NCBI GenBank assembly: GCA_021650915.1 | Contig: CP091279.1 | Coordinates: forward strand, 930,001-962,000 | DNA from: Candidatus Brocadia sp. | GTDB taxonomy: Bacteria; Planctomycetota; Brocadiia; Brocadiales; Brocadiaceae | Length of the DNA: 32,000 nt | Reading direction: 5' to 3' | Shown here: one piece after another, positions 1 to 32,000 of the stretch | Layout: each line of letters begins with the position of its first letter | How positions within the stretch are numbered: position 1 is the first letter of the stretch | Position numbers and translations under genes: made by a program | Notes under the pieces: generated by a model | The model's database searches: none | Told to the model about the DNA's origin: nothing | Seen by the model: the letters and a program-made list of their open reading frames with translations, nothing else

Positions 1-25
1 AATTTCTATACCACCGTACTGCATT

Positions 26-2497
26 TCACACTTCAAGCAATCCCACCCTTTTTGCCGTTATGCCGATCTTTTCTATAAAGGCATTGAAACGAAACGGTTT
101 TGTAATCACGGGCACATGACTTTTTTCCATAAACGTCCTGTATTCGGGCGACAAGGTATCCCCTGTCATCAGAATTATTTTATCCCTTATCACGGGTAAA
201 TAACTTACCATCCAGTCATAGAACTGAATTCCGGACATTTCGCCAGGCATTTTAAAATCCATAACAACGATATCAAACCGATCTTCCTGAATGGCCTGCA
301 TCGCATCTTTGATCGTGAATGCCGTGGTTACCTGGCAACCTTTCGCCGTCAGCAATTCATGACAGGACTCTGCAATTCCGACCTCGTCTTCTACCAGCAA
401 TAAACGTAATCCTTTTAAATCATAGTCTTTTCTGACCGGGAATTTCACTTCCTTGTCCGTTTGCGCCTTGATCGGAAGGGTGACCGTAAAAATAGCGCCT
501 TTTTGACTGTTCTTTCCGACAATCATTCCGCCATGCTCCTTGATAATGCCATAGCTGACTGCCAAACCCAAACCCGTTCCTTTACCAACCTCTTTCGTTG
601 TGTAAAAGGGGGTGAAGAGCTTTTCCGGCTCAAGGATACCAGGCCCAGTATCCTCAAACTCAGCCACAATCTTGTCGTTTTTTTGAAACGTACGGATTGT
701 CAGAACGCCTCTTCCCTGCGCGGCCTTCATGGAATCATAGGCATTATTAATAAGATTGATAAAGACCTGCATAAGCTGTACCCGATCAGCCATGGTGTTT
801 GGCAAGGCTGGGAAAAACGATTGCTCTACTTCAATATTATTGACCCTGAGGTCATTAATTTTTAATTCAAGGGCATCCTTCACAACGTCATTGATGCAAA
901 CATACTGCCCGCTTCTCACGTTTTTCCGCTTTGTGGCAAAGGTGAGGAGGTTTTCCACAATACGGGTGCAGCGCTGGGATGCATCAATAATATGACGCAG
1001 CCGGTTCGTTGCGCTCTTTGACAAATTGTCACACAGCAACATAAGTTCACTAAAGTTCAAAATAATCGACAACGGATTATTCAGTTCATGGGCAACCCCG
1101 GAAATCATCGTTCCCACGCTGCTCATCTTTTCTGCCTGAATAAGTTGTTCCTTCAATATCTTTTGCTCGGTAATATCGTAACCAAATAAATTGATATTCA
1201 AGATCGTATTCCACTCGTCTCTCAGATAGGTTACGATCCATAAGATATCCCGAACCTGCTGATTCCGGGAAGAAAAAGGTATTTCGATCTGCTCTCCTTT
1301 CTTTCCGCTCAGGAGCAACTGGATATCGTCAAATAACTCTTCTACCTTATCCTGAGGAATAAAAATATCAACCACCGGTTTGCCAAATATCTCAGGCAGC
1401 GTGAAGCCAAACCTCTTTTCGATAGCGCGATTTACAAAGACAATCTCCCCTTTCGAAGTTATGGTAACAACGTAGACATTCGTGTTTTGTATCAGGGCGT
1501 CGAGAAACTTCCTCTGATTGTACATCTCTTTCTCCGTTTCGCTCAACTTCAGCGTTTTTTCTTTTAACAATCCCTTCAGGCGCCCCTGATATTCATATAT
1601 CCTTTTTTCCAATGTCCTTCTCTCGGTTACATCACGGACAAATGCCCTTACCATGTAGTCGTTTAAGATACTATCATATTGTATGGAACACATAATTTCT
1701 GCATCTATCCGCTTGCCGCCCTTCGATAGTAAAGTCACGACCAAATTGTTGTCCATCCGCGAGTTCACCGAGGTATCATACTGTTTCTTAATCACGGATC
1801 CGTTCTCGTCGGCAACAAGATCAAACAGATACATCGCGGTCATTTCCTTTGCGCTGTATCCAAGCGCCTCCAATCCCAATTTGTTCACATGGAGAAACCG
1901 CCCCTGACTATTCAGTTTAAAAATGATCTCAGGCGCATTCTCAACCATGTCCCGGTACTTCTCCTCCGATGCAGTAAGGCTGTCCACGAGCATGACATTC
2001 ATCAGGGTAACGGTAATTTGTGCTGATACCTGGCCGATAAGGTTGCTGTGGGCTTCGGTAAAAGAGGCGCCGCTCTTACTGAGGACATTGATACATCCAA
2101 TCAAGGCGTTATTCATGAATAACGGATAAATCATATAGGAGGTGATGCCGCCACCACTCAGCAGGTGTTTGTCGCCTTCCCTTCCGTTTTTATCCAAACC
2201 ATTCCGTATAATGATGGTGTTCGATTTCGCCACTTCATGATAGAGATACTTCTCCACGAAGGTTTTCAACTCCGTGCTTCTCTGAAAATTATGGCTATTT
2301 TGCTCTACATTGAATACACAGGTATAGTATTCCCCGGAAGTTTCGGTTCTCGATATCAGACTAAAATAATCAAAGCTTATGATCTTTTTCAGCTCATGGC
2401 ATAACGCATTGCAAAAATCTTCGTAACTCATCCGCGAGAGCACCAGGCGGTTGATTGTAAGGATGGTTTCCCGTTCCAGCTCTGACTTTTTTACCAT
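26..2497 (-). CDS. hybrid sensor histidine kinase/response regulator (GAF/PAS sensory region, HisKA, HATPase_c, C-terminal receiver)
   Basis: 823-aa ORF. H-box SGVAHELNNPLSII. ATPase boxes INLINNAYDS, DTGPGI and GTGLGLAVS. C-terminal REC-like LLLVEDE...VVMDFKMPGEMSG...TKPF. Confidence 0.9.
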   Translation of the reverse strand: MVKKSELERETILTINRLVLSRMSYEDFCNALCHELKKIISFDYFSLISRTETSGEYYTCVFNVEQNSHNFQRSTELKTFVEKYLYHEVAKSNTIIIRNGLDKNGREGDKHLLSGGGITSYMIYPLFMNNALIGCINVLSKSGASFTEAHSNLIGQVSAQITVTLMNVMLVDSLTASEEKYRDMVENAPEIIFKLNSQGRFLHVNKLGLEALGYSAKEMTAMYLFDLVADENGSVIKKQYDTSVNSRMDNNLVVTLLSKGGKRIDAEIMCSIQYDSILNDYMVRAFVRDVTERRTLEKRIYEYQGRLKGLLKEKTLKLSETEKEMYNQRKFLDALIQNTNVYVVTITSKGEIVFVNRAIEKRFGFTLPEIFGKPVVDIFIPQDKVEELFDDIQLLLSGKKGEQIEIPFSSRNQQVRDILWIVTYLRDEWNTILNINLFGYDITEQKILKEQLIQAEKMSSVGTMISGVAHELNNPLSIILNFSELMLLCDNLSKSATNRLRHIIDASQRCTRIVENLLTFATKRKNVRSGQYVCINDVVKDALELKINDLRVNNIEVEQSFFPALPNTMADRVQLMQVFINLINNAYDSMKAAQGRGVLTIRTFQKNDKIVAEFEDTGPGILEPEKLFTPFYTTKEVGKGTGLGLAVSYGIIKEHGGMIVGKNSQKGAIFTVTLPIKAQTDKEVKFPVRKDYDLKGLRLLLVEDEVGIAESCHELLTAKGCQVTTAFTIKDAMQAIQEDRFDIVVMDFKMPGEMSGIQFYDWMVSYLPVIRDKIILMTGDTLSPEYRTFMEKSHVPVITKPFRFNAFIEKIGITAKRVGLLEV

Positions 2498-2664
2498 ACG
2501 CAGTGTTTGTTGAATAAGAATTATCTTTTTGACCGTGCAGTGTATAAAAGATTCTAACTGATTTTTATACCTCTACTCAATTGTATTTTCAATCAAAATA
2601 TCCTGGCGCAGCAAAGCCGCAACCAATTCCCCCTTGACAAAGTTACAACAAAACCCTTGTTTTA

Positions 2665-4434
2665 TTATTTCCTATTTATTGCAACCTTCCTATTACATTG
2701 TTCGTCGTATAACTGCCGGTAGAGGCCGTACGAATGTCGCAACAGTTCCTCATGGTTACCGGTTTCCACAATCTCTCCGTTATGAAAAACGACGATACTA
2801 TCCGCCGACTGGATTGTTGAAAGCCGGTGTGCAATAATGATCGTTGTTCTGCCTTTCATCAATCTCCTCAACGCTTCCTGGATCATGTTTTCTGCTTTCG
2901 AGTCCAGAGAGGAAGTCGCTTCATCCAATATTAAAATAGGTGCGTCTTTTAAAAAGGCTCGCGCCAGGGCAATTCGCTGTCTCTGGCCACCTGAAAGTTT
3001 TAGGCCGCCTTCACCGATTTCCGTCTCATAGCCTTTTGGCAGCTTGCAAATAAAATCATGCGCGTTGGCAGAAATAGCAGCAGCCTGAACTTCTTTATCA
3101 GAGGCGTTCTGCTTGCCAAACAGGATGTTCTCATAAACGGTACCGGAAAACAGGATGGGCTCCTGGGGTACGGTGGCTATATGTCTTCTCAAACAATCGA
3201 GCTTGAAGTCCTGCGTATCCCAGCCATCAATCGTGATCTTTCCAGAAGATACATCATAGAATCTTGGAATAAGTTTTACAAACGTAGATTTGCCGGCGCC
3301 GCTCGGCCCTACCAGTGCAACGGTGCAGCCAGCCGGTATATGCAAATTAATGTCCTTTAAGACGGTTTTTGACATTTCGTAACCAAAATAAACATGAGCA
3401 AACCTGATCTCACCCCTGATAAAGGCAAAATCTTTCACGGTAGCGCTGTCCGTAATCTCCGGAGAAGTGTTAAATACCTCAAAGATCCTTTCCATGGCTG
3501 ACTGGGAGTTTGCCAGAAGGATATTGAGCTCCGTCAGGCGGTTAAGGGGGTTATAAAACATGCCCAGATATGCATAAAATGCAGCCAGCTCTCCCACCGT
3601 TAGACGGCCATAAATCACCTGCATCGCCCCAAACCAGACCACAAGAACCGGCGCAACAGAAGTTAAATAGCCAATGATCGATTGGGCCGTTGCGTGGTGC
3701 CGGATATGGTTCAACTGATAGAATAAATATTCCCGGTTATCCTGGAAAAAGTGCTTTTCTTCCGCCTTCTCGCGGGTATACGACTGAATCGTGGAAATAC
3801 CGCCAAGCTTCTCATGAACATTCCCGGAAATCTCTTCCATCTTCTGATGCGCGAGCTTACTGGTTTTTTTCATTTTAGCCTTAAAATACTTGTTTAACAT
3901 CACGTAAAAAGGAAGAATGGAGATCGAAACCAACGCTAACCGCCAGTTCATGCGGAAAAGAAGAAAGGCAATTAAAAAGAGAGCGCTTGCATCCATGACC
4001 GTATTGGTAAAAGCAGCGCCAACGAAATTATGGGCAACTGCAATATCTCCCAGAAGACGCGACGCAACAGAACCTACCTGGCGTTTTTCATAGAAATTCA
4101 ACGACATCCGCTGAAGGTGAACGTACAACTCATTCCTCAGGTCAAATACAAGCCGCTGACCGGCCTGATCGGCATAATAGGAGCGAAAATACGTAACCAC
4201 CGCCCAAACGAAATAAAGCCCGATCATAACGAGCATGGTGGTATGCAATTTCGATGCGTCATACGAGGACGGTGCCAACAAATGATCAATTACGTCTTTA
4301 AAAATCCACGGGAATATTAATGGAATGTTGTATTTTAAGAGTCCACATACGGTAGCTACCATGATCACCCGACGATAGGGTTTTACGTAATGCAGAAACT
4401 TTTTAATTGCAGGATGAAAAAAACCTTTTGTCAC
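2665..4434 (-). CDS. ABC transporter, fused permease/ATP-binding protein (MsbA-like exporter family)
   Basis: 589-aa ORF. N-terminal half is multi-TM. Walker A GPSGAGKST, ABC signature LSGGQRQR, Walker B ILILDEATS, H-loop IIIAHRLST. Confidence 0.9.
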   Translation of the reverse strand: MTKGFFHPAIKKFLHYVKPYRRVIMVATVCGLLKYNIPLIFPWIFKDVIDHLLAPSSYDASKLHTTMLVMIGLYFVWAVVTYFRSYYADQAGQRLVFDLRNELYVHLQRMSLNFYEKRQVGSVASRLLGDIAVAHNFVGAAFTNTVMDASALFLIAFLLFRMNWRLALVSISILPFYVMLNKYFKAKMKKTSKLAHQKMEEISGNVHEKLGGISTIQSYTREKAEEKHFFQDNREYLFYQLNHIRHHATAQSIIGYLTSVAPVLVVWFGAMQVIYGRLTVGELAAFYAYLGMFYNPLNRLTELNILLANSQSAMERIFEVFNTSPEITDSATVKDFAFIRGEIRFAHVYFGYEMSKTVLKDINLHIPAGCTVALVGPSGAGKSTFVKLIPRFYDVSSGKITIDGWDTQDFKLDCLRRHIATVPQEPILFSGTVYENILFGKQNASDKEVQAAAISANAHDFICKLPKGYETEIGEGGLKLSGGQRQRIALARAFLKDAPILILDEATSSLDSKAENMIQEALRRLMKGRTTIIIAHRLSTIQSADSIVVFHNGEIVETGNHEELLRHSYGLYRQLYDEQCNRKVAINRK

Positions 4435-4450
4435 GACTTTGATTCCATTT

Positions 4451-4681
4451 GTTAAAATTTAATCAGGCTGACTTCGGCGACCTTCTCACTGTAGCGCGAT
4501 GAGGCTCGTCGCTTTACAAGCGCAACTTTGAAATTCCTATACATTGAATTAGGCCTTCGATGAATTTTTATGATACGGTTATACCCACCCCTGAATCCCC
4601 TCCCAGGAGGGGACTTCTTTCGTCCCCTCTTGAGAGGTGGGTGTGTAAGGCAGAAGTAAAAAGTTTGAAATGCTTATACAT
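4451..4681. repeat. modular hairpin repeat, family 2 (palindrome GTAGCGCGATGAGGCTCGTCGCTTTAC; core ACCCACCCCTGAATCCCCTCCCAGGAGGGGACTTC...GAGAGGTGGGTGTG; flanking TTTGAAATTCCTATACAT modules)
   Basis: Related copies at 18641-18977 and 25216-25489. Boundaries approximate. Confidence 0.6.
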
Positions 4682-4960
4682 AACTCCTGGGACGGCTACG
4701 CCGCAATCAAATCCCCTTTCGTAATGGGAGAAGGGGGTTGTAAAAAAATTTATTTAAACGCGTTTGTACTGGGCAATACTATGAAAGGAGGCATTCTTCA
4801 GCAGATTCAAAGGACTGTTTTCATGGCAGGTGGTTTAATGACAATAGGGTGTGGTACCTTGGATAGAGCCAAAATGTCAAATCTGAATCTTATATGCCAA
4901 AATGTTTCAAGCAAAGAAATTTTGGCAAAGGTTGTTGTGCGGCAATCGAAAAAAAACTCC

Positions 4961-5995
4961 CTAAATCTTTAATATAATCTTTCCGAAATTTTCCCTGTTT
5001 AACATCCTCTGCTGGGCGGCTGCGGCTTCCTGCAAGGGGAAGGTACTGTCGATAACGGGTCTCAGCCTTCCCAATTCCACCAGACTCAATACGTCCAGCA
5101 GTTCCTTTTTACTGCCCATATAACAGCCAATGATCGCATGCTGTTTCATGAATAAAAACCGGAGTTCCACCGTTGCCTGCGGTCCGCTTGTCGCCCCGCA
5201 TACCACCATGCGCCCACCCTTGGTAAGGCACTGCAGATTCTTTTCCCAGGTATCAGGCCCGATATGCTCGAAGATAAGATCCACCCCTTTGTTCCCGGTA
5301 ATATCCTTAACCCGGTCTGCATAATTCTCTTTCGAATAGTCGATAACTTCGTCTGCACCCAACTGTTTCGCCTTTTCCAATTTTTCCTTTCCGCGGGCGG
5401 TCGTAATCACCCGGGCACCCGCCAAACGGGCAATCTGGATAGCGGCGCTCCCGATACCGCTGCCAGCCGCATGGATCAGGACATGCTCTCCCGCTTTTAG
5501 TTGTCCCCGGGTAATGAGCATATGCCACGCCGTTATAAACACCAAAGGGACGGCTGCCCATTCCTCAAATGACCGCTTCCGGGAAACGGGAATGATGTTG
5601 TCTACGTGCGCCTTCACAAACTCTGCATATCCCCCCTGCACCTGAAACCCCATAATCTTGAAGCTATTGCACATGCTGTCGCCGTTCGTAATACAGGGGA
5701 CACACTTCCTGCAGCGAACGCCAGGGGCGATGATGACCGGGTCGCCAGGCCTGAAAGTCTTTACTTCCATCCCCACCTCGGCCACTTCGCCGGCGCTGTC
5801 ACTCCCCAGGATATGCGGCATAGGAACCTCTACACCAGGCAATCCCTGCCTTACCCAGATATCCAGATGATTCAGTGCACACGCCTTTACCTTTACCAGC
5901 ACTTCATAGGGAGAAATCTTCGGCTTCTCCATATCTGCATAGGTTAATTTCTCTATTCCGCCATGCTCATAAAAAACCATCGCCTTCATGATCAC
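4961..5995 (-). CDS. zinc-binding alcohol dehydrogenase / quinone oxidoreductase family (MDR superfamily) protein
   Basis: 344-aa ORF. GroES-like N-terminus with HILGSDSAGEV. Rossmann motif HAAGSGIGSAAIQ. Cys cluster CRKCVPC...C typical of the structural Zn site. Confidence 0.85.
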   Translation of the reverse strand: MIMKAMVFYEHGGIEKLTYADMEKPKISPYEVLVKVKACALNHLDIWVRQGLPGVEVPMPHILGSDSAGEVAEVGMEVKTFRPGDPVIIAPGVRCRKCVPCITNGDSMCNSFKIMGFQVQGGYAEFVKAHVDNIIPVSRKRSFEEWAAVPLVFITAWHMLITRGQLKAGEHVLIHAAGSGIGSAAIQIARLAGARVITTARGKEKLEKAKQLGADEVIDYSKENYADRVKDITGNKGVDLIFEHIGPDTWEKNLQCLTKGGRMVVCGATSGPQATVELRFLFMKQHAIIGCYMGSKKELLDVLSLVELGRLRPVIDSTFPLQEAAAAQQRMLNRENFGKIILKI

Positions 5996-6374
5996 TTCCT
6001 TTATTTATACGATTGAGTAAATTGGCTCATATATCCACGGCCCGGCGCCGCTCTTTTTTTCGTTTCCCAACCCCCTTTGCCTTGATCAGCATAGAATCAA
6101 TATCTGTCGATTATATTAAGTAATTGCCAAAACAATGTCAATTATTAATTGTGTAATAGATGTGCTCCTCCTTTCGCTAACGCAGGACAGACTTCATCCA
6201 ACCTGCATTTTCACAATTATGATGCGGCATCACACAATACCGGGTGGCTAATCGGGTGGTTTAAGGCGATGGTCTTGTATCGTCGCATCCACCTTTCTCT
6301 CCGTTGTACATTTGTAATTTTATTTCGGTGGATTCGCTTCGTTTTATCCATCCTCCAATACATTTCCGTGCATA

Positions 6375-6603
6375 TCATAGCGCAGCAAGGCCGCAACCAA
6401 TTCTCCGTTGTGAAAGCGGGGAGATTGCTTCGGAAAAGGCCCCTCGCAATGACAGCGACCATGCACTTTGATGATACACTGCACGTTGTCATTGCGAGCG
6501 AAGCGAAGCAATCTTTCACTCATAAAAAACGGTACCTCCTGAAAGGGGTTTGTGAAAAAACTTACAAAAGAAAGAAGCTTTTACACAGTAATATTATATA
6601 AAC
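6375..6603 (+). repeat. ~230-bp hairpin repeat, family 1 (TCATAGCGCAGCAAGGCCGCAACC...GAGATTGCTTCGG...CTCGCAATGACA...TGTCATTGCGAGCGAAGCGAAGCAATC...TTTTACACAGTAATATTATA)
   Basis: Four near-full copies in the same orientation: 6375-6603, 8651-8880, 17141-17366 and 30953-31172. Long imperfect internal inverted repeat. Confidence 0.75.
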
Positions 6604-7205
6604 CAAAGATGTTTGGCTCTTTTTCCCCTACGGTGCGGAGTTGTCATTATACCATTCCACCCTGTCCAGATACTCTTCTTTGTCTCCGCGGTAATATCGC
6701 GTCTTAGTCCCTGCACGGCAGGCATATTCCCGGTCTGCCTCGTCCGGCAGGCGCGGGTCTGCCCATTCTGCATAGCGTTTTGCATCTTCCCAACTTACCC
6801 CCCACCACCGGTTGCCTGGGTTGGTTAAATTTGCGCTCTGCCCAGTATCTTGGCTCCTCTATCTTAGGATTATCCTTGAGAAACCTTCCATACTCCTCGT
6901 TGGTCGCCGGATAACGGCCAAGGTAAAAGTCTGGCGCTTGAATTTCATGTAAAAGCCATTCATATTTGAACCGCCCGGATTCCTGCTCTGGTGTTCCCAT
7001 GAGAAACACACCGCCTGGGATTTTCACGAGTTCGTATCCGCCCGGTTCTGACACAAAAAACATCCTGATCGGCCTGCCTTATGCGCGTTTTCACCCATTT
7101 CTGAACATCTTGTGACGGGTGTTTATTGAGTTGTGCCTTCAGGGCATGAATCGCCTCCGGATCAAGCCGTTCCACAATGCGCAAGGCCACGAGCTGGCGT
7201 GCCCA
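6600..7205 (-). pseudogene. decayed HEAT-like + FGE-sulfatase (SUMF1/EgtB/PvdO-type) domain gene, frameshifted and 3'-truncated
   Basis: FGE-type sequence YELVKIPGGVFLMGT...YLGRYPATNEEY...PVVG continues in another frame as VSWEDAKRYAEWADPRLPDEADREYACRAG after a C6/G6 run at 6798-6803. A second shift lies at the A6/T6 run 7055-7060 and a third near 6640. The ORF ends where repeat family 1 begins (~6603). Confidence 0.65.
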
Positions 7206-7670
7206 CTATTTTCGTGCAAGCATGGCCAGGATGGCCTTTTTACAGTCTATGAGATTGGAAAGGGTCAGACCAAAGATGCGTTGTCCAAAATTGGGGACCC
7301 ATGCCCGCAGGGACAAGCGGCAGCGCCGTTTCCCTCCTTCTGGTGCATGCGATGGATAGACCGCCACGTCGTACCCCGATGCCTCCCTGAGGATATCTTC
7401 ATGTGTCTGCTGCCAGACCTGTTCATCAAGCTCCAAATCCAGTCCGAACCGGATGAAGTGTTCACCCAGCGGCGCTTCGCAGTACAATCTGTCTACCTCC
7501 GGGTTATCCCTGAACTTCACGAGAAATACCCCATTCCAGTTACCATCAAAGGGAAAATCCTCTGATTCGAGCTTGAAATCATGTTTTGCGCAGGCAAAAT
7601 CCAGTATCTGATCTCTGACGGCCTCTACATCAGAACGATCCGGCCTTCTCTTTTCCTTCATAAGATCCAT
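7206..7670 (-). CDS. hypothetical protein (154 aa)
   Basis: ORF only; no motif recognised. Its TAG stop (7206-7208) is in frame with the HEAT-like ORF that follows, so it may be the N-terminal part of the same decayed gene. Confidence 0.45.
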   Translation of the reverse strand: MDLMKEKRRPDRSDVEAVRDQILDFACAKHDFKLESEDFPFDGNWNGVFLVKFRDNPEVDRLYCEAPLGEHFIRFGLDLELDEQVWQQTHEDILREASGYDVAVYPSHAPEGGKRRCRLSLRAWVPNFGQRIFGLTLSNLIDCKKAILAMLARK

Positions 7671-7919
7671 CTCCTTTCATATTATTTTTACTCTGTCCAT
7701 AAGCATATTTTTTTGTGCATTATATCCCAAACACGGGAAAGCCGCAATAATTTACCTGCATTTCAGAAAAGGCAGTTAATTTTATGATAGACGTTCCGGA
7801 CAAAATACCTTATAAATAGAGCCGCTGAAATGCCTCATCAGGCGGTTGTGCGACCTTAGCCTGCGCGGACTGAAGTCCTCGCCAATGAGGTTTGAAATTC
7901 TTTGATATCACAAAAGGGC

Positions 7920-8603
7920 ATGGGAAGTATGGAAAAGACCTTAACACGCGAAGAGATGCGGGAGTTGGATAGAAAGGCCATTGAAGAATACAAGATTCCC
8001 GGCATTATCCTCATGGAAAATGCCGGAAGGAACGTGGCTGAAGAGGTGCTGAAGATGATCGGCAGCCATCGGCAGGCAAACGTTGCCGTCCTGTGCGGGA
8101 AAGGGAATAACGGTGGAGATGGCTTTGTTATCGCGCGACACCTTCATAACCATTGCATTCCCGCACCTGTCTTTCTCGTTGCAAAGATCCCGGATACTGT
8201 GTTGGATGGGGATGCGGGCACAAACCTGCGCATACTCCTCCGCATGAAAATCCCGGTAAGAGAAGTCCTTCATACCTCCGAAGTAAACGAGATTTTAAAG
8301 GCATTGCACGGTTACGACATTATCGTCGATGCATTGTTTGGAACGGGACTTTCCGGTGAGGTGCGGGAACCATTTAAAACCCTTATTGATGGCGTGAACA
8401 CCCTTAACAAGCCCCGGGTATCGGTGGATATTCCATCGGGGCTTGACTGCAATACCGGCAGGGTATTAGGGAGTGCAATTCGGGCGCATAAAACGGTAAC
8501 CTTTGCGGCAAGCAAGCGGGGTTTTTATCTGGAAAGCGGGCCAGCGCACACAGGGGAGATTATCGTAACGGGTATCAGCATCCCAAGAGAAATACTACCA
8601 TAA
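7920..8603 (+). CDS. nnrE: NAD(P)H-hydrate epimerase (YjeF N-terminal domain protein)
   Basis: IPGIILMENAGRNVAEEV and VLCGKGNNGGDGFVIARHL are typical YjeF_N motifs. The ORF opens at a TTG at 7902; ATG at 7920 or 7929 is the more likely start. Confidence 0.85.
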   Translation: MGSMEKTLTREEMRELDRKAIEEYKIPGIILMENAGRNVAEEVLKMIGSHRQANVAVLCGKGNNGGDGFVIARHLHNHCIPAPVFLVAKIPDTVLDGDAGTNLRILLRMKIPVREVLHTSEVNEILKALHGYDIIVDALFGTGLSGEVREPFKTLIDGVNTLNKPRVSVDIPSGLDCNTGRVLGSAIRAHKTVTFAASKRGFYLESGPAHTGEIIVTGISIPREILP

Positions 8604-8650
8604 TAACGCAGCAGGCTGCTGCCAACTCTTTCCGGGCAAGGGGGAAACAG

Positions 8651-8880
8651 CATAGCGCGGCGCTGCCGCAACCAATTCCCTGTTGTGAAAACGGGAGATT
8701 GCTTCGGACAAGACCCTCGCAATGACACGGGCTATGTCTTTGATGACATATGGTACGTTGTCATTGCGAGCGAAGCAATCCTTCTCTTATAAACAAACGG
8801 TACCTTCTGGTAAGGGGTAAATAGGGTTGCGAAAAAACTTGCAAAAAAAGAAAAATTTTATACGGTAATATTATAAATAT
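8651..8880 (+). repeat. family 1 hairpin repeat copy
   Basis: Aligns by eye with 6375-6603, 17141-17366 and 30953-31172. Lies between the convergent 3' ends of nnrE and the GGDEF gene. Confidence 0.75.
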
Positions 8881-8928
8881 TCGGGGAAAACCTACGTGAA
8901 ACATTTGTCTGCATGGGTATGGTTGCAG

Positions 8929-9834
8929 TTATACAGATATGCAATTCTTGCCGGAAGACTTCCCCTGGGACATCAAGTGGTTTAATCTTTTTAGTAAAGC
9001 ATCCACCGTATCACTTGACTGTGCAACCGTGCCTGATACAGAAACGGTTACGCGAATAGCGTCAGTCCCCACGAAAAAACCTGATTGCTCAATAAGGGCG
9101 TGTATCTTATTTGCAATGATACGCAAATGATTTTCCGTGACATTCATGGCAATGACCATAAATTCGTCACCGCCCCACCGGCCCACCATATCCGACGCCC
9201 GTACACTATTCAACAGCGTCTTCGTCACCATCTTTACGACTGCGTCCCCCGTCTTCGGGCCATGCAAATCATTTATCCTTTTTAATCCATCGATATCGAC
9301 CAAAAAAATCCCGTATGACCAGCCGTACCTCTGCATAACACTGAACATCGTCCGCAGATTCATTTCCAGCCCTCGCCTCTTCATCAGTCCGGTTTGAGGA
9401 TCAAGCAAGGCGCGCTTTTCCAGTTCTTCTGTCTTGTGCACATACTCTGCCTTTGAAGAATTATCATGGAGTTCTTCGATAGCGCCAATAACCTGGCCTT
9501 CTAAATTTTTCAAGGGCAAGATGCGGACTAAGACCGGCACACGATAGCCATCCTTGTGATGAGCATACACCTCCATACTCCGCGGTGCACCATCAGCCAT
9601 CGCTCCGAGCGCCATGCATTCGTTCTCACAGACGCCCTTTCCCTGCTCATCGACATACATCAGGATATCATCTCTGCAACACTTCCCCACGGTTTCAGAA
9701 TGCATATATCCGGTAAGAGTCGTCGTGTTTTTATTCCAATAGGTAATTACCCTGTCCCGGTTAATAGCGCAAATTCCGCCCGACAAACTATCCAGTAAGT
9801 TTTTGTGTATATCACTTTCTGCTATCATTGCCAT
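8929..9834 (-). CDS. PAS domain-containing diguanylate cyclase (GGDEF)
   Basis: 301-aa ORF. N-terminal PAS-like segment with several Cys. C-terminal GGDEF domain: DIDGLKRINDLHG and the RWGGDEFMVIA active-site motif. Confidence 0.9.
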   Translation of the reverse strand: MAMIAESDIHKNLLDSLSGGICAINRDRVITYWNKNTTTLTGYMHSETVGKCCRDDILMYVDEQGKGVCENECMALGAMADGAPRSMEVYAHHKDGYRVPVLVRILPLKNLEGQVIGAIEELHDNSSKAEYVHKTEELEKRALLDPQTGLMKRRGLEMNLRTMFSVMQRYGWSYGIFLVDIDGLKRINDLHGPKTGDAVVKMVTKTLLNSVRASDMVGRWGGDEFMVIAMNVTENHLRIIANKIHALIEQSGFFVGTDAIRVTVSVSGTVAQSSDTVDALLKRLNHLMSQGKSSGKNCISV

Positions 9835-10476
9835 TTCTCCGAAATAAAAAAACCGTTATTCATCAAAGTCCATTATTTTGTCGTTGTATTATCGGCTTCA
9901 CAGGAAAATACTTAAGACTCCTATGTCTGCAAAAATGCTGATTTATTTCTCGTGCTACCGAACAAAATCGTTCCTTTTTCACAAGCCGTTGACAACCCCA
10001 TTGCCTCCTCGTTTCTCAAAGAGATTTCTCTGTCCACCGCGGTCAGGGGTGAAGGGTGTTGCAAAAACTTAAAAAAAAGATTTCGCACGGAATATGATAA
10101 TGGGTGTTTCTCCTCTTGAACATCTCTCCCTCTTGATCCTTCCACTGTTTCAGATTCTTCCGTCTCTCTTTCTTTTCTGTTTTCTTCTTCTGAGTATTTT
10201 GTTATACTTTCGCCGTTCGCCGTGATTTTACGCCCATCAGAAATGCCCCTTTTCTGATTTCAGGTGCGGGGATAACCCATCGGTTCAGGAAACCGGCGTG
10301 GAAATGTGCGGTGCGTTCAGGGCGTACATTGAGGAGCGCACCGGGTGATATGCGGATAGACGCTGATTCAGCGGGATGTGGGATATCGGGAAATGATGAA
10401 AATATGCCACCGGGAACTTTGAATCTCCGTTAGTAATAAATGAACGAAATCTAACCAAAAGAGAAGATAATTTCGT

Positions 10477-11943
10477 ATGCCGATTGAAAATATTTTATTG
10501 TGGGTCGCGATATTGATATTCGTGAGCGTCGTTTCAAGCAAGCTTTCCGATAAGTTTGGAATTCCTATCCTGTTGCTATTTTTGACAATCGGGATGCTTG
10601 CTGGCTCAGAAGGAATAGGCGGTATTTATTTTGATAATGCGAAGTTAGCCAAGTCCATTGGCGTTGTTGCCCTCATCTTTATTATTTTTTCCGGAGGACT
10701 TGATACCAACTGGAATGACACCAGATCCGTCATTTTGCCGGGCGCCGTTCTTTCGACGGTAGGGGTTTTAATGACAGCAATCTTTACCGGGTTCTTTGCC
10801 GTTTATATCCTGAAATTTTCTCTCTTGGAAGGAATGTTGCTTGGCTCCATCGTTTCTTCAACGGATGCCCCCGCTGTATTCAGCGTTTTACGGTCTAAAC
10901 GAATAAGCCTGAAGCAGCCTCTGAAGCCGCTGCTTGAGTTTGAGTCTGGCAGTAATGACCCGATGGCCATTTTTTTGACTGCCGGATTTATCAGTATCCT
11001 GTCGGCAGAAAACATGAAGATTACGGCCCTGATTCCCAGATTTATGCTGGATATGAGTGTGGGCGCTCTCATAGGTTATCTCATGGCGAGATTTATCGTA
11101 TTCTTCATTAACCGTCTGAAACTGGGATATGAAGGATTGTATCCGGTCATAATGATTTCCTTCGTACTGCTGACATATGTAATTGCGGTTTTTCTGAAAG
11201 GCAACGGGATCCTTGCGGTATATATTGCCGGTCTGATGCTGGGGAAGGCAAAGTTTCCCAATAAAAAGATAATCGTGAAATTTCACGATGGTTTAGCCTG
11301 GCTTGCGCAAATTGTAATGTTTATCATATTGGGCCTGCTTGTTTTTCCTTCACATATCACTCCCCTGATAGAGACAGGGTTTTTGCTAACATTTCTCCTC
11401 ATGGTGGTTGCTCGTCCTGTTAGTGTATTGTTATGCCTGTTGCCGTTTAACATAGATATGCGAAAGAAGCTTATGGTTGCATGGGTTGGCCTGCGCGGAT
11501 CGGTGCCGATTATCCTGGCGACATTTCCTTTTATGGCAGGTATCCCGCAGGCGGATACTATCTTCAATATCGTATTTTTAATTGTTATTGCGTCAGTTTT
11601 TATCCAGGGAACATCTATTCCGGCCCTTTCTAAAATACTGAAGCAGGACGTTCCCCTGGCTAACAAGATGAATTATCCCATTGAATTTGAAAAGACAGCG
11701 GCTTTCGATGCCGAAATGATCGACGTTATTGTTCCATTTGACTCGGAAGTGGTGGGTAAGAGGATCAGCGATTTAGACATTCCGGAAAAATGTCTTATCA
11801 TGCTTATTAGCCGGGCAGGTAAATTTGTCATACCATCGGGAGATATGGTTATTGAAAGCAGCGACGTCTTATTGGTACTGGCAAATACGGCTGATTTTTT
11901 GGTTTTTCAACAAATGCTGGCGCGTCTTAAAAAAGACGGGTAA
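10477..11943 (+). CDS. potassium/proton antiporter, CPA1 family (NhaP2/CvrA-like) with C-terminal TrkA-C/RCK_C domain
   Basis: 488-aa ORF with about 12 hydrophobic segments. Conserved SSTDAPAV and ESGSNDPMA exchanger motifs. Soluble C-terminal ~90 aa (VVGKRISDLDIPEKCLIMLISRAGKFVIPSGDMVIESSDVLLVL). Confidence 0.9.
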   Translation: MPIENILLWVAILIFVSVVSSKLSDKFGIPILLLFLTIGMLAGSEGIGGIYFDNAKLAKSIGVVALIFIIFSGGLDTNWNDTRSVILPGAVLSTVGVLMTAIFTGFFAVYILKFSLLEGMLLGSIVSSTDAPAVFSVLRSKRISLKQPLKPLLEFESGSNDPMAIFLTAGFISILSAENMKITALIPRFMLDMSVGALIGYLMARFIVFFINRLKLGYEGLYPVIMISFVLLTYVIAVFLKGNGILAVYIAGLMLGKAKFPNKKIIVKFHDGLAWLAQIVMFIILGLLVFPSHITPLIETGFLLTFLLMVVARPVSVLLCLLPFNIDMRKKLMVAWVGLRGSVPIILATFPFMAGIPQADTIFNIVFLIVIASVFIQGTSIPALSKILKQDVPLANKMNYPIEFEKTAAFDAEMIDVIVPFDSEVVGKRISDLDIPEKCLIMLISRAGKFVIPSGDMVIESSDVLLVLANTADFLVFQQMLARLKKDG

Positions 11944-12038
11944 TCAGATCGGCTTACCTTTACACGGTAAAAGAGCCAGGAAATATTATGAAACGCACAT
12001 CATACTACAGGGAAAATATAAGGCGACAAGTGCCGTTT

Positions 12039-12758
12039 TTATGACCCCTGCGTCCTTACCAGCAGATCAACGATGAGTCTGAATTCGTCACTGGTGAACC
12101 AGTCTTTATGAAATTTTTCTCTGGCAAGCACACGCATAGCAACAACACAGTCCTCCCAACCCTTCCGGGATTTTCGCTCTAAAAGTATCCTGCCCGCTTC
12201 GTGACAGACAAGGCATTTTTCCACCATGATCCGGGCAGCCACGTCGTCTCTCAGCAATTTTCCCCTTTCTGCGAGATACCCGGTTAGGAGTGGAATGTCT
12301 TCATCCAGGAATAATTCTGGTGCATTTTCACGCATCCGGAGGATCGTTTCCTGCCACTCTTCTCCAGTCTTGTTTTGCTTCAGGATCCTGGTCATGGTAT
12401 GACACTTTGTGCATCGGTCAATAAAAAGCACATGGACGTCTTCATATTTTTTTGGCTGGGCTGTTATCGCGGTCATGTCCTTTCTTCCATGGACGATTTC
12501 GCCAACGATCCGTTCACCCTCCTGATCGGTAATCCACAACGGGCTTTTCCCCATCATTTGCGTAACACACATCCGCCACTCATTTTCCGTTTTAGGCGCT
12601 GAAAATATTCGTTCAAGGGTATGACATTTTGAGCATTTTTCTTCATATAAAAATTGCGGCGCTTTATATTGATATTTCTCCTGTGCCTCTTGTGTCTGTC
12701 CGTAAACGTTAAAAGATACGATAAACACGAAACACAAAAACAATAGATTTCTTGCCAT
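12039..12758 (-). CDS. secreted tri-haem c-type cytochrome-like protein (three tandem ~60-aa modules each with CxxCH)
   Basis: N-terminal signal peptide MARNLLFLCFVFIVSFNVYGQ. Three CxxCH motifs (CSKCH, CTKCH, CLVCH), each in a repeated context ending in W-x-x-C/T...M. Confidence 0.7.
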   Translation of the reverse strand: MARNLLFLCFVFIVSFNVYGQTQEAQEKYQYKAPQFLYEEKCSKCHTLERIFSAPKTENEWRMCVTQMMGKSPLWITDQEGERIVGEIVHGRKDMTAITAQPKKYEDVHVLFIDRCTKCHTMTRILKQNKTGEEWQETILRMRENAPELFLDEDIPLLTGYLAERGKLLRDDVAARIMVEKCLVCHEAGRILLERKSRKGWEDCVVAMRVLAREKFHKDWFTSDEFRLIVDLLVRTQGS

Positions 12759-13026
12759 AATCTCTTCTCCTGCGTTTATAGGATGCTTATATTCATTAAT
12801 AAAAGGGTTTTAGAGAAACTCAGGTATTATTCTTTCAACACATAAACTATTATTATATACCCGATACAGCAAGGTAGCAACAAAATTGACACACCGCTTT
12901 ATCAGCGCCGTTTGGATAATTTCTCCTTCTTTGTTTCAATAGCAATGAAGGCGTTTATAGTATATGATACCTTTTGTGCCCACTTTTGAAGCAGCGAAAA
13001 TTACCATTGAAGAGGAAGCAGCAGTT

Positions 13027-14001
13027 ATGAAAAAAACCCTTGTTTCCGGAAACCATACGCGAAAAATTAGATTGGGCATCAGCTCTTGCTTACTCGGCGA
13101 AAAAGTGCGCTATGACGGTGCTCACAAGCTCGACCGTTTTATAACGGACACCCTTGGGCAATACTTCGAGTGGATACCGGTTTGTCCTGAATGTGAATAC
13201 GGCCTGCCCGTCCCGCGGGAACCCTTGCGCCTGGTGGGAAGACCGGAATCCCCGCGACTCATCACCATCAAGACCGGCATCGACCATACGGAAAAAATGC
13301 TGCAATGGACAGAGAAAAAACTCACGGAATTAGAGCAACGCAATCTCTGCGGTTTCATCTTTAAGAGCAAATCCCCCAGTTCTGGCATTGCGGGGGTTAA
13401 GGTATATAAGCCGTCAGGCGTGCCCAGTCAGCGCGGAGTCGGCATCTTTGGCGGCGCCTTCATGAAACGTTTCCCGCTCACCCCGGTCATCGATGACGTA
13501 CGTCTCCACAACCCGCAGTTAAGGAAAAATTTTATTGAGGGTGTTTGTGTCTTTCAGCGATGGCAGGAGCTGCTGAAATCCCGGGATATTAACGACCTGG
13601 TCGGGTTTCACACCAGCCATAAACTCCTCATGCTGGCGCATAGTCCCAGGCATTACGCATTGCTTGGCCAACTCGTGGCAGATGCAAAAGGGGTAAAGAG
13701 GAAAGACTTGTATGCCTCATATATTCAGGGTTTCATGGAAGGCATGAGGCTACTTGCGACACCAGCGAAGAACGCAAACGTCCTGATGCGCATTGCCGGA
13801 TATCTTAAAAAATTCATAACAGCGGATGAAAAGCAGGAACTCCTTGAGGTTATCGAAAACTATCGCCAGTGCCTTGTCCCCTTAATCGTCCCCGTTACCC
13901 TGGTGAAACATTACGCGAGAAAATACCGAATTGTTTATTTGGAAAAACAGCGCTACCTCAATCCCCACCCCGTGGAACTGATGCCGCAAAACCATGTCTA
14001 G
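13027..14001 (+). CDS. DUF523 + DUF1722 (YbgA-family) fusion protein
   Basis: RLGISSCLLGEKVRYDGAHK is the DUF523 signature; the C-terminal half resembles YbgA/DUF1722. The ORF opens at 12964; ATG 13027, preceded by GAGGAA, is the preferred start. Confidence 0.75.
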   Translation: MKKTLVSGNHTRKIRLGISSCLLGEKVRYDGAHKLDRFITDTLGQYFEWIPVCPECEYGLPVPREPLRLVGRPESPRLITIKTGIDHTEKMLQWTEKKLTELEQRNLCGFIFKSKSPSSGIAGVKVYKPSGVPSQRGVGIFGGAFMKRFPLTPVIDDVRLHNPQLRKNFIEGVCVFQRWQELLKSRDINDLVGFHTSHKLLMLAHSPRHYALLGQLVADAKGVKRKDLYASYIQGFMEGMRLLATPAKNANVLMRIAGYLKKFITADEKQELLEVIENYRQCLVPLIVPVTLVKHYARKYRIVYLEKQRYLNPHPVELMPQNHV

Positions 14002-14044
14002 CCTGGTTGTCTGACCCGCCATACGGAAATAGCTTTGTCCCTGC

Positions 14045-17000
14045 TCATATCTTCCACCGGTAAAAGGAAAGCGAGCCGTTTTCAAGCGCCCATTTCTTCA
14101 GCACGATGGTCTGGACATAGAGGTCTTCCTTCATCGACAACGTGCCCTGAGCGCCCTTTTTCTCCATTTCTGACTCAAACTGGTCGATGAATTTCCTGAC
14201 GGCATCCTTTTCCAGATGGAGGCCCCTTTCCGTCTCGACAAAATCTTCCCGGCCAACAACCTTCAGGTTGATCAGGCGTATAATAAACCGGTCAATCCGC
14301 GCCCTGAACAGCTCTTCAATGTCGCACACAAGGGATTCATAGTTATCCTGCGGACTGTGCAAAAAACCCAGGTACGGATTCAGGCCAACCGCCCTCACCG
14401 TGGCATTGATACGGGAGAAGAGGAGGTAATAGCCCAGGTTCAGCAGGGAATTCATGCGGTCGGGACTCCGCCGGTCTCTCTTCTGAAGGGCAAAGGCATC
14501 GTCATCGATAAAGTTATTCAGCCTCTGGTAAATCTTCTTTGCCGCCGCCCCTTCCAGGCCGCGCACCTGCGCAACGTCACCTGCCTGATGCATCTGGCAG
14601 ATCACCCCTTCGAGTTCGCCGATAAACCGGTACTGCTCCTTGCGAAACCGCTGCTGAAAAAGGGCCAGGTAATTCTGCAGCTTGCCTGCGGCAAATTCCT
14701 TTGCAATACAGAGCAATTCGGTCTCAGAGAGTGAATAATACTTCCTCCCGTGTTCGTAAGAGACATCATAGTATTTTTTGGAATCCGGCTTCACCGTTGT
14801 GATGTAATACCCTGAGCCCAGCGCAATGGTGAGCGGGATATTGCCCTCCGTGCATTTCCTCAGCAGGGCGGTGGAAAATACGGTCTTTTCCATGACCATG
14901 ATCTCGCTGATCCGCCGCAACGGAATGGTCTCCACCACCTTCCTGTTCTTGCAAAGGTCAACGGCATCGCCATTCAGCGATAAAAACAGATACGGCTCTA
15001 CAATATATAATGGCTTCCGCAGCAGCTTCACGTCATCCTCGCCCTCCACCAGAACCGCAGACCTCTCGAACCGTATCCCCAGAAAATGAAACCCATCCCT
15101 GAGTGACCGAATAGCAGTCTTTTCTTTTTTTATCTTCAACCCCAACGTTGAAAGATACGACTCGGTATCCGATAAAACACCCTCTGCCTCTTCCTTCGTC
15201 CTGGTCAAAATAATAAAGTCATCTGCATACCGTATCAGCTTTACACCACGGGACGCATTGCCGCCTGCCGTCTTGTTTCCTGCGCCTCCCTTCGCATGGT
15301 CAGTCCCGGCATCCTCGTCGTGGCTGGCCAGACCCCACCGCTTTATCTGTTCGTCAAAGGAGTCCAGATAAAGGTTTGCAAGGATGGGGGAAAGCGGGCC
15401 GCCCTGGGCAAGCCCCTTTCTGCGTTCGTAATACGTGCCGTTCAGGATAAACCCGTTTCTTATCAATTTCAGCAGGATGTTTTTTAGGCAGACGTCATTC
15501 TGCGGAATAGAGCAGTCGAGCAGGTGTTCCAAAATATCCAGGTCCACGGATGGGAAAAAGTCCTCGATATCCGACTCGATCACGCACTGATAACCTTCGG
15601 CAATGGCGGACTGAATCATCCCGATAGACCGCTGTCGTGAGACCCCTTTTCTGAATCCAATGGATTCCGCTTCAAAAAAGCGGTCAAACACCGTTGAGAT
15701 GACCTTTAAAAGGTATTGCTGCACGATCAAATCCCGGAACGATAGCTGCTCAACGACCCGATCGACACCGCTCTTCTTCTTGATGGTAAAGGCAATGTGA
15801 GGGGTGGGCAGATAGCCATTACTGACGATGAGCTGAAAGAGATTCTCTGCGTACTGGTTTTCATCAAACGGGTACTTTTCCGTTTCCGACAGCGCCTGCA
15901 GCGCATGGTCATACCGGTTAATGACGTCGCGGATGACTGACACGATGATCTTCTTGTTGGGAAAGAAGGACTGAAAATATCCCGGCGACTCCTTGTGCAG
16001 GAGATAATATCCCTGGGAATTGGAGAGCTTTGTCCCGGCATGCACCTCGCTTCCCAGCAGCAAAAATGGCAGGAAATCCCTGAAACAACCCTTTATATAG
16101 AGCTTCCCCACGCAGCCATTGATGTATTGTGTCTGCCCCGGTTGGGACAGGGATGAGTGCCTGATCTCCGTGTAATTCCAGTAATACGGAAGGAGGGAAA
16201 ACCGGTCATCCTGACCGCGGTAAACGATCTCCCTGCCAAACAACCGTGAAAATCTCTTTTCCAGCGACCTGATAAATGCAGTCCTGGCAAGATAGGTGCG
16301 TGCCTTGCCCTTCTCCGGTTTAAAGGGAAAGGGGGTCAGAAATTCCAGACAGATTTCCCCTTCGTCCGGCAGGTTATCCGCCTCCCCGGCAAGCTGGCCA
16401 AAACTCCGTTCCTCAACGTCTCCCAGGGTAACTACCTCAAAATTCCTGCCCGTTACCGGGTCGGACAGGTACGCCTGAAAGGCGTCCCTCCATTGCCTGA
16501 CGTACCCATGCCCTTTTCTGAAAAAAAAGATATCCAGGGACACCTTTTCATACTCGCGCATCTTCAGGCTGTGCCTCCTGCCCCTGGCATGGAAGATAAT
16601 CAGCGGTTCACGGGCTTCTTCCCCTTTCTTGCCCCGGGGAGACTCACCGTCCGTTTCACCGTGTTGGGTTTCCCCGGCAGGCGACGTCTCCCGGGGTAGT
16701 GGTTCGGCGTCTCCTTCCGCCCCCCCTGTCCGTTCCTCACCAGGAACGGGAGAAAGATCCCCTGTCAACTCAGGAGACTCGTTCCCCATCAAAGGAGCCG
16801 GGGCAGGACGTGGGCATGCTGACGCTGCCGGGGATTCCTTATTGGGTAATAATGCGGCTGCGGAGGGCGATACAGGCAGGAGAGAGACCCCCTTCATGAT
16901 TGCCTGGAAGACGGAAAAGGGGTGTGCGGACATTGCCGGCAATGAACGGATATTCATTACCGTTGCCGACAGGCGATGCCAGCGCAGGTCTGAAAGGGGA

Positions 17001-17095
17001 TGCGCATCCTTTGCATTCACGGGTACCTTACTCCTCATACAACAGAAGCATTCATGAAGTTGCCGCCCGGCTGCAACGATCAGTAAAAGAGACAA
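14045..17095 (-). CDS. cas1: Cas6-like / reverse transcriptase / Cas1 fusion protein (type III adaptation enzyme)
   Basis: RT motifs: SDIEDFFPSVD, GLAQGGPLSPILANLYLD, LIRYADDFIILT and FHFLGIRF. Cas1 motifs: RGLEGAAAKKIY, NSLLNLGYYLL and GLNPYLGFLHSPQDNYESLVCDIEELFR. N-terminal RAMP-like region ends in the G-rich loop HAGTKLSNSQGYY. Start is uncertain: the conserved part begins near 16600 and ATG 16561 is an alternative. Confidence 0.9.
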   Translation of the reverse strand: MSLLLIVAAGRQLHECFCCMRSKVPVNAKDAHPLSDLRWHRLSATVMNIRSLPAMSAHPFSVFQAIMKGVSLLPVSPSAAALLPNKESPAASACPRPAPAPLMGNESPELTGDLSPVPGEERTGGAEGDAEPLPRETSPAGETQHGETDGESPRGKKGEEAREPLIIFHARGRRHSLKMREYEKVSLDIFFFRKGHGYVRQWRDAFQAYLSDPVTGRNFEVVTLGDVEERSFGQLAGEADNLPDEGEICLEFLTPFPFKPEKGKARTYLARTAFIRSLEKRFSRLFGREIVYRGQDDRFSLLPYYWNYTEIRHSSLSQPGQTQYINGCVGKLYIKGCFRDFLPFLLLGSEVHAGTKLSNSQGYYLLHKESPGYFQSFFPNKKIIVSVIRDVINRYDHALQALSETEKYPFDENQYAENLFQLIVSNGYLPTPHIAFTIKKKSGVDRVVEQLSFRDLIVQQYLLKVISTVFDRFFEAESIGFRKGVSRQRSIGMIQSAIAEGYQCVIESDIEDFFPSVDLDILEHLLDCSIPQNDVCLKNILLKLIRNGFILNGTYYERRKGLAQGGPLSPILANLYLDSFDEQIKRWGLASHDEDAGTDHAKGGAGNKTAGGNASRGVKLIRYADDFIILTRTKEEAEGVLSDTESYLSTLGLKIKKEKTAIRSLRDGFHFLGIRFERSAVLVEGEDDVKLLRKPLYIVEPYLFLSLNGDAVDLCKNRKVVETIPLRRISEIMVMEKTVFSTALLRKCTEGNIPLTIALGSGYYITTVKPDSKKYYDVSYEHGRKYYSLSETELLCIAKEFAAGKLQNYLALFQQRFRKEQYRFIGELEGVICQMHQAGDVAQVRGLEGAAAKKIYQRLNNFIDDDAFALQKRDRRSPDRMNSLLNLGYYLLFSRINATVRAVGLNPYLGFLHSPQDNYESLVCDIEELFRARIDRFIIRLINLKVVGREDFVETERGLHLEKDAVRKFIDQFESEMEKKGAQGTLSMKEDLYVQTIVLKKWALENGSLSFYRWKI

Positions 17096-17140
17096 GAAGT
17101 TACCACATCCCGCGTATCCTTGTACAGAAAAAATTGCAGA

Positions 17141-17366
17141 TCACAGCAAAGCCGCAGCCAATTCTCCGCTGAGAAAGCAGGAGATTGCTTCGGACAAGAC
17201 CCTCGCAATGACAATGGGCAGTATGTCCTTGATGACATACTGCCCATTGCGAGCGAAGCGAAGCAATCCTTCTCTTATAAACAAACGGTACCCTTCTGAT
17301 AAGGGGTAAATAGGGTTGCAAACAACCTTACAAAAAAAGCGCCTTTTTACACAGCAATATTATACC
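17141..17366 (+). repeat. family 1 hairpin repeat copy
   Basis: Aligns with the other three copies. Sits immediately upstream of the Cas6-RT-Cas1 ORF. Confidence 0.75.
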
Positions 17367-17500
17367 GTTATGCAATCATGGTTAACCCCATAGGGGTGGC
17401 ATAGCATCGTTCTTTTACCAATATTTCACCCCTGCGGGGTTGAATATCGTGGTGCGTTTTTTCCTACAATCATGTCATCCCTTCGGGATTTTTCAAAAAA
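17367..17500 (+). repeat. family 3 repeat (AACCCC-N-AGGGGTG...CACCCCTGCGGGGTT long hairpin followed by ATCCCTTCGGGATTTTT)
   Basis: Near-identical second copy at 21257-21388. Confidence 0.7.
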
Positions 17501-17704
17501 CTAAATTGTTACGATAAATCCAGTCTTAATATGCAGTCCTTCCAGTCGCCCGATCAATTCGTCCCTCCCCCTCTTATTCAGCCTGCATTCAAAGACGCTC
17601 TTCTGCACCCAAAACCCGAACCCCTTCAGTACCTTATCCACCCTCTCCCGTTTCGCGTCGGAGGTGATGTCATACACCACGGCATAGTCAGATATCCCTT
17701 TCAT
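17501..17704 (-). pseudogene. cas2: 3'-truncated second copy of cas2 (67 codons)
   Basis: About 195 bp (17514-17709) differ at only 4 positions from 20944-21141. Homology to full-length cas2 ends after ...HIKTGFI, where family 3 repeat sequence takes over. Confidence 0.8.
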
Positions 17705-17766
17705 AGATTTTCAACGTCCCCCCGTCTGGTTCAATCGTGGACGATTGAACCAGCCAGGTTCGTGAT

Positions 17767-17785
17767 TTAACCCTGACAGGGTTAA
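17767..17785 (-). terminator. REP-like hairpin TTAACCCTGACAGGGTTAA downstream of vapC (possible terminator or RNA-stabilising hairpin)
   Basis: Perfect palindrome. The same motif follows nrn-like (21488-21502) and cmr4 (25410-25442). A second 12-bp-stem hairpin lies at 17726-17753. Confidence 0.35.
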
Positions 17786-17833
17786 TTGTTTCAATAGTTT
17801 AATGAATAGTAAAAATGGCCTTGACCAGCAAAA

Positions 17834-18250
17834 CTATCGAATCCAAAGGAAAGCGACCTCACCCTTTTTATCAAGAGTGTCGAACTCATGGTGGTCTGCC
17901 GTCATGATTCTTGCGCCTCTCGTCTTTGCCTCTGCAAGGGCGAGTGAATCGGCAAGAGATATTCTGTAAATTGCTTTTAACCTTCCTGCCTCTTTAAACA
18001 CAGCATCTTCCAACGTATCAATTGTTTGTAGTGGCAACGCCAGTATCTTGCTGAGGATTCCTTCAGCTTTGCCCTTGCCTTCTTCACGAAACACTCCGTA
18101 ATAAACCTCAGGCATGTTTATCTTGTTCATGTAAACGACACACTCTTCTTCGAACGCTTTTAAGAGTATGGCCTCAACTTTATCTGAGCCATCTTCATCA
18201 TTCAAAAAAGCAATAAGGGCACAGGCATCCAACACAAAGGCGTCTTTCAT
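17834..18250 (-). CDS. vapC: PIN-domain toxin (VapC family)
   Basis: 138 aa. N-terminal FVLDACALIAFL with a conserved acidic residue. TAATG one-base overlap with the upstream antitoxin ORF. Confidence 0.85.
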   Translation of the reverse strand: MKDAFVLDACALIAFLNDEDGSDKVEAILLKAFEEECVVYMNKINMPEVYYGVFREEGKGKAEGILSKILALPLQTIDTLEDAVFKEAGRLKAIYRISLADSLALAEAKTRGARIMTADHHEFDTLDKKGEVAFLWIR

Positions 18251-18468
18251 TATTCCAGTTCCTTTTCTTCTTTTTTCAGTCTCATATATTTTTCAGAAGA
18301 AAAATGGCTGCCTTTTAAGGAACCTCTTGCGTTCTTAATTTGGTTTTCTATTGGTTTTATCAGAATTCCTTCTTTTGTTTCGATAAATTCAACCTCTTTT
18401 CCTTTTAGCTTTCTTGCTATTTCTTCCGGAAGATTCAATCGATCTGATTTTATTACAAGAGTTTTCAT
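18250..18468 (-). CDS. vapB: AbrB/SpoVT-type antitoxin (VapB-like)
   Basis: MKTLVIKSDRLNLPEEIARKLKGKEVEFIETKEGILIKP resembles a swapped-hairpin antitoxin fold. The ORF is open from 18510; ATG 18468 is preferred. Confidence 0.7.
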   Translation of the reverse strand: MKTLVIKSDRLNLPEEIARKLKGKEVEFIETKEGILIKPIENQIKNARGSLKGSHFSSEKYMRLKKEEKELE

Positions 18469-18543
18469 GCCTGTAACCTTTCTAAGCGTAAAGTTAATAA
18501 AAGTATCCAATTATATTAACATTATGGTAAGTCTGTATCAAGT

Positions 18544-19138
18544 TTATAAATCAGGTGTTCCCCTTGCAGCATGCCATATTCTTACCATTTCAATTACCTT
18601 CTTGTTCCTTTTGACCCGATAGACAATTCGGTAAGGATTTTTCATTAGGCCTTCGGCGACTTCCCCCCCCTGTTTCCCCTCGCAAACAGGGGAAACAAAT
18701 AATGTCTCTCCCCGTTTACGGGGGGATTATGGGGGGTGTTTAAAATTCCTTACATTGAATCAGGCCATCGGCGACTTTTCATTATAAGGTTAAACCCACC
18801 CCTGAATCCCCTCCCAGGAGGGGACTTCTTTCGTCCCCTCTTGAGACTTCGTCGTGAGCTCAGTCGACCGAGGGGGTTGGGGGTGTGTAAGGCAGGAGCA
18901 AAAAGATTGGAATTCCCATACATTTAATGTAGAGCGACGAGGCTCGTCGCTCTACAACCGCATCTCGAAATTCCGGGACAACGCTACCTGATGCGGGAAA
19001 TTTTGGAAGTTGCTTTATGTGGTGGAGTATTTTGTTTCGAAATTGATTTGCAGCAGGGAGATTATTTTCCGCGATGAAAAGAATGATGTCCCGAAAGTCC
19101 AGCCTGGCAGTGGGTGACCACTCTATTTCGAGATCCAT
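18544..19138 (-). pseudogene. parE: ParE/RelE-family toxin gene split by a ~335-bp nested repeat insertion
   Basis: N-terminal fragment (19138 to ~18978): MDLEIEWSPTARLDFRDIILFIAENNLPAANQF...VVPEF. C-terminal fragment (~18640 to 18544): NPYRIVYRVKRNKKVIEMVRIWHAARGTPDL*. Family 2 repeat sequence lies between them. Confidence 0.7.
18641..18977. repeat. nested family 2 modular repeat insertion (two units plus the palindrome GTAGAGCGACGAGGCTCGTCGCTCTAC)
   Basis: Shares core, flank and palindrome modules with 4451-4681 and 25216-25489. Confidence 0.65.
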
Positions 19139-19287
19139 GATGAAGATTCATCTTCAATTTGATTATGAGGAATTCCTTTCCCTTCATCCAATTCTTTTAA
19201 AGTCATATCAAGTCAAACATTGTTAGTACAAGGGTTATCCTCGGGACATATTATGCAAACCAACCACCCTTCTGCAGTTATTCATGC

Positions 19288-20672
19288 GTTTCAGTTCCTA
19301 CCATCAGAAATGTCCCCTCGTCCCTCGTCTTTCGTCCCTCGTCTTTTGTCTCTCTTTACCGTCTCAGTTCCTACCGGCAGAAAGATCCTTCCAGATCACG
19401 TTTTTAGGAGGGAAAGGCCGGATAAACGCTAGCGTAAACTGATTGGTACCTTAACCATCGACTCAACATCAAACATCGAACATCGAATGTCGAATTACGA
19501 GGTTTTCTTATCCTTCGACATTCATGATTCCTTGTTCGACATTCGATTTCTTTCTATCGTTTCAGTTCCTACCGGCAGGAATGTCCTTTCAGACATTACC
19601 GCGATTTTTTTTCTCCCCATAGCGATATGGTTTCAGTTCCTACCGGCAGGAATGTCCTTTCAGACTTTAAAACTACCGGTTTAACCATGAAGAGTTTGTT
19701 TCAGTTCCTACCGGCAGGAATGTCCTTTCAGACAAGAACATCGCGGTACTCGCGATGTTTCTACTGTTTCAGTTCCTACCGGCAGGAATGTCCTTTCAGA
19801 CATGCCACATCGAGGGATGTCCGGTGTTGGCCAAGTTTCAGTTCCTACCGGCAGGAATGTCCTTTCAGACAGGTGTTCAACACTATGGGGGGAACGCAGA
19901 GTTTCAGTTCCTACCGGCAGGAATGTCCTTTCAGACTTGTGTTTAACGGGCTCTTGTCCAGTGCTTGGGTTTCAGTTCCTACCGGCAGGAATGTCCTTTC
20001 AGACAATTGAGGAATTGCGAGAAAAGGGATTCTTGGGTTTCAGTTCCTACCGGCAGGAATGTCCTTTCAGACTTGTTGGGGGCAAAAAGGAGAGAGAATG
20101 GCTGTTTCAGTTCCTACCGGCAGGAATGTCCTTTCAGACATGGATTGGAAGGGAAAGGCGTTTGTGATACTGTTTCAGTTCCTACCGGCAGGAATGTCCT
20201 TTCAGACCAACCTGCGTGACGGTCGGTTGACCCCCTAGTTTCAGTTCCTACCGGCAGGAATGTCCTTTCAGACCTTCAGGCGAATCTTTCTCTTTCCGCA
20301 AGAAAGTTTCAGTTCCTACCGGCAGGAATGTCCTTTCAGACTGAGGTATTTAGTTTTACGCGGCATTTGATTGTTTCAGTTCCTACCGGCAGGAATGTCC
20401 TTTCAGACCATGGAAGTCACTTGCCCTCGTGGGCGTTTGTTTCAGTTCCTACCGGCAGGAATGTCCTTTCAGACTGTCAAGGAGATTACCATGAGCAAGA
20501 TTTGTTTCAGTTCCTACCGGCAGGAATGTCCTTTCAGACCGAACTGAACTGGGGCGGCGGCGATTTCAGGTTTCAGTTCCTACCGGCAGGAATGTCCTTT
20601 CAGACTGAGTTGGAAAGGAAAGGCGTTTGTAACACTGTTTCAGTTCCTACCGGCAGGAATGTCCTTTCAGAC
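19288..20672 (-). CRISPR. CRISPR array: 17 identical 36-bp repeats (19559-20672) with 16 spacers of 29-35 bp, plus two degenerate repeats at 19288-19323 and 19361-19396
   Basis: Plus-strand repeat is GTTTCAGTTCCTACCGGCAGGAATGTCCTTTCAGAC. The minus-strand form GTCTGAAAGGACATTCCTGCCGGTAGGAACTGAAAC ends in the canonical ...GAAAC tag region and matches the cas gene strand. Degenerate repeats lie at the low-coordinate (trailer) end. Confidence 0.95.
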
Positions 20673-20851
20673 TCTTCACTTTACAAGTCTTTATTTGCTG
20701 ATATGTTACATTGACAATATTTAGAACCTCCCCCAAAAACATCTTCAATGAGTGATTTTTCAGGGAGGTTCTCAATGGATGGGGTAAATTTGCATGTGCG
20801 GCAGGGTAAACAGTCGCCGTTTGGCTATAAGAACCGATGGTATACCTCCGT
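20673..20851 (-). promoter_or_regulatory. putative CRISPR leader between the cas2 stop and the first repeat
   Basis: AT-rich segment next to the perfect-repeat end of the array. Contains a 10-bp-stem inverted repeat AGAACCTCCC...GGGAGGTTCT (20723-20772). No promoter could be fixed confidently. Confidence 0.5.
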
Positions 20852-21136
20852 TTAGACAATAAATGCATGGCCGTCATCAATATTCGCCTTTTTCATCTGA
20901 CCGATTACGGTGTCCCTGGATGAGTATTCTAACCGATACACCTTGATAAATCCAGTCTTAATATGCAGTCCTTCCAGTCGCCCGATCAATTCGTCCCTCC
21001 CCCTCTTATTCAACCTGCATTCAAAGACGCTCTTCTGCACCCGAAACCCGAACCCCTTCAGTACCTTATCCACCCTCTCCCGTTCCGCGTCGGAGGTGAT
21101 GTCATACACCACGGCATAATCAGATATCCCTTTCAT
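20852..21136 (-). CDS. cas2: CRISPR-associated endoribonuclease Cas2
   Basis: 94 aa. VVYDITSD...RVQKSVFECRL is the classic Cas2 ferredoxin-fold signature. Confidence 0.9.
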   Translation of the reverse strand: MKGISDYAVVYDITSDAERERVDKVLKGFGFRVQKSVFECRLNKRGRDELIGRLEGLHIKTGFIKVYRLEYSSRDTVIGQMKKANIDDGHAFIV

Positions 21137-21256
21137 AGATTTTTAAAGAACCCCTTTCTGACCCATGATATTTCAAACGCTCCTGCCCGGAGCAGAGACC
21201 GTCGCCCGGATCTCTTTCGTCCTTTCATAAAGGAAATTTGGTTGCGGCTGTGCTGC

Positions 21257-21388
21257 GTTATGCAATTATGGTTAACCCCGCAGGGGTGGCATAGTATCGC
21301 TGTTTTTCCGATATTTCACCCCTGCGGGGTTGAATATAGCGGTGCGTTTTTTCTATAATCATGTCATCCCTTCGGGATTTTTCAAAAA
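21257..21388 (+). repeat. family 3 repeat, second copy
   Basis: Near-identical to 17367-17500. Followed by hairpins at 21399-21423 and 21488-21502, which parallel 17726-17753 and 17767-17785. Confidence 0.7.
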
Positions 21389-21525
21389 GCTCCAAAGCTG
21401 GTTCAATCTTGCAGATTGAACCATTTATTTATTATGTATACTTCCTAACCCGAACGGGTCGGAAAAGTCAAAATCAGAAGCACGAGATTCATGATTCAAC
21501 CCTGTCAGGGTTAATTTTGCCCTAT

Positions 21526-22332
21526 TCATAATCCAGGACTCAGGAACCGTAAAAACGCTTCCCTTGTCATGGGGGTGGTTATCTCCGTGCCCCAGAACAG
21601 GGAGACCTTTTCGTCTCCGCCGGAATAGCCGCCGAACCGTTTCTGGAGGGCCCTGGCCCTTGCGGGAGAGCCGTAAAAGTTGATTTTTTGCATCGTATTT
21701 TCAGCGTCTACCGTGAATACGACCAAATCCATACAAAGTATCCTTTTCTCATTTTCGAAGAAATGCAGGTCTGACACATATGAGGTCTTTTCACAATTTG
21801 TCTCCACAACGTATAAATCCTGACCCCGATTACAGCCTTTCAGATAATCTCTTCTCAGCGTTTCAAAATATTCAGGTTTATACCCCTGGGCCTCAAGGTC
21901 ATACTGCCGTATCTCCAGCATTTCGTCTTCTGAGTATCCTTGTTTTCTTAATGCAGGAATATATCCCCGGTCATTCAGGGCAACACCCATCTGCCACCGG
22001 TTGAGGGTATATGAAATCAGGCAGGCGAATTGCTCCAGAGCGCTTACCGGATACAACCGCTTTAAATGCGGATATTGATGATGGTCCAGCACGAAGAGAT
22101 TGTGCCCTTTCTCTTGTAATTCCTTTTCTTTCAGAACATCCGGCATTTCCACAACAATCACGTGCCTCTTTAAATCGGCAAAGGTCTCATCGGGCTCCCG
22201 TGAAAGCACTGCCCCCCACCCTTGTGCTGATATGCGGACATCAAAAGATAACTTTTTAGCGATTTCTATAATCAAACGGCTTTCACCATCGTTGCACGGA
22301 CAGATTATGGTTGTGTTGGTGTTGTGAATCAT
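21526..22332 (-). CDS. DHH/DHHA1-like phosphoesterase (NrN/NrnA-like, CRISPR-associated)
   Basis: 268 aa. Motif I-like IICPCNDGES, motif II-like VIVVEMPD, motif III FVLDHHQ, and a DHHA1 GGGH-like FGGYSGGDEK near the C-terminus. Sits directly downstream of the CorA-like gene in the cmr operon. Confidence 0.6.
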   Translation of the reverse strand: MIHNTNTTIICPCNDGESRLIIEIAKKLSFDVRISAQGWGAVLSREPDETFADLKRHVIVVEMPDVLKEKELQEKGHNLFVLDHHQYPHLKRLYPVSALEQFACLISYTLNRWQMGVALNDRGYIPALRKQGYSEDEMLEIRQYDLEAQGYKPEYFETLRRDYLKGCNRGQDLYVVETNCEKTSYVSDLHFFENEKRILCMDLVVFTVDAENTMQKINFYGSPARARALQKRFGGYSGGDEKVSLFWGTEITTPMTREAFLRFLSPGL

Positions 22333-22410
22333 TGTTCAACGCTTAAATTGAAATACCATCTTATTTCCTGGACAGCACATGCCTTGCTCCTTCTGGGTTG
22401 TCACTATTTA

Positions 22411-24009
22411 CTATGGTTCTTTGGGAGAACACCACCGGGATAGCTTATCTTTAAGCCGTGATATCATTTTGCAGTTAACTGTATGCCTGAAGCGCGGACA
22501 AAAGAAAACAAATAATAAACCCATACCGAGAATAATCGCAATGATCTTAAAGGGCAGGGCATTTTTTATCTGGCAGACATCACATTGCAAAATACCCACA
22601 ATCAACCCCAGGATAAGAACAGGAAAGCCCACATACGTAATCATTGTCACTCTGCTATTGGTTTCTGCCTCTATTTTGTCTTCCACATATCCGGCCAATT
22701 CTGAAATCTCTCTTTGCAGTTCATCGTAGAGTTTTTCCAGATTCAGCAAACCCATCCATTGATCATAGATTTCAATTCCTTGCTCCTGTGGGGTAACTTC
22801 AATGAACCAGTATTTATTAACAAATTTTATAAATTCACCATGCAACCTGTCTGAGTCATCTTTGAGTTTTTTTGAACACCTTCCGGTTTCAAATTCACCG
22901 GTCAACCCATCAATATCCTCTGCAAACTTCAGGAGCATCGCCCGCTGAAAGAGGACAATCAGGGCTATCTGGTAATACATGGATTTCATGTGCTGTTTCA
23001 AATATGACGGGGCATCCGTGGCGCAGAGCAACACGAAACTGTACCGGCTCATGCCAAACAATGACCCACTCTTTGCCCATCGGGCGTAGGTGTGTCTTCG
23101 TATTAAATCGTATTTCATCGCATCGTTTTCAATATTGGCGTAATTCCCGTCAACAAAGATAAAACGATACCAGTCATCGGACGTCTCATAAACATAGCCA
23201 GCGCAGCATCTATCTTGCAGTTCTTTCGATTTCGCATTATCCGAGTAATACGAAACGATAAACATGCGATCGTCAATGAAGGGGGTATAGTAAATCTTGC
23301 CGTTGTCCATTGACATGTTATACGTATGTTTCAAGTCAAAGGGAGCAAGGAGTTCTTTGATGATATTGCTTAAATACACAATATCTTTATACTTATCTTT
23401 GTACTTCGCTTCCTCAAGATCGATGGGTTTAAAATCCTCATGTATGAAATCTTTGGGGTCGCTGTCTTTGCATAAGGAAATTTTCACCGGGAGTATTTTT
23501 GATTCCAATTTGGGAGAACAGGTATTGTTTTCTCCCAGATACGGTGGATAGACCCTCCGTGCAATATCGTTATATCGGAGAAATGTCTGAAAATCGGTCT
23601 TGCTGTCTCCACGCTGTTTTTCGGTGGTTATGGTCAGCAGTCCAATCTGATTATCAAAGAGGTGGATATCGATTTCATTGACTTGTGTCTCCATCGTTTG
23701 TTGCATGTTGTTCGAATCATAATATTCCAGCTTTAAGGTATGAAAATCCGTTCGTTTCAGGAATTCCATCCCGACGTTCCCTTCTTTATTGAATATTGCC
23801 CGCTGAACATAGGGATGAAAGTAAGAGAACTCGTTGTAGTTCTTAATAGAATCAAGGGCATAATGTGCTATCGCCCAGCCTTTTTCGCTATCATTGTTGC
23901 CGCTGCTCAATATGTGAGCAATCTTATCAGGTTCTAAATTTTTTTTGTCTGCCCTTTCATACTTAAAGGGAAATATAAATATGGTAGAAAAGTCGTTGTT
24001 ATTATTCAT
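22411..24009 (-). CDS. CRISPR-associated CorA-like membrane protein (large soluble N-domain, stalk helix, two C-terminal TM helices)
   Basis: 532 aa. C-terminus NSRVTMITYVGFPVLILGLIVGILQCD-loop-LPFKIIAIILGMGLLFVFFCPRF-basic tail mirrors CorA N..M..LT...P...GMN topology, but without GMN. ATGA overlap with cmr6 (24006-24009). Confidence 0.6.
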   Translation of the reverse strand: MNNNNDFSTIFIFPFKYERADKKNLEPDKIAHILSSGNNDSEKGWAIAHYALDSIKNYNEFSYFHPYVQRAIFNKEGNVGMEFLKRTDFHTLKLEYYDSNNMQQTMETQVNEIDIHLFDNQIGLLTITTEKQRGDSKTDFQTFLRYNDIARRVYPPYLGENNTCSPKLESKILPVKISLCKDSDPKDFIHEDFKPIDLEEAKYKDKYKDIVYLSNIIKELLAPFDLKHTYNMSMDNGKIYYTPFIDDRMFIVSYYSDNAKSKELQDRCCAGYVYETSDDWYRFIFVDGNYANIENDAMKYDLIRRHTYARWAKSGSLFGMSRYSFVLLCATDAPSYLKQHMKSMYYQIALIVLFQRAMLLKFAEDIDGLTGEFETGRCSKKLKDDSDRLHGEFIKFVNKYWFIEVTPQEQGIEIYDQWMGLLNLEKLYDELQREISELAGYVEDKIEAETNSRVTMITYVGFPVLILGLIVGILQCDVCQIKNALPFKIIAIILGMGLLFVFFCPRFRHTVNCKMISRLKDKLSRWCSPKEP

Positions 24010-24767
24010 GTGAAATACCCGTAAAACACACTGGTTTTCGCCCCAACGCCAAATTCAGACAGGGCGTATTTTAAAATATTTTCCGTCTTTTTTAAAAGAG
24101 GCGACTCCTTATCCCTGAGATTTTTCCTGTGGGCCAGACGGAAACAGTATTTCTCCCCTGCGGGAACGGTCAAAAAATGGAGCGGAAGCGGTGAATACCA
24201 GTCAGCAGGCGGGTTATTGACGGGGTCTGAATAATATTTACTGTAATGAGGCGTCATAACGTCCAATTCCAGAAATGGTTTGTTATTGTCAATTAAACAG
24301 GGGTAGGCGGGGAAGAAGACAATCTCTCCTGCCTGAGCATCTCCGTTTTCTGCCCCAAAAATCCCGGCAATATCGTCATGGTTGTCTGTTTCAGCGGCAT
24401 ATCGCGCTATGCCCTTTAAAGAGCTCCCCGGAATGACCGGCAGACCGCTCGTCCAGTCAAAGGCGAAACCGATCTCCGTTGGGTGTTCGTAACCCATGCC
24501 AAAGACAAGGCGGGAAACAGTGGTCATGGTGAAGGTGATGCCGATGCCTTCCATAAGCCTTTTTCTGTTTTCAAATGCCTCTCGATATGCTTTGCTCTTT
24601 GATAAGGTAATGAAGGATTCGAAAAACTTACCCTTTCTCTTGCTGTCAACCTCCTGGAATTTATTGTCGTTATAAATATCCGCCCACTTATAATATTTAA
24701 GGGACAGGTTAGGGGTTGATAAATTATCCGTATTACCTCTTATATCTTTAGGAAGCGGGAGTTTCAT
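24006..24767 (-). CDS. cmr6: type III-B RAMP protein Cmr6
   Basis: 253 aa. GLPVIPGSSLKGIARY, a C-terminal G-rich loop FGVGAKTSVFYGYF, and MTPHY. Confidence 0.85.
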   Translation of the reverse strand: MKLPLPKDIRGNTDNLSTPNLSLKYYKWADIYNDNKFQEVDSKRKGKFFESFITLSKSKAYREAFENRKRLMEGIGITFTMTTVSRLVFGMGYEHPTEIGFAFDWTSGLPVIPGSSLKGIARYAAETDNHDDIAGIFGAENGDAQAGEIVFFPAYPCLIDNNKPFLELDVMTPHYSKYYSDPVNNPPADWYSPLPLHFLTVPAGEKYCFRLAHRKNLRDKESPLLKKTENILKYALSEFGVGAKTSVFYGYFT

Positions 24768-25146
24768 CGCCTCTCTCCTTATTGGTTTTTATATAAAATG
24801 CAAGGGCAAATTTTTTCATCCACCCTGCGTATTCAATTGCCTCTTTTTGTCTGAGGGCATATTCTTTTACTTCCATATTCAAAATGGCATCAATCAGATT
24901 GTCCTCTCCAAACAGTTTTTTGAAAACATCAACAATGTCTTCGTACCCCTCCTTGCTCTGCAAATAGGCAATGGTCTGGCCAAGGCCGTTCTGCATAATC
25001 ATTGGCGGCAGGCCTTTCAGGAAATTGACCTTTGTTTCGTCCAGTTTCTGTATCATTTCCTGCATGAGCGGCAAAACCTTCCCTCCCCGCGCTACGGATG
25101 CGGGCTGTAACTTTTTACCGCCGTCTGTCCCTGTTATATCAGCCAT
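24748..25146 (-). CDS. cmr5: type III-B small subunit Cmr5 (Cas11 family)
   Basis: 132 aa, helical. MQNGLGQTIAYLQSK is a Cmr5-type motif. Position between cmr4 and cmr6; GGGGAGGG RBS upstream. Confidence 0.8.
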   Translation of the reverse strand: MADITGTDGGKKLQPASVARGGKVLPLMQEMIQKLDETKVNFLKGLPPMIMQNGLGQTIAYLQSKEGYEDIVDVFKKLFGEDNLIDAILNMEVKEYALRQKEAIEYAGWMKKFALAFYIKTNKERGDETPAS

Positions 25147-25215
25147 TTTGCCCTCCCCATGGTTTAATCTTTGATAAAATATGGCAACATCTTCGGCAAA
25201 AATTAAGAACGCAAT

Positions 25216-25489
25216 TCAATCATGCCTTCAGTGACCTTCTCAATGTAGGGCGACGAGGCTCGTCGCTCTACAATTCTACAACCGCAACTTTGAAATTCCT
25301 GCACATTGGATTAGACCTTATCGATTTTTTATCATACGATAAAACCCACCCCTGAATCCCCTCTTTCTAGAGGGGAATTACAAAAGATTGAAATTCCTTA
25401 CATTTAATCAACCCTATCAGGGTTTAAAACCCTGACAGGGTTGACTCACGAATTCTGCGCATCGGACTTCGTCGTGAGCGCTCAGTCGA
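25216..25489. repeat. family 2 modular repeat plus tandem AACCCT..AGGGTT hairpins filling the cmr4-cmr5 gap
   Basis: Palindrome GTAGGGCGACGAGGCTCGTCGCTCTAC, core ACCCACCCCTGAATCCCCTC, TTGAAATTCCTTACATT flank, hairpins at 25410-25442. The module GACTTCGTCGTGAGCGCTCAGTCGA is also present at ~18845-18870. Confidence 0.65.
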
Positions 25490-26366
25490 ACGATTTTATC
25501 TTTTCCGGCCCAACGGGGTTGGGCGTTTGCGCAATATTATGGCTCATCTTCACAAAACCATAGCCTATGGTCTCATTACCCCCTATCTGTAATATCCGCC
25601 CGGCAATCTTCGCGCATAATTTTAACATTACGTCATCACTGCCCCGGTAAGCAGGTTTCATGATCGTGTAGAAGACGGCATCCGCGGGCACAACTTCTTC
25701 ATACCAGAGGTTCTTACTCTTTTTGGTATCGTTGTCTAACACATTTCTGGCGATGACCTGTGTGGCAGTCGTGACAAGGGTTTTAAAGATATCGTCGGCA
25801 ACGATAATGAGCCTTTGCCTGAAAATATCTTCGGGAAAAAAATGCGGAACGGTAAGGCTTTTGAGAAATGCAAACAAGGCAGATGAAGATGCAGAGCCAT
25901 CTGCAACGGCAACCGGAAAGTCTTCCAAAATTACCCGACTGGCATAAGCAGGGCTCCGGAAGGCAATATTGTCGGCGGCTGCTTCATTTCGGGATATCCC
26001 AATAAACTGCAAATCGCGCTTGAGTCTCTCGATAACAAACGGGCAGGTGATCCACTTAAACACCCCTTCCGATGAGCGGACCGGGAAGAGGAGTATTTTG
26101 GCATCCGTAAAAACCACTTTGCCTGATGCGCTGTCTCTTTGATCATTGCCCTCTGTGCCAAAGATAGCGTTGATATCCGTCTCAGACGGTCCGTCCCATT
26201 CAAAAAAACACCGCAGGCTTCCCTTCATTGCGGATGAGAACACCACAGGATATTCCGTATGCTTCTCCCGCTGCACAGTCAGGTCAATTGCCCCTGCCGA
26301 GTCTCCTGCCCCTGCATGAAGCGGTGTGAGTGCATAAAAGGTAAATAAACTGCCGTTGTCAGACAT
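25482..26366 (-). CDS. cmr4: type III-B RAMP protein Cmr4 (Cas7 backbone/target RNase subunit)
   Basis: 294 aa. ALTPLHAGAGDSAGAIDLTVQRE carries the conserved Asp (D28) in the position of the catalytic Asp. SSAMKGSLR is also present. Confidence 0.9.
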   Translation of the reverse strand: MSDNGSLFTFYALTPLHAGAGDSAGAIDLTVQREKHTEYPVVFSSAMKGSLRCFFEWDGPSETDINAIFGTEGNDQRDSASGKVVFTDAKILLFPVRSSEGVFKWITCPFVIERLKRDLQFIGISRNEAAADNIAFRSPAYASRVILEDFPVAVADGSASSSALFAFLKSLTVPHFFPEDIFRQRLIIVADDIFKTLVTTATQVIARNVLDNDTKKSKNLWYEEVVPADAVFYTIMKPAYRGSDDVMLKLCAKIAGRILQIGGNETIGYGFVKMSHNIAQTPNPVGPEKIKSFD

Positions 26367-26378
26367 AATTTCTCCCCC

Positions 26379-27554
26379 CTATAACCTATGCCCATTTGCC
26401 AGAACGACATGGTTAAATCCCATGCTGGAATATGGCGTATTTTTCAGCTTTCTGTTATCATAATCCTGTACAAACTTTCTTATTGCCTCATCTGAGGTGG
26501 CTGCCGGCAACCTGAACAGATAAACCGCCCCTGCCGGAACCGCATTTTTTAAAGGTTTCAGAGATATTCCCTGCTGCCGGGTTGTTTTCGTATTTTTTTC
26601 AAAACTGTAACCGCTTACCCTGAGAGGTGGCCGGGTAAATGCAAAGAGCAGCTCGAGGTGCAGACCGTCCGCCTCAAATAGATTCTTCTTCTCTTCTTTC
26701 TGCCGGAAAGGTATCCAGCCTTGCTCAAATATGCCGTGCTGGAGCAGCGCCATTCTGAACGTCTTTGTTTTTATCATCTCAGAGATAAGCGTCTCTCTTG
26801 TTTGTCCGAATTTCTGTTCAAGAAGGGAATCAGAGGCAATGCCGCTCACATACACCAGATGCGATTCGCTGCCAAGCTTCAGGGCGCCGGCGGCAAGAGG
26901 TTTGTCCGTCGCGCAATAAAAGCCCATACGATCGCGCAACCGGTTGTACGGTGTGGTGTAGAATTTCGTTTCCTCCACCGTCCTGTTGTGTTCCCTGAGT
27001 TTTGCCGTATCAAGGGTGATGCCGACACGGTCTTCAGGCATCCAAAGCCCTTTCTCCGCGACTTCCATCTCATTCAGAGAAAGCCGGTACCTGCATATTT
27101 CCGACAGCGAGATAAATTCCGGCGGATACCGGTCGTCAAGTTTTCCGTCAGGGATAGTGGGACAACACAGGTCGAATCCGCAATCACTTTCCAACGACGC
27201 CATCTTTATCGGAAAGGCGGAATAACACCAACGATCCCCGTCATTCTTCCGGAAAAGATCGGAGGGCGTTTTGAAATAGATTTCCCCGGTATCAGCGTCC
27301 ATCAGATACGGGCCGGTAATATCCACGCCCAAGGTTTCATCGTTACCAATCTTTTCTCTCGCACGTTCCGCATCTGTCAGACTGCCGTGAGGATCAATCA
27401 GATGATGATCGGCAAGGAGTTTATTCCGGACAAAACCCTGGAAGGTTGACGGATACGGAGGGAATACCCCTTCTGTATACCATTCGCCAAAATGGAAGGA
27501 TTTATTACCCCTGAAGAACAATACATCGTAAGGTCTGACGAAATAATCGGGCAT
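26379..27554 (-). CDS. cmr3: type III-B protein Cmr3 (Cas5 family)
   Basis: 391 aa. N-terminal VRPYDVLFFRGNKSF is the Cmr3 signature. Position after cas10. Confidence 0.85.
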   Translation of the reverse strand: MPDYFVRPYDVLFFRGNKSFHFGEWYTEGVFPPYPSTFQGFVRNKLLADHHLIDPHGSLTDAERAREKIGNDETLGVDITGPYLMDADTGEIYFKTPSDLFRKNDGDRWCYSAFPIKMASLESDCGFDLCCPTIPDGKLDDRYPPEFISLSEICRYRLSLNEMEVAEKGLWMPEDRVGITLDTAKLREHNRTVEETKFYTTPYNRLRDRMGFYCATDKPLAAGALKLGSESHLVYVSGIASDSLLEQKFGQTRETLISEMIKTKTFRMALLQHGIFEQGWIPFRQKEEKKNLFEADGLHLELLFAFTRPPLRVSGYSFEKNTKTTRQQGISLKPLKNAVPAGAVYLFRLPAATSDEAIRKFVQDYDNRKLKNTPYSSMGFNHVVLANGHRL

Positions 27555-27556
27555 AT

Positions 27557-29242
27557 CTATTTATCTCCTGCTAAAAATCGGGCATATAAAAGCGCATTAA
27601 TCATTGCGTCAATACCCTCAAACTTCATCAAAAGCCCCACTATCTCCATAATTTCGGCGTTGGCTTTATCAACCCCTCTTGTTCCTGCAATGATGGTATA
27701 AAGATAGTTCTCTTTGTGCCTAGCATCAGTTATCGCCTTCAGAACCTCCTCTGACTCCTTTATGCGATAAGGCGTTGTCCGTGATATATCAGCGCTCAGT
27801 AGTAATTCCTTCAGCCTTTTTAAGTCTCCGATAAGTTTGTTGGAGAATGCGAAATTGAAAGTCTCTGTATGTCCTTTGATTAAAGAGATGGCGGTTGCAT
27901 TTTTACCCCTGAATTTCTTTGCCTTTCTGAGCATCCCGCAGGCAGAGAGTATCGCCTGTGACAACGGATATTTATGATAGCAAACAACAACCCCGGCAGA
28001 TAAGGTAAATTTTTCTGCCATAGGTTTAGTTAAATCATTTTTCAGAAAATAGCCGTTGTAGAGATTGTTCAATTCCCCGATGCAGTCGAGGAGATATTCC
28101 GGGTGGATGACGAAGTTTATATCCTCACCTCCGGCAAAGATAAGCTGTCCCTGATTACGCGAGACCGTGGCATTAACCGCATTTGAAAAATCTGATATTA
28201 TCCTTGAGACGTCTTGTATATAACCCGGGAATTTATCCCTGTTTTCCTTTAAAATATTTCCCATATTATCACCGTCCATAGAGATGATGCTATAGAAAGG
28301 ACGGTCGAGCCATGGTAGTTTTATCTTATCCTGATATTTTTCCGTCAACGACTTTTTCCACGCAGTAAACTTCTTTCTGAGATTCGGGTCATAAAAAAAT
28401 CTCCCCTCAGAGTCCTTCTCTTCTGAAATCTGCTCGCATTCCCTGATGAGCGCTTTGTATGCTTGTTTCATTTCATCATCTGCCGTATCAATGCATGCCT
28501 TGATTGGACTGAAAGCAATGTCAGAGGTGGATTGATAACGAGGTTTTTTTAATTCTGCCCTGGTACCCGAAAAAATGGACTTTACTGCCTCAGGCAGGAA
28601 TCTCTTTAACAGACAGACGCTGCAGATATGTTCTTCATTGTAAAGACCGGCATCTTTGTCCACTACTTTTGAATATATCCTTTTCCTGTCTCCGCACAGG
28701 CTGCATTTCTCCCATTTCGCAATCGAGTTGTTGCCGGTGATTTGCCTGAATGGTCTGAGGGCTGAACGTATCCTGATCTTACGTTCAGCCTCAAGAAATT
28801 CTTCAAAGGTGGGTTGTGCATCTTTAATCTCGTGTATCGTATAAAAGAAATGAAAGAAGTCTTTTAATTCGCCATGATCAAAAACACCTGCTTTTCCTTT
28901 TTGCTCCGCCAGTTTTCCCACTTTTAGAGCGATGGTCTTAACGATCTCTTCAATAATTGTTTTCAAACCATTTTCTATGGCACTCCTCCGGCTATCAGTA
29001 AAGGTGACATAAATCTGGTCGGGAACGCTTCCGCAAGCGATTGTCCCGTTCCGTCGATACATGGGGTTGTTATCAAGATACGGGAGAAACAGCGTGCCGC
29101 CGTTATTCGTAATATCCCTTGCAACCTCAGACATCACATAGGAAAAAAGGAAGGATGCGCCCCAGAAATCCACGGTCTTTCTGCTCTGCCTGACGAAGTC
29201 GTAGATAGGGCCTATTTCACAGATGAGGAGGTAGTTTTTCAT
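27557..29242 (-). CDS. cas10: Cas10/Cmr2, HD-less, 561 aa
   Basis: N-terminus IGPIYDFVRQSRKTVDFWGASFLFSY. Zn-finger CSLCGDRK...CSVCLLKR. Palm motifs SMDGDNMG and FAGGEDI (GGED at 28121-28132). No H-D motif region upstream. Confidence 0.9.
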   Translation of the reverse strand: MKNYLLICEIGPIYDFVRQSRKTVDFWGASFLFSYVMSEVARDITNNGGTLFLPYLDNNPMYRRNGTIACGSVPDQIYVTFTDSRRSAIENGLKTIIEEIVKTIALKVGKLAEQKGKAGVFDHGELKDFFHFFYTIHEIKDAQPTFEEFLEAERKIRIRSALRPFRQITGNNSIAKWEKCSLCGDRKRIYSKVVDKDAGLYNEEHICSVCLLKRFLPEAVKSIFSGTRAELKKPRYQSTSDIAFSPIKACIDTADDEMKQAYKALIRECEQISEEKDSEGRFFYDPNLRKKFTAWKKSLTEKYQDKIKLPWLDRPFYSIISMDGDNMGNILKENRDKFPGYIQDVSRIISDFSNAVNATVSRNQGQLIFAGGEDINFVIHPEYLLDCIGELNNLYNGYFLKNDLTKPMAEKFTLSAGVVVCYHKYPLSQAILSACGMLRKAKKFRGKNATAISLIKGHTETFNFAFSNKLIGDLKRLKELLLSADISRTTPYRIKESEEVLKAITDARHKENYLYTIIAGTRGVDKANAEIMEIVGLLMKFEGIDAMINALLYARFLAGDK

Positions 29243-30507
29243 AGTTTAAACTCTATGGGTGTTATCCCGCTCAATTGCTGACGGATAAATTCATCAAACA
29301 CCGTGTTATTGTGTACATATTTTCCGTTATTATTGTCTATCAGTATATCCATGCCTTGTGCTGGATTTGAAATCATAAAGAGAAAGGCAGGGTAATAGTG
29401 CTTCCCAATCTTATGGACACTGATCAATACAGGACTTGCAAAGCGATCGCCAATACCTTTGCCAGGTTCTTCTTTACGCTTTACCATTGCCTTATTTCCA
29501 TTGCTAAATCTGTATCCAATCGGAAGCCCAAAGACAGGCTTTTTCAGTCTATTTATATTATTATTCAGGACGGCAGATTTATCAGGCTGATATTCCTGCC
29601 TGAAATATTGAAATCTCTTGCCTGCTTCATTTAAAGCAAGTTCCCATGTTGTATACGGAATTTTGTCTAACGTCTCATTGCAAGTAACAGGTGTTTTATT
29701 TTCAATAAAAAACAATCTCGCATTTACCATATTTGTGTATTTTGTGCTGGAAATGCTTGATATACCCTTCCGTTGCCTGTATTGTTTCCAGCCCATCAGC
29801 CCCTGATCGACTAATTCTTTATGGCTATTTAAATCTTTGGCGGGGCAAAAATCAAAATGTTTCAAGACATCATCATGAAATGGCTTTGGTAAAATATCTA
29901 CCTGATTTGATTGTAACTTTCCAAACCCGCGCCTCGCCCTGTTACCAAAACCACCAAAATGAAGTGCAAACCAGAAGGAAATGAGGGCGTTTTCAAATGC
30001 CTGTTTGTCCACAGATGTCATAATCAGATCAAAAGTAGAGCCATGGGTAATAAACTTTCTTATATCAATTTTTCCCTCACGTGTCGTCTTAACATAATTG
30101 ATATAAGCCAGATACTGATAACCATTCAGTGGATAATTTTTGCCCTCTACCTTTGAACACTGATAATTTGCCCAGCAGGTATTGCGCCATTCCTTTATCT
30201 CTATCTTTGGATTTTCAATTCTTATTTTTATCTTTGAAGCAACGTCTGTGCTTCCGAATATCTCGTCTTCTGATCTCTTTAATAGTTCAAGATTATCCCC
30301 GCCGAAAATAGCTCTGAACCACCACCGTAATACCCCTTTCAGAGAAGGAACCCGCAATTCAGCGGTTTTTAACTTTTCTTGCCAATTTATTGTTGTCTTT
30401 CCTTGTTTATTTTTACGAGTTTCAGAGAATTTTTTACCATCCGCAATTTCCCCATTACTCATCATCAAGGGTGTTATTACCTCTAATTTGAAATTGGCTT
30501 TATACAT
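29239..30507 (-). CDS. cmr1: type III-B RAMP protein Cmr1
   Basis: 422 aa. LEVITPLMMSNGE...LRVPSLKGVLRWWFRAIFGG. GAGGAG RBS. ATGA overlap with cas10. Confidence 0.8.
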   Translation of the reverse strand: MYKANFKLEVITPLMMSNGEIADGKKFSETRKNKQGKTTINWQEKLKTAELRVPSLKGVLRWWFRAIFGGDNLELLKRSEDEIFGSTDVASKIKIRIENPKIEIKEWRNTCWANYQCSKVEGKNYPLNGYQYLAYINYVKTTREGKIDIRKFITHGSTFDLIMTSVDKQAFENALISFWFALHFGGFGNRARRGFGKLQSNQVDILPKPFHDDVLKHFDFCPAKDLNSHKELVDQGLMGWKQYRQRKGISSISSTKYTNMVNARLFFIENKTPVTCNETLDKIPYTTWELALNEAGKRFQYFRQEYQPDKSAVLNNNINRLKKPVFGLPIGYRFSNGNKAMVKRKEEPGKGIGDRFASPVLISVHKIGKHYYPAFLFMISNPAQGMDILIDNNNGKYVHNNTVFDEFIRQQLSGITPIEFKL

Positions 30508-30952
30508 AGATAAACTCCTCTCGGCCTATTTTAATACCTGTTCTTATAATTTATGGTTTTGTTTCATAAAGAAAAGAATACCTTTTAAATATTACCGCCA
30601 TTAAATGAGGGTGGATTAAGGCGATCTCTAATATCACCGTATCCACCACTCATTCCAGATTTTTATGCTGTCGCTTGTTGGTGGATGCGCTCCGTTTCAT
30701 CCACCCTACATAAACGAAGCGAATGTGTGCACAGAATGGAAGGATATCTCTTTCCCGCCCCTGCCGATCCGTAATTCGGCAATGGGTTTGTGCCGATGAA
30801 CAGAACCAGATCCGTGACGGAGTGCATGGATGGCCTCCTTGTGTCAAAGTGACAAAATAAAGGCAGCCGTTGATTTCCGGAAAAACTTTCAGCATTCTAT
30901 AAACTATTTTCAAAAAAAGGAAACAAAAAATCGACCGCTTCTTTTTTTAATC

Positions 30953-31172
30953 TCATAGCGCAGCAAGGCCGCAACCAATTCTCCGTTGTGAAAGCGGGGA
31001 GATTGCTTCGGACAAGACCCTCGCAATGACACTGGCTATGTCTTTGATGACATACGGTACGTTGTCATTGCGAGCAAAGCAATCCTTCTCTTATAAACAA
31101 ACGGTACCTTCTGATAAGGGGTAAATAGGGTTGCAAAAAAAGAAAAATTTTATACGGTAATGTTATAGATAT
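30953..31172 (+). repeat. family 1 hairpin repeat copy
   Basis: Aligns with the other copies. Preceded (30600-30730) by GGTGGAT...ATCCACC hairpin modules also seen at 6240-6350. Confidence 0.75.
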
Positions 31173-31444
31173 TCCATTTTATTGCACTGGAAGTCTCATT
31201 AACAGATTACGTTTGACATCCCATTCAGACATGTGATACCTTTAATGCTTCTTATTTAAAAACAGCCGGGTATTTATTCTGCGGGAAGAGTTGTGGACGT
31301 TAGTATAAAACATCTGCTGGCGACAAACACATTCAATGCCGTTTTTACGCCTTGTTCCCGAGTATGATGGACATTCATTCCTGTTAATCAAATGCCGGCG
31401 GCTACCAGTGCACTGTTTAATAATCAAGGTTGTTCGCTATACTT

Positions 31445-32000
31445 ATGACAGAGACCAAGATTGACACACCCTGGCATACGTTGCAGATTGATGAGGTAAC
31501 AAAGAATCTTGACACGGATGCAAACGCCGGGCTTAGCCATGACAAGATAGAAGACCGGTTAAAAAAATACGGATATAACCAGCTAGCGGAAAAAGAAGGA
31601 ATATCCCCCCTCCTGCTCTTTTTGGGACAGTTTAATAACTTTATCGTCTGGATACTGATAGCAGCAGCCCTGGTCTCCGGATTTTTAGACGAACGGATCG
31701 ATGCCCTGGCCATTATTGCCATCGTGATAATAAATGCTGTCATCGGCTTTGTCCAGGAATACCGGGCGGAAAAATCGCTTGAAGCCTTGCAAAAAATGGC
31801 GACGCCCTTTTCAAAGGTACTGCGTAACGGCGAAATGCATTCCATCTCTTCCCGAAATATTGTGCCGGGGGATGTAGTATTGCTGGAGGCCGGAGATTAT
31901 GTCCCTGCCGACGGCAGGCTCTGTTCCTCGTTTAGCCTGAGGACACAGGAGGCATCGCTTACGGGAGAATCAACGCCCGTGGACAAATCGACGGAACCAC
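31445..32000 (+). CDS. P-type cation-transporting ATPase (type II, Ca2+/cation family), 5' partial; runs off the window
   Basis: Translated by hand from ATG 31445: MTETKIDTPWHTLQIDEVTKNLDTDANAGLSHDKIEDRLKKYGYNQLAEKEGISPLLLFLGQFNNFIVWILIAAALVSGFL...QEASLTGESTPVDK. This gives a Cation_ATPase_N domain and a TGES actuator motif. Not in the ORF track because no stop falls in the window. Confidence 0.85.
   Translation, partial: MTETKIDTPWHTLQIDEVTKNLDTDANAGLSHDKIEDRLKKYGYNQLAEKEGISPLLLFLGQFNNFIVWILIAAALVSGFLDERIDALAIIAIVIINAVIGFVQEYRAEKSLEALQKMATPFSKVLRNGEMHSISSRNIVPGDVVLLEAGDYVPADGRLCSSFSLRTQEASLTGESTPVDKSTEP

Follow-up and report, generated by a model that had tools for sequence, protein, structure and literature searches.

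The window, that is, the whole 32,000-nt stretch of Candidatus Brocadia sp. DNA analysed in this study, contains a gene encoding a fused Cas6-RT-Cas1 protein, a CRISPR array with its leader and an intact cas2, and a type III-B effector operon accompanied by corA and a DHH/NrN phosphodiesterase gene (Table 1). As judged from the genes, cmr1-6, corA and the phosphodiesterase gene make up a CorA/NrN (SAM-AMP type) III-B set, and the original prediction of a neighbouring Cmr complex with a CorA/NrN effector is upheld by these genes and by the PADLOC CorA and DHH_CorA matches.

When counted from the TTG at position 17095, the count by which residues are numbered here, the minus-strand ORF 14045..17095 comprises 1016 codons. 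The GTG at 17020 is probably the true start, as it has an AGGAG motif ten nucleotides upstream and is also the start called in the identical public protein P0001. Annotation with profile HMMs, which had been proposed as a check on the claim that this single ORF carries Cas6, RT and Cas1 parts, confirmed the ORF and recovered the three domains in that order using Pfam: CRISPR_Cas6 (PF10040; aa 250-362, 28.1 bits against a cut-off of 25), RVT_1 (aa 438-675, 3.7e-30) and Cas_Cas1 (aa 696-974, 3.6e-59; NCBIfam cas1, 8.9e-51). More than 160 homologues possess the same Cas6-RT-Cas1 architecture.

Table 1. Features of the Cas6-RT-Cas1 locus (window positions; residues counted from the TTG at 17095)
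Feature	Position	Strand	Remarks
cas6-RT-cas1 gene	14045..17020	-	991 codons plus stop, probable GTG start; identical to P0001 (991 aa)
Cas1 integrase domain (aa 696-1016)	14048..15010	-	E848, H913, D925, E928
Group-II-intron-like RT domain (aa 411-680)	15056..15865	-	Pfam, NCBIfam, PDB sequence and fold matches
RT motif 5, YADD (aa 623-626)	15218..15229	-	
Lineage-specific disordered RT insertion, about 29 aa (588-616)	15248..15334	-	just upstream of YADD
Cas6 double-RRM remainder (aa 165-375)	15971..16603	-	Pfam match, model and conservation
Cas6 G-rich loop region (aa 348-364: GSEVHAGTKLSNSQGYY)	16004..16054	-	model and conservation
Lineage-specific insertion in the Cas6 alpha1-beta2 loop (aa 73-164)	16604..16879	-	P/E/A/G-rich, predicted disordered, 60-66% GC
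Cas6 first strand and helix (aa 30-72)	16880..17008	-	conserved W39, R41, R50, H58, P59, K68
3'-truncated cas2 duplicate	17501..17704	-	first 64 codons common with the intact copy, 95% nt identity
Two degenerate repeat relics	19288..19396	-	past the trailer end of the array
CRISPR array, 17 identical 36-nt repeats and 16 spacers (29-35 nt)	19559..20672	-	transcribed-strand repeat GUCUGAAAGGACAUUCCUGCCGGUAGGAACUGAAAC
Putative leader, between cas2 and the first repeat	20673..20851	-	placed by repeat orientation and synteny
Intact cas2 (94 aa)	20852..21136	-	immediately upstream of the leader
CorA-associated DHH/NrN gene	21526..22332	-	PADLOC DHH_CorA 6.5e-19
CRISPR-associated corA	22411..24009	-	PADLOC CorA 2.3e-103
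Type III-B effector operon cmr1, cas10/cmr2, cmr3, cmr4, cmr5, cmr6	24006..30507	-	

Concerning the N-terminal domain, it had been described as a Cas6-like region at about aa 165-370; the Cas6 identity stands on the Pfam match and the fold, whereas the boundaries do not, the domain extending from aa ~30 to 375 and being split by a 92-aa low-complexity insertion, which is preceded by a strand and a helix (aa 38-72) that the whole family conserves. The possibility that aa 1-165 represent a spurious extension of the ORF was therefore rejected, given the conservation of aa 30-72 across the whole family. The original prediction had allowed for the N-terminal region showing no Cas6/RAMP fold; instead, its AlphaFold model is a double RRM composed of two beta-alpha-beta-beta-alpha-beta units, with a pLDDT of at least 90 for 233 of 375 residues and the low-confidence residues concentrated in the insertion, and all 30 top matches of this model in a Foldseek search of the PDB are Cas6 structures (E 1e-8 to 1e-3), that of Marinomonas mediterranea MMB-1 (6DD5) among them. 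The predicted G-rich loop is present as H352-A-G354-TKLSNSQ-G362-Y, with H352 and G354 found in all 115 homologues and G362 in all but one (114). E247, W306 and S317 are likewise conserved at 100% across 115 homologues, followed by H169 (96%), K68 (95%) and H58 (77%), and conservation of the domain, loop included, equals that of the RT and Cas1 parts.

The catalytic residues of the other two domains are in place, as had been claimed from the sequence. The YADD motif of the RT is intact and does not vary among homologues, and the aspartates D509, D625 and D626 (Y623-A-D625-D626) are invariant both in 16 and in 70 homologues; the same applies to the Cas1 residues E848 (in RGLEGAA), H913 (in FLHSP) and D925/E928 (in CDIEELF), which line up with the matching motifs in the Cas1 structure 8D3P. 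The full-length model (pLDDT 79.9) finds its best match in the Cas6-RT-Cas1 protomer 7KFU_C (E 3e-32, 962 aligned columns), with Cas1 structures (highest TMt 0.88) and group II intron RT ranking below it. The fingers and palm are indeed homologous to those of group II intron RTs such as GsI-IIC RT (6AR1; 3.6e-24, fold TMt about 0.59). Assignment as a group II intron RT/maturase was nevertheless rejected: the match to TIGR04416 (group_II_RT_mat; 7.7e-53) reaches 179.8 bits where 300 are required and spans only positions 31-270 of the 353 in the profile, neither a maturase nor an endonuclease part was detected, and Rfam detected no group II intron RNA in the window, across which no Rfam family reached its gathering score.

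Two insertions, one in the Cas6 domain and one in the RT (Table 1), are restricted to the closest, mostly Brocadia-family, relatives. They evolve fast, are in frame and of variable length (56-93 aa for that in the Cas6 loop) in eight relatives, and have hence been tolerated through evolution. It appears improbable that these disordered segments are functional additions, for example as tethers or regulators coupling crRNA cutting to reverse transcription and integration, or as a means of docking the enzyme to a partner; were this so, the protein would represent a mechanistically distinct form of Cas6-RT-Cas1, and the insertions would be more than neutral decoration.

In 16 loci, from 14 independent contigs, a repeat of the family seen in this array adjoins the homologous gene and invariably shares its strand, and the protein clade thus travels with a repeat whose 6-bp hairpin covaries: the hairpin is 96.4% paired, compensatory changes occur in four of the six pairs, and none of 500 shuffles reaches the observed covariation score. 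As expected for a Cas6 substrate, this hairpin is combined with an invariant 3' end, CUGAAAC. The leader aligns collinearly, at about 80% identity, with the stretch of cas2, leader and array in a Brocadia relative (L004), and the gene order cas2-array-cas6-RT-cas1 recurs in this and three further loci (L003, L005 and L086). At the leader-proximal end stands a variant of an older spacer, and this, together with the identity of the repeats, may be read as signs of an active array. The intact cas2, to which the original prediction made no reference, does not adjoin the fusion gene; between array and gene lie toxin-antitoxin genes, dispersed repeats and the truncated copy of cas2, and the locus has therefore been rearranged. 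Promoter and terminator scans gave counts at chance level; one promoter-like site lies in a duplicated 137-nt element and was given no weight. No spacer matched elsewhere in the window with up to 4 mismatches, and the core shared by two near-identical spacers had no match in viral contigs. Three 21-nt matches of the spacer core to metagenome contigs were taken as chance, one contig (L083) showing neither an extended spacer match nor repeats and another (L085) bearing only ORFs of low-complexity appearance.

Based on these findings, we consider it likely, with a probability of roughly 0.8, that the gene encodes an ordinary and probably functional Cas6-RT-Cas1 protein serving as the adaptation and crRNA-maturation enzyme of a III-B (Cmr) system with CorA/NrN as ancillary effector. 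In such a scheme, minus-strand transcription of the array would proceed from the leader beside cas2, the N-terminal Cas6 domain would bind the 6-bp hairpin of each repeat, and cutting at the hairpin base, a site suggested by the characterised homologues, would leave an 8-nt 5' handle, ACUGAAAC, on the crRNAs loaded into Cmr. The Cas1 domain, together with the product of the intact cas2, would integrate new spacers at the leader-proximal repeat, while the RT domain would render RNA usable as a spacer source besides DNA. By analogy with the MMB-1, Thiomicrospira and Vibrio vulnificus homologues, the Cmr complex presumably depends on the fused Cas6 for its crRNAs and acquisition may include RNA-derived spacers.

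The last of these points is where the most credible alternative lies, namely that the enzyme works and yet takes its spacers mainly from DNA, the RT adding little, such that the term RNA-derived acquisition would be an overstatement. In vitro, Thiomicrospira Cas6-RT-Cas1-Cas2 favours DNA, its ligation of dsDNA (over 99%) and ssDNA (77%) greatly exceeding that of ssRNA (25%) (PMC8102632), and RNA acquisition may therefore be minor; RT-Cas1 systems reportedly take up spacers from RNA and DNA alike, and nothing in the Brocadia array reveals the source of its spacers, no protospacer having been found. Against this, RT-dependent acquisition from RNA has been demonstrated in vivo in MMB-1, in V. vulnificus and in a type VI-B system (PMC6013744; PMC6821258; PMC11662929), and invariance of the RT active site throughout the clade argues for its use. 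We regard a mainly DNA-derived memory as somewhat unlikely.

It was also considered whether the fused Cas6 might be no more than a structural or regulatory partner of the RT and Cas1 that acquisition requires, with crRNAs being produced by a stand-alone Cas6 encoded elsewhere or by a host RNase. No second Cas6 was detected among the window ORFs of at least 200 aa outside the fusion gene, with the antisense ORF 26721..27449 left out of the scan, nor among the smaller ORFs around the array, thereby bearing out the earlier claim for the 32,000 nt of the window; a separate Cas6 with a Pfam match was equally absent from the loci of six Pfam-annotated relatives. The domain is interrupted by the 92-aa insertion, and the published active-site residue R37 of the Thiomicrospira structure 7KFT cannot be mapped onto it because the N-terminal half of Cas6 is too diverged to align by sequence, no alignment being obtained before aa ~336 (profile position 238) with either a single sequence or a profile. 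Moreover, mutation of the Thiomicrospira Cas6 active site alters RT and ligation activity, and the domain therefore does more than cut RNA (PMC8102632). However, characterised fused Cas6 proteins cleave their own repeats: the Thiomicrospira protein shortens its repeat from 35 to 26 nt, an activity almost abolished by the Cas6 substitution R37A (PMC8102632), and in MMB-1 the Cas6 domain is reportedly needed both to produce crRNAs and to acquire spacers from RNA (Mohr 2018, via PMC10828431). The suggestion that the fused Cas6 makes the crRNAs agrees with this biochemistry, the whole domain is conserved to the level of RT and Cas1, and the covariation of the repeat hairpin within the clade would fit a specific protein-RNA partnership; a separate processing nuclease is regarded as improbable.

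Finally, decay of the adaptation module, in which a gene intact on paper would be crippled by its two insertions and its distance from cas2, could be read from the rearranged stretch with its truncated cas2 and repeat relics, from a Brocadia genome (L055) that retains just the final 699 nt of the gene and from B. carolinensis (L018), where no cas2 was seen within 10 kb, yet it is very improbable in view of the open 2976-nt frame with all RT and Cas1 catalytic residues kept, the in-frame insertions of the relatives, the intact cas2 with 17 perfect repeats, and the presence of the identical protein on nine public contigs, which stem from more than one or two sequencing runs (several).

The preferred assignment, a probably working Cas6-RT-Cas1 enzyme, can be set against systems that have been characterised. 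The closest is the Thiomicrospira Cas6-RT-Cas1 with Cas2 (7KFT/7KFU; Wang et al. 2021, PMC8102632), likewise type III-linked, which has the same three domains in the same order on a single chain, a repeat consisting of a hairpin followed by a short tail and, in 7KFT, the best PDB sequence match (8.6e-51 with a single sequence, 1.1e-78 with a profile). It differs in its RT motif, FADD as opposed to YADD in the Brocadia fusion, in having neither of the insertions at aa 73-164 and 588-616, and in the position of cas2, which directly follows the gene in Thiomicrospira and lies upstream of the array in Brocadia. The MMB-1 Cas6-RT-Cas1 (Silas 2016, Mohr 2018) is also linked to a type III-B system, and its fused Cas6 reportedly supplies the crRNA; the Brocadia locus differs by its ancillary CorA/NrN effector. 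While the fold of the MMB-1 Cas6 domain is matched (6DD5, E 2.6e-8), no sequence match to this entry, the only one for MMB-1 in the PDB, was detected, and the Brocadia fusion therefore probably belongs to another RT-Cas1 clade. Taken together, the domain order, Cas6 fold, RT aspartates, Cas1 residues and the module of cas2, array and type III genes place the protein among the type III-associated Cas6-RT-Cas1 fusions.

On the effector side, the III-B CorA/NrN SAM-AMP system of Bacteroides fragilis (Chi et al. 2023, PMC10600005; PMC11346440) shares cmr1-6, CorA, the NrN phosphodiesterase and an RT-Cas1/Cas2 module with the Brocadia locus. Its Cas10 is reported to lack an HD domain, and that of Brocadia is short (561 aa). 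In B. fragilis, cas6 is separate and RT-Cas1 carries no Cas6 domain, whereas in Brocadia Cas6 is fused; an NYN nuclease is present in the former, and no NYN gene was found in the Brocadia locus. The view that the pairing of this adaptation type with a CorA/NrN effector is unusual does not hold: CorA, with or without NrN, occurs in five of the 17 distinct Cmr-linked loci that encode homologous fusions, the paper defining CorA/NrN SAM-AMP signalling depicts CorA-1 type III-B loci with fused RT-Cas1 (PMC10600005), and the B. fragilis CorA/NrN system has RT-Cas1 (PMC11346440). Fusions of this type are already known, as is their occurrence alongside CorA/NrN type III systems. Elsewhere, the module of cas2, array and cas6-RT-cas1 is accompanied by Csx3/SAVED, by a Cas_APE2256-family protein or by a Csx19-type effector, indicating that the type III effectors and ancillary proteins joined to this one adaptation module vary between organisms.

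The Brocadia Cas6-RT-Cas1 leaves the current understanding of these systems unchanged. It adds a well-supported member of this protein type to the Brocadia (anammox) lineage, RT-Cas1 and Brocadia not being mentioned together in the literature searched. Loci that combine an RNA-capable memory with a CorA/NrN set, which in B. fragilis makes SAM-AMP, could help in asking whether systems of this sort protect against RNA invaders.

The cas6-RT-cas1 gene occupies an open reading frame of 1016 codons on the minus strand (14045..17095) when counted from a TTG, the numbering used here; translation probably begins with the GTG at position 17020, giving 991 aa, as an AGGAG lies ten bases upstream of it and the identical public protein (P0001) is annotated with the same 991-aa start. 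The triple fusion put forward in the original prediction is borne out by Pfam, which finds all three domains in the order Cas6 (CRISPR_Cas6, aa 250–362, 28.1 bits, threshold 25), RT (RVT_1, aa 438–675, 3.7e-30) and Cas1 (Cas_Cas1, aa 696–974, 3.6e-59; NCBIfam cas1, 8.9e-51). The YADD motif was located exactly where it had been predicted (aa 623–626, nt 15218–15229), and the RT aspartates D509, D625 and D626, like the predicted Cas1 residues E848, H913 and D925/E928, do not vary in either of two alignments, one of 16 and one of 70 homologues. The identity of a group II intron RT was rejected, since the NCBIfam group_II_RT_mat match (7.7e-53) scores 179.8 bits, short of the family threshold of 300, and group II intron RNA models gave no match anywhere in the window.

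Structure prediction leads to the same assignment. A model of aa 26–400, built on 115 sequences (mean pLDDT 82.4, with 233 of 375 residues at or above 90), comprises two beta-alpha-beta-beta-alpha-beta units, and its 30 best Foldseek matches in the PDB are all Cas6 proteins (E 1e-8 to 1e-3), among them those of S. solfataricus and T. thermophilus and, from the M. mediterranea MMB-1 fusion, the Cas6 domain (6DD5), so that the N-terminal region is predicted to have the Cas6 fold that had been proposed for it. The full-length model (mean pLDDT 79.9) best matches a complete Cas6-RT-Cas1 protomer, 7KFU_C of Thiomicrospira (E 3e-32, 962 aligned columns), followed by Cas1 structures (TM up to 0.88 of target length) and then group II intron RT. 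The Thiomicrospira fusion is likewise the best match in a PDB sequence search (8.6e-51 with the single sequence, 1.1e-78 with a profile); as this alignment takes in no more than the last part of the Cas6 domain, R37, the active-site residue published for Cas6, could not be placed on the window protein. Every defining feature of a Cas6-RT-Cas1 protein that is amenable to sequence analysis and structure prediction is present, and we place the probability of this identity at roughly 97%.

The Cas6 domain begins earlier than aa 165, the boundary first proposed, as a strand and helix at aa 38–72, conserved across the family (W39, R41, R50, H58, P59 and K68), make up the beta-alpha unit with which the fold opens. 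This unit is separated from the next strand by a 92-aa insertion (aa 73–164) rich in P, E, A and G (60–66% GC) and predicted to be disordered (pLDDT below 50), in which the low-confidence residues of the N-terminal model are concentrated. Insertions of 56–93 residues occupy the same site in eight relatives, namely seven of the closest homologues (63–81% identical and mostly of the Brocadia family) and one further homologue, P0067; the other 106 homologues have 6–29 residues there. These relatives also have an insertion directly before YADD, which the full-length model likewise predicts to be disordered: from the FDE motif to YADD the window protein has 39 residues, against about 10 for 101 of 114 homologues. 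Both lineage-specific insertions are most simply regarded as neutral, as is the rearranged stretch with its truncated cas2 described below.

Concerning crRNA maturation, the absence of a stand-alone cas6 noted in the original prediction holds for the ORFs scanned: among all window ORFs of at least 200 aa but one (antisense, within cmr3), together with smaller ORFs close to the array, only the fusion matched a Cas6 family. No separate gene with a Cas6 Pfam match was found at the six Pfam-annotated loci of relatives, in which a full type III operon adjoins the fusion and a few neighbours lack annotation. In 16 fetched loci, representing 14 independent contigs, a repeat of the window array's family accompanies the homologous gene, and in every case it is on the same strand as the gene. 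Taken over the 14 distinct variants of the repeat, the 6-bp stem is 96.4% paired, with compensatory changes in four of its six pairs, and the last seven bases are invariant; pairing falls to 26–56% when the 3' partners are slid by one to three columns, and none of 500 shuffles reached the covariation score. Such conservation and covariation are what a Cas6 substrate co-evolving with its enzyme should show. The Thiomicrospira fusion cuts its own 35-nt repeat to 26 nt, cutting being reduced to 12% in an R37A mutant (PMC8102632), and the MMB-1 Cas6 domain is reported, in the account of Mohr 2018 given in PMC10828431, to be necessary both for producing crRNAs and for acquiring spacers from RNA. 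By analogy, the window fusion probably cleaves its repeat, and it is likely that the protein functions as described for its kind, combining crRNA cutting by the fused Cas6 with RT-assisted spacer integration.

The pairing with CorA/NrN had been considered unusual, a claim that does not stand. Relatives of the fusion were fetched at 79 genome loci, with Cmr genes in the captured flanks at 17 distinct loci; a homologue of the window CorA is present at five of the 17 (Aminicenantes, Deferribacterales, Bacteroidales, Spirochaetales and Ignavibacteriota), accompanied by an NrN homologue at three. Published CorA loci also have RT-Cas1: CorA-1 type III-B loci are drawn with "a fused reverse transcriptase-Cas1" in the paper defining SAM-AMP signalling (PMC10600005), and a 2024 study (PMC11662929) traces both the RT-Cas1 and the CorA found in some type VI-B systems to type III loci. 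The B. fragilis system, described as using RT-Cas1 (PMC11346440), differs only in that its Cas6 is separate rather than fused. Its CorA-linked Cas10 is described as lacking an HD domain (Chi et al. 2023, PMC10600005). The window Cas10/Cmr2 is short (561 aa), with GGED at the expected cyclase GGDD position. Elsewhere the adaptation module adjoins Csx3/SAVED, Csx3 with a HEPN/nucleotidyltransferase pair, a Cas_APE2256-family protein or a Csx19-containing effector. At two loci (L092, 9055–9990; L093, 9041–10000) an unannotated gene of 311–319 aa, without a Pfam match, lies between the Cas_APE2256-family gene and cas6-RT-cas1.

Features of the locus, the first twelve in 5' to 3' order on the minus strand
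Feature	Coordinates	Strand	Remarks
cmr1, cas10, cmr3, cmr4, cmr5, cmr6	30507 to 24006	minus	
corA		minus	PADLOC CorA 2.3e-103
CorA-associated DHH/NrN gene		minus	6.5e-19
intact cas2	20852-21160 region	minus	94 aa; adjoins leader
leader		minus	179 nt
CRISPR array		minus	17 identical 36-nt repeats, 16 spacers of 29-35 nt
two degenerate repeat relics	19288-19323, 19361-19396	minus	8 and 6 mismatches
ParE-like fragment	18860-19138	minus	
VapC/PIN gene and partner	17834-18510	minus	partner 86 aa
3'-truncated cas2 duplicate	17501-17728 region	minus	
dispersed repeat elements		minus	between truncated cas2 and fusion gene
cas6-RT-cas1	14045..17020	minus	from probable GTG
Cas10/Cmr2	27557-29242		
duplicated 137-nt segment	17366-17502, 21256-21391		
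dispersed repeats, first family	6372-6605, 8647-8882, 17133-17371, 30950-31174		
dispersed repeats, second family	4469-4681, 18726-18957, 25223-25363		
variant spacers	20140-20171, 20606-20636		

Transcription of the array is assigned to the minus strand because the repeat ends in CUGAAAC there and degenerate copies lie at the cas2-distal end; these relics stand at the trailer end, 162 nt past the last perfect repeat. Two spacers are near-identical variants, and the newer is leader-proximal, suggesting that a variant of one target was sampled a second time; viral and metagenome contigs yielded no convincing protospacer. Since L004, the locus of the closest Brocadia relative, has an identical repeat and the order cas2, leader, array, cas6-RT-cas1 without the extra 2.4 kb, and in that single arrangement only, the additional material in the window is attributed to a later insertion or rearrangement. 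The truncated cas2, just upstream of cas6-RT-cas1, ends after codon 64 and is 95% identical to the intact copy over 216 nt. A palindrome-rich segment is also duplicated (90–93%), its copies standing in opposite order relative to cas2 and sharing the same promoter-like site. Toxin-antitoxin genes lie between array and fusion, the ParE-like ORF overlapping a dispersed repeat and aligning with no more than the first half of the ParE profile. The dispersed intergenic repeats form two families (about 240 and about 200 nt), with one copy immediately preceding cas6-RT-cas1 and another between cmr4 and cmr5; the four public contigs listed for the identical protein all break within such an element, about 180 nt before the start of the gene.

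In conclusion, the fusion gene is real and was correctly identified in outline, with its domain boundaries now corrected. Such fusions have been catalogued since 2017 (PMC5513706, PMC5541045, PMC6013744) and structures are available (6DD5, 7KFT, 7KFU), so that the window protein adds one more member to a known type, from which the sole departures are the two disordered insertions and the rearranged stretch with its duplicated, truncated cas2. The GC content of cas6-RT-cas1 (51–56%), in contrast to that of the cmr, corA and nrn genes (39–49%; whole window about 45%), is consistent with separate histories of the adaptation and effector modules. In Candidatus Brocadia sp. DTUAMX2 (L055, 10001–10699) all that is left of the gene is its final 699 nt (84% nucleotide identity), and in Ca. 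Brocadia carolinensis (L018) a three-repeat array lies upstream of the gene with no cas2 detectable within 10 kb. Within the genus Brocadia, the module seems to have been often gained, rearranged and lost.

Follow-up and report, generated by a model that had tools for sequence, protein, structure and literature searches.

A type III-B CRISPR operon of Candidatus Brocadia with a GMN-less CorA-like protein plus a phosphodiesterase of the NrN family, a probable SAM-AMP signalling system

Gene content and organization of the locus

We analysed a 32,000-nt stretch of DNA from Candidatus Brocadia sp. (GCA_021650915.1 CP091279.1:930001-962000), referred to below as the window. Its minus strand carries cmr1-cas10-cmr3-cmr4-cmr5-cmr6 in this order (30507-24006), followed by genes for a 532-aa CorA-like protein and a 268-aa DHH protein (Table 1). 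All eight ORFs lie exactly where a first-pass annotation of this DNA had placed them, and cmr1-6 are all matched by NCBIfam and Pfam equivalogs with E-values far beyond chance; Cas10/Cmr2 is thus found with Cmr1, Cmr3, Cmr4, Cmr5 and Cmr6 within a single operon, as is characteristic of type III-B (Cmr) systems. Inspection of the Cmr4 sequence reveals that the catalytic Asp is kept (D28 in AIDLTVQRE). The gap between cmr4 and cmr5 is occupied by an insertion of interspersed repeats, further copies of which occur at 4469-4602 and 18726-18957; related loci (L081, L082, L084, L085) lack it and have directly adjacent or overlapping cmr4 and cmr5 genes. Pfam and PADLOC scans of the substantial ORFs of the whole 32 kb, hence also beyond the operon, detected no CARF, SAVED, Csx1/Csm6, Can, NucC or TIR protein, in agreement with the first-pass annotation, and no other effector or HD domain. 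The only accessory genes of the operon are those of the CorA-like membrane protein and the NrN phosphodiesterase.

The operon is accompanied by cas2, a CRISPR array with the repeat GTCTGAAAGGACATTCCTGCCGGTAGGAACTGAAAC (minus-strand reading), and a cas6-RT-cas1 fusion. Based on the 3' end of the repeat (...CTGAAAC) and the decay of repeats at the low-coordinate end, we infer a minus-strand orientation of the array with the leader on the cas2 side. Two of the 16 spacers were searched against IMG/VR and gave no match. The Cas6-RT-Cas1 module, recognized already at the first pass, possesses the YADD motif and matches PADLOC Cas1_IIIb (2.2e-73), while its Cas6 domain, predicted to process crRNA, scores 28.1 bits (cutoff 25); the true start of the gene is probably further downstream than that of the ORF. 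Toxin-antitoxin genes are inserted between the array and cas6-RT-cas1. The proximity of RT-Cas1 to CorA-containing type III-B systems is already on record (PMC10600005, Fig. 1b legend).

Table 1. Features of the locus; nucleotide positions refer to the window, residue numbers to the CorA-like protein.
Feature	Position	Strand	Evidence or remarks
cmr1, 422 aa, RAMP	29239..30507	-	Pfam RAMPs 8e-22; TIGR01894 Cmr1 5.8e-18
cas10/cmr2, 561 aa	27557..29242	-	TIGR02577 1.8e-40; Pfam Cmr2_N, Cas10-Cmr2_palm2, Cmr2_Zn-bd
cmr3, 391 aa	26379..27554	-	Pfam Cas_Cmr3 1.3e-36
cmr4, 294 aa	25482..26366	-	TIGR02580 1.7e-67
335-bp intergenic insertion, hairpin-rich interspersed repeats	25147..25481	.	repeat families D13-D15
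cmr5, 132 aa	24748..25146	-	Pfam Cas_Cmr5 1.3e-16
cmr6, 253 aa	24006..24767	-	TIGR01898 1.2e-44
CRISPR-associated CorA-like effector, 532 aa	22411..24009	-	PADLOC CorA 2.3e-103, residues 8-503
putative sensor domain of CorA-like protein	residues ~1-330		N-terminal; R151/R152 and D246/D247
stalk helix of CorA-like protein	residues 424-476		continues into TM1
TM2 of CorA-like protein	residues 485-503		followed by a basic C-terminal helix
NrN-family DHH phosphodiesterase, 268 aa	21526..22332	-	PADLOC C3a116 6.8e-21, DHH_CorA 6.5e-19
cas2, 94 aa	20852..21136	-	Pfam CRISPR_Cas2 5.2e-13; PADLOC Cas2
CRISPR array	19559..20672	-	17 identical 36-nt repeats, 16 distinct spacers of 29-35 nt
two degenerate repeats	~19288-19322 and ~19361-19395		trailer end of array
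truncated cas2 copy	17513-17728
cas6-RT-cas1 fusion, ORF of 1016 aa	14045..17095	-	Pfam CRISPR_Cas6 3.5e-6, RVT_1 3.7e-30, Cas_Cas1 3.6e-59

The CorA-like protein and the NrN phosphodiesterase

The start codon of the 532-aa protein overlaps the cmr6 stop (ATGA). Two PADLOC CRISPR-CorA models match the protein (2.3e-103 and 1.9e-91); Pfam and NCBIfam gave no match, and the search against Pfam CorA (PF01544) that had been recommended at the first pass did not reach the gathering threshold. We collected 498 homologues, and the homology to the NrN-CorA fusions of the Aliarcobacter butzleri type extends over the full length (E=2.7e-61, 34% identity). In the AlphaFold monomer model (pLDDT 87.8), a long stalk helix is followed by two C-terminal hydrophobic helices, consistent with the two TM segments reported earlier, and the only PDB matches found by Foldseek are CorA Mg channels (top 18 all CorA, probability 0.98-1.0). 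The CorA fold is seen in the C-terminal ~225 residues (Foldseek probability 1.0), whose stalk and two TM helices are common to the canonical Mg2+/Co2+ channel of Thermotoga maritima (profile match 3e-5), whereas the N-terminal 330 residues appear to form an unrelated sensor domain; unlike the canonical channel, the Brocadia protein is encoded within a CRISPR operon and lacks the GMN motif. On the basis of sequence and modelled fold, we assign it to the CRISPR-type CorA family, as had been proposed.

Analysis of the GMN site confirms the loss of the motif: the site reads VGILQCD, with the loop QCDVCQ in place of GMN. A GMN-type motif (G[MVI]N) is present in 0 of 52 members of the clade to which the protein belongs, as opposed to 59 of 68 members of the other clade. 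Conservation in the N-terminal domain extends to both clades: among 51 homologues R151, R152 and D246 never vary, and at least 90% retain D247. Their counterparts in an aligned Bacteroides CorA are RR157-158 and DD223-224, equivalent in turn to R152/R153 and D219/D220 of the B. fragilis CorA, reported to be needed for immunity (PMC10600005).

The nrn gene, 78 bp downstream of corA, encodes an enzyme of the type that degrades SAM-AMP. The 268-aa protein has no match in Pfam or NCBIfam; it is related in sequence to solved NrN structures (7.6e-14), and its model (pLDDT 93.9) superimposes on 9lq9 (E=5.9e-15, TM 0.68/0.74, rmsd 3.7, 271 columns) and also matches 9lqa, i.e. NrN crystallised with SAM-AMP. 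The top PDB matches are NrN in the apo form and with SAM-AMP, and generic DHH enzymes rank lower, so that the DHH fold suggested by the first-pass annotation is well supported. All family invariants are kept in a 44-sequence alignment (D15, E17, D83-H84-H85, N120-D121, R142, D145, Q149, D188), the triad at 83-85 being the DHH motif, and E17 and D121 align with E21 and D119, the residues mutated in the deposited SAM-AMP complexes. Sequence and fold thus place the protein in the NrN family, and SAM-AMP hydrolysis is its predicted activity. With the PADLOC NrN models it scores 66-73 bits, compared with 230-248 bits for classic members.

Cas10 and the related loci

The palm/Cmr2_N domain of Cas10 starts at residue 6 and the start of the gene overlaps the cmr1 stop, which leaves no room for an HD domain, in accordance with the first-pass annotation. 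The acidic palm motif is intact, with GGED at residues 371-374 as the cyclase motif. GGED had been taken as a mark of divergence; the motif is real, but not special, since GGED and GGDD interchange within the clade and GGED is found also in GMN-type loci. The protein, whose sequence matches that of a public 'Ca. Brocadia sp.' Cas10/Cmr2 at 100% identity, possesses a CxxC...CxxC zinc finger (C180/C183/C207/C210), and E9, D75 and R159 are invariant and E153 nearly invariant in its clade. It falls outside the B. fragilis-type lineage (~1e-18 to Bacteroides Cas10 in phmmer), and the PDB entry that it matches best, 9arw, is another Cmr2.

D75 (in VPDQ) aligns with the Asp of the PDR motif of 46 CorA-linked Cas10s and occupies the position of B. 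fragilis D70 (P. furiosus N300), where HD-bearing Cmr2s without CorA have Asn. At the column of B. fragilis E151 (P. furiosus R436), MAFFT places the variable R157 and the invariant R159 at or near this position and hhalign gives no alignment of this region; E153 is the closest conserved acidic residue, and the invariant R159 is a feature of cOA-type Cmr2s too. Sister Cas10s carry the identical E9/D75/R159 signature, and because one of them (P0165, locus L087) is paired with a CARF-PIN effector, neither the signature as a whole nor D75 in particular is diagnostic of SAM-AMP synthesis. At the level of sequence, the acceptor-site residues of Cas10 do not discriminate between messengers.

Comparison with relatives indicates that the locus is typical of a coherent subclade, apparently undescribed so far, that lacks GMN and shows conserved synteny. 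The subclade comprises ~50 CorA and ~45 Cas10 cluster representatives, mostly from uncultivated lineages, and its Cmr2 lineage retains the zinc finger. The first-pass annotation had spoken of a highly diverged member of the CorA/NrN class: class membership is supported, but the locus is no isolated oddity. The order cmr1-6-corA-nrn is shared by six loci (L001, L002, L081, L082, L084, L085), and the synteny of cmr, corA and nrn spans several phyla. The subclade also includes single-chain CorA-NrN fusions (P0029, P0043) with NrN at the C-terminus, whereas in the Aliarcobacter butzleri-type fusions, whose NrN is likewise homologous to that of Brocadia, NrN occupies the N-terminus and the GMN motif occurs; both the gene order cmr→corA→nrn and the fusion order are thus the reverse of the Bacteroides/Aliarcobacter type. 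Since CorA and NrN are fused in the Aliarcobacter butzleri-type proteins, their activities work together.

A close described counterpart is the B. fragilis III-B system (Chi et al. 2023, PMC10600005), which likewise has Cmr1-6 with an HD-less Cas10, a CorA effector whose N-terminal sensor domain is homologous and carries the conserved RR/DD residues, NrN of the same fold with the same invariant residues, and an RT-Cas1 module nearby. In the Brocadia locus, however, CorA is only ~28-30% identical and devoid of GMN, the B. fragilis order nrn→corA→cmr is reversed, Cas10 belongs to another Cmr2 lineage with a zinc finger, GGED and basic residues at or near the E151 position, NrN is far more divergent (66 vs ~248 bits on the DHH_CorA model), and the host is an anammox planctomycete. 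The type III-D2 system (PMC13294483; PDB 9wxh) also employs CorA as its effector, under a Cas10 that conjugates SAM, and this CorA is reported to share only ~15% identity with that of B. fragilis. The system differs in having Cas7x3/Cas7-5 instead of the multi-subunit Cmr complex, and its published locus possesses a VapBC-like module in place of NrN. Glu9 of the Brocadia Cas10 sits at the position of E8 of the III-D2 Cas10. A link between the two is provided by locus L004, in which a CorA 44% identical to that of Brocadia and an NrN (1e-80) are encoded downstream of a type III-D2 Cas10 homologous to 9wxh (1.9e-45), with the acidic E8 conserved; published III-D2 complexes produce SAM-AMP (PMC13294483).

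Proposed mechanism and alternatives

We interpret the locus as an intact type III-B (Cmr) system of the Candidatus Brocadia genome and regard SAM-AMP as its most likely signal molecule, with a probability of roughly three in four. Its sole accessory genes being those for the CorA-like protein and NrN, it belongs to the described SAM-AMP signalling class as a divergent member, and does not represent a new kind of system. Because the acceptor-site residues of Cas10 do not discriminate, SAM-AMP is the likely messenger by inference from the partner proteins only. Starting from the observed identities and folds of the parts, conserved key residues, synteny and fusions, we propose the following messenger, ligand site and membrane output. 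Transcripts of the array would be cut to crRNAs by the Cas6 domain of Cas6-RT-Cas1, and the crRNAs would direct Cmr1-6 to complementary RNA. Target binding would switch on the palm/cyclase site of Cas10, which, judging from its partners, may join ATP and S-adenosylmethionine into SAM-AMP. By analogy with the B. fragilis mutagenesis, the CorA-like protein would bind SAM-AMP at the Arg-Arg/Asp-Asp cluster of its cytoplasmic N-terminal domain, and its stalk and two-TM module would then perturb the membrane and arrest growth. As the GMN selectivity motif is absent, this output is probably not Mg-selective conduction.

The same architecture could also serve another messenger, e.g. an oligoadenylate (cyclic or linear), SAM-AMP2 or a different conjugate, to which the GMN-less CorA and NrN would have co-adapted. 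The separate Cas10 lineage with its zinc finger and basic residues at or near the E151 position, the CARF-PIN effector beside the sister Cas10 P0165 and the low scores of NrN are in line with this possibility. For Actinomyces, a subclass of CorA activated by cA6 has been proposed (PMC11229360), and III-D2 complexes make SAM-AMP2 besides SAM-AMP (PMC13294483). We nevertheless regard another messenger as unlikely: all NrN invariants and the RR/DD residues of CorA are common with the SAM-AMP-validated clade, the same cassette occurs beside a SAM-AMP-type Cas10 in L004, the B. fragilis NrN leaves cOA and pApA uncut, and the E151R single mutant of the B. fragilis Cas10 still produces SAM-AMP (PMC10600005). 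The Actinomyces CorA/Csm6-2 loci resemble the Brocadia locus in that each has a divergent CorA clade tied to another Cas10 lineage, but they encode Csm6-2 and no SAM-AMP-degrading enzymes, whereas the Brocadia locus encodes NrN and no CARF protein.

The proposal that the two accessory genes are a housekeeping Mg2+ transporter and a nanoRNase, placed next to the cmr operon by chance, agrees with the CorA-like and DHH-like folds, yet it is hardly tenable given the overlap of corA with cmr6, the missing GMN motif and PF01544 match, and best matches to CRISPR-specific profiles and a CRISPR NrN structure; the synteny with cmr across several phyla and the CorA-NrN fusions effectively refute it. That the locus no longer confers immunity and survives as a decaying or silenced remnant is also quite improbable. 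The repeat insertion between cmr4 and cmr5, the truncated cas2, the toxin-antitoxin genes and the two unmatched spacers could be read in this way, and the homologous locus of Ca. Brocadia DTUAMX2 has indeed decayed, with cas10 and cmr3 lost and corA frameshifted. In the locus studied here, however, each of the ten cas and accessory genes retains a full-length ORF and its catalytic residues, the repeats of the array are perfectly identical, and in a consensus scan terminator-like sites are no more frequent than in shuffled sequence.

Organization of the operon and its neighborhood

Analysis of the window places cmr1-cas10-cmr3-cmr4-cmr5-cmr6, followed by open reading frames (ORFs) of 532 and 268 aa, in the order and at the coordinates assigned to them in the first-pass annotation, whose observations hold in every particular. 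All six Cmr proteins are recognized by both Pfam and NCBIfam, and Cmr4 keeps the catalytic Asp (D28). The claim that CARF, SAVED, Csm6/Csx1, Can, NucC and TIR proteins are lacking holds across the whole 32 kb; so does the claim that Cas10 has no HD domain, because the 561-aa protein opens directly with the Cmr2_N/palm domain and its start overlaps the cmr1 stop. The flanks of the window are of a housekeeping character (histidine kinase, ABC exporter, alcohol dehydrogenase, GGDEF protein, Na/H exchanger, and multihaem cytochrome). Scanning the window for Rfam families and tRNAs gave no match, and a promoter/terminator scan did no better than on shuffled sequence. The PIN/VapB-like and ParE-like genes were considered as parts of the system and rejected, since related loci have no counterparts of them; in type III-D2 CorA systems a VapBC-like module is needed for defence (PMC13294483).

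Features of the CRISPR-Cas locus (window coordinates)
Feature	Position	Strand	Remarks
cmr1	29239-30507	minus	Pfam and NCBIfam
cas10/cmr2	27557-29242	minus	561 aa; Pfam and NCBIfam
cmr3	26379-27554	minus	Pfam and NCBIfam
cmr4	25482-26366	minus	TIGR02580, 1.7e-67
cmr5	24748-25146	minus	Pfam and NCBIfam
cmr6	24006-24767	minus	TIGR01898, 1.2e-44
CorA-like ORF, 532 aa	22411-24009	minus	ATG overlaps cmr6 stop
NrN/DHH ORF, 268 aa	21526-22332	minus	follows the 532-aa ORF
cas2	20852-21136	minus	
CRISPR array, 17 identical 36-nt repeats	19559-20672	minus	two degenerate repeats at trailer end
ParE-like gene	18860-19138	minus	between array trailer and cas6-RT-cas1
PIN (VapC-like) gene and 86-aa partner	17834-18510	minus	between array trailer and cas6-RT-cas1
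Cas6-RT-Cas1 fusion	14045-17095	minus	

The CorA-like and NrN proteins and their subclade

Pfam and NCBIfam give no match for either accessory protein, and both were identified only via PADLOC, PDB sequence searches and fold searches. The 532-aa protein matches two PADLOC models of CRISPR-associated CorA over nearly its full length (2.3e-103 and 1.9e-91). The protein database contains 498 homologues, the closest from Candidatus Brocadia MAGs (73-99% identity), and the sequence is 34% identical (2.7e-61) to the NrN-CorA fusions of Aliarcobacter butzleri, which Chi et al. assigned to the SAM-AMP-signalling cluster (PMC10600005). The AlphaFold model, a monomer built on 51 homologues (pLDDT 87.8, pTM 0.82), comprises an α/β N-terminal domain, a 53-residue stalk helix (residues 424-476), and two more C-terminal helices. 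In a Foldseek search of the PDB its top 18 matches are CorA of T. maritima or M. jannaschii (probability 0.98-1.0, about 225 aligned columns, E down to 2.8e-4), and the N-terminal domain has no match. A phmmer search of the PDB returned nothing, and the CorA family profile picks up the stalk/TM region of T. maritima CorA (3e-5); since it reached only canonical CorA, no CRISPR CorA structure is detectable in the PDB copy searched. The modelled architecture matches that published for CRISPR CorA, i.e. a unique sensor domain joined to a CorA-like TM domain.

None of 51 CorA homologues departs from R151, R152 or D246, and D247 has a conservation of at least 90%. Pairwise alignment with a Bacteroides sp. 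CorA puts R151/R152 on its RR157-158 and D246/D247 on its DD223-224, which correspond to R152/R153 and D219/D220 of B. fragilis, whose mutation abolishes immunity (PMC10600005); throughout, Bacteroides/Phocaeicola homologues and PDB entries stood in for the B. fragilis sequences. The GMN motif is lost, as had been stated: the protein reads VGILQCDVCQ at this position and scores below the Pfam threshold for PF01544, and thus falls outside the canonical CorA transporter family. Within the Brocadia subgroup a CxxC (QCDVCQ/K; CorA residues 476-481, window 22570-22590) is conserved in the periplasmic loop that replaces GMN; more distant members of the clade lack it.

The 268-aa protein is matched by the PADLOC models C3a116 (6.8e-21) and DHH_CorA (6.5e-19); by sequence, it also matches three solved NrN structures (9lq9, 9lqa, 9lqc) at about 1e-13. 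When 44 NrN proteins and NrN domains, taken from both CorA clades, are aligned, the 268-aa protein proves to keep all the family invariants (D15, E17, W39, A41, D83-H84-H85, Q101, N120-D121, R142, D145, Q149-G150, S184, and D188). Its model (pLDDT 93.9) superposes over the whole chain on NrN 9lq9 (TM 0.68/0.74, rmsd 3.7 Å), the next matches being NrN E21A with SAM-AMP and NrN D119A with SAH-AMP, and the generic DHH enzymes DhhP, NrnA, GdpP and RecJ score clearly lower. The first-pass annotation had named the lack of a CorA-like pentameric fold or of a DHH fold as grounds against its own reading; the monomer models show a CorA-like and a DHH fold, respectively.

Comparison of the CorA homologues reveals that they fall cleanly into two groups. 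None of the 52 best matches to the window protein (at least 35% identity), here called the window clade, has G[MVI]N after TM1 or a precomputed PF01544 match, whereas 59 of the 68 remaining homologues have GMN, GVN or GIN and mostly match PF01544. Gene order also differs: nrn-corA-(cmr1)-cas10...cmr6 in about 45 GMN-type loci, including those of Bacteroides/Phocaeicola (L060, L066), and cmr1-cas10-cmr3-cmr4-cmr5-cmr6-corA-nrn in six loci of the window clade (L001, L002, L081, L082, L084, L085), often with RT-cas1-cas2 after nrn; locus L083 is intermediate (corA-nrn-cmr1...). The fusions follow suit, being NrN-CorA in the GMN clade (P0053, P0060) and CorA-NrN, a single chain with C-terminal NrN, in the window clade (P0029, and P0043 in L084, 10001-12391); either order keeps NrN cytoplasmic. 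On the PADLOC CorA model, classic members reach 416-461 bits and window-clade members 313-344; on DHH_CorA the figures are 230-248 and 62-73 bits. Current profiles therefore pick up this clade, but its sequences evidently did not go into building them. The sequence of the window Cas10 recurs unchanged (100% identity) in a public "Candidatus Brocadia sp." protein; this Cas10 belongs to a clade of about 45 representatives, on contigs shared with the CorA clade. The lineages are mostly uncultivated (Brocadia, Nitrospirota, Omnitrophica, Desantisbacteria, WS2, Firestonebacteria, Eisenbacteria, and Altiarchaeales). The description of the locus as highly diverged should be qualified: the locus is no isolated oddity, belonging instead to a coherent and apparently undescribed subclade with conserved gene order.

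The system belongs to the CorA/NrN type III-B class (PMC10600005, PMC11229360, PMC12255297) and would work in the same way; RT-Cas1 association and HD-less Cas10 are already on record for this class. As this kind of system is published, the value of the locus is mainly comparative. Our literature search returned no paper on GMN status in CRISPR CorA or on Brocadia type III systems. About 50 CRISPR CorAs have shed GMN yet keep the putative ligand-site residues and NrN, which argues against Mg2+-selective conduction as the basis of the immune effect and bears on how CorA kills or arrests cells. The host range of the class is widened to anammox Planctomycetes and many candidate phyla.

Cas10 residues and the identity of the messenger

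The window Cas10 has a CxxC...CxxC zinc finger and, as had been noted, the palm motif GGED (371-374), which is not a special feature, as it occurs also in GMN-type loci (L018, L039). In B. fragilis Cas10, D70N strongly reduces SAM-AMP synthesis, E151R has little effect, and the double mutant makes pppApA instead (PMC10600005). D75 of the window protein (VPDQ) aligns with the universal PDR Asp of 46 CorA-linked Cas10s; HD-bearing Cmr2s have Asn there. Three approaches to the equivalent of E151, namely MAFFT, hhalign, and counting from the zinc-finger cysteines in PDB alignments (P. furiosus Cmr2, 9arw), give placements that differ by 2-6 residues. With MAFFT the E151 column ("LDxxEL" in the classic clade) falls on the variable R157, beside the invariant R159, and with hhalign the region stays unaligned; the nearest conserved acid in the window Cas10 clade is E153. 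Glu9 (CEIGP) is invariant in this clade. The lineage, apparently without a Glu151-type acid, seems to depart from the published two-residue signature, which is therefore unfit on its own for predicting SAM-AMP synthases.

The combination of E9 and D75 was considered as a SAM-AMP signature and rejected. The E, D and R residues recur in the nearest sister Cas10s (P0163-P0165, about 30% identity), which have other effectors beside them: one type III-B locus (L087) has a CARF-PIN protein (7560-8651), another (L086) a 4TM membrane effector (PADLOC 3.5e-52) with an NrN-like DHH protein (1.4e-70; 7218-8770), and may represent a SAM-AMP pathway with a non-CorA effector. These residues are thus not diagnostic, and the messenger cannot be read from Cas10 alone.

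Other lines of evidence lead us to a probability of about 75% for SAM-AMP, or a SAM conjugate very like it, as the messenger: the putative CorA ligand-site residues are conserved, as are all NrN invariants and the NrN fold, and the coupling of CorA to NrN is obligatory, fusions included. Moreover, in a Nitrospirae MAG (L004; JACRHB010000131, 1266-12579) a type III-D2 module (Cas10, Cas7-Cas5 fusion, Cas7 fusions) is followed by a GMN-less CorA 44% identical to that of the window and by NrN (1e-80). Its Cas10 matches PDB 9wxh at 1.9e-45, with E8 conserved, and III-D2 complexes make SAM-AMP and SAM-AMP2 (PMC13294483). The CorA-NrN cassette is mobile between III-B and III-D2 backbones, and this locus is an exception to the statement in a 2025 classification paper that III-D CorA loci are without known SAM-AMP-cleaving enzymes (PMC12669027).

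A different messenger is improbable, though the separate window Cas10 lineage and the basic residue at the putative E151 position speak for it. The GMN-less CorA, the C-terminal-side NrN and the zinc-finger Cmr2 would then be a second CorA signalling lineage that was assembled independently; its Cas10, with an acceptor site of the "D + R" kind, would make a product not identical to the SAM-AMP of B. fragilis (e.g. SAM-AMP2 or another SAM/nucleotide conjugate), CorA would act by a mechanism other than an Mg channel, and sister lineages would have swapped CorA for 4TM while keeping NrN (L086) or would use CARF-PIN (L087). That the window locus has decayed is less probable still: the hairpin-rich insertion between cmr4 and cmr5, missing in related loci, the truncated cas2 duplicate, and a sibling Brocadia locus with an MNT/HepT pair in place of cas10 and cmr3 and a frameshifted corA would fit decay, but every ORF of the window locus is intact and its array is pristine. 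Synteny, the CorA-NrN fusions and a CorA without GMN or PF01544 effectively exclude a housekeeping CorA with a nanoRNase.

Repeats, duplications and spacers

The sibling locus (Ca. Brocadia sp. DTUAMX2, L005, 5900-11660) is a decayed copy of the window locus: what is left of cmr1 is fused to the nucleotidyltransferase/HepT-like pair that follows it, a frameshift at the TPQEQG motif interrupts corA ahead of the stalk/TM region, and nrn is intact. In the window, a 335-bp hairpin-forming interspersed-repeat block (e.g. TGTAGAGCGACGAGCCTCGTCGCCCTACA) fills the cmr4-cmr5 gap (25147-25481), unlike in related loci, where the two genes abut or overlap; its repeats recur at 4469-4602 and 18726-18957, and it could affect the expression of cmr5, cmr6, corA and nrn. 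Another interspersed repeat, of about 230 nt and with sharp boundaries, is present in four copies (6372-6605, 8647-8882, 17133-17371, and 30950-31174; about 75% column identity), two of them just upstream of cas6-RT-cas1 and cmr1, respectively. Each copy ends in TTGCAA...TAATATTATA, which is promoter-like on the + strand. The repeat has no Rfam match; a MITE, a small RNA and a regulatory element are all conceivable.

Beside cas6-RT-cas1 the first 64 codons of cas2 are duplicated (17513-17728 and 20945-21160, 95% identical). The partial copy is cut short by a repeat element that is found upstream of the intact cas2 as well (17366-17502 and 21256-21391), which indicates that the adaptation module underwent repeat-mediated rearrangement. 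A search of IMG/VR with two spacers gave no exact match. The spacers at 20140-20171 and 20606-20636 (…GGAAAGGCGTTTGT…), one leader-adjacent and the other mid-array, are about 90% identical, which suggests repeated acquisition from variants of one target.

Follow-up and report, generated by a model that had tools for sequence, protein, structure and literature searches.

What can a CorA-like membrane protein do in a type III-B CRISPR operon when it has lost the G-M-N motif of the CorA selectivity filter? The question is raised by corA, an open reading frame of 532 amino acids (22411..24009) in a 32,000-nucleotide stretch of a Candidatus Brocadia sp. genome (the window). All coordinates refer to the window and all features lie on the minus strand, apart from the CRISPR array, which is given without a strand.

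Cataloguing of type III-B CRISPR loci that encode CorA and NrN goes back to 2018. The window protein matches the PADLOC CorA profiles PDLC01174 (E=2.3e-103, residues 8-503) and PDLC01043 (E=1.9e-91); a homologue search at E≤1e-5 gives 477 sequences, and the whole family numbers 2,520 cluster representatives at E≤1e-3. Among the 80 corA-related genome loci with visible neighbours, nearly all are linked to type III-B systems. On the PADLOC CorA model, GMN-type members score 416-461 bits and the clade of the window protein 313-345 bits. Scanning the protein against Pfam and NCBIfam returned nothing useful beyond a sub-threshold match to DUF2207_C, and PF01544 (CorA) gave no match at E≤0.1; relatives about 30% identical to the window protein carry a precomputed PF01544 match. 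On sequence grounds, the protein is a member of the already known family of CRISPR-associated CorA effectors and not a new kind of protein. This family and its NrN partner have been characterised by Chi et al. 2023, and SAM-AMP was identified in the same year as the signal of type III-B CorA/NrN systems (PMC10600005).

An earlier reading of the window, made from the letters alone, had proposed that the C terminus of this protein reproduces the architecture of CorA, and hydropathy, structure prediction, fold search and profile search agree with that proposal. Two hydrophobic segments are predicted on the Kyte-Doolittle scale at residues ~455-476 and ~485-506, corresponding to TM1 (residues 455-476, 22582..22647) and TM2 (residues 485-506, 22492..22557). 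The AlphaFold2 monomer model of the full-length protein (pLDDT 84, pTM 0.81) contains helices at residues 344-374, 380-400 and 409-421, a continuous helix at 424-476 that joins the stalk to TM1, and a helix at 485-503 within TM2. The stalk sequence quoted in the earlier reading (LNLEKLYDEL...) begins at residue 422, and the modelled stalk helix at residue 424. The helical funnel and stalk region (residues 341-452, 22654..22989) includes a TPQEQGIE motif at residues 406-413, and the protein ends in a basic cytoplasmic tail (residues 507-532, 22414..22491; 7 K/R, 2 D/E). The top seven Foldseek matches in the PDB are all T. maritima CorA (E 2.5e-3 to 1.4e-2, probability 0.99-1.00), with ~215 aligned columns covering the funnel and stalk, and the family profile reaches CorA among PDB sequences at E=1.9e-4 across the stalk, TM1 and TM2; the likeness is therefore not due to chance. 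Neither observation that the earlier reading had named as refuting it, missing TM helices or best folds unrelated to CorA, was made. In sequence searches CorA is reached by the family profile only: a phmmer search of PDB chains with the single window sequence gave no matches. A BFVD viral fold search returned nothing significant. In T. maritima CorA (PDB 2IUB/4I0U/8TMB; PF01544), as in the window protein, a long stalk helix runs on into TM1, a short loop on the periplasmic side leads to TM2, and the C-terminal tail is basic. Unlike T. maritima CorA, the window protein lacks a PF01544 match, has an unrelated N-terminal domain of ~340 residues, is encoded in a CRISPR operon and reads Q-C-D instead of G-M-N.

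The loss of the filter motif, also proposed from the sequence, holds up on comparison with the family. G-M-N is absent throughout the window protein, and the homologous position is occupied by Q475-C476-D477 (22579..22587). In the Brocadia subclade, C476 and C479 make up a CxxC at the mouth on the periplasmic side. This homology rests on the family alignment (A1), on a fixed +69 spacing after TPQEQG, and on a profile alignment that places 'gilgvn' on 'GIYGMN' of T. maritima CorA. In CRISPR CorAs, G-[MIVL]-N stands at a fixed distance from the TPQEQG motif, with GIN, GVN and GLN occurring as variants. Outside the clade of the window protein, 112/137 sequences and 70/90 further cluster representatives (~80%) carry it, including the Bacteroides-type proteins, whereas within the clade, which is monophyletic, it is found in 0/47 sequences. 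The absence of GMN is thus not a general trait of CRISPR CorAs, and the alignments support a derived loss. GMN is also missing from scattered CRISPR CorAs outside the clade. The filter motif of ZntB is GVN. This and the other variant filters of the CorA superfamily (GVN, GIN) retain both the glycine and the asparagine, neither of which is kept in the window protein. The clade spans many phyla with intact reading frames (Brocadia, Nitrospirota, Omnitrophota, WS2, Altiarchaeales and some Bacteroidota), and its other traits are the placement of corA after cmr6, faster-evolving TM helices and, in two relatives, C-terminal NrN fusions. A literature search combining GMN, CorA and CRISPR returned irrelevant papers only, and none of the papers in the library searched discusses the pattern of a GMN-less clade; Chi et al. 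do not mention GMN in their text, and the motif is visible in the alignment of their Supplementary Fig. 10 (PMC10600005).

The soluble N-terminal domain (residues 1-340, 22990..24009), putatively ligand-sensing, is modelled on its own with a pLDDT of 88.6 and a pTM of 0.89, and is under purifying selection (dN/dS 0.14-0.22 against relatives). The sequence-only reading had found no recognisable motif here. This did not stand: the region is the conserved sensor domain of the family and contains two marked pairs, R151-R152 (23554..23559) and D246-D247 (23269..23274). Across two alignments (A1 and A2, 37-57 homologues), no substitution is seen at R151, R152 or D246, and D247 is conserved in at least 90% of sequences. 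The pairs are the counterparts of R152/R153 and D219/D220 of B. fragilis CorA, and the same motifs are marked in the published alignment. B. fragilis CorA, the one type III-B member that has been tested, binds SAM-AMP, which NrN degrades, and both the RR-to-AA and the DD-to-AA mutants of CorA lose immunity (PMC10600005). By analogy, R151/R152 and D246/D247 may form the ligand site of the window protein. A PDB fold search with the isolated domain model found no significant solved relative (best E=0.029, probability 0.12); the Bet v1/START-like and phage-tail folds that appeared were noise (probability ≤0.12), and the cytoplasmic alpha/beta/alpha Mg2+-sensing domain of CorA was no significant match either (E=0.064, probability 0.08).

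The gene itself is the last but one in an operon of the order cmr1-cas10-cmr3-cmr4-cmr5-cmr6-corA-nrn, beyond which lie cas2 and an array of 17 repeats. The Cmr genes comprise cmr1 (29239..30507, TIGR01894 E=5.8e-18), cas10/cmr2 (27557..29242, 561 residues, TIGR02577 E=1.8e-40), cmr3 (26379..27554, PF09700 E=1.3e-36), the RAMP gene cmr4 (25482..26366, PF03787 E=1.9e-20 and operon position), cmr5 (24748..25146, PF09701 E=1.3e-16) and cmr6 (24006..24767, TIGR01898 E=1.2e-44). Downstream of corA lies nrn (21526..22332), which encodes a CorA-associated DHH-family phosphodiesterase of 268 residues (PADLOC DHH_CorA PDLC01149 E=6.5e-19) with its DHH motif in 'VLDHHQ'. Then come cas2 (20852..21136, PF09827 E=5.2e-13), the array (19559..20672) with 17 intact 36-nt repeats (GTTTCAGTTCCTACCGGCAGGAATGTCCTTTCAGAC), and a Cas6-RT-Cas1 fusion of 1016 residues (14045..17095; Pfam Cas1 3.6e-59, RVT_1 3.7e-30, Cas6 3.5e-6), which is the adaptation module of this locus. 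The locus contains no second ancillary effector, neither Csm6-2 nor a CARF effector. Nine clade loci extend past corA, and in each of them an nrn orthologue is directly downstream of corA or fused to it.

At the junction of cmr6 and corA, the minus strand reads ...TTCAC-ATGA-ATAAT, and the ATG of corA (24009-24007) and the TGA of cmr6 (24008-24006) have four nucleotides in common (24006..24009). This overlap, pointed out in the earlier reading, recurs in divergent clade members, with the same 4 nt in locus L083 and 17-20 nt in L082, L085 and L086. Translation of corA would thus be coupled to that of cmr6. Promoter and terminator scans, which performed at chance level, placed no terminator within the cmr6-corA-nrn stretch, and Rfam found no RNA families in the window.

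Taken together, the CorA profile match, the operon, a Cas10 without HD domain, the adjoining NrN and the invariant RR/DD pairs make it very probable that the window CorA is an ancillary membrane effector of a type III-B system, gated by a Cas10-made signal that is most likely SAM-AMP. Binding of foreign RNA by the Cmr complex would activate the palm/cyclase site of the HD-less Cas10, which would then produce the nucleotide signal. This signal would be bound by CorA in its large cytoplasmic N-terminal domain, at the R151/R152 and D246/D247 site, and the resulting conformational change would travel along the long stalk helix and reach the membrane hairpin of two helices, which presumably assembles as a CorA-like pentamer. 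The membrane would become leaky or depolarised and growth of the infected cell would stop, while NrN, encoded directly downstream, would degrade the signal and so reset or tune the system. Against this explanation we counted the absence of GMN and of a Pfam CorA match, the GGED motif of Cas10 in place of GGDD and the ambiguous placement of one Cas10 residue discussed below; moreover, the pore mechanism is putative even for B. fragilis CorA (PMC10600005; PMC13294483).

The events at the membrane are where this explanation meets its strongest competitor. The activation steps could be shared and the hairpin nevertheless be a generic membrane anchor or disruptor, acting for example through ligand-driven clustering, with no CorA-type pore and with selection for hydrophobicity only. 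Such a role, possible though rather doubtful to us, is consistent with the loss of GMN in 47/47 clade members alongside the retention of at least two hydrophobic helices in 45/47. It also fits the pace of change, as TM1 identity is 0.57x N-domain identity in the clade and ~1.0x in GMN-bearing relatives, so that TM1 evolves relative to the N-domain about twice as fast as it does there. Likewise, dN/dS is 0.66-1.04 in the TM region, a noisy estimate from small pairwise comparisons of 60-75 codons, against 0.09-0.22 elsewhere (0.09-0.18 in the stalk), and Chi et al. explicitly allow for membrane disruption without a pore (PMC10600005). However, the CorA fold is still recognisable in the continuous stalk-TM1 helix and in the TM hairpin, T458, G461 and P463 of TM1 are fairly well conserved in the clade (97%, 77% and 72%), and the high dN/dS values come from few codons.

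For the signal-gated effector, the same data have a bearing on its final step. Since the clade has lost the filter and its TM1 changes rapidly, Mg2+ selection in the manner of CorA is unlikely at the membrane; and given the absent GMN, the noisy TM dN/dS and the lowered TM1 identity, a precisely built pore is not guaranteed. We favour a non-selective membrane leak for the clade of the window CorA. More broadly, we tentatively suggest that this wide clade may have shed its selectivity filter and relaxed its pore-lining helix while sensor, stalk and NrN stayed under strong selection, which would, for a fully functional clade, make toxicity independent of Mg2+-selective conduction.

A second alternative concerns the signal, which might be a cyclic oligoadenylate, SAM-AMP2 or another conjugate, given that the clade Cas10 is a divergent sub-family. 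Between the window-type Cas10 and its counterparts in GMN-type CorA loci, matches reach only E~1e-11 to 1e-30. Its palm2 domain (E=3e-25) carries the cyclase motif as GGED (residues 371-374) in place of GGDD, it has PDQ for PDR, and its Pfam domains are limited to Cmr2_N, Zn-binding and palm2, without an HD domain. SAM-AMP-synthesising Cas10 proteins of the CorA-1 cluster have two conserved acidic residues close to the acceptor site, D70 and E151 in B. fragilis. In the column of E151, the window clade has an arginine; an invariant glutamate, E153, stands one residue off, and the alignment is ambiguous by one residue. For other CorA clades, use of cA6 or SAM-AMP2 has been proposed or demonstrated (PMC11229360, PMC13294483). 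On the other hand, Cas10 D75, which corresponds to the SAM-site D70 of B. fragilis, is invariant in 50/50 sequences, the RR and DD pairs of CorA are kept, and the locus is devoid of Csm6-2 and CARF effectors. An NrN homologue with its DHH motif is never missing, being either adjacent or fused, a pairing that marks SAM-AMP loci in the literature. We regard a different signal as improbable.

Far less credible still is that corA is a decaying remnant in which loss of GMN equals loss of function. The near-neutral dN/dS of the TM region could be read in this way, as could the locus of a close relative, Ca. Brocadia DTUAMX2, where corA is frameshifted and cas10 and cmr3 are missing. In the window, however, the reading frame is intact, the N-domain and stalk are under purifying selection, and the cmr operon, array and adaptation genes are complete; across the clade, intact reading frames in many phyla, conserved synteny and corA-nrn fusions are observed. 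Given the dN/dS values and the conservation, a pseudogene was rejected. Finally, a housekeeping Mg2+/Co2+ CorA transporter that merely sits beside a CRISPR locus can practically be set aside, for it is suggested by the C-terminal fold likeness to T. maritima CorA only and opposed by the missing PF01544, NCBIfam and GMN signatures, an N-domain unlike any solved structure (the CorA cytoplasmic domain included), the strong CRISPR-CorA profile match, the 4-nt overlap with cmr6 and the type III-B linkage of nearly all related loci.

The closest characterised counterpart of the signal-gated effector is the III-B CorA/NrN system of B. fragilis (PMC10600005), which has the same combination of a Cmr operon, an HD-less Cas10, an adjacent DHH-family NrN and an RT-Cas1 adaptation module. 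Its CorA likewise combines a large soluble N-domain with a stalk helix and two TM helices, and shares the TPQEQG motif as well as both the RR and the DD pair. The window protein is nevertheless only ~28-30% identical to the Bacteroides-type CorA and reads GILQCD where that type has GFWGMN. The window corA follows cmr6 and precedes nrn, whereas GMN-type loci mostly carry nrn-corA upstream of their cmr genes. The window Cas10, with GGED, belongs to a sub-family divergent from that of B. fragilis, and the window clade is known from sequence alone.

The pairing of the CorA family with NrN is also seen in the NrN-CorA fusions of Aliarcobacter butzleri and other Campylobacterota (CorA-1 cluster), one of which (P0053) matches CorA at E=1e-138 and DHH_CorA at E=8.5e-69. 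In these fusions NrN is N-terminal and GMN is kept, while in the fusions of the window clade (P0029 and P0043) NrN is C-terminal, after TM2, and in the window the two genes are separate. Another parallel is the type III-D2 CorA of Gammaproteobacteria bacterium HyVt-522, from a system associated with SAM-AMP and SAM-AMP2; it is a CorA-family TM effector needed for growth arrest dependent on the Cas10 signal (PMC13294483). By description, that system is of another subtype (fused Cas7x3 / Cas7-5) with a VapBC-like toxin-antitoxin module in place of NrN, and its CorA is ~15% identical to III-B CorA (PMC13294483).

The window gene as such is an expected component of its operon, and what it adds is modest and lies in the filter pattern of its clade. 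Most CRISPR CorAs keep GMN and a canonical TM1, as if ion conduction were selected. A functional effector without GMN would argue against killing through Mg2+-selective conduction, and should the clade prove fully functional, cells would be killed or arrested by a non-selective leak or by membrane disruption that involves no pore. CorAs with and without GMN would then constitute a natural experiment on the mode of action of this effector. For the organism, the locus places putative CRISPR immunity of the SAM-AMP type in anammox-type bacteria.

Nearly the full length of the 532-aa open reading frame corA (22411..24009, minus strand) is covered by PADLOC-DB profiles for CRISPR-associated ‘CorA-like’ proteins (PDLC01174, E=2.3e-103, aa 8-503). 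Reading upstream from corA on that strand, the genes are cmr6, cmr5, cmr4, cmr3, cas10 and cmr1. The cmr6 gene (24006..24767; TIGR01898, E=1.2e-44) is directly adjacent and its stop codon has four bases in common with the corA start codon (24006-24009; minus-strand junction TTCAC-ATGA-ATAAT), the ATGA overlap that the sequence-only reading had pointed out. In Cas10 (561 aa) the domains found are Cmr2_N, Zn-binding and palm2; an HD domain is absent. Immediately downstream of corA, nrn (21526..22332) encodes a 268-aa protein with a DHH motif that matches ‘DHH family hydrolase, CorA associated’ (E=6.5e-19), followed by cas2, a CRISPR array and a Cas6-RT-Cas1 fusion. No ancillary effector other than CorA was found in the locus within the window (GC 45.6%). 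This architecture matches type III-B systems with CorA and NrN, which entered the catalogues in 2018 (bioRxiv 10.1101/270033); in the one characterised in Bacteroides fragilis, Cas10 produces SAM-AMP, which is bound by CorA and degraded by NrN, and immunity requires CorA, NrN and the CorA transmembrane (TM) domain (PMC10600005). Judged from its sequence, the corA product belongs to an already known type of CRISPR effector, recognised by existing defence-annotation profiles. The nearest corA loci are in Candidatus Brocadia metagenome-assembled genomes (MAGs; CorA 89%, 84% and 73% identical in amino acids), and a 99%-identical protein is encoded on an SRA-derived (Logan) contig. Going by these best hits, the window probably derives from an anammox planctomycete resembling Brocadia.

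The Cas6-RT-Cas1 triple fusion (14045-17095, minus strand, 1016 aa; Pfam Cas1 3.6e-59, RVT_1 3.7e-30, Cas6 3.5e-6) would imply spacer acquisition from RNA. The gap of ~3.7 kb between it and cas2 contains toxin-antitoxin genes and the CRISPR array, bracketed by the copies of a ~360-nt segmental duplication (17366-17728 and 20945-21391, 90-95% identity) that yields a truncated second cas2 (17501-17704, 67 aa). Between RT-Cas1 and the array, all on the minus strand, are genes for a PIN-domain (VapC-like) protein (17834-18250; PF01850, 2e-14), a small open reading frame upstream of it (18250-18510) and a ParE-like toxin (18860-19138; PF05016, 5e-8). Type III-D2 systems that carry CorA depend on a VapBC-like module for defence (PMC13294483). 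The array itself (19559-20672) has 17 intact, identical 36-nt repeats, with a degenerate copy each at ~19288 and ~19361; its blocks 20145-20207 and 20610-20672 are 95% identical, spacer included, and thus represent a duplicated spacer. The flanking genes for a GAF-PAS hybrid histidine kinase/response regulator (26-2497), a PAS-GGDEF diguanylate cyclase (8929-9834) and a multi-haem cytochrome c (12039-12758) bear no relation to the corA finding and fit an anammox-type host.

A stalk helix, TM1, a loop, TM2 and a basic tail had been read from the sequence. Hydropathy analysis identifies hydrophobic segments at aa ~455-476 and ~485-506, with seven Lys/Arg versus two Asp/Glu past TM2, and a confident AlphaFold2 model (mean pLDDT 84, pTM 0.81; input alignment of 37 sequences) has an unbroken helix from stalk to TM1 (424-476), a brief loop and a helix at 485-503. 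All sequence features described in that reading are present where it placed them. The Pfam CorA model PF01544 and all NCBIfam models gave no match to the protein, and a single-sequence search of PDB chains gave no hits. A profile of the aligned family did reach Thermotoga maritima CorA among PDB sequences (E=1.9e-4), with positions 417-505 aligned to its stalk, TM1, GMN loop and TM2, and the family consensus ‘gilgvn’ falling on ‘GIYGMN’. Foldseek searches of the PDB with the full model returned T. maritima CorA as all seven best hits (E 2.5e-3 to 1.4e-2, probability 0.99-1.00) over ~215 aligned columns, with low TM-scores (0.19/0.27) that are expected because only the helical half of the monomer matches. 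TM helices are thus predicted and, since profile and Foldseek both lead to T. maritima CorA, neither a lack of such helices nor a best match to an unrelated fold speaks against the CorA assignment. Folded alone (pLDDT 88.6, pTM 0.89), the N-terminal 340 residues yield no significant match to any solved structure (best E=0.029, probability 0.12), which fits the ‘unique fold’ described in the literature (PMC10600005; PMC13294483). No CRISPR-CorA structure was found in the PDB copy searched.

The tripeptide GMN, which ends TM1 in CorA as the ion filter, is absent from the whole protein; the sequence-only reading had noted GILQCD in its place. We compared 120 homologues from a protein search, 80 genomic loci, 6 more close-relative loci and 111 extra 50%-identity cluster representatives. 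Most family members carry G-[MIVL]-N at a fixed 69 (sometimes 76) residues past TPQEQG, including the Bacteroides/Phocaeicola loci (GFWGMNE) and 8 of the 11 entries of the published CorA-1 alignment; the window protein reads Q475-C476-D477 in this register. A neighbour-joining tree was built from the N-terminal soluble domain only and is thus independent of the TM region. It places the window protein and all homologues at least 36% identical to it in a single 47-sequence clade from which the motif is wholly absent. Outside the clade it is kept in 112/137 sequences, the other 25 being scattered and degenerate (GMS, GIS, GMI, others), and in 70 of 90 scorable further representatives. By these counts the loss is genuine, derived and common to the whole clade, and it is one instance of a recurrent tendency in the family. 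The clade makes up ~25 of ~525 representatives (50% clustering, E<=1e-30).

Members of the Brocadia subclade have Q-C-D-V-C, and with it a CxxC motif (C476-D477-V478-C479; window 22573-22584), across the GMN position and the beginning of the periplasmic loop; the motif is conserved in the homologues P0001-P0005 and in loci L001/L002. A pentamer would carry ten such cysteines at its outer mouth. Elsewhere in the clade the site reads FWQIY, FWAIY or IWLAV.

Gene order is cmr6-corA-nrn in the window and in L001, L002, L005, L082, L083, L085 and L086. In clade member L081 and most GMN-bearing loci, corA instead precedes the cmr genes, and nrn is often found immediately ahead of it. L083 shares the window's 4-nt overlap of corA and cmr6, and L082, L085 and L086 have overlaps of 17-20 nt; in three Brocadia relatives the overlap is abolished by GC-rich palindromic (MITE-like) insertions of 185-466 nt between the two genes (L001 5587-6052; L002 5638-5822; L005 9634-9871). 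Two clade members have NrN fused to the CorA C-terminus, after TM2 (P0029, L084 563-3079; P0043, L085 10001-12391), the reverse of the published Aliarcobacter fusions, in which NrN is N-terminal.

When 37 or 57 homologues are aligned, R151-R152, D246-D247 and TPQEQGIE (aa 406-413) prove invariant or near-invariant (D247 at least 90%). The RR and DD pairs are those marked in the published CorA-1 alignment, and their alanine mutants abolish immunity in B. fragilis (PMC10600005). In Cas10, the aspartate equivalent to SAM-site D70 (D75 in the window) is invariant in 50 CorA-linked sequences. Because these pairs and this aspartate are kept, SAM-AMP would most likely be the signal. The column of the second acidic residue (B. 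fragilis Cas10 E151) holds Arg in the window's Cas10 sub-family, with an invariant Glu (E153) one position off, a placement that is ambiguous. The cyclase motif is GGED, not GGDD (aa 371-374, window 28121-28132; also in L001, L002 and L083), and this sub-family has PDQ in place of PDR and lacks the post-motif ‘FxAPV’ segment that GMN-type loci conserve.

In the best-supported account, CorA would be a membrane effector gated by the Cas10 signal, and we favour a membrane hairpin that would form a CorA-like pentamer opening a non-selective leak. The main alternative is a hairpin that, in the window clade, serves as no more than a hydrophobic anchor or disruptor. Pairwise dN/dS against three relatives is 0.14-0.22 in the N-terminal domain, 0.09-0.18 in the stalk and 0.66-1.04 in the TM region (aa 451-510), the last imprecise at 60-75 codons. 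The ratio of TM1 to N-domain identity is ~0.57 in the clade versus ~1.0 in GMN-bearing relatives at matched N-domain divergence, and these relatives conserve the canonical TM1 pattern F-L-P-x-T...A-G-x-F-G-M-N. Constraint on the membrane part therefore looks relaxed in the clade, and at least two hydrophobic helices are retained in 45 of its 47 members. Retained fold, relaxed constraint and lost filter fit the leak and the anchor or disruptor alike. That corA is a decaying gene is much less likely: the locus has genuinely decayed in the relative L005 (Ca. Brocadia sp. DTUAMX2, 5928-11402), where corA is frameshifted within TPQEQG and cmr1 is followed by cmr4 with neither cas10 nor cmr3 in between, but purifying selection is strong over two-thirds of the protein and synteny is conserved across phyla. 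A housekeeping Mg2+ transporter is likewise much less likely, since the membership tests run, overall fold apart, speak against it.

Published CorA phylogenies used complete genomes only (PMC10600005) and the window clade is known mainly from MAGs, which may explain why it went unremarked. Our literature search found no discussion of the GMN motif in CRISPR CorAs, whose mode of action and structure were still called unknown as of June 2026 (PMC13294483); the clade-level GMN pattern is therefore a modest, useful addition to the family rather than the discovery of a new system.
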